Positions 1 through 56,367 of a stretch of DNA of 56,367 nt are shown here, one piece after another. The position numbers were made by a program, and so were the translations under genes. The DNA lies in the NCBI GenBank assembly GCA_002712285.1, contig PATC01000014.1:10402-66768 (forward strand), in the 5' to 3' direction. The notes beneath the pieces are model-generated. The model did not search any database, was not told the origin of the DNA, and saw only the letters and a list, made by a program, of their open reading frames with translations. The stretch is from Methanobacteriota archaeon (GTDB taxonomy: Archaea; Thermoplasmatota; Poseidoniia; Poseidoniales; Thalassarchaeaceae). How positions within the stretch are numbered: position 1 is the first letter of the stretch; each line of letters opens with the position of its first letter.

Positions 1-1146
1 GAGGCAACCATCCGCACGGATGGAACCGTACAGAGAAAGGATGTGGTCGGAGCAATCTTCGGTCAAACGGAGGGACTACTCGGTGAGAGTTTGCAACTTA
101 GAGCAATGCAGCGTAAAGGACGCATTGGACACGTAGATGTTGAACTACAAAATCAACGAGGCAAAGTGCAAGGCATAATCCGTCTTCCGACAATGATTGA
201 TCAGGTTACTACTGCAGTTATTGCAGCGGCTCTAGAGACCATTGATCGTATTGGACCATGTCAGGCGAATATCAAAGTTCAGAAAATCGAAAATGTTCGA
301 TCTGCTAAGCGTACTCAAGTCGTCGATCGCGCCAAGAATCTCTTGCTTAATCTTGTGAATTCAGGTGCGGAGGAATCCAGCAGTATCCTTGATGAGGTCC
401 GTTCTGTGCTCACACTTGGAACCGAAACAAATCATCACGGAATGACTTGTGGGCCAAATGCAATTGAAAGTAATGCTCTAATCATTGTAGAAGGTCGAAA
501 TGATGTTCGAAATTTATTGAAACATGGGATTAAGAATGCAATTGCTACAATGGGAGCAGGGATTACTAACGAGCTTGTGGAACTCGCGAGTAAGAAGAGT
601 AATGTTACGGCATTCATGGATGGCGATCGCGGTGGTACCTTGCTTCTCGTTGAACTTGAAGGTGCATTGGGTAACAAATTGACTCATGTAGCACTAGCAC
701 CCGAGAGTCGTGAGGTGGAACACCTCGAAGGCAAAGTAATCACAAAATGCCTCAATCAGAAAACGGAAGCGAAGAAAATAATCGGCCGTTTGAAAGCAGA
801 TCTCGAAAAGCAGGATGATGACGTCCTTGGTAAGAAAGAAGATTTGGAACCGGTTGAAGTTCCGGATGCAGTTCGTGAGTGGAAGGAATCTCTCGAGGGT
901 CTTGACAAGAATAAGGCATGTTTTGTTCTTGAGAACGGTGAATTCAGTGAGCCAGTAGGAGGTTCTGGAATCTCAAAGGCAGCAGAAAATCTCTCTGGAG
1001 GTGCAATTGGTATGTTGTTCCAAGGGCGTGTAACGAAGCGCACTCTTGAAATTGCATCCACGGCAAGCATTCCACATATTCTAGCCTCATCTGTTGGAGA
1101 GGATACCATGGAAGGTGTCGAGGTTTTCGTTCTTAGCGATCTCTAA
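1..1146 (+). CDS. dnaG: Archaeal DnaG-type primase / exosome-associated protein (5' truncated by window)
   Basis: Frame is open from base 1 (EATIRTDGTVQRKDVVGAIFGQTEGLLG). Shows the archaeal DnaG N-terminal motif 'VVGAIFGQTEGLLG' and TOPRIM motifs 'IIVEGRNDVRNL' and 'AFMDGDRGG'. Confidence 0.95.
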   Translation, partial: EATIRTDGTVQRKDVVGAIFGQTEGLLGESLQLRAMQRKGRIGHVDVELQNQRGKVQGIIRLPTMIDQVTTAVIAAALETIDRIGPCQANIKVQKIENVRSAKRTQVVDRAKNLLLNLVNSGAEESSSILDEVRSVLTLGTETNHHGMTCGPNAIESNALIIVEGRNDVRNLLKHGIKNAIATMGAGITNELVELASKKSNVTAFMDGDRGGTLLLVELEGALGNKLTHVALAPESREVEHLEGKVITKCLNQKTEAKKIIGRLKADLEKQDDDVLGKKEDLEPVEVPDAVREWKESLEGLDKNKACFVLENGEFSEPVGGSGISKAAENLSGGAIGMLFQGRVTKRTLEIASTASIPHILASSVGEDTMEGVEVFVLSDL

Positions 1147-3414
1147 TCATGCGGCTCGAATTCCACCAGCGGTTCGGATTTTCTGACTTGCAAGAATGCC
1201 AATTTCATCAATAATTTCTTGAGTATTTTCTGGAAGTTTACTATCATCGAAACCAATAGGAAGTTGAATGCCTGGGCCTGGTACATCATCTAGGATATCC
1301 AATAGTCGATCCATTCGTTGGATGAGACCTCCATCACTATCCCAACAGCCACGGTGCTCACTTCTCACACGAACCCATTGATCGATATTATCCAGTAAAG
1401 GTTCCAATTCAATGGCAACCTCGGTCCATTCAGTTGGTTTGAATTTAGATTCAATCAATGGAATTAATCGAAGAAGACGTTGAATTCTAAGGTCACGACT
1501 TCGCGAGGATTCTACAATTAACGGGTCTTTTCCATTAATGCCAAGACGTGCCCTCAGATACAATTCTTCTTTGCTTTCAATGACGTCTTTTTCTTCAACG
1601 TAAGGTAATTGATCCACATCCTCAGCATCGATATTTTGGGTAGGCTCAACCGTTTCTTTCAACTCAATTTCTTGGACTTCTTCATCTACATTTACTGTAT
1701 TCTCTATCAGATTTTTTGATTCAATCATCATCATATTATCTGTTGTAGGTAAGTGTAGAGGTTTCTCCCAAGTTGACTCTTTTGTCTGCATATTGTAGTA
1801 GAATAGTTTGCCATCAGCAGCAGTCTTTTCTATCCAGACGTCATTGAAATCTTCTTTTTCAGATGATTCTTCTTTTCTTTCTAAATTCACATCTTCGTGT
1901 TTAATTTGTTTTTTGAACCACTCCTGCTCAAGTATTGAATTTCGAAGTTCTTCCGCTTCTTGCCGTTCTTTCTTCCGATTCCGAGTAATTTCTGCGTTTG
2001 CAATCCGCTTTTCAAACTCATCCAATGTCCATTCGTTGCATCCTTGGATGTTCATGCTGAGGGTTTCTGCTCTTGAGATCAACATGGAACGATGTCGTGT
2101 TTGTCGGTGTTTGAGACGACCAATTTCTGTGGATATTCCATCAAGGCTACTCTCTACCAACCATTCTCTTTGGATTGTAGAACGAATAGTCTCAATACGC
2201 ACTTTATCCATTGATTCATCAAGAGAATCTAGGGACTCAAGAAGTTCTTTTGCTAGAGATCCAGCACTTCGTTTTTGTCGCACATTTTCGTCAAGAGCAT
2301 GAGCCTCTATCCCGACGAAATTCTGAACATTTAGCCCTAATGAATCCCATTCACTAATCTGTTCTTTCGCCTCTTGTTCAATTTGTGAAATTCGACGTTC
2401 CCACGCATGTACTTCTTTGATTAATTCCTCAGAATAATCACCACGATCGATGATATCAAAGTTTAGAGATACACCGAGATCGCGAAGACGTTGAGAAGCA
2501 TCTAATGCACTCTGCCAATCGTTTTCTAATTCTTCGAGATTGACTTCAATTGAAGCAAGGTCCACCACTGATAGAGGGTTATCGTAAGGTAGCAGAAGCC
2601 CCCGTTCTCTCCATTCAAGGACTTTCTTTTTGATGATTACATCTTGTTCATTGATGTCAAGAATCTCGCGGTAAACAATCTCCTCAAGTTGTTTCACTGC
2701 ATCTATTGCTGGTTCTTTCCTTATTGTCTGAATTTCTTTCATTAGTGCCTCAGCCTTTGCTGCACGCCGAATTACAAACATTCTGATTTGATTTTCAATA
2801 TCCTCAAGTTGGTCTTCGAGATGTAGCCACTGATTTGCCTCTTCAAATCGCTCAATTAGATTAGATCCTTCACTAAATCGAATGGTCCAGCCTTTCTGTT
2901 GAAGTATACTTACGAGATCTTGTAGGACCCCCTCTCTTTCTCTCTGTTTTGCTTCGAGCGCCTCGATGTATCGTCGGATTGAATCTCTCGGTGCGACTTC
3001 CTCAATTGCTCGTACCAGATTGATTACATCTTCGCCTCCTCCTCGATCCAAGGTATTCAGGCGTCTCATCCAAGCTTGAAGTTCAACAGTTCGCCCCTCC
3101 ATAGACCAAAGTTCTCGAGCACGATCTGCAGCAAGAGTCCAGGGAGCAATACTTCGCAGATGTGTCATGTATTTGTCTCTGATTTCATCAACATCTTCTG
3201 GATGATTCAGTAGATGTGCTTGCATAACTGTCGGGATTTCGTTCATGATACTTGGAGCATCATCCAATAGTGTGATGAGTTCAACAGCTTCTTGGAGCCG
3301 GTGTTCTGCAGAAGCGACAGATTCACTGTTTGGTTCAGTCCCGAACAGAGCATCAACTGCCACTGAATCGAAGCCCTGTTTTATCCATCGTTCTCGATGA
3401 GCACCCCAGTCCAT
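1147..3414 (-). CDS. Large acidic coiled-coil protein containing one WW domain
   Basis: Long E/L/R-rich helical heptad-like sequence. Internal 'VWIEKTAADGKLFYYNMQTKESTWEKP' (nt ~1759-1845) fits the WW consensus W-x21-W-x2-P with the central FYY. Start placed at MDWG (3414); the track starts at 3435. Confidence 0.75.
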   Translation of the reverse strand: MDWGAHRERWIKQGFDSVAVDALFGTEPNSESVASAEHRLQEAVELITLLDDAPSIMNEIPTVMQAHLLNHPEDVDEIRDKYMTHLRSIAPWTLAADRARELWSMEGRTVELQAWMRRLNTLDRGGGEDVINLVRAIEEVAPRDSIRRYIEALEAKQREREGVLQDLVSILQQKGWTIRFSEGSNLIERFEEANQWLHLEDQLEDIENQIRMFVIRRAAKAEALMKEIQTIRKEPAIDAVKQLEEIVYREILDINEQDVIIKKKVLEWRERGLLLPYDNPLSVVDLASIEVNLEELENDWQSALDASQRLRDLGVSLNFDIIDRGDYSEELIKEVHAWERRISQIEQEAKEQISEWDSLGLNVQNFVGIEAHALDENVRQKRSAGSLAKELLESLDSLDESMDKVRIETIRSTIQREWLVESSLDGISTEIGRLKHRQTRHRSMLISRAETLSMNIQGCNEWTLDEFEKRIANAEITRNRKKERQEAEELRNSILEQEWFKKQIKHEDVNLERKEESSEKEDFNDVWIEKTAADGKLFYYNMQTKESTWEKPLHLPTTDNMMMIESKNLIENTVNVDEEVQEIELKETVEPTQNIDAEDVDQLPYVEEKDVIESKEELYLRARLGINGKDPLIVESSRSRDLRIQRLLRLIPLIESKFKPTEWTEVAIELEPLLDNIDQWVRVRSEHRGCWDSDGGLIQRMDRLLDILDDVPGPGIQLPIGFDDSKLPENTQEIIDEIGILASQKIRTAGGIRAA

Positions 3415-3585
3415 GCCATCACCGATAGACCTCATTCGGTGTCATGGGCCTTCAAGCATCTGTTGATTCGAGTTCTAAGCGGTCGAAGACTACCATTCTG
3501 GCTAATTGCCGAACACCTCCGAATCGCTATCTTCACTATATTCTGTAGGGAAGCGGCTAAGTGTGCATGTATTTGCATACGCTCG

Positions 3586-5850
3586 ATGGAGCCTCTCACG
3601 AGTGCATTGATTGCCCTTCTTGCTTTTACAATAGCAGGTGCCACTTATGTTATCCAGAAGATGAATCGGCGCCTTCTTGAGATGGAAGATATCTCAACTG
3701 AATCTTCTATGGCAATTGAACACGATGTTTCCATTCTCAATGAGGCTTTACATGGCTTATTGGATGAGACAGATGCAAGCCGTCAGTTGAATGGTTCCGA
3801 CGCCCTTCTCAAGGCGAAACGCGCCTTAGCCGCTATAGATCCTACATCAGATGATTCCGTATTGGAAATCTCTTCTCACTTGATTCCTATTCTTGATCGC
3901 CTCCATCTTGAGGATACGGTTTCTGAATCATATCGTCGTTTAGATGGGAATCGAAGAGATCTCCTCAGAGATTTAGTATCAGTCGCCTCTATGAATTCAT
4001 TTAGTCCCGCGATGATGTTCGGAACCAATGATCTCATGCTTCGTACTTTTGCTGAGGCTGCCCTAATCCTTGGCGAACGTGATATTGCAATTTCAGCACT
4101 AATTGAATCTGAACGTTTAGCGCCACGTAACGAATCTACACTGAGACTTCTTGTCAAACTAGCACGAGAAAGTGGCGACGATGTGGCACTGAAGGTACGT
4201 CTAGATCGATTATTGGAAATCCACCCCGATGATGAAACACTTCTTCGAGAACGCGCTCATGTTCTATCAAGAATGGGTGACCTTTCCGCGGAACGCGACT
4301 CCCGTCGTCTTGAGGCACTAGGTGTGCAAACTGCCTCTGATCGTGCTCTTCTAGCTGGTTTACGCGAGCGTGCTGGTGACCCTGCCACCGCTCTTGAAGA
4401 GGCAGAAGCGGCCCTCAAAGAGGACCCATTGAATCTTGATGCTCTTTTTTTGAAGGCACGCTTACATCATATTCGTGGCGAAAATACACGTTCTTTGCAG
4501 GCTGTTGAAGCATTACTAGATTTAGACCGTCAGAATGGTCCGGGTTGGACGTTACGTGCTCGTATCCTTGAGCTTGAAGCAGAACATTTGGATGAGGCCT
4601 TGAAATCAATCATTCATGCTGTAGCGATTGGTGAGCCTGAATGGGTGTTAAAGGCAGATCTTTTGATGCGTTCTAATCGTCTAGAAGATGCTCTTGAATC
4701 TCTCTATTCAGTGCTTGAAAAAGATCCTACAAATGGGATAGTTAGAGCCTATCTTTCATTATTGAAGATGAGTGAGGGAGAGATAGAAGAATCCTCAACT
4801 CTTCTCCATGAAGCACCTCAATCTGCGTGGGAAGTAGCAGATATGCACATCCAACGTGGCCGTTTGATATTGTACGCTGCCGATAGATCTAGAGATGGTA
4901 CTGGAGTACATGATCGCGGCCTCATACGTGGTGCCCTTTCCTTCTTTGATTCAGCACTAGAGCGTGACCGAGAGAATGCTTTAGCCTGGTTAGGTAAAGG
5001 TCGAACTCAACGTCAACTTGGTGAAATTCAGGAAGCTGAAGATTGTCTAGTTCGTGCGGGGCGATTAGATCCTAATGAGACTATGATTAGAGTAGAACTT
5101 GCCCTCCTTCGAATCGATCAGGATAGATTGCAGGATGCAGAACGCATAATCCACGAGGCAGAATCTGCCCTCAATGATACGAACGTTCTCCATTATGTGA
5201 AGGGCTTAATCGCTGCTGGGCGAGGTAATAACGATGAAGCAAGGCGAAGATTCGACGATGTCTTGGTTCGAGATCCATCTCATGTTCGTGCTCGACTCAA
5301 TCGAGCAACTACAGCAATGTTGGTTGGAGATTATCCTGTTGCTCTCGAAGACAGCGAACGTCTACTGGATGTACATTCTGAACTCGATTTAGCACGCATT
5401 ATTCGAGCGGAGGCTTTGATGGGTTTGAAGCAGTGGGACTGGGCTGAAATTGCGCTACAAGAAATACTCGATCGTAAGCCTCAGCATGTCCCAGCATTGA
5501 TTTCCATGGGGATAACACTCTGCGCATTGGATAGAGCCGAAGAAGCGCTTTCACCATTAGATGAGGCTATTCGCTTGAGCCCAGATAACCCGGATGCATG
5601 GCACATGCGCGCACAATTCTACATCGAGCAAGGAACGTTATCTGCAGCTCTTTCAGATCTTGAAGCTGCAATTCGAGTTGATGCCCGACATATCGATTCT
5701 TTACTTCATGCTGCGGCAATTCTCCACGAAACAGGTCCTTCAGACAAGGCAGAACTTGCCTGGCGGCGTGTTCTCGATATTGAGCCCACTCACCGTCTCG
5801 CGAGAACTAGACTTACCGAGATTGAAAACTCTTCAATCAAGACAAGATAG
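3586..5850 (+). CDS. Membrane-anchored multi-TPR protein
   Basis: N-terminal hydrophobic helix 'LTSALIALLAFTIAGATYVI' follows ATG 3586. Many TPR-like units follow (ALFLKARL..., AWLGKGRTQRQLGEIQEAEDCL, AWHMRAQFYIEQG). The track extension from 3397 overlaps the opposite gene and is unlikely. Confidence 0.85.
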   Translation: MEPLTSALIALLAFTIAGATYVIQKMNRRLLEMEDISTESSMAIEHDVSILNEALHGLLDETDASRQLNGSDALLKAKRALAAIDPTSDDSVLEISSHLIPILDRLHLEDTVSESYRRLDGNRRDLLRDLVSVASMNSFSPAMMFGTNDLMLRTFAEAALILGERDIAISALIESERLAPRNESTLRLLVKLARESGDDVALKVRLDRLLEIHPDDETLLRERAHVLSRMGDLSAERDSRRLEALGVQTASDRALLAGLRERAGDPATALEEAEAALKEDPLNLDALFLKARLHHIRGENTRSLQAVEALLDLDRQNGPGWTLRARILELEAEHLDEALKSIIHAVAIGEPEWVLKADLLMRSNRLEDALESLYSVLEKDPTNGIVRAYLSLLKMSEGEIEESSTLLHEAPQSAWEVADMHIQRGRLILYAADRSRDGTGVHDRGLIRGALSFFDSALERDRENALAWLGKGRTQRQLGEIQEAEDCLVRAGRLDPNETMIRVELALLRIDQDRLQDAERIIHEAESALNDTNVLHYVKGLIAAGRGNNDEARRRFDDVLVRDPSHVRARLNRATTAMLVGDYPVALEDSERLLDVHSELDLARIIRAEALMGLKQWDWAEIALQEILDRKPQHVPALISMGITLCALDRAEEALSPLDEAIRLSPDNPDAWHMRAQFYIEQGTLSAALSDLEAAIRVDARHIDSLLHAAAILHETGPSDKAELAWRRVLDIEPTHRLARTRLTEIENSSIKTR

Positions 5851-5887
5851 CCGTCACATTCAATGACGAAATTCTGCTCCTAGGTCC

Positions 5888-6439
5888 ATGACCTCCGTAT
5901 CGGGCTTAGAACCAGGTAACAAAGCTGCAGATTTTACTCTTAAGAATGCTAATTTGAATGTCGGACCGGATACTATGAATCTTGCAGATATTATTGGGGA
6001 TTTAGGCGGCATTATTGTATTCACTTGCAACCATTGTCCATATGTTGTTGCGTCTGAATCACGTATTGAGAGCATGGCACAAAGATGTAACTTAGCAGGT
6101 CTTGGATTCGTAGGAATCAATTCCAATGATCCAATTGTATATGCAAACGATGATTGGGACCATATGGTCGATCGTGCAAACTCGATGAGTTATCCATATC
6201 TTCACGACCCTGAACAAACTATTGCTCACGCTTACGGAGCACAGAGGACACCCGAATTCTATCTTATCGATTCGTCATTTACAATCATCTATCGGGGTAG
6301 AATGGATGATTCTCCCCGAGATCCTAACGCTGCCTCTACGAGTGAACTTGATGATGCTGTTACAGCTCTTGTAACCGGTAATGCTGTAAAGGTCCCACGA
6401 ACCGAATCGATAGGCTGCTCGGTTAAGTGGAAGAATTGA
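5888..6439 (+). CDS. Thioredoxin-fold AhpC/TSA-family redoxin
   Basis: Motifs 'GNKAADFTL', CxxC 'FTCNHCPYV', 'AYGAQRTPEFYLID', 'YRGRMDD' and C-terminal 'GCSVKW'. Confidence 0.9.
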   Translation: MTSVSGLEPGNKAADFTLKNANLNVGPDTMNLADIIGDLGGIIVFTCNHCPYVVASESRIESMAQRCNLAGLGFVGINSNDPIVYANDDWDHMVDRANSMSYPYLHDPEQTIAHAYGAQRTPEFYLIDSSFTIIYRGRMDDSPRDPNAASTSELDDAVTALVTGNAVKVPRTESIGCSVKWKN

Positions 6440-6446
6440 TTTCCAA

Positions 6447-6549
6447 CTTACTGAAAAGTTCTGTAGGAACAATCCAGTAAGCCGAGGGTTCCGGAATCAA
6501 TCCGGCTGGGGCCCAAAGGGCGGTAAGTTTAGTCTGATGTTCAGACTAA
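6447..6549. other. Cluster of hairpins at and downstream of the Ubl-gene stop (structured 3' region, terminator or ncRNA candidate)
   Basis: Inverted repeats: cttactg/cagtaag (6447-6481, inner gttc/gaac), ccgga/tccgg (6491-6505), gccc/gggc (6511-6521), and a perfect 9-bp ttagtctga/tcagactaa (6529-6549) that includes the stop codon. Confidence 0.4.
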
Positions 6550-6759
6550 TCCTGCGACCATATGGCGAGTCACGATAACTTCAGCATTGTCTGAGATGTC
6601 GATGTTTGCGAGGGCATCGCGACGAACCATGCGGTTGTCTACGAAGACCCAGCGCTCGCCATCCAGAGCATTGACTTCGGCACGGAGGGCATCCGCATCG
6701 AGGTTCGCTAGGACCGTGTCGCCAGTAAGGTCGTGGATCTTGAGAGTAATGTTGCTCAT
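6541..6759 (-). CDS. Small ubiquitin-like (beta-grasp, ThiS/MoaD/SAMP-like) protein, 72 aa, ending ...HMVAG-LV
   Basis: SD GGAGG lies upstream of ATG 6759. Pattern is N-terminal strand 'ITLKIHDLTGDT', helix, 'WVFVDNRMV', final strand 'AEVIVTRHMVAG', matching beta-grasp order. GC- and C-ending codon bias is visibly higher than in neighbours. E1 and JAB genes lie within 3 kb on the same strand. Confidence 0.7.
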   Translation of the reverse strand: MSNITLKIHDLTGDTVLANLDADALRAEVNALDGERWVFVDNRMVRRDALANIDISDNAEVIVTRHMVAGLV

Positions 6760-6849
6760 TCGATCTTCCTCCATTGTTGACGTCATTCATGTTCGTTCGT
6801 TTAGCGTCTTTGAGACAATAGTAGCTTGTATTGGGGGTATATCAATCAT

Positions 6850-8061
6850 TCAAGATTCGATAACATTGGCAACTAGACGATTGATGAGACCACCGAACTT
6901 GTCAGTGACTGTATTGACTCGTTGTCTACTCACGCAGAGTGCGGAACTAATTTTTTTGAACACACGCTGACGGCCCTTGTGTTTGTTCATTCGGTCACAG
7001 AAACTAGCGGCAACAGCCCTCATGTTCTCGCCTGAGAGGCCACGATCTTTGGAAGCAACTCGCATCAATCCTCCAAGAAGTCTAGTGAGACGTCGTCCTT
7101 CTACAGAACCATGAATCCTCTCCATCGAAGGACCGACACTTTCGAGGACGGCCATAATCTCTGCTTCAGTCCACCGTGGCCGACCCATTATTTGAGCAGC
7201 ATCGAAATTCAGAATACTAGACGTTCTCTTTAGCTTCATTTCTGCACTCAGAATACTTTTGAGGTAATTCAAGATATTTTTCTTTTCAGTATGGATTACT
7301 TTCGGACTAAGACCGAATTCTTTGGCGACACGTTCAACTGAGAATGGCCTACCAAGCATTCGTGCAGCAATTGACATTGCAGCTATTGCAGCAACTGTTG
7401 CCGATTCACCCTTGTTGTTTCGAATGATAGTCTTTTGATCGCCTTCTTTTTTGGTGAGAGCTTGAAGGTGGCGGACTTGATTCAGTGGATAAGAAGGCTT
7501 TCTTCCGCCATTGTTATCCATCATTTTCTTGATGAGTGCGTAGTCAGAAGAATGCCGATTTTCTGACACAAGGTCATGGGTATCGAGTAGGATGCAATTA
7601 GCAGTATCTTTTACCGAAGGCTCTCCTGGCATTCGGGAACTTTCAATGATACGTTGTGCATTGCGTCGTAGGGTCGGACGTTCCGCCAATTCATTTCGTT
7701 GAATAGTTAACAAGCGTTTGTGGTAAGAACGTGCTGAAGGTGATGCACTACCGTTTATCGGGCCATTCCAAGTTGCATATGGACAACTACCAAGCCGATT
7801 CTTGTCACTACGTGCATAGATATCTCGACCACGATTACCAAGGTCACGGCCTATGTTTTCAATATCCGAAACACCTTGAAACACATCACAGTCGTCAAGT
7901 ACATTCGAACGAATAACAATACCATCTACGGCGCAGACGATCTCTCCACGCACTGAATCTTCGATAAATTTAGACCCGCCACATTCTGGACAGATGTCTT
8001 CATCCTTAGTGGGTGCACTCTGTTCCTCCTCATTCCAACTATCATATTGCTCCTCTACTAT
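6850..8061 (-). CDS. Divergent transcription factor B (TFB/TFIIB) paralog
   Basis: Reading upstream of the track's GTG (7953), the frame continues as 'EDICPECGGSKFIEDSVRGEIVCAVDGIVI', a TFIIB Zn ribbon with the fourth ligand Asp. Two cyclin-repeat HTH segments follow ('AIAAMSIAARMLGRPFSVERVAKEFGLSPKVI', 'KISSALCVSRQRVN'). No in-frame ATG exists before the stop at 8104-8106; ATA at 8061 sits 5 nt after SD GGAGGTG. The start position is uncertain. Confidence 0.75.
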   Translation of the reverse strand: MVEEQYDSWNEEEQSAPTKDEDICPECGGSKFIEDSVRGEIVCAVDGIVIRSNVLDDCDVFQGVSDIENIGRDLGNRGRDIYARSDKNRLGSCPYATWNGPINGSASPSARSYHKRLLTIQRNELAERPTLRRNAQRIIESSRMPGEPSVKDTANCILLDTHDLVSENRHSSDYALIKKMMDNNGGRKPSYPLNQVRHLQALTKKEGDQKTIIRNNKGESATVAAIAAMSIAARMLGRPFSVERVAKEFGLSPKVIHTEKKNILNYLKSILSAEMKLKRTSSILNFDAAQIMGRPRWTEAEIMAVLESVGPSMERIHGSVEGRRLTRLLGGLMRVASKDRGLSGENMRAVAASFCDRMNKHKGRQRVFKKISSALCVSRQRVNTVTDKFGGLINRLVANVIES

Positions 8062-8102
8062 ACGAACACCTCCAACGCGGACTTTTTCATTTATATGATA
8101 TA

Positions 8103-8121
8103 GTTATTAAACCTTTTTCTT
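8103..8121 (-). promoter_or_regulatory. Putative BRE+TATA promoter for the TFB paralog
   Basis: Minus strand reads AAGAAAAAGG-TTTAATAA-C, a purine-rich BRE followed by a TATA box, in a very AT-rich 130-bp gap, about 40 nt upstream of the inferred start. Confidence 0.55.
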
Positions 8122-8222
8122 AAAACTACTATCATAGCACATACTTTTACAGTTATTACTCAATTCAGAGTAAATTTGTGCTAACAAGTGTTTATGGTAT
8201 TCAGGGTATTTAAATCAATGAT

Positions 8223-8849
8223 TTAGAGATACTCACACATTGGGTCCCATTTTGTAATCGGATTAGTTGCCAACTGCTGATTAAAAAGGCGCTCATCATC
8301 AGTTACGTCCTCTCCAATCCAATCAGGTATGTCATATGGTCTATCTCCTTCATATTCTATTTCGGCAATCTTGAGTCCTTCATTAGCTCCTTTGAATATA
8401 TCAAACTCCCAAATGTAGCCATCCTTTGCTGGGATTTCCCATCGTATCTTTTCAATTGATGGAAATTCAGTTCTGGACAACTGTTCCTGGACCCATGAAA
8501 TATCTGTATCTGAGAGTTCCCACCCCAGTTCGATTCCTTCATCTCCTATCTTTGGACCTTTGACCTCAAGTTTAGCCTTATGCTGATTTTTAATCCTTAC
8601 ACGTATTGCTGAACCCGGCAGTTCAAGTGTCTTCTCGAGCAGGCCACTCGTTCTCCATTCTATCTGTTCCAGTGTTTCTTCCGGAACACGTTTGTCCATC
8701 AAGAAGACCCCCTCATCGATCTTAATGCTCTCTACATCAAGGTACCATTGTTGTATATGTACTCCATTAATTTCTGGAATACCATCTTCCCATGGCAGTT
8801 TTCGAATGAGATGTTTACGTTCTTTCTCAATGGGTTCTTCACCAGCCAT
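8223..8849 (-). CDS. CYTH / triphosphate tunnel metalloenzyme (CyaB/NeuTTM-like)
   Basis: N-terminal ExExK 'IEKERKHLI', then 'IQQWYL', 'IRVRIK...KLEVKG', 'WEFDIFKGANEGLKIAEIEY' and 'PDWIGEDVTDDERLFNQQLA'. SD-like GAGGGGG precedes ATG 8849. Confidence 0.9.
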   Translation of the reverse strand: MAGEEPIEKERKHLIRKLPWEDGIPEINGVHIQQWYLDVESIKIDEGVFLMDKRVPEETLEQIEWRTSGLLEKTLELPGSAIRVRIKNQHKAKLEVKGPKIGDEGIELGWELSDTDISWVQEQLSRTEFPSIEKIRWEIPAKDGYIWEFDIFKGANEGLKIAEIEYEGDRPYDIPDWIGEDVTDDERLFNQQLATNPITKWDPMCEYL

Positions 8850-8893
8850 GCACTTTTCCCCCTCTGCTTTTTTGTTTGAAGGTTCCACTTATC

Positions 8894-9133
8894 TTACGTT
8901 TGGGATTCAGACCACTGATCATGAGTTTTGATGGCCTGAGTAATATCAACCGAATAAATCCCAGCAATACGACAGGCTTCGATATGACCTAGGATTACTT
9001 CAATCAACTCATTCGTGGGCTCTCTATCCAGATGTTGTTCAATCCATTCTGCTATAGATTGGCCTAAGTTATGCTGGTCAATTGTTTCCCTAAGACGACG
9101 AACATCATCGTCTTTTGGTATTTCGATTTTCAA
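8894..9133 (-). CDS. 79-aa hypothetical helical protein, translationally coupled to the JAB gene
   Basis: TTG at 9133 overlaps the JAB stop (TTGA) and follows GGTGGAG. Protein begins MKIEIPKDDDVRRL. No family recognised. Confidence 0.65.
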   Translation of the reverse strand: MKIEIPKDDDVRRLRETIDQHNLGQSIAEWIEQHLDREPTNELIEVILGHIEACRIAGIYSVDITQAIKTHDQWSESQT

Positions 9134-9630
9134 AACTCCACCCCCGAAATCACCGGATAATATTGGATTTCTTCCTCTGTCCACATATTGAGCGGGTCTT
9201 CAAGACCATCTGGCAAGGATTCACCCATTTTCAAACGACATCTGGATCGTTTCCAATGATCATGGCCGAGGACAATTGCCACCTCAATGAGGCCAGCGAA
9301 ATTACGTAATGTAGCCCGATCGGTAAATGACCAATAAGCAGTCCAAGGATGTGTGTGAATCCATAGTCTGAAAGGTAGTACTGCTCCGATGGGGGGAGAA
9401 AGTCGTACTTCTCCTGAAGAACCAAGGTCAACGAACACCGTACCATCAGCATCTCTAATCCAGCTAACTTCGATTCCTAATGCATGACTCACATTCCATA
9501 ATTCATTCCAACGCTCTTGGATGCCAAGAATGCGTAGTGATTCGATTACCTCATCTTCCTGGTGGGCCCCATTTCTGATTTTTTGACAGAGTTGCTTCGA
9601 ATCTATTTCAGAGGTTTCTAAAACAGTCAT
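9130..9630 (-). CDS. JAB/MPN (JAMM-type) metalloprotease
   Basis: Catalytic Glu candidate 'GIEVSW' and 'WIHTHPWTAYWSFTD' (H-x-H-x6-S-x2-D, one residue shorter than the usual x7). ATGA overlap with the upstream ThiF stop. Confidence 0.8.
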   Translation of the reverse strand: MTVLETSEIDSKQLCQKIRNGAHQEDEVIESLRILGIQERWNELWNVSHALGIEVSWIRDADGTVFVDLGSSGEVRLSPPIGAVLPFRLWIHTHPWTAYWSFTDRATLRNFAGLIEVAIVLGHDHWKRSRCRLKMGESLPDGLEDPLNMWTEEEIQYYPVISGVEF

Positions 9631-10493
9631 TCTCCTACCTCCGCATTTGCATTTTCACGACTCATTAGTCGTCTTAATCGATGGAATATAGCATTCGGAC
9701 TGCGGCCTAATTTTCTTGAAATATCATCGAAATTTTTCCCACTATTTTCAAAATCATCCAAAAGTGTCAGATCATCTTTGTCGGTCCATGGTTTAGTTGC
9801 TTGCAGAGCAATATTTTTCCTTGATTGAATCGGAGTCCCAAAGATGTCAATACGCCCTCTTGAGATAGAGTCACATATTGAATCCGGGAATTCAGTTTCT
9901 TGGCCACACCTTCGGAGTAAAGAACGCATGACAGCATCTGCAAGATGAACAGCAGCATTTGCAAATCCAAATTGGATTGCGCCAGATTCGATTGCACCTT
10001 CGGGTTGACAGCTTGCTGGTAGATGTTCAGGCGTTAACGCATCTACCATTTCAGTATCCGTTCTGTCTGAGAGGAGTAATGTGAAATCTCCCATACATCT
10101 TGAGTCATACCACTCTGTATTTCTGAGAGAATGGACAATTCGACGAGGCTCAGGTCGATCAACAGCTACAATCACAATATGCGCATTCGATAGCAAATTT
10201 GAGTCCCGGAGATTGATGCTGTGAGGGATTACTTGTACAGCAGAGTGAATGACGCCTAAAGTTTCAGCGAGAGCATCGACTTTTGCCATTCCGATTTGAT
10301 TCAGGGTGAACCGTTGATGTATAAGATTCTCTTCTTCGACTTTATCGGCATCATATAGATGAAATTCTATTTCACCTAGTTGTTCAGCCAGGACACCATT
10401 CCTTAGTGCATTCACAAGCAGAATACATGTGTTTGAGCCAATACCTCCTGCTCCTATTATGCTGATGTTCAGGGGTTCAGTATTCATGGACAA
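9627..10493 (-). CDS. ThiF/MoeB/E1-like adenylating enzyme with a C-terminal Myb/SANT-like HTH
   Basis: Rossmann 'IIGAGGIGS', 'YDADKVEEENLIHQRF', 'GMAKVDALAE', 'AVDRPEPR', and candidate thioester Cys in 'PASCQ'. No CxxC Zn pairs. C-terminus is 'KPWTDKDDLTLL...FDDISRKLGRSPNAIFHRLRRL'. Start could be 10487. Confidence 0.88.
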   Translation of the reverse strand: MSMNTEPLNISIIGAGGIGSNTCILLVNALRNGVLAEQLGEIEFHLYDADKVEEENLIHQRFTLNQIGMAKVDALAETLGVIHSAVQVIPHSINLRDSNLLSNAHIVIVAVDRPEPRRIVHSLRNTEWYDSRCMGDFTLLLSDRTDTEMVDALTPEHLPASCQPEGAIESGAIQFGFANAAVHLADAVMRSLLRRCGQETEFPDSICDSISRGRIDIFGTPIQSRKNIALQATKPWTDKDDLTLLDDFENSGKNFDDISRKLGRSPNAIFHRLRRLMSRENANAEVGE

Positions 10494-10561
10494 GTTGTAA
10501 AGGCATCACCCCCCTTAAACCAAACACAAAAAATATCGAAAGCCTCTGTCACTCCTTGTAG

Positions 10562-11296
10562 ATGGACGAAGACGCCCCATTTTCTCCAGACGCTAAGGAT
10601 GCCCTGTGGCTAGTGTCTATGATTCATGAAGAAATGGATATCTGGGGTCCTCTCAAGGAATCTGCAGCAATTCAGAGATGGCGCCGTCATCCTCGTATTC
10701 TCTTACATGATAGAAACGGTCTTTTTGGTCATGCGGTTCTTGATCGGCTTGGCTCTTCAATAGAGTTGAGAACTGTTGTGCTTGATTCCCGGGTTCGGGG
10801 GCAGGGTCGTTCCCATGAGCTAGTTGAACAAGCAGTTTCAAGATGGTATCAAGATGCTCTTCTCCATCGAGTCACACCCCCGCTCGAATTATCTTCTAGG
10901 CGTCCATTGTTATCTTGGACTCGGAGTGCAGCTCTTGCTGCAACATACCATCGCGCTAGATTTTCTTTAGTGCAGCCTGAACGCCGATGGAGCCGCCTTT
11001 GGCTCTTCAAGTCCTCACTTGCAACTCTGCCTGTAAGATTGCAGATATCTGTTGCTTTGAATCGAATATTTCGTGGTATTTCCATGCTGTTTCAAGATCC
11101 TAACAGACTTCGATACCAAATCCGGCATTTGCGAGAATATCACTTATTCATTTTAGATCCAAAATCACCTATCCAGGGATTATCTCGTGCACATCCGATG
11201 TCAGAGATTACTGCCGTCACAGGTCGGCATTTAATTGACATTGAAGAGAGCCAATTACAGGCTTTTGTCGACTGGGACTCAACTGAGGAGGGATGA
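10562..11296 (+). CDS. GNAT-like acetyltransferase domain protein
   Basis: Acetyl-CoA-binding motif A-like 'ELRTVVLDSRVRGQGRSHELVEQAV'; the remainder is unrecognised. Confidence 0.6.
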   Translation: MDEDAPFSPDAKDALWLVSMIHEEMDIWGPLKESAAIQRWRRHPRILLHDRNGLFGHAVLDRLGSSIELRTVVLDSRVRGQGRSHELVEQAVSRWYQDALLHRVTPPLELSSRRPLLSWTRSAALAATYHRARFSLVQPERRWSRLWLFKSSLATLPVRLQISVALNRIFRGISMLFQDPNRLRYQIRHLREYHLFILDPKSPIQGLSRAHPMSEITAVTGRHLIDIEESQLQAFVDWDSTEEG

Positions 11297-11757
11297 TGAA
11301 CGACCCCGTCTTGCAACGTTCAATGACCGCTAATCCGTTCAAACCAATCGACATTCGCTTTGAGGTTATAATCGGCACACTTCTCGTCTTCAATACCCTT
11401 CCATTTGGCATTGGTTTTGCAGGACCATGGGAAGATGTAGGTTTTACACGCGGTATTGGTGGACTCATTGGCTGCTATTTCTTCTATCGAGCATGGTTTT
11501 TTTCCACCTTCGGATTTCATGGATTGATACCATCACTTCACCTGTGGAGTAATCCTAGTCGTTCAACTTCTCAACTCACATTGATTGGGGTGGCAACCCT
11601 TGTTTTAGGATGGGTTACTGGGGGCCCTATGGCCTTTTTGTTCGCAGAACCAACAGGCCTAATCATCACTTTATTCGGTTGCCTCATGTTGTTAGTTGCA
11701 GGTTATGCTTGGTTAGTATTTGATGGTGGATTGAAGGATTCCAATGAAGAGGAGTAA
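11293..11757 (+). CDS. Hypothetical integral membrane protein (about 4 TM)
   Basis: Four hydrophobic segments; ATGA overlap with the upstream gene. Confidence 0.7.
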   Translation: MMNDPVLQRSMTANPFKPIDIRFEVIIGTLLVFNTLPFGIGFAGPWEDVGFTRGIGGLIGCYFFYRAWFFSTFGFHGLIPSLHLWSNPSRSTSQLTLIGVATLVLGWVTGGPMAFLFAEPTGLIITLFGCLMLLVAGYAWLVFDGGLKDSNEEE

Positions 11758-11760
11758 TAT

Positions 11761-12306
11761 TCAGAATTTCCATCCAATGAAGATTTGAACTCCTCCTACT
11801 AATGTTAGAATGGACCCTAAAAGAAGTGAAAGATATGCATTGTAGGTGTATTCAATAGTTACACTCTCCCCTGCTGCTTCCATCGAATTACCTGCAACAA
11901 ATCGTATGTCTCCACCTTCTAGAGCCCAATCAAAAGATCCTCCTGAATAGGGCCCCCCTGCTAGGTATGTTAGACTATCACGTTCACATACAAGGTAACC
12001 ATCGTTGCCATTGGTACAGTATTCTTCATCAGATGCAGGCACAATAGCAATCCATACGTTTTGTGAACCCCAGTCAACAGAGATATCTGCAGCCAAAAGA
12101 GTAGCCGCAGCATCAGGAATGTTAACACCATCTTCCACCATAATTACTCGGTCACAAACATTCAATCCGAGTATTCCGGAATCACATGCAGGAACATCTA
12201 CATCCAAGGTGCCCGAACCCGAATATCCTACTAAACCTGCAGGTACTGTGACCAGAATCATGATTATACCAGAAACAATCCATGCAAACTTCATCACATT
12301 GAGCAA
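11761..12306 (-). CDS. Hypothetical membrane protein (N- and C-terminal TM, acidic extracellular loop)
   Basis: Hydrophobic ends 'FAWIVSGIIMILVTV' and 'LLLGSILTLVGGVQIFIGW', with a Cys pair-containing acidic middle. Confidence 0.7.
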   Translation of the reverse strand: MLNVMKFAWIVSGIIMILVTVPAGLVGYSGSGTLDVDVPACDSGILGLNVCDRVIMVEDGVNIPDAAATLLAADISVDWGSQNVWIAIVPASDEEYCTNGNDGYLVCERDSLTYLAGGPYSGGSFDWALEGGDIRFVAGNSMEAAGESVTIEYTYNAYLSLLLGSILTLVGGVQIFIGWKF

Positions 12307-12441
12307 AACCCCTCTGTCCTTGAATCACATGGTCATACGAGCGATGATACCTCTGTTCTTACGTGATACACAATCACTCAACAAAGCCGAGTTGTTGATA
12401 TATCCGGCGAGATTGCCAAGATACTTCCTGTAGGTGTAACC

Positions 12442-15400
12442 ATGGAACAAATGACATTGAATCAGAAGATGAATCAGGCCAAACGCCAGACTTCAGCCCT
12501 TACATTAGTGGTGCTGATGATTATGAGTACCACACTTGCATTACTTCCCGTTACAGCCGATGATGGTGATATTGACATGGGCATTTTCGGCCCGGCGGGG
12601 GATCGCACCCCAATTCAGTCTGCTAATCAGGGCAGCCCTCAGCAAGGTAGTGCACCCGTACCTGGAGCCCTAGATCAATCACGCCTTAATCACCCTGCTC
12701 TTAGAGATCCGGCTTGGACCGACATTCTTGCTGGCACTGGAAAGGTTGGAGATATTTCAGCTCTTCAACTTCGATCAGAAGCCTACTCATTCCTTCTTGA
12801 AGAGACCAATCTTGGTGATCATGACAATGATGGCATAGGTGATCTCGACGACCTTGACGACGATAACGACGGTATCTACGATTTAATTGAGCGATTTGAC
12901 GGCTGTTTTGGTACTGATCCACTTGATCACGACAACGACGGCATCGTAGATGAGTTTGATTTTGATGATGATAATGACGGTATCCTCGAGGGGCCAATTG
13001 ATTACACACAAGGTGCAGACCCGCTGAATGTTTCTACTGATCGCTATGTCGAACCTTCGACGATTCACCCATGGACACTTACTGCAGTTGGTGTAGGATA
13101 CATGGTTGATCAGAATCCATTAGATCGTGACAATGACGGAGTGAATGATGAAGATCCAGATGGTAGTGGCCGCGAATCCTTCGATGAGGATGATGATAAC
13201 GATGGCCGCCTTGATCAATTCAAGTGGCCTTGTGACTTCGATTATGATGGAGTTCAAGACTATTTCGATGATGACGATGATAACGACGGAGTTATGGATT
13301 ATATGGATCGCGATCCATACAATTCTAGCATTACCCAGACCATGGAAGCGGCTGCTGGAGCAAGCTCATCTGACGAATTAGTCTACGATGAAGCAGTCCC
13401 CTGGACATTCAACAATTACGCATTATACTCTTTCAGTATCGATTATGTGACACTTGAATCGCAATATCATCCTAACTCTCCAGCATTCACATCGATTGTA
13501 GATGGTGACCTTGATGGTGACGGCATTCCGAACTTCCTTGATCCAGATAACGATGCAGATGATTTACCAGATTCAGCGGACACAGATGATGACAATGATG
13601 GCATTTTGGATATGTTCGATCCTGACGATGACAATGATGGAATCAAGGATGTCTGCCTTCGTATCGATACTAACGGCGATGGAAACATAGACTATCCTGG
13701 CGTTACGGGAGCACTTGAGACTCCTGGAATCGATTGCGAGATCGATTATGATAGAGATTTAGATGACGATCGTTGGCGTGCAATTGATCAGGATTACGAT
13801 CTAACTCCAGATTGGTTTGATACGGATATGGGCGGCCTTGCATCACCAGACAACGATCTCGGCCCCCCTGCTGTTAACATCAATGACGAACCCTGGGACT
13901 GGGATAATGATGGTCTTCAAAATGAAAATGATTCGTTCATGAATGCGACAGTGGCTCAAGTTGGACCTAATGGATGGAACTGTCCTACTCCAACTAATAA
14001 GAATCCAACTAACCCTGCACCTGAGTGTTTGACAGAACGAAAATCGTATGTTGGGAATAACGATTGGGATGGTGACGGTATCAACAATTGGTATGATTAC
14101 GATGACGATAACGACGGATTGCCAGATTTCCTTGACATCGATTGGAATTGCGATCTCGATGATGACAATGATCTGCATCTGATTAATGGTTCACGATTTC
14201 TCGATGATGGACCAAATTCCATTGATTCTGATATCGATGGTGACGGACTCAGCAATGATGAGGATTGGGACGATGACAATGATGGAATCAATGACCTCTA
14301 TGATCCCGATGATGGTAACTGTGGTGTTTTGGATATCGATGCTACGGATGATTTCTCTCAGCCGTACTTCCCTGTCTCTGATGGTGCCGATATCGATGGT
14401 TCTCTAGATGGTCAATTGTACAACACCAACATGTCTGACTTCTGGAACATGAGTCACACCACGAATCCATTTACGCTTGCGAATGGATTTGTTGTTCCAT
14501 ACAACGGATACAATCCCACTACGAACCCAATCACTAACGGTGCAGTGCCTGAGTTCTATTGGTACTACATCAGTCGATGGAGTCCGTGGAATGGCGACAA
14601 TCATTGGGATATTGATTCAGATGGTGACTCGCTTGTCAATGGACTTGATGTCGATCAAGACGGTGATGGTTTACCTGATGGTTGGGATCAAGACGAAGGT
14701 AATGACGGAGTTTTAGATATCGATGATTTCCGCATGGGTGGAACTGTAAATGCCGAGGATACTTGTGGATGGACTACAGTAGCCGGGTATACTTGCGGAT
14801 ATGAATACGCATTCAATTACATGCTTCCATTGGATCAAGGTACTAATTTCCAGTATTCGAAGGCATACAGTATTCGGCCTGATTCAGGATACACTGATGG
14901 ACAGTATGACGGAGCGAATAGCAATGGTAATTGGGATTGTTTCGAGGTTAGCTGTTGGCACTTCGAATTCAACGGCCAAGTAACTGCAGCCGTTACTTAC
15001 GATCAGATAGCCAATAATCGTGATTTGATGATTGCATGGCTCGGTCTAGGTCAGGGCTTATTCAATTGGAATGCAGACATCAATGGGAATTTCTTCCCAG
15101 ATGAGTACGCTGATTTGCTCAATGATAGCGTAGACCCAGACGATGATTGTGGGGCACCCAATGCAGGTACACCTAATCCACAGTGCATGTTCAATGATAC
15201 TGCGGATTTAGACGATGATTTCGATGGAATTTACGATCATTGGGATGTTGATGATGATAATGATGGAATTTGGGATTTCTTTGAGATTGATACAAACGAC
15301 GATCTTGATGATGATGCTAATACCCTACCTCCTGGCAATTTCTTTACTGGAACTAACTGCTTCGATAATGACGACGATGGTACGGATACTGATCCCGATG

Positions 15401-18400
15401 AGGATGGCTTCTTCCAAGCAGTTTGGGATAAAGGCGTGCTTGGGCAGGGTCTTATCTTCCCCGAGTACTATGATGTGGATAACGACAATGATGGAATCGT
15501 AGATACAGAGGATCCGGATGATGACAACAATGGTGTACTTGACGTCGTTCAAGAATTGACTTGTTTCATTGGTGAAGAACAGCATCCATTTGACCATGAT
15601 AATGATGGAATTCCAGATGGTAAGGGAGAGACTGATTGGGATATGGATGGTATCTCCAATACTGTTGAGCTTGCAAATCAAACCCCTTGGATTAGCCCCT
15701 GGGATCACGATAATGATGGAATTCGCGATGACCTTGATCTTGACGATGATTCAGATGGTATGCATGACGAGGACGAGATTCTTCTTTGGCCTCAACGTTA
15801 CAACAACGAGTCCACAAATCCATGGGATCACGATGATTTCGGTGGCGGACTCGGCATTGCAAACCCATCTGATCCATCGACTGGACCAGATGTTATCGAC
15901 AATGATGACGACAATGACTCGCGAATTGATGTAGATTGGGACCAGATTGAAGACAATGAGCTAAGTTCAGACTGGGATAGCGATAATGACGGAGTTCTCG
16001 ATGAGGATGACAAGATTCCAACTCGTGTCAATATGAGTATTCCTGGAACTATGTGGATGGATGGCAAGAAGGCAGCAATTTTCTCAGGTTCTGTTTCATG
16101 GCTTGACCCTGCATTGAACCAGTTCGTTCCTGCACCAAATTTGCCAGTCCAAGTGACCATAGAATGGGCTGGGAATGGTACTGAAGCAGTACAGACAATC
16201 GACGTCCTATCCTCCCAGTTTGGTGGATTTACTGTTGGACAATTCCTCCTTCCAGAAGATCTTGATGTGGGTCCAAATACAACCTACAATGCCTATGCTG
16301 AGGTCACAGAGATGTTCATCCATGATGGTAGTACCTCCGAGATGTATCCACTTGAGATTCGAGCGAATACAACCTTCGATTATGTTGCTCCAGAGTACTT
16401 ACGAAGCGGTGAAAACCCCCTATATCTCGACTTTAAGACACATTATTCTGCAGATTGGGATCGTGGAATTTTCAACAACCGAATCAAGTATGCTCCCGTT
16501 GCTTTCGATGTCTCCGGAGGACCGTTTGGTGACCGTCAGAATCCATCTACCTTCGATGGCGCTGGTCAAGGATTCCGTGCTGATTCTGGTGGATATGTTT
16601 CATTGACATTTGTCCAAAACCAAGGTGCTCAAGGTGAGTGGAAACAAGTCCGTTACAATGCATCTCTCAACAACGGACCAGGTACAATCCCCGGTGGTTA
16701 CGAGGAAATCATTTGGAATGGCTTCCTGAATGACCATGATGTTGTGGGTACTTACGTGTACACGAATACTACTCTTCCCAAGGGCAATTACGAGTTCAAC
16801 GGCGAGGTCAATATGTCCTATGCCGGTCCTAATGAGTGGCCCTTCCCCTGGCTAGAAGGAGATGAAACCGATGCATTCGTAATCAAATCAGTAGAGCGTA
16901 TGTTCATTGGTTCACGAATTATCGTCCCTTCACACAATCCAGTATTCTTCTGGGATTCACAGCAGTTTACAGGAGCATATTTCGGTGCTTGGCGCCCAAT
17001 GTTTAGTGAAGCCGGATTGGTTAATGCTGGTTATGATACGGACATGAACAATCAGATTTCACCCTCAGAATTTGCAGCTGTATCTTCGGGTCGCCAATAT
17101 GCAGTTCTTTGGAATGACAACCCTGCAGATCTGCCACTTGGTGATGCATCAGCAAACATCGATTCCCCATTACGTGACTTCGTGACTACGAACAGTACTC
17201 ACTGGTTTGTTTCGATGGTCAATGGAGCAGATTCGAATGTGCCACCTTGTGGGCCAGTAGACCCATTAGATCAGAATAGTCCAGTCCGTTGTGAGATTGT
17301 TCCAGAAATGAATACAGGTGAGACATTTGGAACAGTTGGCGATGTGAAGAATCGTACCTTGGTTCCATGGACTGACGGTGCTACAGTTCTCCAGGTAGAT
17401 TTAGATCAAGACAGTGTATTTGCTGGCAGCCGTGAGAGCGTGAATCCAAAATATCCAGCTCTATCTGGAGGCCTTGCGGTTATGGATTTCAACTGGACAT
17501 GGCGTACTGAATATCAGGCTTTGACCTATGGAGTAAAGGTTGACTTTGTAGATTCCAACTTCTTCTTCACGGGTAATCAGACTTACACGCTTTCGCCTAC
17601 CGGTGCTCACGTGAATGTTTCAGTGGTTGGAACAACGGATTTCCAATTGAATACAGTACCTGTACTCTATCGTGGAATGAATACCACACTTGAAGCGCGT
17701 TTGATTGACAACTCGTTACAACCGGTTCCCTTCCAGCCAGTGAATTGGACCTGGTCTGCGAATGGCACATCAGGTCTCGCACAGACTGATGTGAATGGTG
17801 TCTTCAAGATACCATTGAACATTAGCAAAAGCCACGATCTCGGAAATTTCTCAATGACGTTTGGCTTCCCTGGGACACAGCGTCTGAAGAGTTCGAGTGT
17901 AACTCAAGCGCTTTGGGTCGTTAGCAGGACTTTCATCAATCTTGAAGCAACGACTTCAGGGGAACGATCCAGTGGCGATGTATGGTCAGTATCAGCTCAA
18001 GTTACTGATGATAATCGAACGCCATCAATTCGTGATCTTGGACAAGCTCTTGACGGCATTGGTGAAAATGGTGGACGAGTGTTACTAATCTTTGAAGGAA
18101 CGGATTTTGATAATCGGCAGCATAGACGTATCATTACAGAATTGACGCCCAATGCAGGCTCAGTTTACCACGAGATGCTGTTGAATCCCCAGTTACTGAA
18201 GGATGATCCAGAATCATTCCTACCGGATGGCTTTGGACCAGTCAATGTAATTCTTCGATTTGAGGAGAATTTACCTCATGAGGGATGCGTCGCTCTTGAA
18301 GAATGGATGCTTTCGATGCAAGGCGCATGGGACCCATGTACATCGATTCCTAACAACGAGCATTTCCGACGTGAACTGCAGTACAATGTTGACGGCTTCT

Positions 18401-20157
18401 ATCTTCGTGGTCGAACTACATTGGATGTTGATGATCAGATTGTTTACACGAGTGAAGTTAACCCAGTTACGGGCGAGGTTGTCGAAAAGCCGATGACTGT
18501 CACAGGTCGTTTGACTGATGAACTTGGAGGAAACTTGTCCAACCGTGATATTCAGATTAGTTATCAGATGACTGGATCAGCAGCCGATGTACCACAATGT
18601 GAAGCTGGACGTACAGATCAAGAAGGGTACTTTGAGATTGATTGCCCATTGAATGGTGTTTTCGCAGGTCAAGCGCAGGTTACTGTTCGATATAATGCGG
18701 ATTTGAACAATGACGGCTATCGTTTCAAGGATGCTACCGTAATCAAGAATTTCGCAGTTTTCTCAAACAGCACTCTGAATATCGAAGAGGTTGGACCATT
18801 CCTTACTGATGTTGACCGGTATGTCTTCGCTGGTAATGGGACCAGTATTCCAGTTCTCTATCTCAAGGAACCATTCCATGTCCATGCCGCACTCTCCCAG
18901 AGTAATGGGAATATGCTTGGTGGACGTTGTCTGAATATCTATCTCAGTCCTGAAATCAACCCACGACCAATCGCATCTGCAGTTACAGATGATGCAGATG
19001 GCCGTATTGAGTGGTATTCAGGAGATCCTGAACAGAACCCAAGTCGTCGAGGTGTTGAACCGATCGGCGGACAAGGTCTCGAAGGATTCCGTACTCTTCG
19101 TGTTGCATACGAGCCTAAGATGGAAGTCAGTGGAGGCTGTGGACAGGAAGCAAACGCTGTAGTCAATGGTTCACACATGGACATCACGGTACTCGTACGC
19201 AGCCGTGTTGACATCATCCTGAAGGATACTTGGTCTAAGGCGGACGGGTACCAACCAGATGAATGGGTAAACGGTACTGTTCAAGTCATGCGTGATCGGC
19301 TCGATGTACCGGTTTCTGGTGAACAAGTAATGTTCATTCGCGAGTACTGGAATGGTACTGATTGGGTGCTTGAGAACATCGATTACCAGACAACACTCGA
19401 CAATGGAGAAGCCTCCTTCGCTTGGCAGTACACTGCTGAGGATGTAGCCGGTAGTGACGAAACTGCAGTGGGTGGTAAGTGGCGTATACTTGTGCAGTTC
19501 AGGGATTCCCCTCTCTTTGAGCAGACATTCCTCAATAATACACCAGAGATTGTCCTTGGAGATGAGCCAATGGCTGAACAGACAAGTGGTTTGTTCACTG
19601 CCCAGGTCATGCTTCCACTACTGATTGCCCTACTTCTTGCAGCAGTGATTGGTGCTGTGATGTACCGTAACTATCAGGAACGTCGGCGAATTGAGATTCT
19701 CCGAGGAATCCTGACAGATTCTCTAATGTCATTACGTGCCTCTAACGAGTATATTCAAGCAATTTTCGATTGTTGGAAGCAACTAGTTTCGTTCTTCCGA
19801 AGTAAGGGTGCGATGAAGAAGGTCTACGAAACCACACGTGAGTTTGAGGACGCAGTTAATCGTATGCTTGGAGGTATTACACCACCTCACGAGTTGGATG
19901 CATTCCTCAGCCTCTTCGAGGAAGCACGTTATTCTGATCACGAAATCGGTGCAGCTCAGCGCGACCGTGCAATCCAAACTTTGCAGGCAGTGGTGAATAG
20001 CCTCACTCTTGCACTCGGCGAGACTCAACTTGCGAGAGCTGTTGATGAAGGTAGTCGATACGAGAATCTGACTAAGGCCGGAGAATTCGTTGATGCAGAT
20101 GGTCAACTACGCCAAGCTGGTCTTGGTGAGGATGGCGCAGATAATTTCTCTCTGTGA
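12442..20157 (+). CDS. Giant cell-surface protein: TSP3-like DxDxDG Ca-binding repeats, beta-sandwich stalk, TM helix, cytoplasmic DUF4129-like domain
   Basis: Signal-like N-terminus and dozens of D-x-D-N/G-D-G-x-x-D motifs over about the first 1190 aa. Ig-like beta-rich middle, TM 'VMLPLLIALLLAAVIGAVMY', then 'ETTREFEDAV...ELDAFLSLFEEARYSDHEIG' typical of DUF4129. Confidence 0.85.
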   Translation: MEQMTLNQKMNQAKRQTSALTLVVLMIMSTTLALLPVTADDGDIDMGIFGPAGDRTPIQSANQGSPQQGSAPVPGALDQSRLNHPALRDPAWTDILAGTGKVGDISALQLRSEAYSFLLEETNLGDHDNDGIGDLDDLDDDNDGIYDLIERFDGCFGTDPLDHDNDGIVDEFDFDDDNDGILEGPIDYTQGADPLNVSTDRYVEPSTIHPWTLTAVGVGYMVDQNPLDRDNDGVNDEDPDGSGRESFDEDDDNDGRLDQFKWPCDFDYDGVQDYFDDDDDNDGVMDYMDRDPYNSSITQTMEAAAGASSSDELVYDEAVPWTFNNYALYSFSIDYVTLESQYHPNSPAFTSIVDGDLDGDGIPNFLDPDNDADDLPDSADTDDDNDGILDMFDPDDDNDGIKDVCLRIDTNGDGNIDYPGVTGALETPGIDCEIDYDRDLDDDRWRAIDQDYDLTPDWFDTDMGGLASPDNDLGPPAVNINDEPWDWDNDGLQNENDSFMNATVAQVGPNGWNCPTPTNKNPTNPAPECLTERKSYVGNNDWDGDGINNWYDYDDDNDGLPDFLDIDWNCDLDDDNDLHLINGSRFLDDGPNSIDSDIDGDGLSNDEDWDDDNDGINDLYDPDDGNCGVLDIDATDDFSQPYFPVSDGADIDGSLDGQLYNTNMSDFWNMSHTTNPFTLANGFVVPYNGYNPTTNPITNGAVPEFYWYYISRWSPWNGDNHWDIDSDGDSLVNGLDVDQDGDGLPDGWDQDEGNDGVLDIDDFRMGGTVNAEDTCGWTTVAGYTCGYEYAFNYMLPLDQGTNFQYSKAYSIRPDSGYTDGQYDGANSNGNWDCFEVSCWHFEFNGQVTAAVTYDQIANNRDLMIAWLGLGQGLFNWNADINGNFFPDEYADLLNDSVDPDDDCGAPNAGTPNPQCMFNDTADLDDDFDGIYDHWDVDDDNDGIWDFFEIDTNDDLDDDANTLPPGNFFTGTNCFDNDDDGTDTDPDEDGFFQAVWDKGVLGQGLIFPEYYDVDNDNDGIVDTEDPDDDNNGVLDVVQELTCFIGEEQHPFDHDNDGIPDGKGETDWDMDGISNTVELANQTPWISPWDHDNDGIRDDLDLDDDSDGMHDEDEILLWPQRYNNESTNPWDHDDFGGGLGIANPSDPSTGPDVIDNDDDNDSRIDVDWDQIEDNELSSDWDSDNDGVLDEDDKIPTRVNMSIPGTMWMDGKKAAIFSGSVSWLDPALNQFVPAPNLPVQVTIEWAGNGTEAVQTIDVLSSQFGGFTVGQFLLPEDLDVGPNTTYNAYAEVTEMFIHDGSTSEMYPLEIRANTTFDYVAPEYLRSGENPLYLDFKTHYSADWDRGIFNNRIKYAPVAFDVSGGPFGDRQNPSTFDGAGQGFRADSGGYVSLTFVQNQGAQGEWKQVRYNASLNNGPGTIPGGYEEIIWNGFLNDHDVVGTYVYTNTTLPKGNYEFNGEVNMSYAGPNEWPFPWLEGDETDAFVIKSVERMFIGSRIIVPSHNPVFFWDSQQFTGAYFGAWRPMFSEAGLVNAGYDTDMNNQISPSEFAAVSSGRQYAVLWNDNPADLPLGDASANIDSPLRDFVTTNSTHWFVSMVNGADSNVPPCGPVDPLDQNSPVRCEIVPEMNTGETFGTVGDVKNRTLVPWTDGATVLQVDLDQDSVFAGSRESVNPKYPALSGGLAVMDFNWTWRTEYQALTYGVKVDFVDSNFFFTGNQTYTLSPTGAHVNVSVVGTTDFQLNTVPVLYRGMNTTLEARLIDNSLQPVPFQPVNWTWSANGTSGLAQTDVNGVFKIPLNISKSHDLGNFSMTFGFPGTQRLKSSSVTQALWVVSRTFINLEATTSGERSSGDVWSVSAQVTDDNRTPSIRDLGQALDGIGENGGRVLLIFEGTDFDNRQHRRIITELTPNAGSVYHEMLLNPQLLKDDPESFLPDGFGPVNVILRFEENLPHEGCVALEEWMLSMQGAWDPCTSIPNNEHFRRELQYNVDGFYLRGRTTLDVDDQIVYTSEVNPVTGEVVEKPMTVTGRLTDELGGNLSNRDIQISYQMTGSAADVPQCEAGRTDQEGYFEIDCPLNGVFAGQAQVTVRYNADLNNDGYRFKDATVIKNFAVFSNSTLNIEEVGPFLTDVDRYVFAGNGTSIPVLYLKEPFHVHAALSQSNGNMLGGRCLNIYLSPEINPRPIASAVTDDADGRIEWYSGDPEQNPSRRGVEPIGGQGLEGFRTLRVAYEPKMEVSGGCGQEANAVVNGSHMDITVLVRSRVDIILKDTWSKADGYQPDEWVNGTVQVMRDRLDVPVSGEQVMFIREYWNGTDWVLENIDYQTTLDNGEASFAWQYTAEDVAGSDETAVGGKWRILVQFRDSPLFEQTFLNNTPEIVLGDEPMAEQTSGLFTAQVMLPLLIALLLAAVIGAVMYRNYQERRRIEILRGILTDSLMSLRASNEYIQAIFDCWKQLVSFFRSKGAMKKVYETTREFEDAVNRMLGGITPPHELDAFLSLFEEARYSDHEIGAAQRDRAIQTLQAVVNSLTLALGETQLARAVDEGSRYENLTKAGEFVDADGQLRQAGLGEDGADNFSL

Positions 20158-20203
20158 TTTCTCATTGACTAGAAGGAATGGGCCCACTGGGTTAGCGATA
20201 GCG

Positions 20204-20224
20204 TTCGTGACCTATGGTCACGAA
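20204..20224. promoter_or_regulatory. Perfect palindrome, putative operator
   Basis: ttcgtgacc-tat-ggtcacgaa (9-bp arms) immediately before an AT-rich stretch and 40 nt upstream of a small ORF. Confidence 0.4.
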
Positions 20225-20263
20225 AATTAACATTCTTTAGATCTTAATGGCGGTGTTGGTGGC

Positions 20264-20416
20264 ATGATTGTCACTTCTTCATACGGCACGGATGCTATCA
20301 TCCAGGTCTTCGGCATGATGGTCCTCGGTGGAGTTGGAGCTGCAGCATGGCTCTACTTCGATGAGATGGTCCTCTCTGCAGAAGATGCGGGGAAAGCCCG
20401 CGAAGCATCCGAATGA
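20264..20416 (+). CDS. 50-aa single-TM small protein (below the ORF-track cut-off)
   Basis: Translates as MIVTSSYGTDAIIQVFGMMVLGGVGAAAWLYFDEMVLSAEDAGKAREASE. Has a clear TM helix with a charged tail, C-ending codon bias (ATC, GTC, TTC, CTC, TAC) and GGTGG just upstream. Confidence 0.65.
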   Translation: MIVTSSYGTDAIIQVFGMMVLGGVGAAAWLYFDEMVLSAEDAGKAREASE

Positions 20417-20469
20417 TACTTCACGACCTTCGTTATTGTGAGATTACTGTCCTTTGGACCCAATGACAT

Positions 20470-20570
20470 GAGGTGAGAGGCGGCCTCCTCGGCTGCTTCT
20501 CCCTCTATCCCTCGGGATGAGGGATTGGCTAGCGCCCTTCCTTCATCCCGGCCCTTATTCTTCTTTTATT
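20470..20570 (+). ncRNA. Candidate structured RNA: two long tandem hairpins followed by a pyrimidine-rich tract
   Basis: Hairpin 1 spans 20470-20505 (gagg-t-gagaggcggcc / ggctgcttctc-cctc, 15 bp with 2 GU pairs and one bulge). Hairpin 2 spans 20513-20550 (cgggatgaggga / tccttcatcccg plus an inner ggc/gcc). These are followed by ttattcttctttt. GU pairs favour the + strand. Confidence 0.4.
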
Positions 20571-20610
20571 CTCCGAATAAGTCATTTGACATCTATTCAC
20601 CCTTGCATCT

Positions 20611-20943
20611 ATGGGACGCTGGATCTATCTTAGCCTCGCAATCGTATCGGAGGTCACAGCTACCGCTTCTCTGAAGGCTACAGAAGGATTCAGTAATCTC
20701 ATTCCTTCCGTGATTGTAATCATTGGCTATTGTTCAGCTTTCTACTTCATGTCCCTTACTTTAGACACAATTCCTGTAGGGGTAGTTTACGCTATTTGGT
20801 CCGGTGCTGGCATAGTAGGAATTGCCATAGTGTCATACATTGTGTATGGACAAAGATTAGATCCTGGGGCGCTCATTGGGATGGGGTTGATTATTGCAGG
20901 AATTCTCGTGATGCGACTATTCAGTGACGCATCTTTTGAGTGA
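20611..20943 (+). CDS. SMR-family (EmrE/QacE-type) small multidrug transporter
   Basis: 110 aa with 4 TM; 'WIYLSLAIVSEVTATASLKATEGF' carries the conserved membrane Glu; also 'PVGVVYAIWSGAG'. Confidence 0.92.
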   Translation: MGRWIYLSLAIVSEVTATASLKATEGFSNLIPSVIVIIGYCSAFYFMSLTLDTIPVGVVYAIWSGAGIVGIAIVSYIVYGQRLDPGALIGMGLIIAGILVMRLFSDASFE

Positions 20944-20945
20944 AT

Positions 20946-21386
20946 TCAAATCATGTTACCCTTAGCATCAAGGACCTCAACAGTGAGGCCTGCTTCATCT
21001 ACTTGAGAAGTAATCTCGTTGTGTAGAGAGTCGCTGAACTCATCTAGGCTTGCGAGAATCGATCCGGAGTTTGGATCGACCAAGTCATCGATAAGGTGAT
21101 TCAAGACGCAAGACACACCATAGGACTGTCCTGTACGGAAAGCATGGTCTAGGTCCCCAGGTTCTGCTCCTTCTGCCTTTGCTCGAAGGGTAACTGCCTG
21201 GACATAAGCCGAAAGTGCGCCATATAGAGACGTCATTGCCGCAGACACTTCTTCTGATGAACCAAGAAGTGCTTGTACTTCGGCCATTGCTGCGTCTTCA
21301 CATTGTTTCAGTAGTCGATGAGTTGCCACTACATCGGTAGTATCGCCAGTCATCGCCTCGGTCATCAGGTCCATCCAGTTGCTCAT
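20946..21386 (-). CDS. Hypothetical acidic all-helical protein
   Basis: Open frame with biased codon use; likely start MSNWMDL (21386); no family recognised. Confidence 0.7.
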   Translation of the reverse strand: MSNWMDLMTEAMTGDTTDVVATHRLLKQCEDAAMAEVQALLGSSEEVSAAMTSLYGALSAYVQAVTLRAKAEGAEPGDLDHAFRTGQSYGVSCVLNHLIDDLVDPNSGSILASLDEFSDSLHNEITSQVDEAGLTVEVLDAKGNMI

Positions 21387-21527
21387 GATGCGCACAGAGA
21401 GGGCTGGACGAATGAATCATTCCCCCCTTTTTGCATCACATCCCTCGTCGCTGTCTCCCATTTTCGCTCAAAGGGTTCATATCGGAAGGGTCGGTCGCCC
21501 GAATCCCCAATACATCGAGGGAGTCAC

Positions 21528-21893
21528 ATGGCAAGACAGAACACGAAGACCAATGAGGGCCTGGTGGAGCTCATCTCCGACCTTAAGGCTCAGACTCGGT
21601 CCACTGGTGCTGCACTGTGGCGAGATGTTGCGAATCGACTTGAGAAGAGTCGAAAGAACTGGGCCGAGCCCAATCTTAGCCGTTTGGAGCGGCACATGCC
21701 TGAGGACGCGACAGTTCTCGTGCCTGGCAAGCTCCTTGGTAGTGGATTGGTTTCCGGCAAACGCACCGTCGCCGCCTACAGTGTGAGTAGTGGTGCTCGA
21801 GTTAAGATTGAACAGGCAGGCGGACGCGTGATTACGATCCGTGAGCTGATGAACGAGAATCCGAAGGGAACGGGGGTGCAGATACTTGGCTGA
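21528..21893 (+). CDS. rpl18e: 50S ribosomal protein L18e (eL18)
   Basis: 'KTNEGLVELISDLK...LWRDVANRLEKSRKNWAEPNLSRL...VLVPGKLLGSG'; first gene of the conserved L18e-L13-S9-RpoN operon. True start is ATG 21528, not the track's 21318. Confidence 0.96.
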   Translation: MARQNTKTNEGLVELISDLKAQTRSTGAALWRDVANRLEKSRKNWAEPNLSRLERHMPEDATVLVPGKLLGSGLVSGKRTVAAYSVSSGARVKIEQAGGRVITIRELMNENPKGTGVQILG

Positions 21894-22368
21894 GACAACC
21901 TATGTCTACGATGCATCTGACAAGGTGCTGGGCCGTCTGGCTAGTCATGTTGCAAACCAACTACTCTCTACTGCAAAAGCAGGTGACGGTGCGCGCGTTA
22001 TTATTGTCAATGCTGAGAAGGCTGTTGTGAGCGGTAAGAAAACGGAAGTATTCCGAGATTACAAATCTAAGCGTGAACTCAATCATCCACGTAAGGGTCC
22101 ATTTTTCCCACGTATGCCTGACAAGATTCTCAAGCGAACGGTCCGAGGTATGCTACCTTACCAGAAATCTCGTTCAGGCCGTATTGCTCTGCGCAATCTT
22201 CGCGTAGAAATTGGCACACCCACTAACCTCAAAGGTGACCTTCCTGACGGACATGAGTGGGGCGACACTTCGAAGTTCGATCGTGGTCTTCCGAACAGTT
22301 TCGTTCGATTGGAAGAAATCTCAAAATCGCTTGGAGCAGATATTACTCGGTTCGGAGGTGAGGCATGA
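21886..22368 (+). CDS. rpl13: 50S ribosomal protein L13 (uL13)
   Basis: 'YDASDKVLGRLAS', 'IVNAEKAVVSG', 'GPFFPRMPDKILKRTVRGMLPY'. TTG start after SD GGGGGTG. Confidence 0.97.
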   Translation: MAETTYVYDASDKVLGRLASHVANQLLSTAKAGDGARVIIVNAEKAVVSGKKTEVFRDYKSKRELNHPRKGPFFPRMPDKILKRTVRGMLPYQKSRSGRIALRNLRVEIGTPTNLKGDLPDGHEWGDTSKFDRGLPNSFVRLEEISKSLGADITRFGGEA

Positions 22369-22808
22369 TGGCACGTCGTAGCAAGAAGAAGACCTCAGTC
22401 GAATCTAGTGGTAAGCGAAAGACAGCGATTGCTCGTGCCAGTGTCAAGAAAGGCAAGGGTCGCGTCCGAATTAATGGTAGTCCTATCGAAATCATGCAGC
22501 CTGAGATGGCTCGTATGAAAGCGATGGAACCACTTGCAATTGCTGATGCGATGAACCGTCTTGGAAAGGCTGATATCAATATCTCTGTTGAAGGAGGCGG
22601 AACCATGGGCCAAGTCGATGCAATTCGGACTGCGATTGCTCGCGGTCTTGTGTTTTGGAACGATGGTGCAGAGGGAGAAGACGACGAACTCCGCGATGAG
22701 TATCTACGCTTTGATCGCAGCCTACTCGTTAATGATCCTCGGCGCAAGGAGCCAAAACATCAGATGGGCCGTGGCGCTAGGAAAAAGAAACAAAAGTCTT
22801 ACAGGTGA
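22365..22808 (+). CDS. rps9: 30S ribosomal protein S9 (uS9)
   Basis: 'SGKRKTAIARA', 'VEGGGTMGQVDAIRTAIARGL', 'LLVNDPRRKEPK...GARKKKQKSYR'. Confidence 0.98.
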   Translation: MMARRSKKKTSVESSGKRKTAIARASVKKGKGRVRINGSPIEIMQPEMARMKAMEPLAIADAMNRLGKADINISVEGGGTMGQVDAIRTAIARGLVFWNDGAEGEDDELRDEYLRFDRSLLVNDPRRKEPKHQMGRGARKKKQKSYR

Positions 22809-22814
22809 TTCAAG

Positions 22815-23021
22815 ATGCTACTTCCAGTTCGATGTTTTAGTTGTGGTAAGGTGCTTGGTCACCTTTGGGATCAGTATGATGAACGACAGAAATCTGGCGA
22901 AGATGCTGGCGAAATCCTAACAGATCTCAAGATTGAGCGTTATTGCTGTCGCCGAATGTTTGTTTCCCACGTAGAATTGATTGATGATGTCGCACCTTTC
23001 AGTACTACGCGGGAGATTTGA
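22815..23021 (+). CDS. rpoN: DNA-directed RNA polymerase subunit N (Rpo10)
   Basis: 'MLLPVRCFSCGKV' and 'RYCCRRMFVSHV'. Confidence 0.98.
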   Translation: MLLPVRCFSCGKVLGHLWDQYDERQKSGEDAGEILTDLKIERYCCRRMFVSHVELIDDVAPFSTTREI

Positions 23022-23043
23022 TCCGAGCCCTGCTCGGGACCAC

Positions 23044-23121
23044 GGGTCCGTGGGTTAGCTTGGCCTATACTTGGCGGCTGGGGGCCGTCAGACCCCGGTT
23101 CAAATCCGGGCGGACCCACCA
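23044..23121 (+). tRNA. tRNA-Pro(GGG)
   Basis: Acceptor stem GGGTCCG/CGGACCC, anticodon arm GGCGG-CTGGGGG-CCGTC, T-loop GTTCAAATC, encoded CCA; canonical position after rpoN. Confidence 0.96.
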
Positions 23122-23179
23122 TCTTAGGATATGACGATTCAACGGCATGGATAAGAGAGATGCCATCTATCCTGCATAC

Positions 23180-26100
23180 ATGAGGCGACTCACTTCCCTT
23201 CTCATAGGCCTTCTTTTCCTAGGCTTATCTGCTGGTCCAATACTTAGTGTCACAGCATCTCAGAATATCACAAACAACACAATATGGTCCGGCTCCCATG
23301 TTGTTGATCAAGCAGTTACCGTGGCCCAAGGTGCGACATTAACGATTGCTGCAGGCGCAGATATTGACATCAGCGAAGATATCGCAATCATAATCCAGGG
23401 AAATTTAGTCATTGAAGGGACAGAAGGCAACCCATCCGAAATCTATGGAACCTTTCGTTATCCAACTAGTGATCGTCCTGTGTGGCAAGGTTTCCGAATT
23501 GATCCAAGTGGTTCTGCAATAGTTGGACAATCTGTTATTACACATTCGCGTGGAGGGTTCGATGTAGCAGGTGATTTGTCAATATCTTCAGGAATGAATC
23601 CCCTTGTTGAAGGTGCTCAGATTGGCTATCGAATCGATGGAGGTACAATTTCAGTCCCCACAGATTCGAGTTTACGTTGTTCAGATTCAGCAATTGCGTG
23701 TTTGAGCCTGACATCAACTTCGCTTGAAGTTCCCCTTGTTGAAGCAGTAAATTCTTCTGCGATTGTATTGTTAAATTCTGGAGGTGATCTCACCGCTTCG
23801 GAACTCATCGGAGATGATATTGGCATAGGAATTCAGATTCATGATGGTGCAAATCTGTCAGTGACTCATCTCAATCTGACTGATGCAAATGTAGGCGTAT
23901 CACAGAACGGAGTTGCCGATACATGGATTGGTTCAATTCATCTAACTGGTGAGAATGGCATTGTCGTAGATTGGTCGTCATCTTCAGATGCTATCATTGA
24001 CAATATTACAACGACTCCTGGAGCAACAGTTCGAGAAACAATTCATGCAGAGGGCGTCATCGATGGTTATGTCGCCAATGTAACAGTTGTAGGATCGGGA
24101 ACGCATCCTGCTCTCTATCTCGGTGTAGATGGTACAATCAACATTCAATCATTTTCAGGAATTGGATTTGCGGAAGGAGTGTTATTACGTGGGTCGGGAA
24201 CGGCTAATCTCGATGAAATAGATATTTCAGTTTCGAATCAATTAATCGATACCATAGGTGCTGCAACACTTCATCTAAGTAATTCTGATTGGATTACGAC
24301 AGGAAAGTTTGGAACCCTAGCTAGTGCATCATCAATTTTGAATGGAGTAAATATGACAGGTAACTCTGCCGTTGAGGAAGGTTTGGAACTCATCACAGGA
24401 AATCACCATCTAGATGAGGTATATCTCGAACGACCATACACTGCATCAGACCGTGTTTCTACAGGTCTTCGTTGCATATGGTCGGAAGTTCAACTTACAT
24501 CTGTTCATTTGGTTGGTTGGTACCATGGAGCAATTCTCGAACAGGATGGACATGTTAGTGCACAGGATTTCAATATTTCAGGAGGAGGTCGGGATGGAGG
24601 CAATTCAGTGATGATTGATGGTGGCTCACTCCAAGCGACTTCACTTCATACAGAAGATGCAGATCATGGAATTGAAATCTTGAATGGTTCACCACTTTGG
24701 GATGCAGGGCCATCTATCCATATCGATCAATGGACGGCAGCTAATCACCGTGACATTACTCTGTTGATGTCAGATGAGACTGCTGTTACGGTACGAAACC
24801 TTCCAACTTTCCAGACAACCGCTTCCTACGATGCATTTGGTGATGGTCTTCTTCTTTGGGGAGGTTCGAGTTCAGGTCGTATTTCTGTATCGGAATCCTA
24901 CCATCTGATTGAACACGGCCTCATTGTCCAAGATTTGGGTGGTCAGCCAGTGGTTGATGCAGATGTAGACAGTCTTGGATTCAATACAACATCTGCTGCT
25001 GATGGCTCAGTCACACTTCCTATTCTCGAAACTGGCTATACGTCAGTGACGGCGACTAGTGGAGGGATTGGAACAACAAAAATGACAGATTCTAGCTCTA
25101 GTATTATTCAGATCCCCCTCTTACCAACTAGTGGAGATTGGAGAATAACTTCGGGCAATACAGCAGTTCTTCAGGATGGTGATTTCTCCATACCTGGAGA
25201 CCTAATCATTGAGTCTGGAGCGGCCCTACATCTAGTCAGAGCTACTTTGACATTAGAACAGGATGCATTCTACACTTCTGAGGGAGGAGAACTCTTCGGA
25301 GATTCTGGTTTGATAACTGGAGGGACTGGTAGTCATGGTTCTGTATTATCTCCTCTTGCATACAGCGGCGATCTCACTGTTGACCAATCTGTTGAAGTGA
25401 ATTGTACTGAGAACGCAACAGCCGATGGCCACTTCCTTTCCGAGCTTACAATCGGACCTGACTGCACTCTTACAATTCATGGTTCGGTTAATGGAACTGT
25501 GATTTTGTCTACAGGTTCGAGTGTTCTTGTGGAATCATCGATTCAAGTAAGAATTCTTGATCGAGGCTTTCCTGTTGAAGGAGCGACAGTGATTGTAGGC
25601 GCTCTTCAGATGAATACCCTGAGTGATGGAATAGCCGAAGGTAGCGTAGTATCTGCAAGGTATGAGGAAACTGAGAATGTTATTACAGGGACTGTAACAA
25701 TCGTTGTTAGACAACAAGGAATTGAATCTCTACGATCTTGGGATACATCTGTACCATTCAATGAAGATATTAGCGTTTCAACTCTTGATTCTGGAACTCT
25801 CACAGGATGGACTCGTATCGAACCTCAGTTTTCACCAGTTCACCTTCTTGGAGACCTAATCATTCCTCCAGGTGTAACGTTGCAGATTTTACCTCAAGCC
25901 TCCCTTCGAATCGGGGCTTCGATGACCGTAGATGTCCAAGGTAATCTAGATGCTGAAGATGCAACTATAACGGGATATGACTGGCTATCTCTACATATTT
26001 CAGGTGATGCAATAGTCCGTGGAACGCAGATTACCGGCGGCCCAATTGATGTAGCATCTGATGGCGAATTAACAGTCATTGATTCGGTACTGAACGGAGC

Positions 26101-27916
26101 TCCGATTGATTTGTCTTCTTCCTCACAAGTGACACTTCAGACCTCTCGTTTGCTCGGTTCCTCAACCTGTCTCTCTGGCACAGATCAAAGCATCTTGGTT
26201 GTTCAAGACACCACTTTTGAGTCGTGCCATCAGCAGGGTATACTTGCTTTCGGATCAACGGTTGAATTTACTGATATCACATTGGCGCCAGGTAATGGTA
26301 GAGGTGTTTGGTTACAAGCAGCAAATGGGAATGTAACAAATCTCGAAGCAACAGCACACACCGGTAAGGCAGCACTTTTGTTAGAAGACGTAGGTGATTT
26401 ACGAGTACGAGGCGGTACTTTCAATGCAAGTCTTGAACCAGCAATTATTTCGCAGTACACAGAATCTCTCGATATTATTGGAGGCAATGTAATTGCGAGT
26501 ACAGGGGCGCTATTAGAGGAATCTTCGGGTAATATGGAATCCATGATTTTCGAAGGAGGGGGCACGGGTGCCGTTGGACTTAGGGTCGATAGCTCAACCT
26601 CACGACTGTTGACATTACGCAATCTCTCTTTCCAAGGATGGGCTCATGGAATCGAACTTATTGGCGATAAGGATGATTTAGAAAACCCTGCAATTAGAAT
26701 TGAGGAATGTAATATCGATACTATTGAATCGATAAGCAGTGTTAGCCTTCCATTCCTTGTTGCTTCGAGCATTCTCAGCGGTTCTGTGAATGTCTCCACA
26801 ACTGCATTTTCTTTCGAAGCAGCTCTCATTTCATCTATGCCTGCAGGGGGGATCCAAGTAATTGATCCAGCTACAGTACGTATTGCTGAAGAACGACGTA
26901 TTACTCTAGAAGATCAATCGGGAAACACACTTGATTCAGGTCTAATTGAGATAAGTATTCCAGAGTTCCATGACACACTCTCAGAACAATCTACCATTGT
27001 CGAAAATGGTGATTCAGTCGTACTTTACCACAGAGTCGTGACTCAAGATTTTGATCTCACATATCCACAAGTTCAACTTGACTCTACAGCAGGTGGTTAC
27101 CTTTCTACGGTTGATTCAGCAGAGATAGGAGATGGCATGTCATCAGATATTGTAATCCAGATGATTACTAACACCATCCCAACAATCACGATTACTCAAC
27201 CAATTGATGACGATGTATCATATCTGGGCGATGAACTTCTTATCACAGTACAGGTAACTGATCCAGACAGTGTTCAAGCAGGTGCATTAGTTGTAACATA
27301 TGAGATATCTGAGGAAGGGCTTTCAATGTCTCAACAGATTGGAAGTGAGACTGGATTCTCCTCCCCGTATGCTGAACTTTCCCAGAATATTTACCCAACG
27401 GAGTTGGGTACGTATACACTTACCGTGTCAGTCAGAGATCCTGCGGGCGGTGTATCCATGGATTCGATTATTTTCCAAATATTACCACAGGATAATGATG
27501 GCGATTTCATTGAAACCTGCCAGACTACTGGAGATTATGCTTGGTATGATCCGGTAGAAGAGGTTCGTTGTGGGCCGGATGAATATGATGACGACGACGA
27601 TAACGATGGGATGCGTGATGCAATCGATATGTTCCCGAAAGATCCCTGTGCTTGGCAAGACACAGATGATGACGGCGATCCTGATGAGATTGTAGTATCT
27701 TGTGTAACGGATCTCACTGAGGACAAAGACGATGACGATGATGGACTTCTAGATCAAGACGACCCTGATCCAAAGGTTCCCCTTACAGCAGTTGAGACTG
27801 CATCAGAGGATCCCCTCATTGTCACATTATTATCTCCTGGAGTGGTTCTACCTCTTCTCGTGATTGTAGTTGCTACTGCATTGCTTGCCCGCCAACGACG
27901 AAATTCCGATAGTTAG
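23180..27916 (+). CDS. Large surface protein with parallel beta-helix-like repeats, C-terminal TSP3-like Ca repeats and TM anchor
   Basis: Signal peptide 'MRRLTSLLIGLLFLGLSAG'. Recurring modules ('VTVAQGATLTIAAG', 'DLIIESGAALHL', 'DLIIPPGVTLQI'), then 'DDDDDNDGMRD...DTDDDGDPD' and TM 'VVLPLLVIVVATALLA-RQRR'. Confidence 0.8.
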   Translation: MRRLTSLLIGLLFLGLSAGPILSVTASQNITNNTIWSGSHVVDQAVTVAQGATLTIAAGADIDISEDIAIIIQGNLVIEGTEGNPSEIYGTFRYPTSDRPVWQGFRIDPSGSAIVGQSVITHSRGGFDVAGDLSISSGMNPLVEGAQIGYRIDGGTISVPTDSSLRCSDSAIACLSLTSTSLEVPLVEAVNSSAIVLLNSGGDLTASELIGDDIGIGIQIHDGANLSVTHLNLTDANVGVSQNGVADTWIGSIHLTGENGIVVDWSSSSDAIIDNITTTPGATVRETIHAEGVIDGYVANVTVVGSGTHPALYLGVDGTINIQSFSGIGFAEGVLLRGSGTANLDEIDISVSNQLIDTIGAATLHLSNSDWITTGKFGTLASASSILNGVNMTGNSAVEEGLELITGNHHLDEVYLERPYTASDRVSTGLRCIWSEVQLTSVHLVGWYHGAILEQDGHVSAQDFNISGGGRDGGNSVMIDGGSLQATSLHTEDADHGIEILNGSPLWDAGPSIHIDQWTAANHRDITLLMSDETAVTVRNLPTFQTTASYDAFGDGLLLWGGSSSGRISVSESYHLIEHGLIVQDLGGQPVVDADVDSLGFNTTSAADGSVTLPILETGYTSVTATSGGIGTTKMTDSSSSIIQIPLLPTSGDWRITSGNTAVLQDGDFSIPGDLIIESGAALHLVRATLTLEQDAFYTSEGGELFGDSGLITGGTGSHGSVLSPLAYSGDLTVDQSVEVNCTENATADGHFLSELTIGPDCTLTIHGSVNGTVILSTGSSVLVESSIQVRILDRGFPVEGATVIVGALQMNTLSDGIAEGSVVSARYEETENVITGTVTIVVRQQGIESLRSWDTSVPFNEDISVSTLDSGTLTGWTRIEPQFSPVHLLGDLIIPPGVTLQILPQASLRIGASMTVDVQGNLDAEDATITGYDWLSLHISGDAIVRGTQITGGPIDVASDGELTVIDSVLNGAPIDLSSSSQVTLQTSRLLGSSTCLSGTDQSILVVQDTTFESCHQQGILAFGSTVEFTDITLAPGNGRGVWLQAANGNVTNLEATAHTGKAALLLEDVGDLRVRGGTFNASLEPAIISQYTESLDIIGGNVIASTGALLEESSGNMESMIFEGGGTGAVGLRVDSSTSRLLTLRNLSFQGWAHGIELIGDKDDLENPAIRIEECNIDTIESISSVSLPFLVASSILSGSVNVSTTAFSFEAALISSMPAGGIQVIDPATVRIAEERRITLEDQSGNTLDSGLIEISIPEFHDTLSEQSTIVENGDSVVLYHRVVTQDFDLTYPQVQLDSTAGGYLSTVDSAEIGDGMSSDIVIQMITNTIPTITITQPIDDDVSYLGDELLITVQVTDPDSVQAGALVVTYEISEEGLSMSQQIGSETGFSSPYAELSQNIYPTELGTYTLTVSVRDPAGGVSMDSIIFQILPQDNDGDFIETCQTTGDYAWYDPVEEVRCGPDEYDDDDDNDGMRDAIDMFPKDPCAWQDTDDDGDPDEIVVSCVTDLTEDKDDDDDGLLDQDDPDPKVPLTAVETASEDPLIVTLLSPGVVLPLLVIVVATALLARQRRNSDS

Positions 27917-27924
27917 GTGATATT

Positions 27925-28500
27925 TTGAGCGGTGTATTCGAAGCATTCGATACTACTACATCGATAGTCGGTTTTGGGGCGATTGCGTTAGTTTCGATGA
28001 TTGTCGTTATCGATGCATTTCGTTATTTCATGATGGAACGTGAAGTCCCTCGTCTTGGGATTCTACCAAACGGAGGTTGGGCATGGTCAACGACTGTTCG
28101 GTATGAGTATGAACGGAATTGGGCGAATGTAATCACACTCGTTATTATGGGTATAATGCCCTGGCTCCTCAATCCAATACTCGATATTCCACCATTGCAA
28201 TTAATTCTCTTTCCATTAGCATTGTTCGGGATGTTGATTCTTCAAATCGTTCCAAAGCGATATGCAGTAACACGCGATTTGCTTTCTGCAGATGGTTTCA
28301 CCTTCGATTGGGATAGAATTGTTTGGAAGGGATGGGATGGAGGGCGTAGAGTCGTCCTTCAGCGAACTGGATGGTGGCTGTTCGCGCCATTACCTCTTGG
28401 TGGTTCCCCCCATGATCTTGAGCAGGCTACTCTTCGCATTGAGGCAGCAGTCACTAATCGATGGGATGAGATCATTGAATTGCTACAAGAAGAAGAATGA
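27925..28500 (+). CDS. Hypothetical membrane protein (3 TM plus a PH-like soluble C-terminus)
   Basis: TTG start 4 nt after AGGTGA; three hydrophobic segments, then 'FDWDRIVWKGW' beta-rich tail. Confidence 0.7.
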   Translation: MSGVFEAFDTTTSIVGFGAIALVSMIVVIDAFRYFMMEREVPRLGILPNGGWAWSTTVRYEYERNWANVITLVIMGIMPWLLNPILDIPPLQLILFPLALFGMLILQIVPKRYAVTRDLLSADGFTFDWDRIVWKGWDGGRRVVLQRTGWWLFAPLPLGGSPHDLEQATLRIEAAVTNRWDEIIELLQEEE

Positions 28501-28545
28501 CCTTCTCTCGCAATCATCAAAAGACGGACCCGAGAAGCATTTTCT

Positions 28546-30168
28546 ATGGCCGACTACCCTGACAACGAACCCATCCTCTCCTACGCCCCAGGGAGTGTTG
28601 AGCGAGCTGAGTTACAGGAGGAGATGGATCGACAGATGAGCGAGGTAGTGGAAATCCCTTGCATCATCAATGGAGTTGAGATATTTACTGGTAATACGAT
28701 GACACAAGTAATTCCTCACAAGCATGGCCATATTCTTGCTAATGTCCATCTTGCTGGACCCGAAGAAATGCAAGCTGCTTGTGATGCCGCTGTCGATGCA
28801 CAGATGGATTGGATTGCCATGGGTCTCGAGGCTCGATGCGCGATTTTCGAGCGTGCTGCCGACTTACTTGCAACCACGTGGCGCGCTAAAGCAAATGCTT
28901 CTACAATGTTGAATCAGTCGAAAACAGCTTTCCAGGCAGAGATTGATGCTGTTTGCGAACTTGTAGATTTTTGGAGATTCAATGCATACTATGCTCGTCA
29001 ATTCCATGCTGACCTTCAACCACTACATTCTCCAGAAGGTGTAATCAATTCTACAGAAATACGTCCTCTAGAGGGTTTTGTCCTTGCAATTACACCGTTC
29101 AATTTCACAAGTATTTCCGGAAACCTTCCAAGTGCACCAGCACTTGTTGGTTGCACTGCAGTTTGGAAGCCAAGTCGTAATTCTATATTCTCAAATCATG
29201 TAATCATGAAGTTGATGATGGAGGCAGGGCTTCCTGCAGGCGTCATTAATTTCGTTCCTGGTTCTGGTGAAGCGATTACTAGTATCGCTTTAGAGAACCC
29301 TCACTTCGCAGGAGTTCACTTTACTGGTTCGACCAACACCTTCAATGGCCTATGGGAGCGCATTGCCTCATCTTTAGGTAGTCTTGCATCTTATCCGCGA
29401 ATTGTTGGAGAGACTGGTGGCAAGGATTTCGTTGTCGCTCATCCAAATTGTGATCATCGTGCCCTAGTTATTGCTCTACTCCGTGGTGCATTTGAATTCC
29501 AAGGTCAGAAGTGCAGTGCAGCTAGCCGCGCCTATATCCCTCGCAGTGTCTGGGAATCGATCAAAGACGAACTAGTAGAGGAAGTAGGGCGTATTACAAT
29601 GGGCGATGCTCGCGATTTTACAAACTTCATGACTGCTGTTATCGATCAACGCTCTTTTGACAAAATTACGGGATATATCGAGCGAGCACAATCTGATCCA
29701 GGTTGCAACATTGTTTGCGGAGGTAATAGTGATGATTCTGAAGGTTGGTTCATCGAACCAACCATAATCGTCTGTGAAGATCCAGATTATGAATCGATGA
29801 TTGAGGAAATTTTTGGTCCTGTTCTGTCGGTCTATATTTACGAAGATGACGACTTCCTTGATGTGTTATCTTTGTGTGATATCGCATCTCCTTATGCATT
29901 GACAGGTTCAATTTTTGCGAATGATGAAGAAGATATTCAGATAGCTTTCAATGCGTTACGCTTCACAGCAGGCAACTTCTACATCAACGACAAGCCAACT
30001 GGTGCAGTAGTCGCTCAACAACCGTTTGGCGGGGCTCGTGCAAGTGGAACCAACGACAAGGCGGGCGGTCCCCTCAACTTGCTACGTTGGATCAGTCCTC
30101 GTTCGGTTAAGCGCACACTTTCACCTCCACATGAATGGGGCTACCCATTCCTCTCACCTGATGAGTGA
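28546..30168 (+). CDS. pruA: L-glutamate gamma-semialdehyde (P5C) dehydrogenase
   Basis: ALDH motifs: 'NEPILSYAPGS', 'AITPFNFTSI', 'HFTGST', 'GETGGKDF', catalytic 'FQGQKCSA', 'EEIFGP', 'FYINDKPTGAVVAQQPFGGARASGTNDKAG'. Confidence 0.96.
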   Translation: MADYPDNEPILSYAPGSVERAELQEEMDRQMSEVVEIPCIINGVEIFTGNTMTQVIPHKHGHILANVHLAGPEEMQAACDAAVDAQMDWIAMGLEARCAIFERAADLLATTWRAKANASTMLNQSKTAFQAEIDAVCELVDFWRFNAYYARQFHADLQPLHSPEGVINSTEIRPLEGFVLAITPFNFTSISGNLPSAPALVGCTAVWKPSRNSIFSNHVIMKLMMEAGLPAGVINFVPGSGEAITSIALENPHFAGVHFTGSTNTFNGLWERIASSLGSLASYPRIVGETGGKDFVVAHPNCDHRALVIALLRGAFEFQGQKCSAASRAYIPRSVWESIKDELVEEVGRITMGDARDFTNFMTAVIDQRSFDKITGYIERAQSDPGCNIVCGGNSDDSEGWFIEPTIIVCEDPDYESMIEEIFGPVLSVYIYEDDDFLDVLSLCDIASPYALTGSIFANDEEDIQIAFNALRFTAGNFYINDKPTGAVVAQQPFGGARASGTNDKAGGPLNLLRWISPRSVKRTLSPPHEWGYPFLSPDE

Positions 30169-30272
30169 AACTCATAGCAGCCTTTTACAGGCATCAACTA
30201 TGTTCAATTTAGCATACGAGAAGAGTTGGTGCTAATAGGAGCAAAGAGGTTCATTTCCTGTAGTGTAGGTGA

Positions 30273-32414
<2,142 letters not shown>

Positions 32415-33224
32415 TTAACCATAAATCATCGATGAAGGGCCTGCATTCTCTTCATCTTCGGCCATCTTTCCTAGATGAACTTGAAGCATTTCTCGAATTT
32501 GCTCCTCAATCCGCTCAGCTTCTTCAATCAGGGGTTCGGTAGGAAGTGAGAGATTAGGGAGAAGCGCGTCAAGTTTCTCGATGATACGAGCAGCAGCTCT
32601 TGCATCGGGTAGCCCTGCACCCGGTGGTCCGTTTGCTTCAGCAAGAATCGCGAAAGTATCGAGTCCTCTACGCCGACATTCACCAAGTAATACTCCAGTC
32701 ATTCCTGCAACAACGCCTTGACTCAGTAAAGGCACCCCCATCTTTTCTAATCGTTCGCGTGTAGCTACAGTCGCTCCAATACCTAGGATAGTTTCCTCTG
32801 TATCATCATCATCAATAATTTCGTGAGCGTGTTCATCGGTGTGAGAGAAAGAATCGATTAGAACTCCTCCTGCGATTTGTGCATCTTTGGACCAGTCTAG
32901 CAAAGTTTCAGTTAGAGGGAGAACCATATCATTGCGCACCGGTATTTCTGAGACAATTAGAATCAATTTGTCACAACCATCCACTGTACAAATTGGCTCA
33001 CCTGCGTAGAAGCGGAGAGGAGGCATAGGTTGCCCATCTTTGACAAGACAAACCGCAGGTAGACCAGGTGCACGAACCCCCCCGCAGAAACGCAATTCAA
33101 GTTGATCTATGAGGTAATGAGCGACGATCGAAGTCACATAACCTACGGACGGAAAGCAAGTGACTACTAATGCACCTTCGGCATCTACATCATTAGAAAT
33201 CTTGAGAATTGGTTCACTGGCCAT
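32415..33224 (-). CDS. PAC2/PbaB-family proteasome assembly chaperone
   Basis: 'CFPSVGYVTSIVAHYLIDQL', 'PPLRFY', 'GVVAGMTGVLL', 'PDARAAARII', 'LIEEAERIEEQI'. Confidence 0.9.
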   Translation of the reverse strand: MASEPILKISNDVDAEGALVVTCFPSVGYVTSIVAHYLIDQLELRFCGGVRAPGLPAVCLVKDGQPMPPLRFYAGEPICTVDGCDKLILIVSEIPVRNDMVLPLTETLLDWSKDAQIAGGVLIDSFSHTDEHAHEIIDDDDTEETILGIGATVATRERLEKMGVPLLSQGVVAGMTGVLLGECRRRGLDTFAILAEANGPPGAGLPDARAAARIIEKLDALLPNLSLPTEPLIEEAERIEEQIREMLQVHLGKMAEDEENAGPSSMIYG

Positions 33225-33289
33225 ATTTGCTGACTGGGGCCGATGGTGTTAATCATTGGGCTTGACTATTCGCAGTCGAGGCTCGGACT

Positions 33290-34456
33290 ATGACTACTCC
33301 AGCGCACCAATTGTCTCCATCTTCCTGGAACAATTATGCATCATGTCCTCGCAAGTATTGGCTCTCAAGACAACGTCTTCCACGAAAGGCAGGTATGGCT
33401 GCAACGATAGGAACTGCAGTACATGACAGTGTAGAGGATTTTTGCAACCTTGATCTTACGGGGCAGGACCCAGATGAAGTTGGTTGGCTACCACCAACTG
33501 CGAAACGAATTCTCGATCTTCATTGGCAGAAAGAGAAGGAAATTTTCCTCGGGACGCCCCGACATCCGGCTTTCAAGGATGGCGAAATAGTTCGAGCACA
33601 CGATCTTTTGATTGGCTCTCTTAACATGCTTATTGCGAATGCGAAAATTGGCACAACTAAGATGTCGGAAGTATCCATAGCCCAATGGCGTGAAGTGCAG
33701 GAAACGGTTTTGGCAGCAGAAGGAACACTTCGTTCACCCTGTGGTCGTCTGATGGGGCGACTCGATCTTCTTGTGAAAGATCTCGATGAAGACCGCAATC
33801 CCGTAGGTTGGATAGTTGCTGATCTCAAAACTGGAAGACCTCCACCCGGAGGTCTTTACGAGACAGTCAGCCGCCAACTTCGTTTTTATCGCGATATGCT
33901 GTTAGAGAATAATCCGAATGCCCCAAATGTTCGTGCACAGGGGTGGTATTCTGCTGGACCAAAGGTGTACGAAGCCGAGGGCCCCTCCGTCCTTGAGGAT
34001 GCTTTCCGTGCATGGGAAGGGATGGCAATCACGAAAGAGCCGTTGGAGGCAACTCCTGATGATGATGCCTGTCGATTTTGTGAGTGGAAAGCTTGGTGTC
34101 CTGCTTGGTTCCATGCTCGATCGAATGGGGTCCTTCCTGCACCAACTGGAATTTTCCGCGATGAAGTTGCTCTCGTGCTCCAATTCGATGAAGCAAGTGG
34201 TGCTTGTATGGTGGAACTCGTAAGTCCCAAGGATGAGGTTGGAGGGATTATTCCCACCGGACGAACAATTGGTTTGATTTGCAAAGGTCAAGCCCTTGAT
34301 CAAATGAGAAATGTCATGACTTCAGATCACCGCGGAGCTGTGTTCCTTGGCTCTATTCGAACCAATGCCAAACCGTGGGCGATGGGTGATTGGAGTGAGG
34401 TAATTCCATGGACTCCGATTCTTAAGTCGCTTCGCCATAAGTCCGAAGAAGAGTGA
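33290..34456 (+). CDS. RecB-family PD-(D/E)XK nuclease with a 4-Cys Fe-S staple (Cas4/AddB-like) and C-terminal extra domain
   Basis: 'LSPSSWNNYASCPRKYWL', 'GTAVHDSVE', 'GRLDLL', 'ADLKTG', 'QLRFY', 'CRFCEWKAWCP'. Confidence 0.88.
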   Translation: MTTPAHQLSPSSWNNYASCPRKYWLSRQRLPRKAGMAATIGTAVHDSVEDFCNLDLTGQDPDEVGWLPPTAKRILDLHWQKEKEIFLGTPRHPAFKDGEIVRAHDLLIGSLNMLIANAKIGTTKMSEVSIAQWREVQETVLAAEGTLRSPCGRLMGRLDLLVKDLDEDRNPVGWIVADLKTGRPPPGGLYETVSRQLRFYRDMLLENNPNAPNVRAQGWYSAGPKVYEAEGPSVLEDAFRAWEGMAITKEPLEATPDDDACRFCEWKAWCPAWFHARSNGVLPAPTGIFRDEVALVLQFDEASGACMVELVSPKDEVGGIIPTGRTIGLICKGQALDQMRNVMTSDHRGAVFLGSIRTNAKPWAMGDWSEVIPWTPILKSLRHKSEEE

Positions 34457-34461
34457 ATCAT

Positions 34462-35271
34462 TCAAAGTAAACCCATCACAACATCAATTGCTTCTTGATT
34501 CAATGGTCCTGCTGGCGAACATAGCCAGCGTATGTAACCCGGTTCTTCATTCGCAATAACGAGAAGATCTCTTGCTTTGTGCTTACCGAATGCCAAGACT
34601 ATGCGTTCTCCATCTCTGCGAAGACGCCCACCAGATCCCGGAATTGCCTCAAGGTCATCTAAGGAAGGCCCGAGTGCATTTTGACTACCACTTCCAGCGG
34701 ATATCCATGCTTGTAACTCCTCGGGAGAACGGCGAAATTCACGAGGATGTCTTGACATCCAACGCCAAAGAAGCATCAAAGTTGCTCCAGCATCAGCAGC
34801 TGCATTGTGGGCGTTGTTTAGGGTGATATCTGCCGTTCTACATAGAGTCCCAAGATCGTGACGACCAGGAATTCTCAATCGCTTAGCGAGACGTAGTGTG
34901 TCAATCATCACTGCAGGTTCAGGGGGTAATCGACCAATTCGCATATATTCAGAAGTAAGTAAGCGCCAATCGTAGCGTTCGATATTGTGTCCTATTACAA
35001 CAGAACCATCTAAGATTTCACTGATATGACTCGCATGTTCCATGAATGTGCCCGCAGAACTGACATCTGAATCTGTGATGCCATGAACCGCACTAGAATT
35101 ACTAGGGATGTGCTGTTGAGGATTAACAAGAGATTCTACTGTAATGGTTGAACCATCGACATCGCTTCCAATTAGAGCATATTGGACAACCCTATCCTTA
35201 CGGACATCGAGTCCAGTAGTTTCTAGATCGAACGCGACAACGCGACGACCTGAGAATGGGTCGTCCACCAT
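34462..35271 (-). CDS. DEDDh 3'-5' exonuclease (DnaQ / ExoX-like)
   Basis: ExoI 'FDLETTG', ExoII 'GHNIERYD', ExoIII 'HNAAADA'; C-terminal 'FGKHKA...PGYIRWL' as in ExoX-type tails. Confidence 0.92.
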   Translation of the reverse strand: MVDDPFSGRRVVAFDLETTGLDVRKDRVVQYALIGSDVDGSTITVESLVNPQQHIPSNSSAVHGITDSDVSSAGTFMEHASHISEILDGSVVIGHNIERYDWRLLTSEYMRIGRLPPEPAVMIDTLRLAKRLRIPGRHDLGTLCRTADITLNNAHNAAADAGATLMLLWRWMSRHPREFRRSPEELQAWISAGSGSQNALGPSLDDLEAIPGSGGRLRRDGERIVLAFGKHKARDLLVIANEEPGYIRWLCSPAGPLNQEAIDVVMGLL

Positions 35272-35391
35272 ACCTTGTCTTCAAAGGTGACCGTTTTTCA
35301 TATCTCGTAGTTTCAAACTTGAATCAGAATACGATGAAAGCGAAGTTTCATGGCGTCACACATAAACAGGGTGAGAGGGGGCTATGGGGTC

Positions 35392-36567
35392 ATGGAGGGG
35401 AGACAGGTCACTAGCGGGCTTCTCTTGGCGACCCTGATGGTGTTGCTTCCTTTAGCTGGATGTACTGGTGCGTTTACCACTGTAACGCCAACCGCTCGTC
35501 TTTCAGTTGATGTAGATATGATTGATGTGGGTGAAGCGGTAAATTTTGACGCACGCGCATCCACTTCTCCAGATCCAACACTCATTGTTGATTATCACTG
35601 GGATTTCGGTACATCTCAAAGAAATACTACTCAAGGATATGTAAGTCAGGTTTTCGATGAACCTGGTCGTTTTGAGATTCGTTTGACTGTAATCAATGAC
35701 GTTGGAGGCGAAGATTCCGATGTTGTGACAATCTACGTCAATGAGTATCCTATTGCTGCTGTTTCAGGCCCAACAGTCGTCAAGACTAGTACCATCGTCA
35801 CAATGGATGGTTCGACCTCATCTGACCCAGAGGGAGGTATTCTCGAATATGCATGGGATCTTGATTGGTCTGTGGATTCAAATGCAGATGGTAATTTCCA
35901 AAACGATATTGATGATACCAATGAGAGCATCTCATTTTTTGCAGAAAGATCTCAAAATCGCACTGGTTCATTGACTGTGACAGATGATAGAGGTGCGGCG
36001 ACTACAATTGTTTGGGAGTTACGGATTCTAGAAAGAACATTCAATGTCACTTGGAGACACCAGACCATGAAAGTAAGTTGGGATGGATATTTGCAGCAAG
36101 GAGAGAGTTACGAAATTAACCATATTCCTGGTGAGGGGGGACGAATTCTCGAGTTTAATGGCACATTAGAATTAGATCGAGATTTTGTTCCAGCGGGACT
36201 ACCTCCTGAAGACAATTTCTCAATGATGTTACAGATTCCAGATTCTAGTTGGGCAGCAAAGACAAAGACTACACAGCATAATATCACGGAAGCATCGACA
36301 GGTTCGATTGAGGGCACAGGACTCAATCCATACTCTACAGAACCACAGACCTTCACTGCTGATTCTGAAGACGAGTTGTTAGCCACACTACTCGCAGAGC
36401 CTGGTGCACGATTCGGCCAAGGGGACTGGATTTGGACCATCACTGCCGATGAAGCAGATCCAGATATACCGATTGATGGAGTGGACCCCGATGAAGGTAA
36501 TAATTGGACTCTAGAAGTGGAGTTCGTTGTGCTAATCCCTATTATTCTCGAAGTTGGATTGCTTTGA
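35392..36567 (+). CDS. PKD-domain secreted/lipoprotein
   Basis: Signal with 'LAGC'; PKD motifs 'VNFDARAS...YHWDFG...FDEPGRFEIRLTV' and 'DGSTSSDPEGGILEYAWD'. Confidence 0.85.
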   Translation: MEGRQVTSGLLLATLMVLLPLAGCTGAFTTVTPTARLSVDVDMIDVGEAVNFDARASTSPDPTLIVDYHWDFGTSQRNTTQGYVSQVFDEPGRFEIRLTVINDVGGEDSDVVTIYVNEYPIAAVSGPTVVKTSTIVTMDGSTSSDPEGGILEYAWDLDWSVDSNADGNFQNDIDDTNESISFFAERSQNRTGSLTVTDDRGAATTIVWELRILERTFNVTWRHQTMKVSWDGYLQQGESYEINHIPGEGGRILEFNGTLELDRDFVPAGLPPEDNFSMMLQIPDSSWAAKTKTTQHNITEASTGSIEGTGLNPYSTEPQTFTADSEDELLATLLAEPGARFGQGDWIWTITADEADPDIPIDGVDPDEGNNWTLEVEFVVLIPIILEVGLL

Positions 36568-36623
36568 TTCTAGATTATTCCTTCAAAGGAAGCCCTTAGA
36601 ACCCGGACCGGGTGGCAGGGGCA

Positions 36624-36992
36624 ATGGCGAACTCCATTGAGATTACCAAAGCGACTCTTCGCGAACGCGTTGTCGTTGATGTCACTGTCTGGATGAATGA
36701 TCCTGAAGACTATGACTTCTCTCCTCGTGCGCACATGTCTGAAGGCACACTACATATCCAGAATGCGGGACAGGATGGTGTTTCATCTAACTTCGATCTC
36801 GAAGAAGAGATGTTGATTGCTGCTGAACGAGACCGCCTCATAGAACTGAGAGTAAAGTTTGGTGTTCATGGCATGCATGGTACATTGACACACAAACACC
36901 CTCTTCCCAAGGATGGCCCAAATTCCAAGAAACTCGCCGAACCCCGTTGGAAGACTCTTCTTCCTTTGGAATTCGTACCAAAATCTCGTTGA
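36624..36992 (+). CDS. Hypothetical protein
   Basis: Open frame with normal codon use; start MANSIE preceded by GGCAGGGG. Confidence 0.7.
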   Translation: MANSIEITKATLRERVVVDVTVWMNDPEDYDFSPRAHMSEGTLHIQNAGQDGVSSNFDLEEEMLIAAERDRLIELRVKFGVHGMHGTLTHKHPLPKDGPNSKKLAEPRWKTLLPLEFVPKSR

Positions 36993-37055
36993 GTGATATT
37001 GGGCCCCAGGGTCTCCCCAGATTGCCTTGAAGTGCTCACCAGACAACGTATACCC

Positions 37056-37295
37056 ATGGGCAAGCAACGCGAAGCAAGGGAAGACCGATTAAAGCGTGAG
37101 ATTCGAAGATATGTTTCGGATAATCCTGAATGTACTGCAAGCGACATTGTGGCCTACTTGAGTATCGATCTACGTATGAGAAATCATGGTTTGACTCCAC
37201 GAAAGGTCGGCTTCTTCATCCCTAGATATGTGGATGGTGTGAACTGGAGACTTGATAGTTCAACTGGAAAACGACTCTACTCTGCCGCTCATTGA
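37056..37295 (+). CDS. Small basic winged-HTH-like protein
   Basis: 'IRRYVSDNPECTASDIVAYL...LTPRKVGFFIPRY...W...RLY' follows wHTH order; start MGKQRE at 37056. Confidence 0.7.
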   Translation: MGKQREAREDRLKREIRRYVSDNPECTASDIVAYLSIDLRMRNHGLTPRKVGFFIPRYVDGVNWRLDSSTGKRLYSAAH

Positions 37296-37340
37296 TTCAA
37301 CCGTCGGGGTTAAACCAATGGCACATCTCGCCGAGCCGCT

Positions 37341-37417
37341 GGACCCATAGTGTAGCCTGGATATCACATGAGCTTGCGGAGCTTGTAACCCGTGTTCGAA
37401 TCGCGGTGGGTCCGCCA
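37341..37417 (+). tRNA. tRNA-Arg(GCG)
   Basis: Acceptor GGACCCA/TGGGTCC, anticodon arm TGAGC-TTGCGGA-GCTTG, T-loop GTTCGAATC, encoded CCA. Confidence 0.95.
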
Positions 37418-37586
37418 TTCGCCACCTTGGTGAGCGTTAGCGAAGTGAATTTTTGATTAGCCGAATCTTTGTATTCTGATACTAACCAATCAAGAGTTTG
37501 AAAACCGTGTGTAAGAATCCGAAGTCATGGGGGCTGGGGGCGGACCTCACATCAACGAGAAGGATCGGAAGCCTTGAGGTGAGACA

Positions 37587-38000
37587 ATGGCCGTTGAACT
37601 CTCTCGTAGAATTGATTGGCCAATGATTGACCCTGCCAATGTTGTCTACTACCCTCTGTATTGGGATCTAGCTCACAGATTCTTTGAGGAGTCCTGGGAG
37701 CTGATTTGTGGTATTGATTACCCAACAATAATTTCCGAACACCGTCTAGGATTCCCAGCAGTTGCTACTAATTCTACACATCATGCACCATTACGATACG
37801 GGGATACTGCACATTGCCGTCTTTGGGTCAAGGAAGTAGGAACATCATCAGTCGTATGGGAATACCGCTTTGATGATCAGAATTCGAATATTGTCTGGTC
37901 TGCTGAAGTAACTACAGTATGTGTCAATCTCGATGATTTCCAGCCTCAACCTATTCCCTCCAAGATTGCTGAATCTCTACGCAGATGCAGCGAGGATTGA
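37587..38000 (+). CDS. Hotdog-fold acyl-CoA thioesterase (4HBT/YbgC family)
   Basis: 'IDWPMIDPANVVYYPLYWDLAHRFFE', 'PLRYGD', 'VGTSSV'; SD GAGGTG upstream. Confidence 0.88.
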   Translation: MAVELSRRIDWPMIDPANVVYYPLYWDLAHRFFEESWELICGIDYPTIISEHRLGFPAVATNSTHHAPLRYGDTAHCRLWVKEVGTSSVVWEYRFDDQNSNIVWSAEVTTVCVNLDDFQPQPIPSKIAESLRRCSED

Positions 38001-38007
38001 TGCGTGA

Positions 38008-38661
38008 TTGATATCACCGCATCCCATGGAGGAATCTTTCTCTATCCGGTGGGATGAGGATGAAGATGCATCAGAAGATGTCATCATTGCTGTTCCAATT
38101 AGACCTCAGCCAAACACCCTCCGAGTTATAGGGGCAGTATTGGTAATCGGGGGGCTTCTTGCATTGTTTAGCGGGGCCTCTAACCTCTTGACTGGAATGG
38201 ATGATGGACCAACGGATCCGGCAATGTACGAACCGGTTGCCTTACAACTTCAGTCAGCAGGCGAGGATGTCACTTCACAAGAAATTGCAGCCTACTATGA
38301 TGCGATAGCAGAGAAAGGGTACTATGAGGTCCTTGGTACGTTGGAAACTTGTGCAGGCTTCCTCCTTATTGTTAGTGGGGTTTTGTTATTTCGCCGCCAT
38401 AGCTATGGTATACGAATCGGCGTGACAGGAGGGTCCCTACTTCTGTTAGATGCAGTTGCAGGTTTGTACTTCCTTCGTTCTGTTGAAGCCCCATCTGCTA
38501 TGCTATCATTGACACTCAATATCCTTCAAATTCTAGTCACTACCTGTGGTCTGTTTTGTACTGCGTTGCCTTTACTTCCGTTATTTTTGTCAGGCGCGCG
38601 CGAGGCTTTAGATCCGAATTCGAACCAATTACCTATACCGATTCGAGACGAGTCCGAATAA
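38008..38661 (+). CDS. Hypothetical integral membrane protein (4 TM)
   Basis: Four hydrophobic segments with acidic termini. Confidence 0.7.
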   Translation: MISPHPMEESFSIRWDEDEDASEDVIIAVPIRPQPNTLRVIGAVLVIGGLLALFSGASNLLTGMDDGPTDPAMYEPVALQLQSAGEDVTSQEIAAYYDAIAEKGYYEVLGTLETCAGFLLIVSGVLLFRRHSYGIRIGVTGGSLLLLDAVAGLYFLRSVEAPSAMLSLTLNILQILVTTCGLFCTALPLLPLFLSGAREALDPNSNQLPIPIRDESE

Positions 38662-38662
38662 T

Positions 38663-39067
38663 TCATTCTGGTTTTGGCCACTTCTTCGAGAGTGCTTTGC
38701 GGAGATCATCATTCATTTTTGCATCCCACCAGTTCGCCCGACGCCAGATAGCATATCGGCCACGAACACCGCGTAAATCAGCTCCATCCAACTTAGCATC
38801 TTGAAAGTTTGAGAGATTGAGTTTCGCCTTAGTCAGTCGTGCACCGCGTAAATCAGCACCATCGAGTGCACACTTCATCAAATCAGTTCCAACAAGTGAT
38901 GCATTTCGTAAGTCAGCGCCAGATAAGTTGGAACCTTTAAGATTTGAACCATCAAGAATAGCACGTCTTAGGTTTGCATTCTGTAAATCAGAATCCCTCA
39001 AATCCTGATCAATCTTTGATTGGAAAGACCAATCAATTGGCACCGGACTATCATCTTGGTCTGACAT
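38663..39067 (-). CDS. Pentapeptide-repeat protein
   Basis: Tandem A(D/N)Lxx repeats 'DLRDS DLQNA NLRRA ILDGS NLKGS NLSGA DLRNA...'; likely start MSDQ at 39067. Confidence 0.92.
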   Translation of the reverse strand: MSDQDDSPVPIDWSFQSKIDQDLRDSDLQNANLRRAILDGSNLKGSNLSGADLRNASLVGTDLMKCALDGADLRGARLTKAKLNLSNFQDAKLDGADLRGVRGRYAIWRRANWWDAKMNDDLRKALSKKWPKPE

Positions 39068-39074
39068 CAATTCT

Positions 39075-39605
39075 TCACTGGGCGGCACGTGAGTCAAGGT
39101 GTGCACGACCCTCGTCAGTGAGGGCCATGAATCGATTCTTTTCAGGCATATCTTCAGGGTAATCAAGCCGGCCCTGTTCTCGAAGACGGTTAAGATAGAG
39201 GGAAATATTCCACTTTTCAACATCATCTTCATCATGGCCTGCGTCGATGAAGAGTTGCTTAAGTTCTCGAGGAGGTGAGTCCTTCTGTCCTTCTACTTCA
39301 CGAAGATAGTGAATTGCAGCGAGAATCAAATCGGGCTTCTTCGTCAAACGACAGGTTGAGACGAGTGAACTGAATGCTGACCCACGCTCGGGAAGACCAG
39401 TCTGCATTGCAGCGATTCGTGCTGCTTCAAACGCTTTTTCTCTGGTATCACGTACCTTATCAAGAGCTGCAGACCACTGTTCGTCGCCACGCAACTTGAG
39501 AAGTTCAGCAGTAACAACCTGCTCGGTTCCTTCAAGATCAATTCGGGAATTACCAACACGGATGGATAGACGTGCTTTCGTCCCTTCACCCGTATCGTCA
39601 CTCAT
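39075..39605 (-). CDS. Hypothetical protein with a C-terminal wHTH-like segment
   Basis: 'DLILAAIHYL...PRELKQLF...NISLYLNRLREQGRL...MALTDEGRAHL' resembles a wHTH end; likely start 39605. Confidence 0.65.
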   Translation of the reverse strand: MSDDTGEGTKARLSIRVGNSRIDLEGTEQVVTAELLKLRGDEQWSAALDKVRDTREKAFEAARIAAMQTGLPERGSAFSSLVSTCRLTKKPDLILAAIHYLREVEGQKDSPPRELKQLFIDAGHDEDDVEKWNISLYLNRLREQGRLDYPEDMPEKNRFMALTDEGRAHLDSRAAQ

Positions 39606-39725
39606 TGCAGCCACCGAATGCTCAACCATTCTCAGACTTGACTTAACCGTTCCCGTTGTTTCAACTGACTTTCCAAACCGATTTTTCGCCGATTCCTTAT
39701 GAGTGCGAGGGGGGAACGGGAGTCG

Positions 39726-42700
39726 ATGAAACCCCTCTCCGTGGAGCCCACCGCATCCCGCCTTGCTGGATTTTTCCTCGTTTTTTTGATGCTGGGGTTG
39801 TCTTTCAGTCCACTCATCTCGACCGTTAGTGCGACCTCGTCGTCTATCACGACATTTAGTGGTGGCAACAGTACTGAGACAGTACTTGGCAATACAACGG
39901 TGGATATAGCGTTGGAACGGAATACCACAATTATGGAATCAAGTTTTGAGTTGCAATATCTTTCCTCAAATCCAAGTCCAGGTGTTGTTCAGATGGACAT
40001 AGGTAACGACAGTTTGTTGGAGTGGTCTTTTGGCGGTAATCGCTATGGAGAACTGGGGTCCCAAACTCGATTCAGTTCCAATGGGTCAACTACATCCAGC
40101 ATGCCAACCCAGAACACATGGTCGCCAATATGGTCATTTGATCTTCCGTCAGAAGCAGACGTAGACATGGCTGAATTGAACGTATCCTATGCTCCAGTAA
40201 TGGGTGGTGGTATGGTGGCAACTGGTGGATCTATTGACGACATGGCAGTTGCAGATGTAGACAACGACGGAGAGGCAGAGGTCGTAATTCTCGACCGAGA
40301 CAAGGATCCCGGAAATGGGTCTCATCCGCATGTTGGAATCATCGATTGGACTCTAACATCTGGTTTCTCATCAATTTCATGGGTGTGGACTTGCGCGGGA
40401 GGAACTGAATTAATGACAGGTGATGCGAATTCAGATTCTCGTATGGATGTGTATCTAGTTGATGAGCAGAATGGCTCTGTATGTTTACATCTAGCAAACA
40501 GTACTGGATTTGCACCTTTTACAAATATCTCGCTAACTTCTCCTGGATCACTAGGAGACGTCTATGTCGATGATATTGATGCAGATGGCTATTCAGATCT
40601 AGTATACAGTACTTCCAATGGAAATCTCTGTTCGACCCTTCATCGTTCTGGAGGATATTCAACCCTCTTCGTGAATGTCACTGTGCCTTCTAACTCAAGC
40701 GGGATGGGTGGCCCGGGCGGTACTTCAACAACAATTTCGGATATTCTCTCTGTTAATCTCTGGTCGGGAGTCAAGACGGCGGCTGTAGCAGAGGACATGG
40801 AAGGCTACGTCTCGTTCTGGAATTTCTCAACTAATCAACAGGGTGGTTTTGCTTGGGTTATCAGTATGATCAATGCGACGGATTTGGAAGATAATATCCA
40901 AGCTGTAGATATCGATGGTGATGGAGATGACGATTTGTTTGGCGATGCTCCTATGTCAGGTACGACAATGTCAGTATTTACCGCTGGTGGAGGCTACCAA
41001 TCAACTCAGAGTATGAGTTTCTTTGCAAACGAACCCGTGTTCGCAGATTGGGATGGGTCTGGAACAATGACAGCGTTGCTAATCGATTCAGGAACAAGCG
41101 ACGGTAGTGATGTGACATTTACCGGAGATATTGATGTTCATTCAGTATCGGCATCTGGTATTGCTTCGAGTAGCACACCTCTGATAGAACTTGAACCAAT
41201 CACAGCACCAACTCGTATGATTATTGAAGACATCGATGGCGATGGTGTTCCAGAACATATTGTTGCAGGCGGTGAAGCAACAAACAGTATTTTCATTGCC
41301 GGGCATCACAATTTACTCGTTGATTTTGATGGTGATACCACAGCGGAGGTGAATATCAGTGGGTATGCAGGTAATGGAAGTCAGGGTATTGACGTAATCG
41401 AGTGGATGGACACAATGGGTAGTCTTCCAGGAGTCATTCAGTCAGAGCTTACGGCGAATACTCCATCGATTACAGATTTCTATGGAATTGATCATTATAC
41501 ATTGCAACCAGACGCGTATGTTCGTGGTGAAGGCAATGTTCTCGGCTCTGAACTCCTAGTTACCTATTCTCTTACAGTTCGCGTGGATACTAATCCTGGT
41601 CTTGGGAATCTCACCAATGCGTTGAATCGGGAGATGGTAGCGGGCACAGGTCCGTTTGATGTTGGACTTGTTTTCAACATGTCATCCTCGACAGGACAAT
41701 TTACACTCCAGAACCTTGCTATTACGCATATTCCAGGTGCTACGAGTATTGACTTACCAACTGAACCAATTTTGATTCAGATGAATATCTCAGAAGAGAT
41801 GTCAGCACAACTACAAGCACCATTCATTGCCTTTGAATGGAATAACACTTCATCCGACGATGAATCGACTTTCATGATGTATGAGATTCATAGGACTAAG
41901 GACAATTCTCCATTGAATTTGATGACTCCTTATTCTACATCCCAAGGGTCGTTTTTCATGGATCAATCCCTTCAACCTGGGACTTACCGCTACTATGTTC
42001 GTGCAATGCACCAAAATGGTGTCAACTCAAATCTTAGTTCACCTTTGCAGGTTACAATTGATCCTCCTCCGCCTGACACAACACCACCGGATCCAGTAAC
42101 CAACCTAACTGTATCAGATGTGCCAGGGGATGAAGGAGGCCACTTGGTGATCTCTTGGGATGATGGTGGATCGGATGACCTTCATCATCATCTTGTTTTT
42201 GTCGATATGGTGCAATTCACGAATGCGTCTACTAGGGTTCCTGTTGCAAATCTAACTGCAGGGAATACCTCAGTTGTGGTTAACATGACCTCAGATGTTT
42301 TGGATAATACCGGCGGTGTTCAACAGTCTGGTGTGACGATTATGGATAATGTAGACCACTACGTAGCAGTAGTGGCAGTTGATACTCTTGGAAATCTAAA
42401 CGAAACCGTAGTTACATTTGGCCCAGTACGTGCTCTAAACAACTCAAATATCATTTCATCCATCTCAATAGATGTTCTAGAATCCACTGTTGCACGTGGA
42501 GACCCACTCACAATTTCTGGTGTATTAGATCTTGAAACAGAATCTGCTTCTGGACGTACAGTTCAGATTGACTTCAGTGATGACGTCCATAGTACTCAAG
42601 TCGTCGCTGTTACGGATACGACAGGCGCATTCTCTGTAGCATATACGGACTGGTCGGATCTTCTTGATTCGACTAGTCGGTTTGTTGGAGTAGTAAATGT

Positions 42701-44042
42701 CTCTGCTACATACGCGGGCGGTTCGACCTCGACGCAACAGGTGATACTTGGGTCATCAGCAACATCTTCATTCGAATCAATCATGATTGCTGCGGTCAGT
42801 GCAGTTGAATCCTCAGTGCAACTTGATTCGGATAATCAAGGAAAAGCCCGTCTACAAGTAACAACAGATTCGAGAGATCTTTCACTACTTGGTGCAATAT
42901 CTTTTGATTGGACTCTTGGAAATGCAACGGAGTCTATAGTATCATCCACGGGCACCTCGACTCTCGATCAGACAGGCTTCATTGAGGAAGAAATCGACTA
43001 TCCAGGTGGGGGGGAGATTGAGTTTGTTTACGATACGAACAGTCGACCATTCTGGCTTGTGCTGAGTCCATCATCTGTGTCGATTGATCTTTTACCGCCA
43101 CCTGTGCAATCAGACACAGTTGAAGACACAAACGTGACTGAGCCAACACCAGATCCATCCTTACTTGCATTGAATGTGGATTGTGGTGATCAGATATGGT
43201 CTATGAGTGTGAACACTTCCTTGTGGTCTACAGATAATGCGAATCACCTTGAGTGCACAATCACTAATCCGAATGAGAACATTGTCTATGTCGATCTTGA
43301 ACTTGAGATGAATGTGATAGGCGTGGAGATTGAATCTGATCTCGGAGGCTCTTTCAGTATTCAAGGAGGCGAAGATCAGATCCTTGTCCTTGAGATGCAA
43401 GATAATACTCAGTTCAGGGATGGTAGCGTCGATCTTAGCCTGACAGCATCAGCACCAGATTACCAAGACAGCCTTACTACCTTGACCATTCAGTTTCAAT
43501 TCATAGATGAAACCATCAATCCAGCAGGGCCTTCGGACGCTTCTGAAGGAGGTGCGAGCGGGAATAACAATCTCGTTCTAATTGGTGGTATTGTTGCTGT
43601 AATCCTCTTACTCGGAGTAGTGGTTGCCATCATGCTCCGTTCTGGTAATGATGAGGATGATGAAGACCTCTTTTCTGATGGTGATGATATTGGCTCTCTT
43701 CCTATGGCCGTATCTGGAGGAGCGAAAGCTACCCGTGAAGAAGCAGATATCCCGAAGGGTGTACCACTTGATGAACTCATGAAGCAGGGTTCGCGCCCGG
43801 CTCCTGTATCGATGTCAAAGTCGAAGAAGCCCTCTATTGTTAACACTGAACCTGAGGAAGAATCCGAGATCGAAGAAGAGATGTCGTCGTCTGAGGTTGA
43901 AGATGAACCCTCTGAAGAGGATTATACTGATTCAGATAACTACCATGTTGATGATGATGGAACAGAGTGGTGGAAGGATGAACTCGATGTTTGGTGGTGG
44001 CGTGGACCAGATGACGAAGATTGGTCAGAGTACACAGAATGA
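39726..44042 (+). CDS. Large surface protein: FG-GAP/VCBS-like repeats, FN3-like domains, TM helix, acidic Trp-rich cytoplasmic tail
   Basis: Repeats 'ADVDNDGEAEV', 'DDIDADGYSDL', 'VDIDGDGDDDL', 'EDIDGDGVPE'; FN3-like 'YRYYVRAM', 'PPDPVTNLTVSD'; TM 'LVLIGGIVAVILLLGVVVAIML'. Confidence 0.85.
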   Translation: MKPLSVEPTASRLAGFFLVFLMLGLSFSPLISTVSATSSSITTFSGGNSTETVLGNTTVDIALERNTTIMESSFELQYLSSNPSPGVVQMDIGNDSLLEWSFGGNRYGELGSQTRFSSNGSTTSSMPTQNTWSPIWSFDLPSEADVDMAELNVSYAPVMGGGMVATGGSIDDMAVADVDNDGEAEVVILDRDKDPGNGSHPHVGIIDWTLTSGFSSISWVWTCAGGTELMTGDANSDSRMDVYLVDEQNGSVCLHLANSTGFAPFTNISLTSPGSLGDVYVDDIDADGYSDLVYSTSNGNLCSTLHRSGGYSTLFVNVTVPSNSSGMGGPGGTSTTISDILSVNLWSGVKTAAVAEDMEGYVSFWNFSTNQQGGFAWVISMINATDLEDNIQAVDIDGDGDDDLFGDAPMSGTTMSVFTAGGGYQSTQSMSFFANEPVFADWDGSGTMTALLIDSGTSDGSDVTFTGDIDVHSVSASGIASSSTPLIELEPITAPTRMIIEDIDGDGVPEHIVAGGEATNSIFIAGHHNLLVDFDGDTTAEVNISGYAGNGSQGIDVIEWMDTMGSLPGVIQSELTANTPSITDFYGIDHYTLQPDAYVRGEGNVLGSELLVTYSLTVRVDTNPGLGNLTNALNREMVAGTGPFDVGLVFNMSSSTGQFTLQNLAITHIPGATSIDLPTEPILIQMNISEEMSAQLQAPFIAFEWNNTSSDDESTFMMYEIHRTKDNSPLNLMTPYSTSQGSFFMDQSLQPGTYRYYVRAMHQNGVNSNLSSPLQVTIDPPPPDTTPPDPVTNLTVSDVPGDEGGHLVISWDDGGSDDLHHHLVFVDMVQFTNASTRVPVANLTAGNTSVVVNMTSDVLDNTGGVQQSGVTIMDNVDHYVAVVAVDTLGNLNETVVTFGPVRALNNSNIISSISIDVLESTVARGDPLTISGVLDLETESASGRTVQIDFSDDVHSTQVVAVTDTTGAFSVAYTDWSDLLDSTSRFVGVVNVSATYAGGSTSTQQVILGSSATSSFESIMIAAVSAVESSVQLDSDNQGKARLQVTTDSRDLSLLGAISFDWTLGNATESIVSSTGTSTLDQTGFIEEEIDYPGGGEIEFVYDTNSRPFWLVLSPSSVSIDLLPPPVQSDTVEDTNVTEPTPDPSLLALNVDCGDQIWSMSVNTSLWSTDNANHLECTITNPNENIVYVDLELEMNVIGVEIESDLGGSFSIQGGEDQILVLEMQDNTQFRDGSVDLSLTASAPDYQDSLTTLTIQFQFIDETINPAGPSDASEGGASGNNNLVLIGGIVAVILLLGVVVAIMLRSGNDEDDEDLFSDGDDIGSLPMAVSGGAKATREEADIPKGVPLDELMKQGSRPAPVSMSKSKKPSIVNTEPEEESEIEEEMSSSEVEDEPSEEDYTDSDNYHVDDDGTEWWKDELDVWWWRGPDDEDWSEYTE

Positions 44043-44083
44043 CTAGACGAGGATTGAAAACGACCTAAGGTGAGATTGGACTA

Positions 44084-44845
44084 ATGGGTCTGCCACGTCC
44101 TTTCGAACTTGTCGTCCAGCACGGCACCGAGCGAGAGCGACTTGGAGGGACCGCAATCTGTGGCTTTACTACGAAGGGGGCTGTTGGTGCCATTGCAGTA
44201 GATTGGGTCATCAAAACATTTGGAATGGAGCAGTTAGGGTCGGTTCTAAGCGAATCATTTCCAGCAATGGCTCTTGTACGTGGCCGTCGTCCTCAGCATC
44301 CAGTTAGAATTTACCAAGGAGATGGGATAGGGGCCTTTGTCAGTGATATCGCCTTTCCTGATGAATTCAATCTCTCATTTGCTGAGACCGTAATCAAATG
44401 GTTCCGTGATGGAGGTTTTGACCGCCTTGTAATGATCGATGGAGTATTCCTTCCAAACATGACTGGTGAAGACATTCCTCCTGTATTTGGTGTCGGTTCT
44501 ACTGATGCATCTAGAGCCCGTCTTGAGGAGATTGGCTTGGAATCTGTTGAGCATGGAATCGTCCCTGGAATCACGGGATATCTCTTAGCAGAGGCTGATA
44601 GACAAGGTTTCGAGGCTTATGCAATCCTTTCTCCATCTAATCCAGGATTCCCTGATGCTCGTGCAGCACTTCCAGCACTCGAGGCTCTTTCAGAGATGCT
44701 CGATCGAGATATACCACTTGAAGGCTTAATGGAGAAGGCAATTGTAATCGAACAGAAAGTACGAGAAATGATGCAGGAGCATCAACTCGCTTTACCTGAA
44801 CCTAAGATAGATGAAACATCTGATGATGATCCGATGGTTCTCTGA
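44084..44845 (+). CDS. PAC2/PbaB-family proteasome assembly chaperone (second paralog)
   Basis: 'GFTTKGAVGAIAVDWVIKTF', 'HPVRIY', 'GIVPGITGYLL', 'PDARAALPAL', 'LMEKAIVIEQKV'. Confidence 0.9.
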   Translation: MGLPRPFELVVQHGTERERLGGTAICGFTTKGAVGAIAVDWVIKTFGMEQLGSVLSESFPAMALVRGRRPQHPVRIYQGDGIGAFVSDIAFPDEFNLSFAETVIKWFRDGGFDRLVMIDGVFLPNMTGEDIPPVFGVGSTDASRARLEEIGLESVEHGIVPGITGYLLAEADRQGFEAYAILSPSNPGFPDARAALPALEALSEMLDRDIPLEGLMEKAIVIEQKVREMMQEHQLALPEPKIDETSDDDPMVL

Positions 44846-44847
44846 TT

Positions 44848-45411
44848 TCAGTAGAACGGATTAGTACCAGCATCATGGTCAGTCATGTCAACGATTCCAA
44901 CGATTGCTGGGACCTTTTCACGGATTACTACCTCGATACCTTGTTTCAATGTGACATCCACCATCCCACATCCTTGACACCCGCCTCCAAAAGCGATGAC
45001 TGCTTTGTCATCATCTACTCCAAGCAGTTCAACAGTTCCTCCGTGAGTGGCCACCATTGGACTAACATCGTTGCTAATCACTTCAGCAACGGCTTTGGAA
45101 ATGTCATCGACCCACATTGGATTTGGATTCTCAAATTGAAATCCACCTCCCATCAGTGTCTCTACGAAATCTAGGGTTGCACCTTCCATGTATGGAGCAC
45201 TACGCTCAGCGATGAGTACCACCATATCATCGACTTCACAGGACACATCACTGTCATTTTTTTCAGCTAGATCGACGAGGTTTAGATCATATCGAAATCC
45301 CTTATCTCCCCTTCCAATAATTTCTACTCGAAGCACTCTTTCGATTTCGTCATCTGCTGAGTTTTGGAATTGAGTGAGCATCTCGCGGGCCTTCTCAGTG
45401 ATGCCAATCAT
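44848..45411 (-). CDS. nfuA: Fe-S cluster carrier NfuA (HesB-like N-terminus plus NifU C-terminus)
   Basis: 'ITEKAREML', 'YMEGATLDFVE...GFQFENPN', 'VSPMVATHGG', CxxC 'GGCQGCG'. Confidence 0.92.
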   Translation of the reverse strand: MIGITEKAREMLTQFQNSADDEIERVLRVEIIGRGDKGFRYDLNLVDLAEKNDSDVSCEVDDMVVLIAERSAPYMEGATLDFVETLMGGGFQFENPNPMWVDDISKAVAEVISNDVSPMVATHGGTVELLGVDDDKAVIAFGGGCQGCGMVDVTLKQGIEVVIREKVPAIVGIVDMTDHDAGTNPFY

Positions 45412-45455
45412 GATTACCCCACTTCGTGATGGGATTTGAATCTGAGTGATTCAAT

Positions 45456-46316
45456 TTAATTTTGGAATTCTGATGTTGGTGATTCTTGTACAGGAGTCGA
45501 AATGGGCGGAGCCATTTGGCTGACTGGTGCTTGCATTTGGCCGACTGGTGCTTGCATTTGGCCGACTGGTGCTTGCATTTGGCCGATAACATGGGGCCCA
45601 CCTGCATTAGGAACAGGAATGTATGCTTGCTGCATCATTACTGGTTGTGGTGGATTTCCTCCAATTGCTAGGCCAATAATTAGGATAATCAGACCAATTG
45701 GTAGACCACAACACAATGCTAGGAATGCAAGCGAACCTCCGCCAAACAATGCTCCCAAATCACCTAACGCTTTTTCCATCAGATTGATTGTATATGCATC
45801 TTGGTCGAATAGAACGAAATCTTGGCTTTCATTTGAATCTCTTAACATTACTTCAACAGTATATTCTGCTCTTAAATCGCATTTATCTGAACCACTTAAT
45901 TCGGGAATTGTGCCACAAATGTCGCTGTGTACGACTTTACCATCATGGATTTGATCTTCAGCAGTCCATTCATCATATACGCAAGAAACTCTACTCACAT
46001 TCTCTGTAACATCGACCCCGTCTTCATCTGTGACTTTTACTACAAACCCATTACAATTGTCGACTATACCATCATTGTCCTCATCGACATAATCTAAATC
46101 AAGTAAAACTTGGAATGCTAAGCTTCCTGCTAAATCTTCATCGATGAAGGCGAAAGTGGTTGATCCCCCTTCTGAGGCGGTGTAGAATGGCTGTGGACTA
46201 TCATCGATATTCTCAAGATTCTCCCCTGAGTTTGCAGTAATTGCTCCACCAGCGACAGTTAGAATCACTGAAAGAAGGAGAATTACCCCTCCAGCTATGG
46301 TCACGCCTTTGTTCAT
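45456..46316 (-). CDS. Hypothetical membrane protein with a Q/P-rich repeat tail
   Basis: N-terminal TM, acidic domain with Cys pairs, C-terminal TM 'FLALCCGLPIGLIILIIGLAI', then (GQMQAPV)x3; likely start MNKG at 46316. Confidence 0.75.
   Translation of the reverse strand: MNKGVTIAGGVILLLSVILTVAGGAITANSGENLENIDDSPQPFYTASEGGSTTFAFIDEDLAGSLAFQVLLDLDYVDEDNDGIVDNCNGFVVKVTDEDGVDVTENVSRVSCVYDEWTAEDQIHDGKVVHSDICGTIPELSGSDKCDLRAEYTVEVMLRDSNESQDFVLFDQDAYTINLMEKALGDLGALFGGGSLAFLALCCGLPIGLIILIIGLAIGGNPPQPVMMQQAYIPVPNAGGPHVIGQMQAPVGQMQAPVGQMQAPVSQMAPPISTPVQESPTSEFQN
45513..45586. repeat. 21-bp tandem repeat, 3.5 copies (in-frame GQMQAPV)
   Basis: Unit catttggcYgactggtgcttg at 45513, 45534 and 45555, plus a partial copy at 45576; one mismatch among copies. 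Confidence 0.95.
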
Positions 46317-46406
46317 ACAACTCCTTTTGTTGAGTCGTATTTCAAGGAATCCTCTTTTTCCACACTGTTTGGGCAGAGGAGAGTTCATCGGCGTCAATGG
46401 CGAAGA

Positions 46407-47435
46407 ATGTACATGGCGGCCCTGTTTGATCGACGGGGTCGCTCATTCCGCGATCTCAGAATCTCTGTGACTGATCGTTGCAATATGCGCTGCGATTATT
46501 GTATGCCAGCCGATGTTTTCGACTCCAATCATGACTTTCTTCCACGTAGTGATTTGCTAACTTTTGAAGAAATCAATGAGGTTGTGACTTCACTCATACC
46601 TCATGGACTGAAGAAGATTCGAATTACTGGTGGCGAGCCGTTGCTTAGACGCGATCTCGATGTCTTAATCAGAATGTTAGCCAAACACCCCTTGGATTTG
46701 GCATTGACAACAAATGGCCTTCTTTTTCCTAGTCGTGCAGTAACTCTCGCTGATGCTGGCCTAAATCGTGTCACTTTTAGTCTCGATAGCCTCGATCCTG
46801 AGATATTTGAGAAAATTACTGGGAAATCAGGAGATTCGATTCATCGAATCATTGACGGAATTGAGATGGCAGTAACGCTGGGACTTAGTCCAGTCCGAAT
46901 TAATTCTGTAATCCGTAGAGGTGTGAATGAAGAAGATATTGAACGTCTGATAGAACGTTTTAGACATCTTCCAGTAGCGTTACGATTCATTGAATTCATG
47001 GATGTAGGCAATCATAATCGTTGGGATCTTGCATCGGTTGTACCCAGTGAAGAAATACGTAGACTAGTGAAAGACCGCTGGGATATTCAACAGATACCTT
47101 CCCTGCATACTGGTCAAGTAGCCAAGCATTGGTCCTTGGATTCAGATACAGGATTCGAAGTCGGATTTATTTCATCAGTTACAGAACCCTTCTGTGGAGA
47201 TTGTAATCGAGCAAGGCTTTCAGCAGATGGCCATATCTACACATGTCTATTTGCAACATCAGGACACGACTTACGTCCTGTTCTACGGAATCCTGATTGT
47301 CTGGAAACAATAACAGAACGTTTCCAAAAGATTTGGTCTGATAGAGAAGATCGCTATTCAGAACTTCGTGCACAACCAAGAAGTTCTACTACGATTCATC
47401 TCCCAAGAGTTGAGATGTCCTATATTGGTGGCTGA
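46407..47435 (+). CDS. moaA: GTP 3',8-cyclase (molybdopterin biosynthesis)
   Basis: 'LRISVTDRCNMRCDYCMP' (radical SAM), 'TGGEPLLR', 'FCGDCNRARLSADG...CLF', C-terminal 'MSYIGG'. Confidence 0.97.
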   Translation: MYMAALFDRRGRSFRDLRISVTDRCNMRCDYCMPADVFDSNHDFLPRSDLLTFEEINEVVTSLIPHGLKKIRITGGEPLLRRDLDVLIRMLAKHPLDLALTTNGLLFPSRAVTLADAGLNRVTFSLDSLDPEIFEKITGKSGDSIHRIIDGIEMAVTLGLSPVRINSVIRRGVNEEDIERLIERFRHLPVALRFIEFMDVGNHNRWDLASVVPSEEIRRLVKDRWDIQQIPSLHTGQVAKHWSLDSDTGFEVGFISSVTEPFCGDCNRARLSADGHIYTCLFATSGHDLRPVLRNPDCLETITERFQKIWSDREDRYSELRAQPRSSTTIHLPRVEMSYIGG

Positions 47436-47436
47436 A

Positions 47437-48774
47437 TCAGTTCTTTGACGTGGTTAACTCCAGAGCTAGGTCGTGAATTAGTGACCAAGGAGCAGCGGTG
47501 CGGATGCCTGGATTTGGATAAGCAGCAACACAGGAAGAATGCCCTGCTTCTGTAAGGGCTTCCGCAAGTTTGCGAGGTGATGGAGGGCCTTGGAGAAGGA
47601 CATGAGGATGAAGTCGATCAACAAGAATCAATGAAGCGTTAGTTGGAACAGTGGCTTCTTCCTGCAAATGACGAATAGCACGCAAAACATTCTTTCGAGA
47701 TTCCTCGATAAGTTCTACATGTTTCGATGTGTCGAAGCCCCACCGTTGTAACTTTTCAGTATCAGGTACACAGAGTCTAAGTGCAGTTTCCTCATTGAAT
47801 CCAAGTAAAACATCAGAGTTGTGTAGTGCTCCAATCCACATTGGCCCGCTGATTCTCCGATTTTTGCCTGAGATGTTATGTGAGGTTGGATGACGGAAAG
47901 GTAGGAAACAGAATGGTTGCGATTGTTCAGGGTTACCATGAGGGTGCAATCCTGCGTCGATGGAAATTTTTAGTTCATCTGGGGTAGGGCCCCATACTCG
48001 CCAACCGATGTTATCTTCAACATTCGAAGCACCCTGTTTTGAGCGACGGATTGCAACACTAACTCGAAGATGATGTGTTTCCCAAACGGAAAGTAATGGT
48101 TCAATTGCACGATCGTGGCATGCAGCAACTCGTGCGATATTAGCTAAGAGAACCCTCAGGCCTGAGTCATGAGCCCAATCATTGGTGCGTACGACTGCTC
48201 CGTACCGTCGCATTGTTGGCCCCTTGCTCGAACCTGTTAGTGCAGCCGAATCAGTTGCACTCACTTCCAGAATTCCGGTTCGAGCGAATGCTTGAATCAC
48301 TGGATCTAGGAACGTGACTGGCGAGCCAAATGGATCGAGGTCAATCCAATGCCAGCCGTTACTGAGAACTCGTGCTCGCAGATCACCTTCAATCAAAGTG
48401 AGTGTCTTCCCTTCCTCAAAACGCTCTTGATTTTGTCGAGCCCATTCTAACGAACTGGGTAGTATATCGCACACATGTGCATCGATTCTTTGTGACATTT
48501 CCTCTGGGAGTTCGTTAATCCAACGACGCGCTCGGATTCCCGAAGCACCCAATCCGTCCAAGGCTCGAAGAGTTCCTTTTGGTAACCATCCGAGTTCGAA
48601 CAATCGATGCATCAGAAGCACAGAACGGGTTCGACTACCATTCATTGCAGGGTTGTGAAACACTTCTCTTGTTGATTTGGCTCCAGGGCCACGTCCGAAA
48701 TGTTCGTCGATGTTTTCAGGGGCGGGTAGTAACATTGGCGTTGCACCTTCAAGACCAAGCTCAGCCCCCTCCAT
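47437..48774 (-). CDS. trm1: tRNA (guanine26-N2)-dimethyltransferase
   Basis: 'VFHNPAMNGSRTRSV', 'LDGLGASGIRARRW', 'WIDLDPFGSP', 'VSATD', 'HDSGLRVLL', 'GPMWIGALH'; start 48774 or 48822. Confidence 0.9.
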   Translation of the reverse strand: MEGAELGLEGATPMLLPAPENIDEHFGRGPGAKSTREVFHNPAMNGSRTRSVLLMHRLFELGWLPKGTLRALDGLGASGIRARRWINELPEEMSQRIDAHVCDILPSSLEWARQNQERFEEGKTLTLIEGDLRARVLSNGWHWIDLDPFGSPVTFLDPVIQAFARTGILEVSATDSAALTGSSKGPTMRRYGAVVRTNDWAHDSGLRVLLANIARVAACHDRAIEPLLSVWETHHLRVSVAIRRSKQGASNVEDNIGWRVWGPTPDELKISIDAGLHPHGNPEQSQPFCFLPFRHPTSHNISGKNRRISGPMWIGALHNSDVLLGFNEETALRLCVPDTEKLQRWGFDTSKHVELIEESRKNVLRAIRHLQEEATVPTNASLILVDRLHPHVLLQGPPSPRKLAEALTEAGHSSCVAAYPNPGIRTAAPWSLIHDLALELTTSKN

Positions 48775-48796
48775 GGCATGACCGTAGCGTGGATGG

Positions 48797-50080
48797 CTAA
48801 GGCCCTTCCGCGGTTGAAGCAATAGGTCTAGTATACCGCAAGACCTTGCGAATAGCTTCGTTTATTGTGAAAATTTGATGCCTAATTTCTTCATCATTCA
48901 GTAAGCCGAGGGCCACAGTACAGATACGATCTCCGAGAGGCAATTCATCAGCAGCATCGAAAGCGCAAATTTCCCTGAACAAGACCTCGTTGCCACCAGG
49001 TGTTTGAGCCACTGGCCGTATGATGTAAGGTGCCCCATGAGCTCCTACACCTGGCGAAATTCTCCAATGTACGCCAGATGAGCCTGCGATTCTCAAATGT
49101 CCTCTATCACACCAAATACCGGGCGCCCCATCCACTACAGACCTGAGCAAGTAGAATGATCGCTCTGTCGGATTAGCCACTTCACCTTCATCTTCATTCC
49201 CTGAATCAATTGCCCACGCCATAGTTAATCCACGAAGTCGACGAGCCAAATCAGGCCCATCTCTACCGTTCCAGATGGCACTGAATGCCTCAATAGCACG
49301 TGGTGAATGTGGAAGCCGGAGAACGTGACGTTTCCTATTTTCATCTAAAATCGTAATATGAAATCCATCAGGAGTATAGTTGAATGGAGGATCTTCTGGC
49401 CATTCAATAGCCTCTAGAATAAAGGGACGAACTGCGCCTGGAAGTCGTATATCTTGAATCCAGAGTTGTTCCTTTCTCAATTCCATTCGATCTGTAATCG
49501 AGCGTAAATCGATGCCATTCATTCCCATCAATTGTTTCATCAAACGAACGAATCGTCCACCAGGATCGTTTCCTTCACTCAGGATTAGTCGAAGAAGAAG
49601 ATGTCCTGGACCATATGTAAGTGTCCAATCTCCAACCATTGTCAGACCTGCAAAGGTTGTCTGAACATGATGACCGTTGAGTAGGCAGGGTCTGACGAAC
49701 ATCTTTCGGTATCCATGAGGACGGGGCGGAGCATCAGCATTGAATAATGGTGATTCTTCATCGAGACAATGCCTCATACTCGTGAGTAATGAGAGAATAG
49801 AATCGTCAGACCATCCATCTAAAAGTGAGTTAGTTGAAGAATCTGGTAAGAACCAAGAGAGTATCTCTGCCCATCCTTCATCGTTCGCTTCAATTCCGTT
49901 GTCACGAACTCGTTCTAAATCAGCCATTGCCGCAACATCATCCATTGCTTCAATCTGCCATGAAGGAGTTCTTTCGACAAGATCTCTGACAAGATTCCAC
50001 CATGGTTCACAGACGGAACACAATCCTCCATACAGAACCGTTGCATCAGTTTCAGTTCTACAGAGTTCACAATGCGCCAT
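48797..50080 (-). CDS. Hypothetical protein with an N-terminal Cys4 Zn finger and a distinctive C-terminal domain
   Basis: 'CELC-x13-CSVC' at the N-terminus; C-terminal 'GHLRIAGSSGVHWRI...GAHG...EICAFD...LPLGDRICTVALGLLND'. Confidence 0.75.
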   Translation of the reverse strand: MAHCELCRTETDATVLYGGLCSVCEPWWNLVRDLVERTPSWQIEAMDDVAAMADLERVRDNGIEANDEGWAEILSWFLPDSSTNSLLDGWSDDSILSLLTSMRHCLDEESPLFNADAPPRPHGYRKMFVRPCLLNGHHVQTTFAGLTMVGDWTLTYGPGHLLLRLILSEGNDPGGRFVRLMKQLMGMNGIDLRSITDRMELRKEQLWIQDIRLPGAVRPFILEAIEWPEDPPFNYTPDGFHITILDENRKRHVLRLPHSPRAIEAFSAIWNGRDGPDLARRLRGLTMAWAIDSGNEDEGEVANPTERSFYLLRSVVDGAPGIWCDRGHLRIAGSSGVHWRISPGVGAHGAPYIIRPVAQTPGGNEVLFREICAFDAADELPLGDRICTVALGLLNDEEIRHQIFTINEAIRKVLRYTRPIASTAEGP

Positions 50081-50127
50081 CCAATGTTAAACACCTTCAA
50101 GGGTATTTCAAGCACAGAGAATAGTCC

Positions 50128-51237
50128 TTAGTAGTGCTCAAATCGAATACTTTGATTCACGTGTGTGACTATGCCTGAATCATTTGTTCTACCAATGATT
50201 GATGCACCTGAATCTCGCTCTTTTAGCCAGTTGAGAATAGTGTCAGCTGCCTCGTTAGCAACAATGAGTATCATGCCAGTACCCATGTTGAAAGTGCGAT
50301 GCATTTCCCGGTCGTCAACACTTCCCATTTCCTGAATCCAGTGAAACTCAGGCAGTACCGGAAGGGGTGAATCGATGTGATATCCCCGAGATGGATGGAG
50401 TCTAAGAAGATTGGAAAGACCTCCACCGGTAATGTGCGCGATACCGTGCAAATCCTTTCGATTAATTTCATCAGATTCGTCCAGTGCATCGATAAGGTCC
50501 TGAACTGGATCTACATAGATACGTGTTGGATTAAGCAGGACTTCTCCAAGAGTAGCGGGGCCAGATGTCCATCTACGAATAGTCCGATTTGGATGCTCAG
50601 AATCGAAGGGAGCTGGCTGCGTGAGGTCTGCACCTGTCCGCTCCAATACTGCTCTGACAAGGGAATAGCCATTCGAATGAACACCTGAAGCAGGGAGCCC
50701 AATCATGACATCATTAGATCCAATATGTTCGCCCGTAATTGCAGCATTTTTGGGCATCCATCCAAGTGCTGTACCCGAGAGATCAAGCTCTCTGACTATG
50801 CCGGGTAGGGTTGCAGTCTCACCTCCCGCGAGAGTAACACGAGCAATAGAGCAGGCTTCCGCAAGTGAGGCGCCAAGTGCAGCATGCTCATCTGGTGATG
50901 GCTTGGGTGTCGCGATGTAATCAACGAAAGCGATTGGTTCTGCGCCAACGCAGAGTAAGTCATTGACATTCATAGCAACACAATCGTGTCCAACACCTTG
51001 TAATCGACCAAGTTCGTTGGCAATCTGGAGTTTACTTCCAACACCATCAGTTGCTAAAGCAAGCCATCGGTCACCAAATTCAAGCAATCCGCCGAATCCG
51101 CCTGGAAGATCTACTGGGGCACCTTCGGTTCCAGGCTTGCGGACAGAACCACTGAGTGCTCCAATCAAGGAAGAGACAGCAGCACCCTCGAGGTCGATGT
51201 CAACCCCAGATGAAGCGTAGTCAATACCTTCATCCAT
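50128..51237 (-). CDS. purM: Phosphoribosylaminoimidazole (AIR) synthetase
   Basis: 'YASSGVDID', 'GGFGG', 'TDGVGSKL', 'DCVAMNVND', 'GGETA', 'ASGVHSNGYSLVR', 'HITGGG', 'TFNMGTG'. Confidence 0.97.
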   Translation of the reverse strand: MDEGIDYASSGVDIDLEGAAVSSLIGALSGSVRKPGTEGAPVDLPGGFGGLLEFGDRWLALATDGVGSKLQIANELGRLQGVGHDCVAMNVNDLLCVGAEPIAFVDYIATPKPSPDEHAALGASLAEACSIARVTLAGGETATLPGIVRELDLSGTALGWMPKNAAITGEHIGSNDVMIGLPASGVHSNGYSLVRAVLERTGADLTQPAPFDSEHPNRTIRRWTSGPATLGEVLLNPTRIYVDPVQDLIDALDESDEINRKDLHGIAHITGGGLSNLLRLHPSRGYHIDSPLPVLPEFHWIQEMGSVDDREMHRTFNMGTGMILIVANEAADTILNWLKERDSGASIIGRTNDSGIVTHVNQSIRFEHY

Positions 51238-51302
51238 GGACTACATCCTAGGTCGACGCCACATCAACCAATCGCCGACTTTAACCAGGTCTTGGAATCC
51301 AA

Positions 51303-52226
51303 TCACAAACCAATTGGAGCTGAAATGAAACGAGCTTCAAGGTTCCATTCGTTTGTTTCAGCGATACGATTCAACCAGTCGGCAGTAGCGCGTGGTCCGA
51401 CAGTCTCTGTTGCGTGGTGGCCTGCGAGAATCAGTAAGATGCCTGCTTCTTGAGCTAGGATTGCCGACTGAAATGGTCCTTCACCACTTAGCAACGAATC
51501 AACACCCAACTCTCTAGCATCGATAACAGCGCCTCCAGCAGCACCAGAACAGATGGCAATTGTATCAATTGTCTCTTGTTCCAATTCCCGATCTTCTGGG
51601 AAAATTCGAACAACCTCGGGACCAGTTTGCTCCATGCCCAAAATGTTCTGAATTAGATTGTTGATATCGCTTCGATTCATTGGGGATGAAAAACGTCCGT
51701 GTAGACCGATTTCCATAGTTAGGCGACCATCTTCGAGAGTCTCAATTTGAGGCCATCCTTTTGAGGTCGAATGCTCTTCAATCAGTGTCGAATCCAATGG
51801 ACTAGGGTATCCCTTTGAAGCGAACCATGTTCCTTTTCTTTCAATTCCCATCCCATCTGCGAGCATGGCATTGTTGCCAAGTATTGGATGAGCGTCCATG
51901 GGTAGGTGGAGTGCGAGAATAGCCAGATTGTTGGCAAGCGCAACGCGAGTCCTTTCGGCTTCAACTTCATCTGAAGATGGCAATGGAATCGCACCTAGTG
52001 TCCACGTTAGTCCATGATGCACTACGAGTAGGTCAGCGCCTTCGTCAACAGCTCGTTGAATTACCTCCAGACTCGCATCTGTAGCAGTCATCACCTTCTT
52101 GCAATTGGAATTAGGATTGGGAATAATCTGTGGTCCATTCCACGCTCGACTTGAATCTGGAATTTCATTGACTCTATACTCAGTACACAAAGCTGCCATC
52201 ACATCGTAGATGGATGGGGCTTGCAT
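51303..52226 (-). CDS. NIF3-family dinuclear metal-centre protein
   Basis: 'NGPQI', 'ATDAS', 'LVVHHGL', 'HLPMDAHPILGNN', 'ICSGAAG', 'GHHATE'. Confidence 0.92.
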   Translation of the reverse strand: MQAPSIYDVMAALCTEYRVNEIPDSSRAWNGPQIIPNPNSNCKKVMTATDASLEVIQRAVDEGADLLVVHHGLTWTLGAIPLPSSDEVEAERTRVALANNLAILALHLPMDAHPILGNNAMLADGMGIERKGTWFASKGYPSPLDSTLIEEHSTSKGWPQIETLEDGRLTMEIGLHGRFSSPMNRSDINNLIQNILGMEQTGPEVVRIFPEDRELEQETIDTIAICSGAAGGAVIDARELGVDSLLSGEGPFQSAILAQEAGILLILAGHHATETVGPRATADWLNRIAETNEWNLEARFISAPIGL

Positions 52227-52237
52227 CTTTGATCACC

Positions 52238-52663
52238 TTACTGGAATTCTAGACGGATGAATTCACTTCCTTCCAGTGGACATCGCATCATAGGCATAGA
52301 TTCTAGGATACGAAGATGGATTTCTGCAGTGATATGGACGACGGTTGAGAAAAGATGTCCACCAACAACCTGGTGATCATCGGTCATTCCTGTAATATGT
52401 AGATGAGTGAAAGGCTCTCCTTCATGCAGCGCTAGGTTTCCCATTAGTGTAAGAAGTTCCATTGGTTCAACTTGATCAATTGCTCGATAGATTCCTTTCC
52501 CATCGAGAAATCCGGCTGATGTCTCACGAATCCGTCCAATGCCGCTTGTAATTGCCGCTGCTTTCACTCCATTCTCTTTTGCCCATGCCTTGAGTGATGC
52601 ATGTATTTCTTCTCCGGGATCTAAGCGAATCATCGCATCTCCGCCAACTATCGCGCTGTCCAT
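52238..52663 (-). CDS. PPC/DUF296-domain protein
   Basis: 'IRLDPGEEI...L', 'SGIG', 'ELLTLMGN', 'PFTHLHI', 'GGHL'. Confidence 0.88.
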   Translation of the reverse strand: MDSAIVGGDAMIRLDPGEEIHASLKAWAKENGVKAAAITSGIGRIRETSAGFLDGKGIYRAIDQVEPMELLTLMGNLALHEGEPFTHLHITGMTDDHQVVGGHLFSTVVHITAEIHLRILESMPMMRCPLEGSEFIRLEFQ

Positions 52664-52765
52664 GTATCAGTATGTGGAGGGCTCAGTACCTATCCGTTTC
52701 GACCGATATATTCCTGCATTGGAAGGCTTTGATATGCTGATATGATGGACGTGATAACCATCATA

Positions 52766-52779
52766 TTTCCATCGGAAAT
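52766..52779 (+). promoter_or_regulatory. ORB-like (Orc1/Cdc6 box) element upstream of mcm
   Basis: TTTCCATCGGAAAT matches the TTCCA-NN-GGAAA core of archaeal ORB (GTTCCAGTGGAAAC) and is followed by CAACGGG, a weak G-string. Single copy. Confidence 0.35.
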
Positions 52780-52853
52780 CAACGGGTTGAACGCCATTTT
52801 GCCGTTTGGTTCATACACCGTCGAAGACTCCCTCTAAGTCCTCGGTGAATAGA

Positions 52854-55001
52854 ATGGCGCTCCAGTTCGATGATTTCGGTGCGCGTTGGGAGACCTTCTA
52901 CGATGAGGTGATGATCGGCCGAATTCAGAGCTTGACGAAAGACTCTACTCATCTTAGAGTACCATTCAATGAGATTCAATCTTGGGACCCTGATTTCGGG
53001 GCTCGAATTCTAAATCAACCTAAATCGCTGATTGATCGCGGTCAGCGAAGTCTTCGTGACAAGTGTCGAGAAAATGGAATCAGTATCGAACCGACATTAT
53101 TGCTAGAACATCTACCTGCGGATGTTGAGACGGATTTGGGTGAGATTGGTTCTGAAGATCTGAATCGTCTCCGTGCGGTCAACGTAGTTATTACGAAACG
53201 TTCTGAAATTCGACCTCGAATCTATTCAGCAGTATTCTCTTGTGAGAGTTGTGGAGCACATACTGAGGTTCGCCAAGACGATGAACGAGAGCTGAAGGAA
53301 CCGCTCGAATGCGATGGCTGTCAACTCCCACCTGGTAATGGTGCCCAATCCACACGATTCAGTATTGATTCAGATCGTTGCACGTGGATTAACAATCAGT
53401 ATCTGGAAATTCAGGAGCTCCCTGAGAGGGTCAAAGGCAGTGGACAACCTTCGAGGGGACGAGTATTGATTGAGGGAATTCAGTGTAACATGTATTTGCC
53501 TGGAGAACGAATGACAGCGAATCTAATTCCGTATACTCAGGCAGGATACCATCGTAACAAGAAGACACCCATGTTCGAAATAGTCTACAGTCTACACTCA
53601 GCTACTCGGGAATCCCAACCGTTCCATGACATCCAACCTAGCGATGAAGAGAGAGACGAGATTCGAGAGGTTGCCCAACGTCCAGATTTAATGCGTCTAA
53701 TGCAGGATTCAATCGCTCCTTCGATTATTGATGTAAATTCGAAATTGACTTACGTCAAGCGAAGTCTCGTAATGCAACTATTCGGAGGTGTATCTAGACG
53801 CAATGCGGATGGCACTCGTAGCAGAGGAGATATCCATATTTTGTTAATGGGCGATCCCGGTGTCGCAAAGTCACAATTACTGACATACATGTCGAAGATT
53901 GCCCCTCGGGCTCGATTCGCTTCTGGAGGAAATATCTCTGCAGCAGGACTTACTGCGGCAGCAATCAAGGATTCGTTTGGAGATGGTCGTTTCAGCCTTG
54001 AGGCTGGTATTTTGCCTCTATCAGATATGGGGATTGCTTGTATTGATGAGATCGATAAAATCAGTGCTAGTGACAAGGGCAGCCTCCACGAAGCAATGGA
54101 ACAGCAATCTATCTCAGTCAGTAAAGGTGGAATTACAACCCAGCTTAGAGCACGTTGCGCAGTTCTTTCTGCTGCGAATCCAAAGAAAGGGACCTTCACG
54201 GTAGGGCCTAACCAGAACTTGATGCTCGCTTTCGATCAGACAGGACTTCCAGTCCCACTCGCTACTAGGTTCGATATCATGTGGTTGATGAAGGACGAGG
54301 TCAACGAGGACAATGATGCAAAGATAGCTCGCCATATCATGGAAGGAAGGCTGTCTGGTGTTCCAGAGAACCGAGTCGAGGAGGATTCCTTTGAAGATCC
54401 TGTGAAGAAGGATGAAGAGAAATCAATCAAGACAAACGGAGATCGAGATTACCTATCTGTACCCTTCTTACGGAAATATGTCGCCTATGCAAAGAGAAAT
54501 CATTCTCCTTTGATTGGTGATGAAGCCAAGAAGTTGATTCTAAACTATTACACCAAGGCTAGGAGCACTTACGCAGACAACGAGCAAATGGCAGCGAATT
54601 GGGATGATGAGAAGCCTATCCCTATCAGCGCCCGTGCTCTTGAATCTCTGATTCGTCTTGCTGAGGCACATGCTCGTATGCATCTAAGGGATGAAGTGAC
54701 GGCTGATGATGCACAGATGGCTATCGCGATTTTCTCTCACTGGCGCGAGGAGGAGAAGGTTCCCAGTGAGGTTGCAATGGCTACAGGTTCCAAATTCAAT
54801 CAAAGAGAAATGGTGGATATCATCAAAGGGACAGTGGAAGAACTAGCCAAGGAAGGCGATGGAATCGCTCATGAAACGGATATCTACAATCGCGCGATGG
54901 CAAGGGGAATGAAGGTGGAAGATGTTGATCGTATGATCCAACTTTGTCGTCAAGAACATTTCATTCTCATGGTTCAACCAGGTCAATGGCGACCAAACTG
55001 A
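52854..55001 (+). CDS. mcm: MCM replicative helicase
   Basis: Zn finger CESC...CDGC; Walker A 'GDPGVAKSQLL'; 'GLTAAA', 'LEAG', Walker B 'CIDEIDK', 'SAANP', Arg finger 'TRFD'; C-terminal wHTH. No intein. Confidence 0.97.
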   Translation: MALQFDDFGARWETFYDEVMIGRIQSLTKDSTHLRVPFNEIQSWDPDFGARILNQPKSLIDRGQRSLRDKCRENGISIEPTLLLEHLPADVETDLGEIGSEDLNRLRAVNVVITKRSEIRPRIYSAVFSCESCGAHTEVRQDDERELKEPLECDGCQLPPGNGAQSTRFSIDSDRCTWINNQYLEIQELPERVKGSGQPSRGRVLIEGIQCNMYLPGERMTANLIPYTQAGYHRNKKTPMFEIVYSLHSATRESQPFHDIQPSDEERDEIREVAQRPDLMRLMQDSIAPSIIDVNSKLTYVKRSLVMQLFGGVSRRNADGTRSRGDIHILLMGDPGVAKSQLLTYMSKIAPRARFASGGNISAAGLTAAAIKDSFGDGRFSLEAGILPLSDMGIACIDEIDKISASDKGSLHEAMEQQSISVSKGGITTQLRARCAVLSAANPKKGTFTVGPNQNLMLAFDQTGLPVPLATRFDIMWLMKDEVNEDNDAKIARHIMEGRLSGVPENRVEEDSFEDPVKKDEEKSIKTNGDRDYLSVPFLRKYVAYAKRNHSPLIGDEAKKLILNYYTKARSTYADNEQMAANWDDEKPIPISARALESLIRLAEAHARMHLRDEVTADDAQMAIAIFSHWREEEKVPSEVAMATGSKFNQREMVDIIKGTVEELAKEGDGIAHETDIYNRAMARGMKVEDVDRMIQLCRQEHFILMVQPGQWRPN

Positions 55002-55040
55002 GAGGGGGGCGCTCATATCCCACCACCACGTCGCAACACC

Positions 55041-56367
55041 ATGGTGGGCGAACCAGTCGGCGATGTATCGTCCTCTACCACCCTTGATCCCAAGGCTCTC
55101 GGATTCATGTGTGGATTAGAGATTCACCAACAACTTGCATCTGGAAAGTTGCACTCCCGGCAACCAAGTGTTCTGTATGAAGCGAGTATGGACACCCTTT
55201 CATCGGATTGGAAACGTGTTGAACGCCGCCTTCATGCAACTTCAGGCGAATCTGGTGTTGTCGACATCGCAGCTCGTTTCGAGCAGCGACGAAATCGCTC
55301 ATTCGTCTATGTTCAATCCCCTAACTCAGGTCTAATTGAGTTAGATGATGCCCCCCCTCAAGGTCTAGATCCTGAAGCATTGGATATTGCACTAACAATT
55401 GCTGCACTACTCGAAATGCATCCTGTTGAAGTTCTGCAAACGATGCGCAAACAGGTTGTAGACGGATCGAACACATCGGGTTTCCAACGCACGACTCTCA
55501 TCGGAACGACTGGCAAGATTGAGACAAGTCGAGGTGATGTTGGTGTTGGCGTTCTTCTATTGGAGGAGGATTCTGCACGGAAGTTGGACTCTGAGAGAAC
55601 ACCTACTGGTGAGAAGGTGTTCTACATCCTCGATAGGCTTGGAGTCCCTCTTGTTGAGATTGCAACTGATCCAGACATTCTTGATCCTGATCATGCAATG
55701 GAAACAGCGCGTACAATCGGGACACTTCTTCGCTCCACTCGTTCTGTTCGCCGTGGTCTTGGTTCGATTCGTCAAGATCTCAACGTATCCATTGCATGTG
55801 GCGATCGTGTTGAGATAAAAGGGACTCAAGATTTGGACTGGATTCCTCGCATCGTTCGTTTAGAGATGGCTCGGCAACTTCACTTCTACAGGTTAGCGAA
55901 TGAACTCCGCTCAGAAGCGGGGCTACCTCCACTTCCTCCGAATCGTGATGATGACGATTCAATGCTAGAGGCATCTGTTTTAGAGAAGGTTACAGCGCGC
56001 CTTCCGTTTGAACCAGTGGATCTCTCAGAACTCTTTTCTGATTCAACTTCAAGCATGGTTGAACGTGGATTTGCATCAGGAAATCAAATGTTAGCAGTTT
56101 GTTTGCCCGGTTTTGCTAATCGCTTGGGATCCAAGATTCTCGATGAAGATGGAGCACAAATGCCTCGACTTGGTCGGGAACTTGCGGGTGCTGCTAAACT
56201 CGCAGGTGTTGCAGGAATTTTCCACAGTGATGAACTTCCTGCCTACGGTATTGAGCAGAATCATGTGGACCGCGTTCGTGAAGCTCTTTCTCTATCAGAT
56301 TCTGATGCATTCGTTTTGTGCATGGCTCCTGAATGGCAAGCTCATCTTGCACTCGAATCTGTCATTG
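55041..56367 (+). CDS. gatE: Glu-tRNA(Gln) amidotransferase subunit E (3' truncated by window; absent from the ORF track)
   Basis: Translated by hand from ATG 55041: 'GFMCGLEIHQQLASGKL', 'GESGVVDIAA', 'MRKQVVDGSNTSGFQRT', 'LDRLGVPLVEIAT', 'RRGLGSIRQDLNVSI'. Confidence 0.95.
   Translation, partial: MVGEPVGDVSSSTTLDPKALGFMCGLEIHQQLASGKLHSRQPSVLYEASMDTLSSDWKRVERRLHATSGESGVVDIAARFEQRRNRSFVYVQSPNSGLIELDDAPPQGLDPEALDIALTIAALLEMHPVEVLQTMRKQVVDGSNTSGFQRTTLIGTTGKIETSRGDVGVGVLLLEEDSARKLDSERTPTGEKVFYILDRLGVPLVEIATDPDILDPDHAMETARTIGTLLRSTRSVRRGLGSIRQDLNVSIACGDRVEIKGTQDLDWIPRIVRLEMARQLHFYRLANELRSEAGLPPLPPNRDDDDSMLEASVLEKVTARLPFEPVDLSELFSDSTSSMVERGFASGNQMLAVCLPGFANRLGSKILDEDGAQMPRLGRELAGAAKLAGVAGIFHSDELPAYGIEQNHVDRVREALSLSDSDAFVLCMAPEWQAHLALESVI

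Follow-up and report, generated by a model that had tools for sequence, protein, structure and literature searches.

The window, i.e. the whole stretch of 56,367 nucleotides analysed here from a genome of the family Thalassarchaeaceae (order Poseidoniales), carries six co-oriented open reading frames on the minus strand between positions 6541 and 10493, all of which were judged to be real genes, as an earlier sequence-only reading of this DNA had claimed. The stop-start overlaps that it had described were confirmed and are of 4 nt each, between the E1 and JAMM genes (ATGA) and between the JAMM gene and the 79-aa ORF (TTGA); the CYTH gene starts 44 nt after the 79-aa ORF. The features of the locus, together with an unlinked candidate component, are the following, with their basis in brackets:

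9627–10493, minus strand: E1-Myb protein, 288 aa (Pfam ThiF and Myb, invariant residues)
9130–9630, minus strand: putative JAMM/MPN+ metalloprotease, 166 aa (motif alignment, profile against PDB)
8894–9133, minus strand: helical orphan protein, 79 aa, TTG start (conserved position 3' of the JAMM gene)
8223–8849, minus strand: CYTH/triphosphate-tunnel metalloenzyme, NeuTTM-like, 208 aa from the conserved ATG (motif and profile)
8062–8222, no strand: AT-rich intergenic gap between the CYTH and TFB-paralog genes (composition profile and sequence)
6850–8061, minus strand: divergent TFB/TFIIB paralog (Zn ribbon profile, hhalign, Foldseek)
6541–6759, minus strand: predicted ubiquitin-like protein (Ubl) precursor, 72 aa, ending in ...HMVAG-LV (AF2 model, family alignment, co-occurrence with E1)
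48797–50080, minus strand: candidate fifth component, Zn-knuckle/Cys-domain protein, 427 aa (co-occurrence, adjacency elsewhere, viral arrangement)

The G+C content of the gap, from the composition profile, was 35–38% versus about 45% in its surroundings, in agreement with the AT-rich promoter gap reported before, and a ribosome site, GGAGGTG, is located at its TFB-proximal end. It probably contains a terminator and a promoter.

The E1 protein is composed of a minimal adenylating domain (residues 1–215) and a Myb/SANT-like helix-turn-helix (residues 234–276; positions 9666–9794), with Pfam matches to ThiF (4.9e-14, 52.5 bits) and Myb (2.1e-5, 25.0 bits) that both pass the cut-off. The GxGGxG motif, D48, D50, D112 and C162 (in SCQ) were invariant in the alignment. 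Neither a CxxC pair nor a rhodanese domain was present in the window's E1, confirming the claim that it lacks the pairs of the MoeB type. All matches to NCBIfam were well under their cut-offs, the nearest models being ThiF-type at about 40% of the cut-off (PRK08644, 68.5 bits; thiF_fam2, 38 bits), and the SAMPActivE1UbaA model scored 17.9 bits, its cut-off being 450. Compared with PDB, the E1 profile was equidistant from MccB, UBA3, UBA6, Uba4, MoeB and ThiF. The Myb tail is confined to the genera g1 and g2. Natural fusions of E1 to JAMM occur in L075, L077 and P0058.

The JAMM protein had no Pfam match, and it is assigned as a putative JAMM protease by its motif together with profile E-values that are marginal (0.004). 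The motif is E54...H92-T-H94-x6-S101-x2-D104, with E54, H92, H94, S101 and D104 invariant in 16 orthologs; against PDB, 16 of the 19 matches of the family profile were JAMM deubiquitinases, including AMSH-LP, Sst2, STAMBP and an Rpn11-like protein (E-values 0.004–0.06). The family is small and closed, with 150 matches among 1.84 billion representatives, and within the phylum sample it was found only in Poseidoniales. The 79-aa protein, for which no Pfam or PDB match was obtained, has a conserved N-terminal motif, (R/I)xPxDD(E/D)E. Translationally coupled to JAMM, with its gene placed after that of JAMM in almost every locus inspected within the order, it is the fourth component of the core. 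This four-gene core had been overlooked in the sequence-only reading.

The Ubl gene is preceded by GGAGG 8 nt before its ATG. The AF2 model of the 72-aa protein (pLDDT 84.6) has the topology beta-beta-alpha-beta-beta-alpha-beta; by this model it is a Ubl of the beta-grasp type, its C-terminal Gly being masked, which supports the fold suggested previously. No match to PDB was obtained with Foldseek at E ≤ 0.001; nearly all of the weak matches were Ub, UBL, SUMO, MoaD or SAMP1, the best one being MoaD (3rpf_C, TM 0.59). The window's copy terminates in Ala-Gly (VAG-LV), not in Gly-Gly, while those of other genera end in Gly-Gly and a short tail of 1–6 residues. In the family alignment the last Gly was invariant in 34/34 Ubl repeats, followed by 0–2 aligned tail residues or a linker. 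In the sister family Poseidoniaceae the Ubl consists of two to three head-to-tail, polyubiquitin-like repeats, each Gly-Gly-terminated, an arrangement absent from the earlier account. Repeats inside one protein share 37–86% identity and yet keep the last Gly invariant, which points to selection on the C-terminus of every repeat. In several genera the Ubl gene immediately precedes E1, and natural Ubl-Ubl-E1 fusions occur in L064, P0047 and P0050.

The core, formed by Ubl, E1, JAMM and the 79-aa protein, is conserved across Poseidoniales, usually single-copy, located among housekeeping genes and congruent with taxonomy; the E1 tree agrees with family and genus assignments, with the viral copies in a separate clade. 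The E1-JAMM pair was present in 20/20 fetched neighbourhoods, with the 79-aa gene next in nearly all of them. E1 was found in 45/61 relatives and Ubl in 64/121 genomes, and their co-occurrence was complete (31 with both, 16 with neither, 0 discordant; p = 7e-13). Most Marine Group II archaea have the system, which is also present on viral contigs: IMG/VR contigs on which RNR, clamp loader and chaperonin genes occur have Ubl, Cys-domain protein, E1 and JAMM genes of their own, sets which the earlier reading did not include. The genome L074 has a second, divergent cassette.

The Cys-domain protein, equally absent from the sequence-only reading, carries a CxxC...CxxC Zn knuckle in its N-terminal part, and its C-terminal domain contains GD and LLND motifs as well as an invariant Cys, in EICAFD; no Pfam or PDB match and no detectable similarity to UBC folds were found. 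In the window its gene is unlinked, 38 kb from the Ubl cassette. Homologs follow the 79-aa gene directly in g15 cassettes; in at least 17 genomes they are no more than 2.5 kb away from the gene for Ubl or JAMM, and on viral contigs with a Ubl gene they immediately precede E1-JAMM. The family co-occurs with Ubl (63 with both, 1 with Ubl only, 7 with the Cys-domain protein only, 50 with neither; p = 4e-25), and a role as carrier or ligase, similar to that of an E2, is possible.

The CYTH protein retains an invariant ExExK motif and tunnel residues; its profile matches NeuTTM (2fbl/3typ) at 1e-18, with a Pfam CYTH score of 18.1 bits, under the cut-off. The gene is single-copy in 72/121 Poseidoniales genomes and lies inside the cluster in this genus only, other genera having it at a different genomic location, and its phyletic pattern is unlike that of Ubl. 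It is probably a genus-specific insertion or acquired neighbour and not a core part, and the proposal that it is a partner of the system was not sustained.

The TFB paralog was listed as 6850–7953, but its frame is open and conserved up to 8061, giving 403 aa from the ATA at 8061–8059 or 367 aa from the GTG at 7953. No ATG, GTG or TTG precedes 7953 in this frame, and the ATA is located exactly where the orthologs have ATG. The protein has a Zn ribbon, CPEC...CAVD, with Asp as the fourth ligand, then a disordered linker and a pair of helical domains resembling cyclins. Its profile matched the Zn ribbon of P. furiosus TFB (1pft, 9.7e-8) and aligned with canonical Poseidoniales TFB over 285 columns (hhalign probability 97.5%, E 5e-12); Pfam Zn_Ribbon_TF was detected in 6/8 orthologs, and the top Foldseek matches were TFIIB/Brf1/Brf2, cyclins and 1ais_B. 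Judged from these comparisons it is a fast-evolving, genuine TFB paralog, as had been claimed. Linkage of a TFB-like gene to the system was seen in four genera of Thalassarchaeaceae.

Taken together, we consider with a probability of roughly 0.6 that the locus encodes a Poseidoniales-specific Ubl protein-conjugation system of the prokaryotic type, with JAMM-processed precursors. Its sequence shows the Ubl to be encoded as a precursor in which the activatable Gly is masked (VAG-LV here), or, in Poseidoniaceae, as a chain of two to three repeats or the Ubl-Ubl-E1 fusion. JAMM, whose catalytic motif is intact, would trim the tail or cut after each Gly-Gly, and probably also strips the tag from its targets. 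Precedents for such processing are CsRpn11, acting on a Ubl precursor (PMC6043591), and BubC, which cleaves BubAB (bioRxiv 10.1101/2024.11.21.623953). The minimal E1, with intact ATP-binding motifs, would adenylate the freed Gly and probably form a thioester on the invariant Cys162. The tag would then be transferred to target lysines, more likely by way of the Cys-domain protein at 48797–50080 than directly in the manner of archaeal sampylation; the 79-aa helical protein would be an obligate partner. The system may be wired to transcription initiation in this genus and in the sister genus, as suggested by the DNA-binding Myb/SANT tail of E1 and by the pairing of the Ubl gene with the TFB paralog, which could be a tagging target or adaptor, or a dedicated initiation factor.

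No description of this Ubl/E1/JAMM system was found in the literature searched, in line with the earlier statement that no described system has this combination. Sampylation (SAMP1-3/UbaA/HvJAMM1 of Haloferax volcanii) and the Sulfolobus Urm1/ELSA/JAMM system share with it an archaeal beta-grasp modifier, a single-domain E1-like enzyme and a JAMM acting on the Ubl C-terminus or on conjugates, with neither UBC-type E2 nor RING E3. Unlike in sampylation, the E1 is not a UbaA ortholog and a MoeB/UbaA-like E1 is separate, the Ubl is masked or tandem-repeated, the cassette is dedicated, with the 79-aa and Cys-domain partners, and there is no sign of a dual sulfur-carrier role. Type I Bub operons (class 6E; Iyer, Burroughs and Aravind 2006, PMC1779556; Ye et al. 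2024, bioRxiv 10.1101/2024.11.21.623953) likewise feature peptidases fused to E1 and a metal-binding protein, and their JAMM cuts behind the Gly of a Ubl fusion. However, their fusion order is JAB-E1 (E1-JAMM here, when fused), their E1 lacks the catalytic Cys (oxyester chemistry), which is invariant here, and their Ubl is fused to a UBC-like E2 and accompanied by the DUF6527 serine protease, neither of which was found here; Ubl_2/Ubl_3 are treated as single multi-domain proteins, whereas every repeat here keeps Gly-Gly, and Bub is sporadic in bacterial islands, whereas this system is inherited vertically in an archaeal order. In the Caldiarchaeum subterraneum/Asgard operon (Ub, E1, E2, RING E3, Rpn11; PMC6043591, PMC5654768) the JAMM Rpn11 matures an extended pro-Ub and deconjugates as well, but here the E1 is a single minimal domain, and neither a sequence relationship to ubiquitin nor a UBC E2 or RING E3 exists.

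The Poseidoniaceae orthologs resemble eukaryotic polyubiquitin in that their repeats run head to tail, with Gly-Gly at the end of every one and one or a few extra residues after the last; in contrast, these repeats are linker-separated, diverged and not sequence-homologous to Ub, the window's copy is a single unit, and the processing enzyme would be a JAMM and not USP/UCH. In QbsE/QbsC/QbsD and CysO/MoeZ/Mec+, Ubl residues after Gly-Gly (two in QbsE, removed by the JAMM QbsD) are trimmed and an E1-like gene is adjacent, but the E1s have rhodanese domains and the biosynthetic operons include sulfur-accepting enzymes, none of which occur here. Type II CBASS (Cap2/Cap3), the analogy drawn previously, also encodes an E1-like domain and a JAB peptidase together; here there is a free Ubl, no CD-NTase and no E2 domain.

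It is unlikely that the Ubl is instead a thiocarboxylate carrier similar to ThiS, MoaD or QbsE, with an E1 that only adenylates it for a thio-cofactor, thio-metabolite or thiolated tRNA, and a JAMM that unmasks Gly (QbsD/QbsE) or hydrolyses an adduct (Mec+/CysO). The ThiF models as best NCBIfam matches of E1, MoaD as best structural match of the Ubl, and the QbsE/QbsD-like trimming of two residues after Gly-Gly would fit it, as would the Ubl-ThiF fusions that occur in thiamine contexts (PMC1779556). But the ThiF/MoeB equivalog scores are all far under cut-off, E1 lacks CxxC pairs and a rhodanese domain, and the annotated neighbourhoods contain no adjacent sulfurtransferase, ThiG, MoaE or NcsA-type gene, which agrees with the earlier report of no thiamine or sulfur-relay gene. 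Furthermore, each genome has, elsewhere, a canonical MoeB-like E1 (1e-75) and a ThiS/MoaD gene, and MoaA genes too are located outside the cassette, arguing against a pure sulfur-carrier role of the cassette and for the distinction from the thiamine/Moco relay made before. Repeats that keep Gly-Gly, a co-evolving Cys-domain protein, TFB/Myb links and viral copies are without known precedent in sulfur relays. Less probable still is a role in antiviral defence or conflict resembling Bil, Bub or type II CBASS, in which the Ubl machinery would tag viral proteins or, on infection, activate a signalling enzyme, with CYTH in place of a CD-NTase. PADLOC Cap2-type E1-E2 models match the E1 (1.8e-11) and BilD does weakly (0.027), although these matches span the generic adenylation domain only; the viral sets suggest host-virus conflict or mimicry, and the second cassette of L074 and the fast evolution of the partner proteins point the same way. 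Against it, partners of the E2, CD-NTase, effector or DUF6527 kind were not found, the core is order-wide and tracks taxonomy amid housekeeping genes, and the G+C content of the cluster is not island-like except in the promoter gap. The analogy to a CBASS-like nucleotide enzyme has no comparative support, since CYTH is linked in one genus only. Of the sequence-only interpretation, the Ubl/E1/JAMM module and the genomic linkage of TFB are supported; the CYTH partner and CBASS-like signalling are not, and defence fits poorly.

Within the conjugation reading, a somewhat doubtful but more serious alternative concerns its transcriptional step: the TFB paralog may simply be syntenic with the cluster or act as a transcription factor for the cluster itself, and the operon may be autoregulated through the Myb tail. 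No linked TFB-like gene was found in Poseidoniaceae and several Thalassarchaeaceae genera, the true TFB orthogroup occurs in two genera only, flanking Redoxin and TPR genes are as syntenic with Ubl as TFB is, and the window's TFB copy has no canonical start codon. On the other hand, the TFB paralog adjoins the Ubl gene in g1 and g2, and the pair is intact in g2 despite E1-JAMM being 6 kb away; in g4 and g6 independent Zn-ribbon TFB-like genes, weakly related to the window's paralog (hhalign 77%), follow the cassette; and the two genera of the TFB orthogroup are the same two that carry the Myb tail.

The locus is interpreted as a prokaryotic ubiquitin-like (Ubl) conjugation system with JAMM-matured, sometimes polyubiquitin-like precursors and with new partner families. 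That Ubl, E1 and JAMM form a functional module is highly probable (about 0.9), and conjugation of the Ubl to proteins by the system is somewhat favoured. The sequence-only reading had proposed a new Ubl system comprising E1-Myb, JAB, a small protein, CYTH, TFB and Ubl; its observations were confirmed and its interpretation was supported in part. All six ORFs were found on the minus strand, as it had described.

Genes of the cluster in the window
9627-10493, minus strand, E1 with Myb tail, 288 aa
9130-9630, minus strand, JAMM metalloprotease, 166 aa
8894-9133, minus strand, small protein with TTG start, 79 aa
8223-8849, minus strand, CYTH protein, 208 aa
6850-7953/8061, minus strand, TFB paralog, 367 or 403 aa
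6541-6759, minus strand, Ubl, 72 aa

The spacing it had noted was likewise recovered: an ATGA is common to E1 and JAMM and a TTGA to JAMM and the small ORF, the CYTH gene starts 44 nt past the small ORF, and an AT-rich gap (35–38% G+C) precedes the TFB paralog. The source assembly of the window has a size of 1.7 Mb.

The E1 ThiF domain (PF00899) scored 52.5 bits against a Pfam cut-off of 28.1, and the Myb tail was also above the Pfam threshold. GAGGIG, D48, D50, K71, D112 and Cys162 (SCQ) were invariant in 18 orthologs; the Cys, located about 50 residues past D112 and invariant in host and viral copies, is a putative catalytic residue, a candidate for the crossover-loop Cys on which an E1 could form an acyl-thioester or persulfide. 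Judged by fold motifs and Pfam score, the protein belongs to the E1-like superfamily (ThiF/MoeB/Uba), and its profile was equidistant in the PDB from MccB, UBA3, UBA6, Uba4, MoeB and ThiF (1e-9 to 1e-7). The JAMM/MPN+ signature, E...HxHx7Sx2D, is zinc-binding and catalytic. In the JAMM of the cluster, E54, H92, H94, S101 and D104 were invariant among 16 orthologs, with a motif spacer of 6 residues in the genus of the window and 7 in Poseidoniaceae; by this motif the protein is assigned to the JAMM/MPN+ family. Searches with Pfam, NCBIfam and PADLOC models gave zero matches for the JAMM; with the family profile, 16 of 19 PDB matches were JAMM deubiquitinases (E 0.004–0.06). Among 301 sampled genomes of the phylum, the family was limited to Poseidoniales, and just 150 relatives were present among 1.84 billion representative proteins. 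Loss of JAMM in the reference genome G016 was rejected: its gene is broken by a run of N (L022 8260-8365, G016:C48), and whole-genome searches therefore wrongly score JAMM as absent there. For the 79-aa protein, single-sequence and profile searches of PDB and Pfam yielded nothing usable.

The same kinds of search against PDB and Pfam gave nothing usable for the Ubl. Its AF2 model, built from a 34-sequence alignment (pLDDT 84.6), has the topology b-b-a-b-b-a-b, in agreement with the beta-grasp-like fold first suggested for this 72-aa protein. No Foldseek match reached E <= 0.001, and the weak neighbours were almost all Ub, UBL, SUMO, MoaD or SAMP1. The terminal Gly was invariant in the 34 aligned repeats, as GG or, in two lineages, as AG, with internal and terminal repeats changed together. 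It is always trailed by a short tail or linker, the last repeat carrying 1–6 extra residues, so processing is needed. The Ubl of the window consists of one unit with the C-terminus VAG-LV; in more distant orthologs that are single-copy, the endings are GG-L, GG-LG, GG-QI and similar. In Poseidoniaceae, two or three head-to-tail repeats, just 37–86% identical to each other within one protein, are encoded in one ORF unlinked from E1-JAMM.

Natural fusions tie the Ubl, E1 and JAMM parts together. Ubl-Ubl-E1 proteins were found at locus L064 and as P0047 (on five contigs) and P0050, and E1::JAMM proteins at loci L075 and L077 and as P0058, which represents a cluster of 181 sequences. Another E1 of the same family, P0036 (424 aa), has a 210-residue N-terminal extension where Ubl repeats stand in others. 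One genome contains a second, divergent cassette (L074, G117:C1:168000-186000, positions 6523-8983) in the order Ubl ending VFG, 167-aa JAMM, 74-aa protein ending LGGV, 254-aa orphan and 222-aa E1; this E1 clusters with the main copy of its genus.

In each of 20 neighbourhoods, drawn from the two large families of the order, the JAMM gene followed the E1 gene, and in nearly all of them the 79-aa gene came next. In several Thalassarchaeaceae genera, E1 is directly preceded by the Ubl gene. Of 121 Poseidoniales genomes, 64 contained the modifier according to the Ubl profile. Where both E1 and Ubl had been searched for, 31 genomes had the two together, 16 had neither and none was discordant (p = 7e-13). 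In the E1 tree the sequences cluster by family and genus, which fits vertical inheritance and not island-like transfer. Only inside the genus of the window is the whole block of six genes syntenic, together with its TPR, Redoxin and membrane-protein neighbours; this genus is deep, with identities between subclades of 27% for the TFB paralog and 33% for CYTH. Neighbours of the cassette or poly-Ubl gene in Poseidoniaceae were an RFC-like AAA+ protein (read from sequence), a glycosyltransferase, a GDP-mannose dehydratase, a FadB-like enzyme and Tyw1; in Thalassarchaeaceae genus g7 the Ubl gene is accompanied by genes for FtsZ and, by sequence, ribosomal protein L15e.

A protein with an invariant Cys is a candidate fifth partner. 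Its gene and those flanking it in the window are as follows.

Cys-domain protein and flanking genes in the window
48797-50080, minus strand, Cys-domain protein, 427 aa, with an N-terminal Zn knuckle and a C-terminal domain with an invariant Cys followed by GD and LLND motifs
46407-47435, plus strand, MoaA
47437-48822, minus strand, Trm1-type tRNA methyltransferase, overlapping by 26 nt
50128-51237, minus strand, AIR-synthase-related protein

Across 121 genomes, 63 carried both the Cys-domain family and Ubl, 1 Ubl only, 7 the Cys-domain family only and 50 neither (p = 4e-25), with 2–3 Cys-domain paralogs per genome. In genus g15, members lie directly 3' of the 79-aa gene; at least 17 genomes, from five genera, have a member no more than 2.5 kb from the Ubl or JAMM gene. 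A 369-aa gene following the 79-aa gene, considered as a TFB, proved unrelated to TFB and belongs to this family. No relative was found in Pfam or PDB, and we infer that the family is a candidate carrier or ligase.

Viral copies of the module were reached only via a divergent JAMM representative. Profiles of the host JAMM, E1, Ubl and TFB paralog had no match in direct IMG/VR scans, nor did E1 in a tblastn search of GenBank phages. The divergent JAMM led to a virus-like metagenomic contig and from there to nine contigs in IMG/VR, with 31–37% G+C and a length of 64 kb at most. Genes for ribonucleotide reductase, a clamp loader and a chaperonin were annotated on one of them, L230. Six IMG/VR contigs encode the Cys-domain protein, then a 185-204-aa E1 and a 164-249-aa JAMM, an arrangement that gives independent support for the Cys-domain protein as a component; on three of the six a Ubl ending GG-DY, GG-V or GG-Y lies further upstream. 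In the E1 tree the viral sequences stand apart as a clade of their own with long branches. Small ORFs whose products have one or two residues after a C-terminal GG were also seen on viral or virus-like contigs with E1-JAMM (L229; L230-L238). One of them, a 75-aa ORF ending LGGP (L229 3011-3238), was missed by the Ubl profile and may be a second viral modifier family.

The Ubl and E1 could instead act in sulfur relay, the Ubl being a sulfur carrier. Sulfur-relay E1s of the MoeB/ThiF/UbaA type have two CxxC zinc motifs and often a rhodanese domain. By sequence scan and Pfam, the E1 has no CxxC pair, as already remarked in the sequence-only reading, and no rhodanese domain, and it scored 18–68 bits against the NCBIfam ThiF, MoeB, MoeZ and UbaA equivalogs (cut-offs 152–647); it was thus rejected as a member of these equivalogs. 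A sulfur-carrier role is made less probable because a canonical MoeB-like E1 (Pfam ThiF 1e-75) and a ThiS/MoaD gene are present elsewhere in each genome, and because, as first reported for the window, no sulfur-transfer gene was found beside the cassette in the annotated neighbourhoods. The window also contains MoaA beside the Cys-domain gene, which implies that the canonical MoaD/MoeB pair serves Moco synthesis.

Membership of the described bacterial systems was rejected on their defining parts. Type II CBASS consists of a CD-NTase gene and an E2-E1 fusion; here neither a CD-NTase nor an E2 domain was found, and the PADLOC matches cover the E1 part only. Bil comprises BilABCD with the E2 BilB and the tandem-domain E1 BilD, whereas the E1 of this system is single-domain, its BilD match is weak (0.027) and BilB is absent. 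Bub type I (6E.1) has a Ubl-E2 fusion, a JAB-E1 fusion without catalytic Cys and a DUF6527 protease (10.1101/2024.11.21.623953); here no E2 or DUF6527 match was obtained, the E1 keeps its Cys and the fusion order is E1-JAMM. The Bub papers treat bacterial Bil/Bub Ubl_2/Ubl_3 as single multi-domain proteins, from which the poly-Ubl of Poseidoniaceae differs by the Gly on every repeat, mirroring eukaryotic polyubiquitin. The closest described systems are class 6E/Bub, sampylation and the Rpn11-processed pro-Ub of Caldiarchaeum. In the searched literature on Poseidoniales/Marine Group II and ubiquitin(-like) proteins no account of such a system was found; the one Marine Group II mention concerns RING/UCH genes in a single-cell genome.

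The CYTH protein had been taken as a partner pointing to CBASS-like signalling, a view that found no support. On its ExExK and tunnel residues it is assigned to the CYTH/triphosphate tunnel metalloenzymes: E21-x-E23-x-K25, R96, R98, K110, E146, K147, E176 and E178 were invariant, the profile matched NeuTTM 2fbl/3typ at 1e-18, and the Pfam score was 18.1, under the cut-off of 23.2. Of 121 genomes, 72 have a single homolog; outside the genus of the window it lies elsewhere in the genome, and several Ubl-bearing genera lack it. Phyletic pattern and position ruled out CYTH as a core partner. Two viral CYTH matches were generic.

The TFB paralog was correctly recognized at the outset; profile comparison and its model identify it as a genuine TFB/TFIIB member with a Zn ribbon and two cyclin-fold domains. 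The Zn ribbon matched 1pft at 9.7e-8 and Pfam PF08271 in six of eight orthologs, and hhalign aligned both cyclin repeats with canonical Poseidoniales TFB (97.5%, E 5e-12), 2–3 of which occur in each genome besides the paralog. The Pfam TFIIB repeat was not detected. The best Foldseek matches of the AF2 model (pLDDT 65.9) were TFIIB, Brf1/2, cyclins and Pyrococcus woesei TFB (best E 9.6e-4, with low global TM). The linker is predicted to be disordered and is poorly conserved; TBP/BRE binding and polymerase recruitment through the B-reader/B-linker are putative. An ATA (8059-8061, minus strand), with GGAGGTG 5 nt upstream, stands exactly at the ATG position of the orthologs L013 and P0071, and no in-frame ATG, GTG or TTG occurs before the GTG at 7953; a 98%-identical relative, P0077, has its called start six codons further upstream. 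Three explanations of the ATA are considered: a non-canonical start, an assembly error, or loss of the start codon, by which half of the Zn ribbon would be removed. The Zn-ribbon ligands are C, C, C and D, with at least half of the ribbon upstream of the first canonical start. The change of the fourth Cys to Asp (CxxC...CxxD; CAVDG, 7930-7945) is shared with L013, L014, P0071 and P0078; the deeper subclade of the genus keeps CxxC...CxxC.

The TFB orthogroup and the Myb/SANT tail of E1 have the same distribution, both only in the genus of the window (g1) and its sister genus g2, where TFB and Ubl genes are adjacent though E1-JAMM lies 6 kb away. In the Thalassarchaeaceae genera g4 and g6 the Ubl gene is followed by E1::JAMM, the small-protein gene and a gene for another Zn-ribbon protein, whose relationship to the paralog is weak (77%, hhalign). 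No TFB-like gene was found beside the cassette or poly-Ubl gene in Poseidoniaceae. The transcription link is thus recurrent but lineage-restricted: the proposed transcription partners held in some lineages, and of the expected co-occurrence with E1-JAB, TFB-like genes were linked in g1, g2, g4 and g6 but CYTH only in g1. An action of the system on transcription initiation is suggested tentatively. Still less probable is the full proposal that MGII archaea and large dsDNA viruses, those to which the IMG/VR contigs belong, each encode a private Ubl pathway with a new non-UBC cysteine carrier/ligase, wired in Thalassarchaeaceae to the pre-initiation machinery. In such a pathway, polyubiquitin-style precursor genes would be served by a JAMM maturase, the Myb/SANT-tailed E1 and the dedicated TFB paralog would provide the link to the pre-initiation machinery, and Ubl tagging would switch promoter usage. 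If true, regulation by tagging the transcription machinery would have arisen in archaea separately from the ubiquitin lineage of Asgard/TACK.

Poseidoniales are uncultured and count among the most abundant surface-ocean archaea; as far as could be found, no dedicated, vertically inherited Ubl system has been described in them. Tandem precursor genes matured by a deubiquitinase are thought typical of eukaryotic ubiquitin, and would have arisen outside the Asgard/TACK lineage too. Polyubiquitin-like genes keeping Gly-Gly in every repeat, natural Ubl-E1 and E1-JAMM fusions and two orphan partner families, one with an invariant Cys, bear on the evolution of ubiquitin signalling. The recurrent TFB-paralog pairing, the Myb-tailed E1 and the complete viral copies provide concrete hypotheses on what the tag regulates, and a minimal system of four or five proteins is suited to reconstitution in vitro.

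Other genes adjoin the cluster. An AhpC/Redoxin-family gene (5888-6439, plus strand) is convergent to the Ubl gene and adjoins the Ubl-TFB pair in both g1 and g2, which was treated as synteny. The protein p244 (10562-11296) and the membrane protein p154 had no informative domains and were rejected as partners, their synteny occurring only in parts of the family. Just past the cluster, a 2571-aa protein (12442-20157, plus strand) has many DxDxDG-type acidic repeats and a C-terminal membrane anchor, and shows 92–96% identity in L013, L014 and L019, from the three genomes of the genus that are nearest to this one.

Follow-up and report, generated by a model that had tools for sequence, protein, structure and literature searches.

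A TFB-like gene without a canonical start codon

The stretch of DNA analyzed here (hereafter, the window) comprises 56,367 nt of contig PATC01000014.1 from a Thalassarchaeaceae (Marine Group II b) archaeon, and carries on its minus strand a gene whose best explanation, judging from its sequence, is that it encodes a functional TFB (TFIIB-family) paralogue. Given the absence of a canonical start codon and the strong selection acting on the gene, our comparisons make it almost certain that translation begins at a rare, non-standard start behind a very strong ribosome-binding site. The best reading of the data, and in our view a probable one, is Shine-Dalgarno (SD)-driven initiation at an ATA codon (AUA in the mRNA; nt. 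8061-8059).

The reading frame (nt. 6850-8103, minus strand) is open between tandem in-frame stop codons (TAA TAA, nt. 8109-8104), which exclude both readthrough and an in-frame start further 5′, and a TGA stop codon (nt. 6852-6850). None of the in-frame codons at nt. 8103-7954 is ATG, GTG, or TTG; the earliest canonical in-frame start is the GTG at nt. 7953-7951, which is used by the public 367-a.a call (P0014/P0003). A sequence-only reading of the window had stated that the frame runs 36 codons 5′ of this GTG, encodes CPECGGSK, and holds no in-frame ATG, GTG, or TTG before the TAA at nt. 8104-8106, all of which we confirmed (CPECGGSK at nt. 7992-7969, with CPECGG at nt. 7992-7975). The ATA lies 36 codons 5′ of the GTG and, as that reading also noted, 5 nt after GGAGGTG (nt. 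8073-8067; spacer TTCGT, nt. 8066-8062), an arrangement it had likened to a second site in the window, where we likewise found GAGGTG (nt. 37576-37581), a 5-nt spacer, and ATG (nt. 37587). The proposed full coding sequence (nt. 6850-8061, minus strand) would comprise 403 codons from the ATA to the TGA stop codon, an extent supported by full-length TFB homology, Foldseek, and dN/dS.

The encoded protein

The product had previously been described as a TFB paralogue with a hidden N-terminal zinc ribbon, and both parts of this description gained support. The ribbon (CPEC...CAVD, nt. 7924-7992, minus strand), whose first half lies in the extension, matches the Pfam model Zn_Ribbon_TF (PF08271; E-value 1.3e-5, below the gathering score) and the ribbon of the P. 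furiosus TFB (1pft; E-value 3.4e-5 with the single sequence and 1.2e-7 with the family profile). Orthologues are called at 400-412 a.a with the ribbon, versus 367 a.a without the ribbon for this genome. Homology to canonical TFB is near full length (hhalign 99.1%, E-value 4.9e-19, residues 22-395), and the top 25 Foldseek matches are all TFIIB, Brf, or TFB proteins (AlphaFold2 core pLDDT 80-90). While the Pfam TFIIB repeat model gave no match to the protein, both hhalign and Foldseek supported a core of two cyclin-fold repeats homologous to that of TFB. On this sequence and structure-model evidence, the protein is a genuine TFB paralogue, though a highly divergent one.

Like archaeal TFB and eukaryotic TFIIB proteins (for example Pyrococcus TFB, 1pft, 1ais), the predicted protein has a zinc ribbon at its N-terminus, followed by a reader/linker-like region and a pair of cyclin-fold repeats that both end in a helix-turn-helix-like segment. 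It differs from them in that Pfam detects the ribbon only, at a sub-gathering score, an EWRAF-type B-reader is not recognizable, and cyclin repeat 1 contains an insertion of ~45 residues with an invariant PLNQxRH motif. Also unusual is the position of the fourth zinc ligand: the ribbon is recognized, yet an Asp takes the place of the fourth Cys among the predicted ligands. This CxxC...CxxD pattern is present in all orthologues, whereas most paralogues at 30% identity show CxxC...CxxC. The TFB-like family is also limited to a few Poseidoniales lineages. A separate canonical TFB is present in the same genome, and the TFB-like gene is embedded in a ubiquitin-like E1-JAB-Ubl gene cluster. A lineage-specific TFB paralogue located beside such a modification cluster, and apparently expressed at a low level, may be a candidate specialized regulator.

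ATA and ATG across relatives

In all seven ATG-bearing orthologues (L003-L006, L028, L029, and L031), which share 74-79% amino acid and ≤80% nucleotide identity, the ATG occurs exactly in the alignment column of the ATA. A comparison of sister sequences at nt. 8059-8061, as the sequence-only reading had advised, returned ATA in all 16 near-identical sequences (94-100% nucleotide identity), in each case inside the invariant GGAGGTGTTCGTATAGTAG, and ATG only at ≤80%. The invariance of this 19-mer is unremarkable by itself because the entire 257-nt upstream region differs by just 7.4% between the clades. The 15 further ATA contigs stem from ENA, JGI, NCBI, and Logan assemblies, covering many samples and assemblers, and one ATA carrier is a 1.97-Mb pilon-polished (long-read) contig. 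The ATA sequences form a monophyletic clade (support 100/100) with three sub-lineages (99.9%, 97.8%, and 93.9% nucleotide identity), here called A, B, and C, of which C is the commonest, and every complete ORF in the clade is intact at 1251 nt. Pattern scans with a 28-mer recovered one further ATA contig (L032) from the metagenome collection and none from the species-representative genomes, and the ATG variant of this 28-mer was found in neither.

These comparisons exclude an assembly error and show that the ATA did not arise as a recent lesion. Sequencing error, one of two alternatives raised earlier, was rejected on the strength of the 15 contigs from other assemblies. The other, a recent ATG>ATA mutation, holds as to the mutation but not as to its recency: ATG was ancestral and became ATA, now fixed, on the stem of the clade formed by the window genome and two sister sub-lineages, within which dS is 0.25-0.40. 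A 1-nt indel that would restore the out-of-frame ATG at nt. 8090 was also discarded, given that the same frame and the ATA recur in the 15 other contigs and that the 1-nt shorter spacer is common even to the ATG-bearing L028.

Selection on the start-less region

Sub-lineage C has no canonical in-frame start before codon 138, which lies 101 codons past CPEC. Codons 37-137 of this sub-lineage, which precede any canonical start, displayed a dN/dS of 0.16 (P=3.7e-6), placing the region under purifying selection and strongly supporting the earlier claim that translation begins further upstream and at no canonical codon. Over the whole gene, the ATA clade has a dN/dS of 0.10-0.14 versus 0.10-0.13 among the ATG orthologues and, since the two match, constraint has not been relaxed.

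These data bear on the reading that the annotated GTG, or a TTG or ATG further down, is the real start and the upstream half of the ribbon an untranslated relic, with a young pseudogene or an assembly error as its extensions. Public gene calls of 367, 279, 260, or 254 a.a agree with such a start and are favoured by canonical-start rules, but we consider it very improbable. The GTG (nt. 7951-7953), an internal Val codon in our proposal, is replaced by the synonymous GTA in sub-lineage C, codons 73 and 130 likewise change synonymously, and half a ribbon (CAVD without CPEC) would be structurally senseless. The constraint on codons 37-137 already contradicts the annotated start. A pseudogene is opposed by a whole-gene dN/dS at the level of the ATG orthologues and by the intactness of every complete ORF, and an assembly error by the recurrence of ATA across 16 sequences that stem from many samples and assemblers.

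Toward the 5′ end of the frame, codons 1-14, upstream of the ATA, showed a dN/dS of about 1.0-1.5. The 22-codon acidic tail that follows (codons 15-36, from the ATA to an ATC at nt. 7995) gave a value of ~0.4 that is not significantly below 1 (P=0.41), so the selection data fall short of showing that translation begins as far 5′ as the ATA. Orthologues whose translation of the tail is certain vary in it to the same extent. Nor can the selection data separate the ATA from the ATC as the start.

Probable initiation at AUA

Genome-wide, SD core 5-mers before the first ATG of long ORFs peak at positions -12/-11/-10 (69/54/32 versus a background of ~5-10), and the GGAGGTG-5nt-ATA arrangement sits exactly at these modal positions. 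Where GGAGGTG precedes a canonical start in this genome, the modal spacing is also 5 nt (18 of 47), and the paralogue subfamily displays a GAGGTG-5nt-ATG arrangement. The predicted SD duplex (-15.8 kcal/mol at nt. 8067-8073) is the strongest in the family, with -15.8 to -16.4 kcal/mol in the ATA clade versus -9.3 to -13.9 kcal/mol in the ATG orthologues under an assumed anti-SD sequence. This MAG yielded no 16S gene, and the 16S 3′ end used in these predictions is a presumed one. Strict and relaxed scans of the MAG for other SD-preceded near-cognate starts returned no convincing second case, which led us to set aside genome-wide relaxed start-codon use. A code change (AUA as Met) was likewise discarded, as internal ATA codons, which make up 14% of the Ile codons, align with I, V, or L; the tRNA set of the genome is unremarkable.

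In the proposed mechanism, pairing of the SD with the anti-SD would place the 30S subunit so that the AUA (nt. 8061-8059) occupies the P site, where initiator Met-tRNA would pair with it despite a mismatch at the third position. The product, M-VEEQYDSW...CPECGG..., would be 403 residues long and include the full zinc ribbon. Methionine initiation at the AUA would yield the N-terminal peptide (ac-)MVEEQYDSWNEEEQSAPTK or VEEQYDSWNEEEQSAPTK, whereas elongation through the codon would instead yield the tryptic peptide R|IVEEQYDSWNEEEQSAPTK in sub-lineage A or C. The AUA codon is a weak but working start in E. coli, at about 0.02-3% of the AUG level (bioRxiv 10.1101/063800), and ribosome profiling in Haloferax placed ~30% of putative alternative start sites at near-cognate codons (PMC7261190).

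It is improbable, though less so than a start at the annotated GTG, that translation begins at another near-cognate codon of the same 37-codon stretch, mainly the ATC just before the first Cys codon (nt. 7993-7995; M-CPEC...) and, to a lesser extent, AAG at nt. 8007, ATA at nt. 8094, or a GTG specific to sub-lineage B. All three ATA sub-lineages retain the ATC, which differs in the ATG orthologues, and the tail between the ATA and ATC lacks demonstrable purifying selection. As starts in E. coli, AUC and AUA are comparably weak (bioRxiv 10.1101/063800). However, the ATC is preceded only by a weak AAGGA, compared to the perfect 7-mer at modal spacing before the ATA; it is the ATA, not the ATC, that is homologous in position to the ATG of the family; and the variability of the tail is matched in orthologues that certainly translate it. 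The sub-lineage B GTG, five codons 5′ of the ATA, has already been chosen by gene callers (P0025, 408 a.a), but it has no SD and does not occur in sub-lineages A and C.

Homology to the orthologue ATG and an ideal SD make the ATA (nt. 8059-8061; invariant in all 16 clade members) the best, though not proven, start candidate. On this basis, we infer that AUA rather than another near-cognate codon is used. Output from it would be lower than from AUG, for which the stronger SD may be compensatory, and it is plausible that the ATA start keeps the TFB-like protein scarce or regulated, as had been suggested from the sequence.

Comparison with known systems

The E. coli genes infC (encoding IF3) and pcnB start at AUU, and NCBI translation table 11 includes near-cognate AUH starts. 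Through the AUU start of infC, IF3 is able to repress its own production. The TFB-like gene shares several features with these two genes: it is a conserved, functional gene without an AUG, GUG, or UUG start, its putative start is an AUH codon with a third-position mismatch to the initiator anticodon behind an SD, its expression is expected to be far below the AUG level, of which such starts reach 1-3% in E. coli (bioRxiv 10.1101/063800), and its start is misplaced by gene finders. It differs in its archaeal host, where start codons are checked by aIF1/aIF2 instead of IF3, and in its codon, AUA rather than AUU; the autoregulatory logic is known for infC only. The change is also evolutionarily young and datable, with ATG in all relatives at ≤80% nucleotide identity, rather than ancient. 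We know of no experimentally verified AUA start in an archaeon, and a limited literature search returned neither a report of one nor a TFB paralogue described as starting at a non-canonical codon.

By analogy with IF3 control of the infC AUU start, the AUA and the family's strongest SD could together form a selected regulatory device rather than a tolerated lesion, so that synthesis would vary with how strictly start codons are checked (aIF1/aIF2 levels, stress). We regard this as possible but doubtful; if true, the translational state of the cell would bear on how strongly an alternative transcription initiation factor is expressed. A broader form of this reading would make AUH behind a strong SD a regular, overlooked class of archaeal start codons. 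In prokaryotes, weaker start codons are associated with SDs that are both stronger and more conserved (Belinky, Rogozin and Koonin 2017, PMC5622118), a pattern that the ATA-bearing clade follows in having the strongest SD of its family. That study covers only switches among AUG, GUG, and UUG, whereas the TFB-like gene has switched to a non-canonical codon.

The gene offers a natural experiment, with ATG at ≤80% and ATA at ≥94% nucleotide identity, undiminished selection on the protein, and a stronger ribosome-binding site, and gives some of the cleanest comparative evidence to be had without cultivation that initiation at AUA by an archaeal ribosome is enough to sustain a gene the cell needs. 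Public calls in the ATA clade are all shortened to 254-367 a.a, except the GTG-start calls of sub-lineage B, and lose the identifying zinc ribbon, with the result that the family appears as 'hypothetical protein'. For MAGs of Marine Group II, as for those of other archaea, this argues in favour of gene finders accepting AUH starts behind strong SDs where homology demands it.

Upstream region and promoter elements

A proximal BRE/TATA-like block, (AAAAAG)GTTTAATAAC (nt. 8103-8113, minus strand), is conserved in the orthologue alignment and, at the usual archaeal TATA-to-start distance, would place the transcription start near nt. 8081. The out-of-frame ATG at nt. 8090-8088 would then fall outside the mRNA. 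As stated in the sequence-only reading, this ATG encodes only MKKSALEVFV, here followed by TAG TAG (mini-ORF at nt. 8058-8090), and it is homologous to an in-frame ATG of L003 and L005. The first AUG 3′ of the ATA (nt. 8045) opens a second out-of-frame ORF of 39 codons (nt. 7926-8045).

These two AUGs could in principle serve recoding, either by a -1 shift into the TFB frame or by termination at the mini-ORF stop and reinitiation at the ATA, which we judge highly unlikely. The mini-ORF stop (TAG, nt. 8060-8058) does overlap the ATA in sub-lineages A and B, with an SD-like element just 5′, and GAGGAG lies 4 nt 5′ of the ATG at nt. 8045. In sub-lineage C, however, the mini-ORF is reduced to a mere ATG TAA, far 5′ of the ATA, and hence is not a conserved coupling device, which led us to reject termination-reinitiation as a general mechanism. 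No X_XXY_YYZ slippery site occurs between the AUGs and CPEC; the sole slippery heptamer (A_AAT_TTA, nt. 7971-7965) falls after CPEC and is missing in sub-lineage C. The TFB frame would be reached via a -1 shift at GUA-UAG, which is unable to re-pair, and the ORF from nt. 8045 varies between 39 codons and, in sub-lineage C, 64. The proximal block, in turn, predicts a transcription start 3′ of the ATG at nt. 8090. A programmed frameshift of the prfB/dnaX type was rejected given the lack of a slippery heptamer before CPEC and of conserved donor ORFs, and a -1 frameshift from an ATG at nt. 8045, 8033, or 8003 (MKTS-CPEC) on the same grounds, with no missing base in any assembly.

Initiation at the ATA by SD pairing remains our preferred reading. 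As for other elements of the leader, a riboswitch was dismissed, as Rfam gave only a chance sub-threshold match, as was a structured RNA (fold z = -0.9). Further upstream, a perfect TATA consensus, TTTAAATA (nt. 8207-8214, minus strand), lies within a TTTAAATACCCTG block that all orthologues retain and that also stands conserved before the genes of the paralogue subfamily. TTTAAATA occurs just three times in the 1.7-Mb genome, one of them 33 nt 5′ of the canonical TFB gene.

Reading frame and proposed start site

The TFB-like gene (coordinates of the gene and its upstream region are minus-strand) is annotated from GTG 7953 to TGA 6852-6850 (367 aa), yet its frame stays open for a further 50 codons until closed by tandem in-frame stops (TAA TAA, 8109-8104). 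No ATG, GTG, or TTG was seen among these 50 in-frame codons when the minus strand was read. As the extension encodes ...VRVGGVRIVEEQYDSWNEEEQSAPTKDEDICPECGGSKFIEDSV, the annotated start comes after the CPEC motif of the zinc ribbon (7992-7981). The proposed start, ATA (8061-8059), follows a Shine-Dalgarno (SD) sequence, GGAGGTG (8073-8067), and the spacer TTCGT, the same 5-nt spacing as between GAGGTG and ATG 37587 in the window; the nearby ATG 8090 is in a different frame and yields only MKKSALEVFV before TAG TAG. The upstream extension with its half ribbon and the ATA behind GGAGGTG had been described in a sequence-only reading, every observation of which proved accurate and is hereby confirmed.

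Conservation of the start column

We fetched contigs encoding many near-identical proteins in the protein collection, which fell into three sub-lineages: A (the window and L015, 99.9% nucleotide identity to the window), B (L014, L026, L027, and L032, 97.8%), and C (L016-L025, 93.9%; at least 23 contigs, ten of them shown, drawn from ENA, JGI, and Logan, one being a pilon-polished contig of 1.97 Mb). ATA and an invariant GGAGGTGTTCGTATAGTAG occur in 16/16 of these sequences, all complete ORFs in the clade are intact at 1251 nt, and a pattern scan of the sequence collections returned no ATG variant of the 28-mer. The sequencing error that had been offered as an alternative is contradicted by this agreement across several assembly sources. 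The ATA sequences are monophyletic with 100/100 support, indicating one ATG>ATA event on the clade stem; the mutation suggested as the other alternative thus occurred, but once, and not as a private recent lesion.

Orthologues at 74–76% amino acid identity were found in four same-genus genomes, with three more from metagenome assemblies. With the 5′ regions aligned as DNA, the window's ATA column (CGT ATA GTA) holds ATG in 7/7 of these (L003, CAT ATG GTG; L004, CAT ATG GAT; L005, GAT ATG GAT; L006, CAA ATG GTG; L028, GAC ATG GTA; L029, CAT ATG GAG; L031, GAG ATG GAA), each preceded by an SD-like GGAG/GGGAG/GGAAG. At 8059-8061, where ATG in close relatives would have told against an ATA start, the near-identical relatives therefore all carry ATA, and ATG is confined to the seven more distant orthologues. 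The counterpart of ATG 8090 shares the gene's frame in L003 and L005, sits in another frame in L006, L028, and the window, and is an ATA behind a stop in L004; given this variation, it is not the family's start. We did note that in the nearest ATG-bearing orthologue, L028 (TARA scaffold_10539; P0004, 440 aa), the conserved ...NVIES end is replaced by an unrelated C-terminal extension of 38 residues that is GC-rich, probably because of a frameshift or because the contig end is chimeric.

Selection on the start-less region

In sub-lineage C, GTA replaces GTG 7953, the two candidates that follow are GTA/GTT and CTG, and no canonical in-frame start comes before TTG at codon 138, 101 codons past CPEC, which is why gene callers give products of 254–279 aa. 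Comparing the window with L016 (codons numbered from the upstream stop), dN/dS was ~1.0–1.5 over the short stretch upstream of ATA (codons 1–14), 0.39 in the acidic tail (codons 15–36; 7 nonsynonymous and 2 synonymous changes, P=0.41), 0.16 in codons 37–137 (11 and 19, P=3.7e-6), and 0.13 in codons 138–417. Whole-gene dN/dS was 0.10–0.14 within the ATA clade (dS 0.25–0.40) versus 0.10–0.13 among the ATG orthologues, and thus the protein, zinc ribbon included, has been under undiminished purifying selection since the loss of ATG. Judged by this comparison, translation would have to begin at a non-canonical codon in the 37-codon stretch that separates the TAA pair from CPEC. The sequence-only reading had already placed initiation further upstream than the annotated GTG, and codons 37–137 of sub-lineage C bear this out. 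Very likely the gene is functional, its translation starting at such a codon upstream of CPEC.

Candidate initiation codons

Four near-cognate codons lie between the TAA pair and CPEC (ATA 8094, ATA 8061, AAG 8007, and ATC 7995), and AUA 8061 is probably the one used. It is favored as the positional homologue of the family ATG, and because the 5-mers of its GGAGGTG, at -12/-11/-10, coincide with the genome-wide SD peak (69, 54, and 32 SD core 5-mers before the first ATG of long ORFs, against a background of ~5–10). Where GGAGGTG precedes canonical starts in this genome, 5 nt is the modal spacing (18/47). Further favoring ATA 8061, the paralogue subfamily has GAGGTG-5nt-ATG, and the predicted SD/anti-SD duplex is stronger in the ATA clade (-15.8 to -16.4 kcal/mol) than in the ATG orthologues (-9.3 to -13.9 kcal/mol), using an assumed anti-SD sequence since the MAG contains no 16S gene. 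Weaker start codons are associated with stronger SDs (PMC5622118), a trend that ATA with its strong SD fits.

Initiation at ATC 7995-7993, directly before the first Cys codon of CPEC, is possible, given that this codon is kept throughout the ATA clade and that the tail separating it from ATA is short, variable, and without detectable constraint; however, just a weak AAGGA lies upstream of it. A GTG that arose in sub-lineage B, five codons before ATA, lacks an SD and may or may not serve as a start in that sub-lineage. Non-canonical initiation, as originally interpreted, now has stronger grounds in the selection on the start-less region, and the homologous ATG column and SD geometry favor ATA as the codon. 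The weak start might serve regulation.

Other mechanisms were rejected: frameshifting from out-of-frame AUGs (no slippery site before CPEC, donor ORFs not conserved), reinitiation after a mini-ORF (a mere ATG TAA in sub-lineage C), readthrough (the frame is shut upstream by the TAA pair), a code change (I/V/L are the residues aligned with internal ATA codons, and nothing is unusual in the tRNA set), and a leader that is structured or belongs to a known RNA family (no significant Rfam hit or leader fold). Nor do genome scans suggest a genome-wide near-cognate habit, since no clear case besides the TFB-like gene turned up in the MAG. A possible second, CTG start was noted at C19:5754 (plus strand) of the same genome. 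There, GGAGGGTGAATT-CTG immediately follows an in-frame stop at the head of a 272-codon ORF whose N-terminus is basic and whose first canonical start comes at codon 15.

Near-cognate start codons are a known kind, to which the TFB-like gene adds a case. In E. coli, AUA/AUC/AUU/CUG initiate at ~0.02–3% of the AUG level, and the natural cases confirmed were infC and pcnB alone, both with AUU (10.1101/063800). In Haloferax volcanii, near-cognate codons accounted for ~30% of the putative alternative start sites seen by ribosome profiling, but these were set aside (PMC7261190). No verified archaeal AUA start turned up in our literature search; what is notable here is that the replacement of ATG by ATA, in a transcription-factor paralogue of an archaeon, can be dated.

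Relationship to canonical TFBs

Single-sequence searches detect the zinc ribbon alone: the Pfam Zn_Ribbon_TF match falls short of the cut-off (E 1.3e-5, 25.1 bits vs 29), the NCBIfam TFIIB match is restricted to the N-terminus, and the P. furiosus TFB ribbon 1pft matches at E 3.4e-5. The family is a narrow one: among 1.84 billion cluster representatives scanned with HMMER, 12 matched at E <= 1e-3, comprising the orthologue group and a paralogue subfamily (~30% identity), then canonical TFBs. The taxon names carried by orthologues point to Poseidoniales / Thalassarchaeaceae (Marine Group II b). When the family alignment (A2, 18 sequences) was compared with canonical TFBs, including the genome's own 311-aa TFB, hhalign gave a probability of 99.1% (E 4.9e-19, residues 22–395). 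The AlphaFold model (mean pLDDT 66.7; helical core 80–90) had TFIIB, Brf1/2, and Pyrococcus TFB as its best PDB fold matches. On both counts the label of TFB paralogue was right, though the protein is very divergent.

Unlike canonical TFB, all orthologues carry a CxxC...CxxD ribbon, no EWRAF-type B-reader is recognizable, and a ~45-residue insertion interrupts cyclin repeat 1. The fourth zinc-ligand position (window 7924-7935) is occupied by Asp (C-x2-D) in all orthologues as well as in the paralogue P0029, the other paralogues in A2 retaining C-x2-C. The insertion (window ~7380-7560, residues ~169–215) contains an invariant PLNQxRH common to both paralogue subfamilies.

Promoter and gene neighborhood

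TTTAAATA, a perfect archaeal TATA consensus, has only three copies in the 1.7-Mb MAG. One lies at 8207-8214, ~146 nt upstream of the TFB-like gene, within a TTTAAATACCCTG block that is kept in all orthologues and also precedes the genes of the 30%-identity paralogue subfamily; a further copy is found 33 nt before the canonical TFB gene (C17 around 14509; L002 around 1439-1446). TFB-type genes thus carry the genome's best TATA boxes. The 257 nt upstream of ATA (8062-8318) differ by 7.4% between the window and sub-lineage C, against 25–40% at the gene's synonymous sites, indicating constraint on the promoter/leader, for which neither an Rfam family nor a significant fold offered an explanation. 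Gene order is conserved in all fetched contigs (window 6541-10500; L015, L016, L029, L031), running from a ThiF-type E1, a 166-aa protein, a 79–96-aa protein, and a 204–221-aa CYTH-like protein to the TFB-like gene and a 72–81-aa small protein, followed by a divergent AhpC/Redoxin gene.

Follow-up and report, generated by a model that had tools for sequence, protein, structure and literature searches.

A ThiF/UBA5-type E1 with a Myb/SANT-type tail in a candidate ubiquitin-like protein cassette of Poseidoniales archaea

The specificity of an E1 activating enzyme normally comes from its ubiquitin-like protein (Ubl) plus E2 and E3 partners. Poseidoniales, so far uncultured, rank among the most abundant archaea in the plankton of the surface ocean; an open reading frame from one of their families, the Thalassarchaeaceae, raises the question of what such an enzyme would do with a DNA-binding-type domain of its own. 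The frame lies on contig PATC01000014.1 of assembly GCA_002712285.1, a 74%-complete MAG, within the 56,367-nucleotide stretch analyzed here (the window). The original prediction described it as a ThiF enzyme fused to a Myb/SANT-like helix-turn-helix (HTH). Translation reproduces the frame, its motifs and its coordinates, and the gene can be divided as follows:

9627..10493, (-) strand: E1-Myb gene (ORF translation, database copies, orthologue starts)
9849..10469, (-) strand: ThiF/E1 adenylation domain, residues ~9-215 (Pfam, AF2, Foldseek, motif alignment with the canonical E1 of the genome)
10008..10010, (-) strand: Cys162 of the S-C-Q motif, candidate thioester/persulfide Cys (invariance; codon position confirmed)
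9795..9848, (-) strand: flexible linker, residues ~216-233 (pLDDT <50 at residues 220-232; alignment indels)
9630..9794, (-) strand: Myb/SANT-like three-helix domain, residues 234-286 (Pfam, AF2, tail profile, sequence)

Translation from the TTG at 10493 yields 288 aa. The ATG at 10487, where the 286-aa database copies and the orthologues begin, is probably the real start, giving 286 aa, and the stop codon overlaps the start of the next gene (ATGA). ORF 9627..10493 is one real two-domain protein, in which a disordered linker of ~18 residues, variable in sequence and length among orthologues, separates the ThiF/E1 adenylation domain from a single Myb/SANT-type three-helix domain. A misassembly or frameshift that joined two genes has virtually no chance of being the explanation and is refuted by two observations: the frame runs on unbroken in assemblies made independently from many samples, and the tail recurs, at 36-85% identity, in 13 or more distinct loci or proteins.

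A minimal E1 adenylation domain, of the ThiF/UBA5 type, takes up the first ~215 residues. Pfam assigns residues 9-195 to ThiF (PF00899) with 52.5 bits (cut-off 28.1), and its motifs can be read along the domain: GAGGIGS at residues 14-20, D48/D50, NLIHQR, K71 and D112-R-P-E-P-R117. Across 55 E1 sequences, G14, G16, G17, D50, N56, Q60, K71, D112, R117 and C162 are invariant and D48 and R61 nearly so, and the ATP/Mg-binding residues line up with those of the genome's own canonical E1. His59 stands in place of the NLxRQ Arg, with Arg61 two residues further on. The AF2 model has a pLDDT of 88 (mostly >90 in the E1 domain), and a Foldseek search with the E1 model returns UBA5, ThiF, PaaA, MccB, Cap2 and UBA3 at E-values of 2.5e-11 to 6e-9, with probability 1.00. 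The C-terminal Zn/TBP-like domain of MoeB/ThiF is absent; the core ends at about residue 215 and has no CxxC pairs. The candidate Cys that the original prediction picked out in PASCQ (residues 159-163) is Cys162, located in a loop after the helix at 147-152, and S161 and Q163 on either side of it are likewise invariant in the 55 sequences. The catalytic role that this points to would be adenylation of a C-terminal Gly and a thioester on the loop Cys.

The best NCBIfam matches are short ThiF models (PRK08644 with 68.5 bits, and thiF_fam2), all far under their cut-offs. The MoeB/ThiF models are far under theirs as well, and the UbaA-type equivalog NF047750 scores 17.9 bits against a cut-off of 450. 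PADLOC E1-E2 models match only the E1 part (residues 9-125), short of membership in CBASS Cap2/Bil; BilD matches at E 0.027, and the neighbor genes have no PADLOC matches. A PRTRC cassette was considered from a PRTRC_ThiF match (43 bits vs 144.75) and a RepB/ParB match on the nearby TFIIB-ribbon protein (E 0.03), and rejected because both are far under the cut-offs and no other PRTRC genes are present. A viral origin was also dropped: a search of IMG/VR gave only distant E1s with 25-33% identity, none reaching the tail, and no JAMM-like relatives.

The tail is a genuine Myb/SANT-type three-helix domain, more than a chance resemblance. The original prediction had recognized a Myb pattern here, in the segment 'KPWTDKDD...HRLRRL' (residues 234-276, nt 9666-9794), and the profile searches bear it out. 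Myb_DNA-binding (PF00249, cut-off 24.4) matches the whole protein with 25.0 bits (E 2e-5) and the tail alone with 28.7-29.0 bits (E 1.5e-6), covering 44 of the 46 profile positions (2-45), a score that is marginal for the window's member; other tail-bearing members reach E 5e-9. A tail-only profile run against PDB sequences lists c-Myb R3, B-Myb and CEF1 first (E 1.6e-5). The AF2 model gives the tail a three-helix bundle whose helices 2 and 3 make up the HTH, at residues 238-250, 255-262 and 266-286 with block-mean pLDDT of about 76-89, and the secondary Pfam matches of the tails (HTH_24, HTH_38, Sigma70_r4_2) are all DNA-binding HTH families. This is the only match to PF00249 above the cut-off in the genome.

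Among the tails, W, LL, RS, A and RL are invariant or nearly invariant. Helix 3, the recognition helix, follows the pattern R-S-x-x-A-I-[FW]-[HR]-R-[LF] and aligns to the c-Myb R3 segment 'GRTDNAIK'; in the numbering of the tail alignment, R32 and A36 are invariant and S33, R40 and L41 nearly so. The first Trp is invariant, the second position holds F, L or V and the third L or F; Myb-like and SANT domains commonly have such substitutions. The base-reading residues of c-Myb R3, which in the c-Myb-DNA structure are K, N, N and S, are not conserved, their positions in the tail being occupied by F, H, R and R. Net charge ranges from -6 to +5 among orthologues, with a strongly acidic, SANT-like helix 1. 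Tails of the window's own clade are acidic or neutral (net -6 to +1, pI 4.6-8.2), and those of the L002-type clade are basic (pI 8-10.9).

The tail is restricted to some Thalassarchaeaceae, and about 60 other Poseidoniales loci are without it; it was added within part of this family. A word-based search with the tail region alone returned near-identical proteins only and is uninformative on other lineages. The original prediction knew of no described E1-Myb fusion, and our literature searches agree: we found no published E1-Myb or E1-HTH fusion, no paper joining ThiF with Myb in archaea and none joining Poseidoniales with ThiF. Other E1 fusions are listed by Iyer 2006 and by Makarova & Koonin 2010, none of them with an HTH or Myb domain.

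The genes that follow the E1, a context that the original prediction did not include, form a Ubl-E1-JAMM-like cassette with additional members:

9130..9630, (-) strand: JAMM-like protein, 166 aa, (HTHPWTAYWSFTD) (alignment, AMSH-LP match, hhalign, fusions)
8894..9136, (-) strand: ~80-aa helical protein, M-x-I-R-x-P-K-D-D-E...G... (alignment; third core cassette gene)
8223..8888, (-) strand: CYTH/triphosphate-tunnel metalloenzyme, NeuTTM-like, start codon uncertain (Pfam, family profile)
6850..8061, (-) strand: TFIIB-type zinc ribbon protein, ribbon N-terminal, uncharacterised ~350-aa remainder (PDB profile, Pfam)
6541..6759, (-) strand: candidate Ubl precursor, 72 aa, ending ...HMVAG-LV (neighbourhood, homologous repeats, weak hhalign)

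The E1 gene opens the core cassette, which continues with the JAMM-like protease and the ~80-aa protein; in tail-bearing clades the NeuTTM-type CYTH enzyme, the TFIIB-zinc-ribbon protein and the Ubl precursor (cut site ...VAG/LV) come next. The core cassette is found only in Poseidoniales and is present across them, in most cases with no tail. In about 76 of 80 Poseidoniales loci the E1 and JAMM-like genes stand next to each other (in the window they are translationally coupled), and the small gene lies directly downstream of the JAMM-like gene in nearly all loci examined, with ATGA overlaps. Since relatives carry both Ubl-Ubl-E1 and E1-JAMM-like fusions, the Ubl, the E1 and the JAMM-like protein belong together. 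The surroundings are conserved chromosomal synteny (enolase, aminotransferase, GcvH, RNase H) with no obvious defence island.

The JAMM-like protein and the Ubl are candidates, identified by motifs, weak profile matches and fusions, with no Pfam or PDB fold match. In the 166-aa protein, the JAMM/MPN+ motif E ... H-x-H-x(6-7)-S-x-x-D can be read, and E54, H92-x-H94, S101 and D104 do not vary among 15 sequences that reach down to 30% identity. Its profile matches AMSH-LP among PDB sequences over the motif (E 0.025), and hhalign to an archaeal JAMM alignment gives 92.5% probability and E 4.9e-7, with the Glu out of register. PF14464 misses the protein in its genome at E<=10. We do not file it firmly as JAMM because a Foldseek search of the PDB with its model gave no match (best E 0.46); against BFVD the model matches two unnamed proteins at E 2e-7 and, weakly, RadC-JAB, deubiquitinase and metalloprotease entries.

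The putative Ubl aligns with the clade's canonical MoaD/ThiS only weakly (hhalign E 0.006, probability 6%), with the C-terminal Gly aligned. C-termini are VAG-LV, VAG-RV and VAG-RA in tail-bearing clades and VGG-SQ, TGG-F and VGG-L beside tail-less E1s, the Gly being masked by 1-2 residues. In P0047, P0050 and P0051, two tandem Ubl-homologous repeats, each ending LVGG or LIGG, are placed N-terminal to the E1. The single CYTH sequence scores 18.1 bits in Pfam, under the cut-off of 23.2, and the family profile matches the NeuTTM entries 3typ and 2fbl at E 5e-17. NCBIfam yields nothing informative for the JAMM-like protein, the Ubl or the ~80-aa protein; for the last, Pfam and PADLOC give no match and a PDB sequence profile search none at E<=10; a ribbon-helix-helix likeness was dropped as unsupported.

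The cassette is a second system, because a canonical MoeZ-type E1 (212-280 bits) is present in all the genomes sampled and a canonical ThiS/MoaD in almost all, 25 of 26; the cassette lies apart from both.

The 'TFB paralog' that the original prediction offered as a possible target of the enzyme matches TFB only in part. It has an N-terminal TFIIB-type zinc ribbon (1pft at E 7e-8; PF08271 with 25.1 bits, under the cut-off of 29), and neither Pfam nor a PDB sequence search detects a cyclin/TFIIB core. No canonical start is found upstream of the ribbon, where the window has ATA and orthologues have ATG. The TFIIB-ribbon, CYTH and Ubl genes occur together in all 9 adequately flanked tail-bearing loci of two sister clades and in 0 of ~60 tail-less loci; the co-occurrence of tail and TFIIB-ribbon protein is essentially one evolutionary event. 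This gain in the two clades suggests a link to transcription. The tail-bearing E1s of L003/L017 and L029 have no full-length TFIIB-ribbon homologue in the locus or the genome. Because of these two lineages, the TFIIB-ribbon protein may be a partner or target but is not a necessary one. As to binding sites, a comparison of three intergenic regions and their orthologues for a shared operator motif gave only the TATA-like elements TTTAAATACCC and GATATACCC and 7-mers at chance level; the intergenic DNA of the cluster showed no operator-like repeat that is conserved.

Several known systems can be set beside the cassette. The SAMP/UbaA/HvJAMM1 system of Haloferax volcanii shares an archaeal Ubl, a ThiF-family E1, a JAMM protease and the lack of an E2. 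Here, however, the E1 is far from UbaA by its equivalog score, lacks the C-terminal Zn/TBP-like domain, is encoded beside the protease and ends in a Myb-like domain, the Ubl has to be trimmed first (AG+2 residues), and a separate canonical E1 and Ubl are kept. In UBA5-UFM1, UBA5 (5iaa, E 2.5e-11) being the best fold match, the E1 is likewise short, with its Cys inside the adenylation domain and a C-terminal extension past a flexible linker. UFM1 ends in Val-Gly plus two residues, which a protease removes, and the Ubl here has its C-terminal Gly masked by two residues in the same way. Identity to UBA5 is only about 19%, no UFC1-like E2 is present here, and in place of a folded HTH the UBA5 extension has short linear motifs for binding UFM1 and UFC1. 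The prokaryotic Ubl-E1-JAB triads, CBASS Cap2/Cap3 and Bil share the operon logic of E1, JAB protease and Ubl, and the E1 part matches their Cap2 models in PADLOC; unlike them, this cluster has no E2 domain, CD-NTase or BilB. Archaeal examples of Ubl-E1 and of JAB-E1 fusions are on record (Iyer, Burroughs & Aravind 2006; Makarova & Koonin 2010).

For the tail, the counterparts are c-Myb R3, SANT and single-Myb (TRF-type) domains, which share the W-[ST]-x-[ED]-[ED]-x-x-L ... G-R-[ST]-x-N-A-I pattern and the three helices. The difference is that a single archaeal repeat sits on an enzyme, with F and L as the second and third Trp, base-contact residues not conserved and variable charge. A functional analogue, not a relative, may be BirA, an adenylate-forming, dimerizing enzyme fused to an HTH, in which the catalytic state can be coupled to promoter binding; BirA is bacterial, with an unrelated class II aaRS-like fold and an N-terminal winged helix.

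The best explanation, to which we give a probability of about 0.5, is an E1 Ubl cassette with a nucleic-acid-binding Myb tail. The JAMM-like protease would remove the 1-2 residues past the C-terminal Gly of the Ubl and, in relatives, would also cut the tandem Ubl-Ubl-E1 fusions. The E1 would adenylate the trimmed Gly and probably take the Ubl onto Cys162, and the Ubl, with no E2 in sight, would go straight onto lysines of its targets, the route taken in archaeal SAMPylation, or onto a sulfur acceptor. The tail would most likely bind nucleic acid, presumably DNA. Because E1 cores of the ThiF/UBA5 type are homodimers, the enzyme would present two Myb domains, like TRF-type single-Myb proteins. 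The tail would then bring Ubl activation to certain DNA sites close to the transcription machinery or, alternatively, allow BirA-like feedback of the enzyme on its own promoter. DNA binding, tethering and self-regulation, the last two also proposed in the original prediction, are what we infer from sequence, and the fusion suggests a tie between protein tagging and DNA or transcription. A more specific version is doubtful: the tail would bring the dimeric E1 to specific promoter DNA, and the Ubl would be conjugated right there, either to the TFIIB-ribbon protein or to the transcription machinery that this protein contacts. If true, archaea would have their own version of DNA- or chromatin-targeted ubiquitylation, one that does without an E2 and in which the activating enzyme reads the DNA.

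The tail might instead be a SANT-type protein-recruiting module that captures the Ubl, the ~80-aa protein, the TFIIB-ribbon protein or an E2-like factor rather than nucleic acid, which we consider somewhat unlikely. Such docking would resemble, in trans, the UFD of canonical E1s or the C-terminal UIS/UFC1-binding peptide of UBA5. It would fit the acidic or neutral tails of the window's clade, the long disordered linker before the tail and the lack of conservation at Myb base-contact residues. The core's best fold match, UBA5, recruits UFM1 and the E2 through its C-terminal extension, and because the cluster has no E2, some recruiting device is needed. However, the conserved face of the tail is the basic third helix ([HR]-R-L, with R-S at the N-cap), which is the DNA-contacting element of Myb/HTH domains; the exclusively DNA-binding secondary Pfam matches and the basic tails of the L002-type clade also argue for nucleic acid. 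As a mere partner-docking module, the tail would be a case of ordinary domain accretion.

Protein conjugation itself may be absent, with the E1 serving sulfur transfer (ThiS/MoaD-like) or modification of a peptide C-terminus (MccB/PaaA-like) and the tail acting as operon repressor, in the manner of a BirA-like 'trigger enzyme'. We think this improbable. The short ThiF models that lead the NCBIfam matches point in this direction but fall far under their cut-offs, and MccB and PaaA are among the fold matches, yet the cassette has no rhodanese, RRE/peptide-clamp domain or biosynthetic gene. The CYTH phosphohydrolase in the operon would suit nucleotide or polyphosphate chemistry, and neither E2 nor E3 is present; against this, sulfur transfer is already covered by the MoeZ-type E1 with its rhodanese domain and canonical MoaD/ThiS, and the features seen here (a JAMM-like protease, a Ubl whose Gly is masked, E1s fused to tandem Ubl repeats) are hallmarks of conjugation.

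If the reading with a nucleic-acid-binding tail is true, Ubl activation would be localized in a new way, by a DNA-binding-type domain on the E1 itself. Archaeal basal transcription factors have one known case of control by a Ubl, TBP2 in Haloferax, a target of Ubl modification (PMC4895103), and the enzyme described here would add to it. The cassette itself is a second, hitherto undescribed candidate Ubl system in Poseidoniales. Its parts are amenable to in vitro testing, since all are small soluble proteins, and the natural fusions (Ubl-Ubl-E1, E1-JAMM-like and E1-Myb) already suggest interaction partners.

A minor observation concerns the end of the E1-Myb gene, the last codons of which (EVGE) carry a Shine-Dalgarno-like GGAG for the next gene. 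The conserved C-terminal endings 'EVGE', 'EVNA' and 'GGDE' of the E1 and JAMM-like proteins were considered as self-modification sites; this reading was rejected because they are encoded just where the next gene has its GGAG(GT) ribosome-binding sequence and ATGA overlap.

The E1-Myb gene lies on the reverse strand, and the genes downstream of it share its orientation:

9627..10493, reverse strand: E1-Myb open reading frame, 288 aa if begun at TTG
9130-9630, reverse strand: 166-aa JAMM-like gene, downstream of the E1 gene
8894-9136, reverse strand: ~80-aa gene, downstream of the 166-aa gene
8223-8888, reverse strand: CYTH gene, third after E1 in the window's clade
6850-8061, reverse strand: TFIIB-type zinc-ribbon gene, after the CYTH gene
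6541-6759, reverse strand: 72-aa candidate ubiquitin-like modifier (Ubl) gene, after the TFIIB-ribbon gene

Database copies of the E1-Myb protein have 286 aa, and in a comparison of orthologues their starts match the ATG at 10487; the true start therefore probably lies 6 bases inside the open reading frame. On re-check, every coordinate in the original prediction for this gene was correct: GAGGIGS occupies residues 14-20, PASCQ residues 159-163 (Cys162 codon, 10008-10010) and KPWTDKDD...HRLRRL residues 234-276 (nt 9666-9794). The Myb/SANT-like helix-turn-helix (HTH) proposed to follow the ThiF domain is borne out, with both domains above their Pfam cut-offs: ThiF matches residues 9-195 at 52.5 bits (cut-off 28.1), and Myb_DNA-binding (PF00249; cut-off 24.4) scores 25.0 bits in the full protein and 28.7 with the tail by itself. 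Weaker Pfam matches are to further Myb models and generic HTH families. When a profile built from 14 diverse tails is run against PDB sequences, c-Myb, B-Myb and CEF1 come out best (E 1.6e-5), and ‘GRSpgAI’ of the tails aligns with ‘GRTDNAI’ of c-Myb R3. Single orthologous tails match PF00249 down to E 5e-9, and the tail is the only above-cut-off Myb match in the 1.7-Mb genome. We have very little doubt that the two-domain architecture is genuine.

In the AlphaFold2 model, built from a 55-sequence alignment (mean pLDDT 88), the core is folded with confidence up to about residue 215, residues 220-232 are disordered and the tail forms three helices (238-250, 255-262 and 266-286). The model is matched by UBA5, ThiF, PaaA, MccB, Cap2 and UBA3 (E 2.5e-11 to 6e-9). 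G14, G16, G17, D50, N56, Q60, K71, D112, R117 and S161-C162-Q163 are invariant in all 55 sequences, and D48 is nearly so; in an alignment with the same genome's canonical E1 they fall on its nucleotide and Mg ligands, the sole change being His59 in place of the NLxRQ Arg, with Arg61 two residues on. Unlike most archaeal E1s, the core is without the typical C-terminal Zn/TBP-like domain (Makarova & Koonin), and at 17.9 bits against a model cut-off of 450 the protein is not a UbaA-type E1.

All 80 recovered genomic loci are from Poseidoniales (Marine Group II archaea); the window's MAG is Thalassarchaeaceae-like. Homologues take four forms: a bare E1 core (200-230 aa); E1 with the Myb-like tail (286-310 aa), so that orthologous E1s do carry it; an E1-JAMM-like fusion of about 400 aa (proteins P0055, P0058 and P0065, and 391 aa at locus L072); and E1 preceded by two tandem Ubl-like repeats (371-425 aa; proteins P0047, P0050 and P0051). 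On the E1 tree the tail occurs in one 12-row clade (support 100/99) and in separate rows for loci L003 and L029. Because these two fall outside the clade, the tree implies at least two gains or losses; since the tails are homologous to one another, a single gain followed by losses would be the simplest reading.

The E1, 166-aa, ~80-aa and CYTH genes overlap or nearly touch at their ends. A tblastn survey places the E1 and 166-aa genes side by side in about 76 of 80 loci, with the ~80-aa gene immediately downstream in nearly all loci inspected for ORFs. The conserved C-terminal endings ‘E-V-x-x’ (E1) and ‘G-G-D/E’ (JAMM-like) correspond to a GGAG(GT) ribosome-binding sequence plus ATGA stop/start overlaps, as at 9627-9640 and 9130-9145 and in many other loci; this points to tight coupling of the first three genes in translation.

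We call the 166-aa protein JAMM-like, as the evidence for membership is mixed. E54, H92, H94, S101 and D104 are invariant and reproduce the JAMM motif with HxH-to-S spacing one residue shorter, and the secondary-structure order fits that of MPN: helix, Glu opening a strand, hairpin, strand ending in HxH, helix opening with SxxD. AMSH-LP matches the motif region (E 0.025), and hhalign against a canonical archaeal JAMM alignment gives 92.5% probability (E 4.9e-7) in an alignment that puts the Glu out of register. The protein has no Pfam match, and its model (pLDDT 82) no fold match in the PDB; in BFVD, RadC-JAB, deubiquitinase and metalloprotease entries match weakly. The sole confident fold matches are two viral proteins without names, A0A516M0E0 (182 aa, E 2e-7) and A0A516LHY2 (167 aa, E 8e-7), at 20-21% identity; no relative by sequence turned up in pattern scans of IMG/VR. 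The E1-JAMM-like fusions (L072:2318-3490, P0055, P0058, P0065) run in one frame over 391-404 aa, with HTHPxDAYWSxTD at about residue 324. A further divergent JAMM family of these archaea is seen in a 252-aa protein of the window's genome with HTHPNAVAIPSSAD (G000:C9:6192-6335; L087:1174-1929; Prok-JAB 19.8 bits, below cut-off), kept in relatives at L098-L100 (249-252 aa).

The 72-aa protein ends in HMVAG-LV (orthologues, VAG-RV or VAG-RA), and homologues encoded immediately before tail-less E1s have the endings VGG-SQ, TGG-F or VGG-L. It has no Pfam match, and its profile aligns weakly but in correct register with the same clade's MoaD/ThiS (E 0.006). In P0047, P0050 and P0051 the tandem pair of Ubl-like repeats, each ending in LVGG or LIGG, is joined directly to the E1 N-terminus; given these fusions, a partnership between the 72-aa protein and the E1 is hard to doubt. 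Such a Ubl-Ubl-E1 protein is a polyubiquitin-like precursor united with its own activating enzyme.

A canonical E1 is present in 41 of 41 sampled Poseidoniales genomes (212-280 bits) and a canonical ThiS/MoaD is found in 25 of 26, so the cassette is a second system. The canonical E1 of the window's genome (G000:C40:38794-39933; L118:495-1634) is a 379-aa MoeB/MoeZ-type protein with a rhodanese-like C-terminal region; a canonical MoaD/ThiS gene (...PPVSGG) is on a separate contig (G000:C24:36269-36484). The cassette occurs in nearly all sampled Poseidoniaceae and about half of Thalassarchaeaceae. Broadly, it is one of the prokaryotic Ubl-E1-JAB cassettes, and we put the probability that it is a Ubl system at roughly 0.8. 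Cap2/Cap3 and Bil were considered and ruled out, because E2 is absent and PADLOC matches span the E1 part alone. Architecture surveys list Ubl-E1, JAB-E1, E1-TBP-like and Cys-rich-tail fusions, HTH not among them, and full-text searches returned no publication on Poseidoniales and ThiF, nor on ThiF and Myb in archaea; in these surveys and searches no earlier description of the E1-Myb fusion came to light. A specialist would notice it, yet enzymes often gain domains, and its function is something we infer.

A mechanism can be sketched from the established parts, namely domain architecture, active-site conservation, gene linkage and fusions. The JAMM-like enzyme would uncover the C-terminal Gly of the Ubl and, in fused forms, cleave tandem repeats; the E1 would adenylate this Gly, then probably form a thioester on Cys162, and transfer could be direct, without an E2, as in SAMPylation. 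ThiF- and UBA5-type cores form dimers, so two Myb tails would be displayed, an arrangement known from TRF-type single-Myb proteins and one that favours nucleic-acid binding.

Of these steps, the least secure is what the tail does. That it binds DNA we consider an even bet: its conserved face is helix 3, with an R-S N-cap and an [HR]-R-L motif, and its secondary Pfam matches are all DNA-binding HTH families, but its net charge ranges from -6 to +5, helix 1 is highly acidic, the base-reading residues of c-Myb are replaced and no conserved operator was found. A serious rival is that the tail may be a docking module on a flexible linker, like the UBA5 C-terminus. The possible tie with the TFIIB-ribbon protein is suggestive: the CYTH, TFIIB-ribbon and 72-aa genes accompany the E1 in 9 of 9 adequately flanked loci of the two main tail-bearing clades, window included, and are restricted in the locus to those clades. 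In essence, however, this association goes back to one evolutionary event, and the genomes of L017 and L029 have a tail-bearing E1, yet no full-length TFIIB-ribbon homologue. As a precedent, TBP2 of Haloferax carries a Ubl modification (PMC4895103).

The supposed TFB paralog resembles TFB only in its TFIIB-type zinc ribbon (1pft, E 7e-8), and no cyclin core was detected. The ribbon (CPECGG...; 7954-8061, reverse strand) precedes the first canonical start, GTG 7953, with no in-frame ATG, GTG or TTG from there back to stop codons. An ATA stands 5 nt after GGAGGTG, where the L008 and L010 orthologues have ATG; translation may begin at this ATA, or the codon may stem from a sequencing error or a recent mutation. 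The NeuTTM-like CYTH protein is matched by the tripolyphosphatases 3typ and 2fbl (E 5e-17); it has a ~40-aa insertion relative to that type, and its alignment is limited to profile positions 75-186.

Divergently transcribed from the E1 gene, a 244-aa protein (10562-11296, forward strand) has weak GNAT/ArsN2-like matches (its L003 homologue, weak Acetyltransf_7) and is followed by a 154-aa membrane protein (11293-11757, forward strand); both genes are syntenic with the cassette across Thalassarchaeaceae, and at L003 the membrane-protein gene lies behind the cassette instead. The protein encoded further on, at 12442-20157 (forward strand), is 2571 aa long. It has dozens of D-x-D-x-D-G repeats (thrombospondin-type-3-like, Ca-binding), a beta-rich region, one TM segment close to its C-terminal end and a helical cytoplasmic tail.
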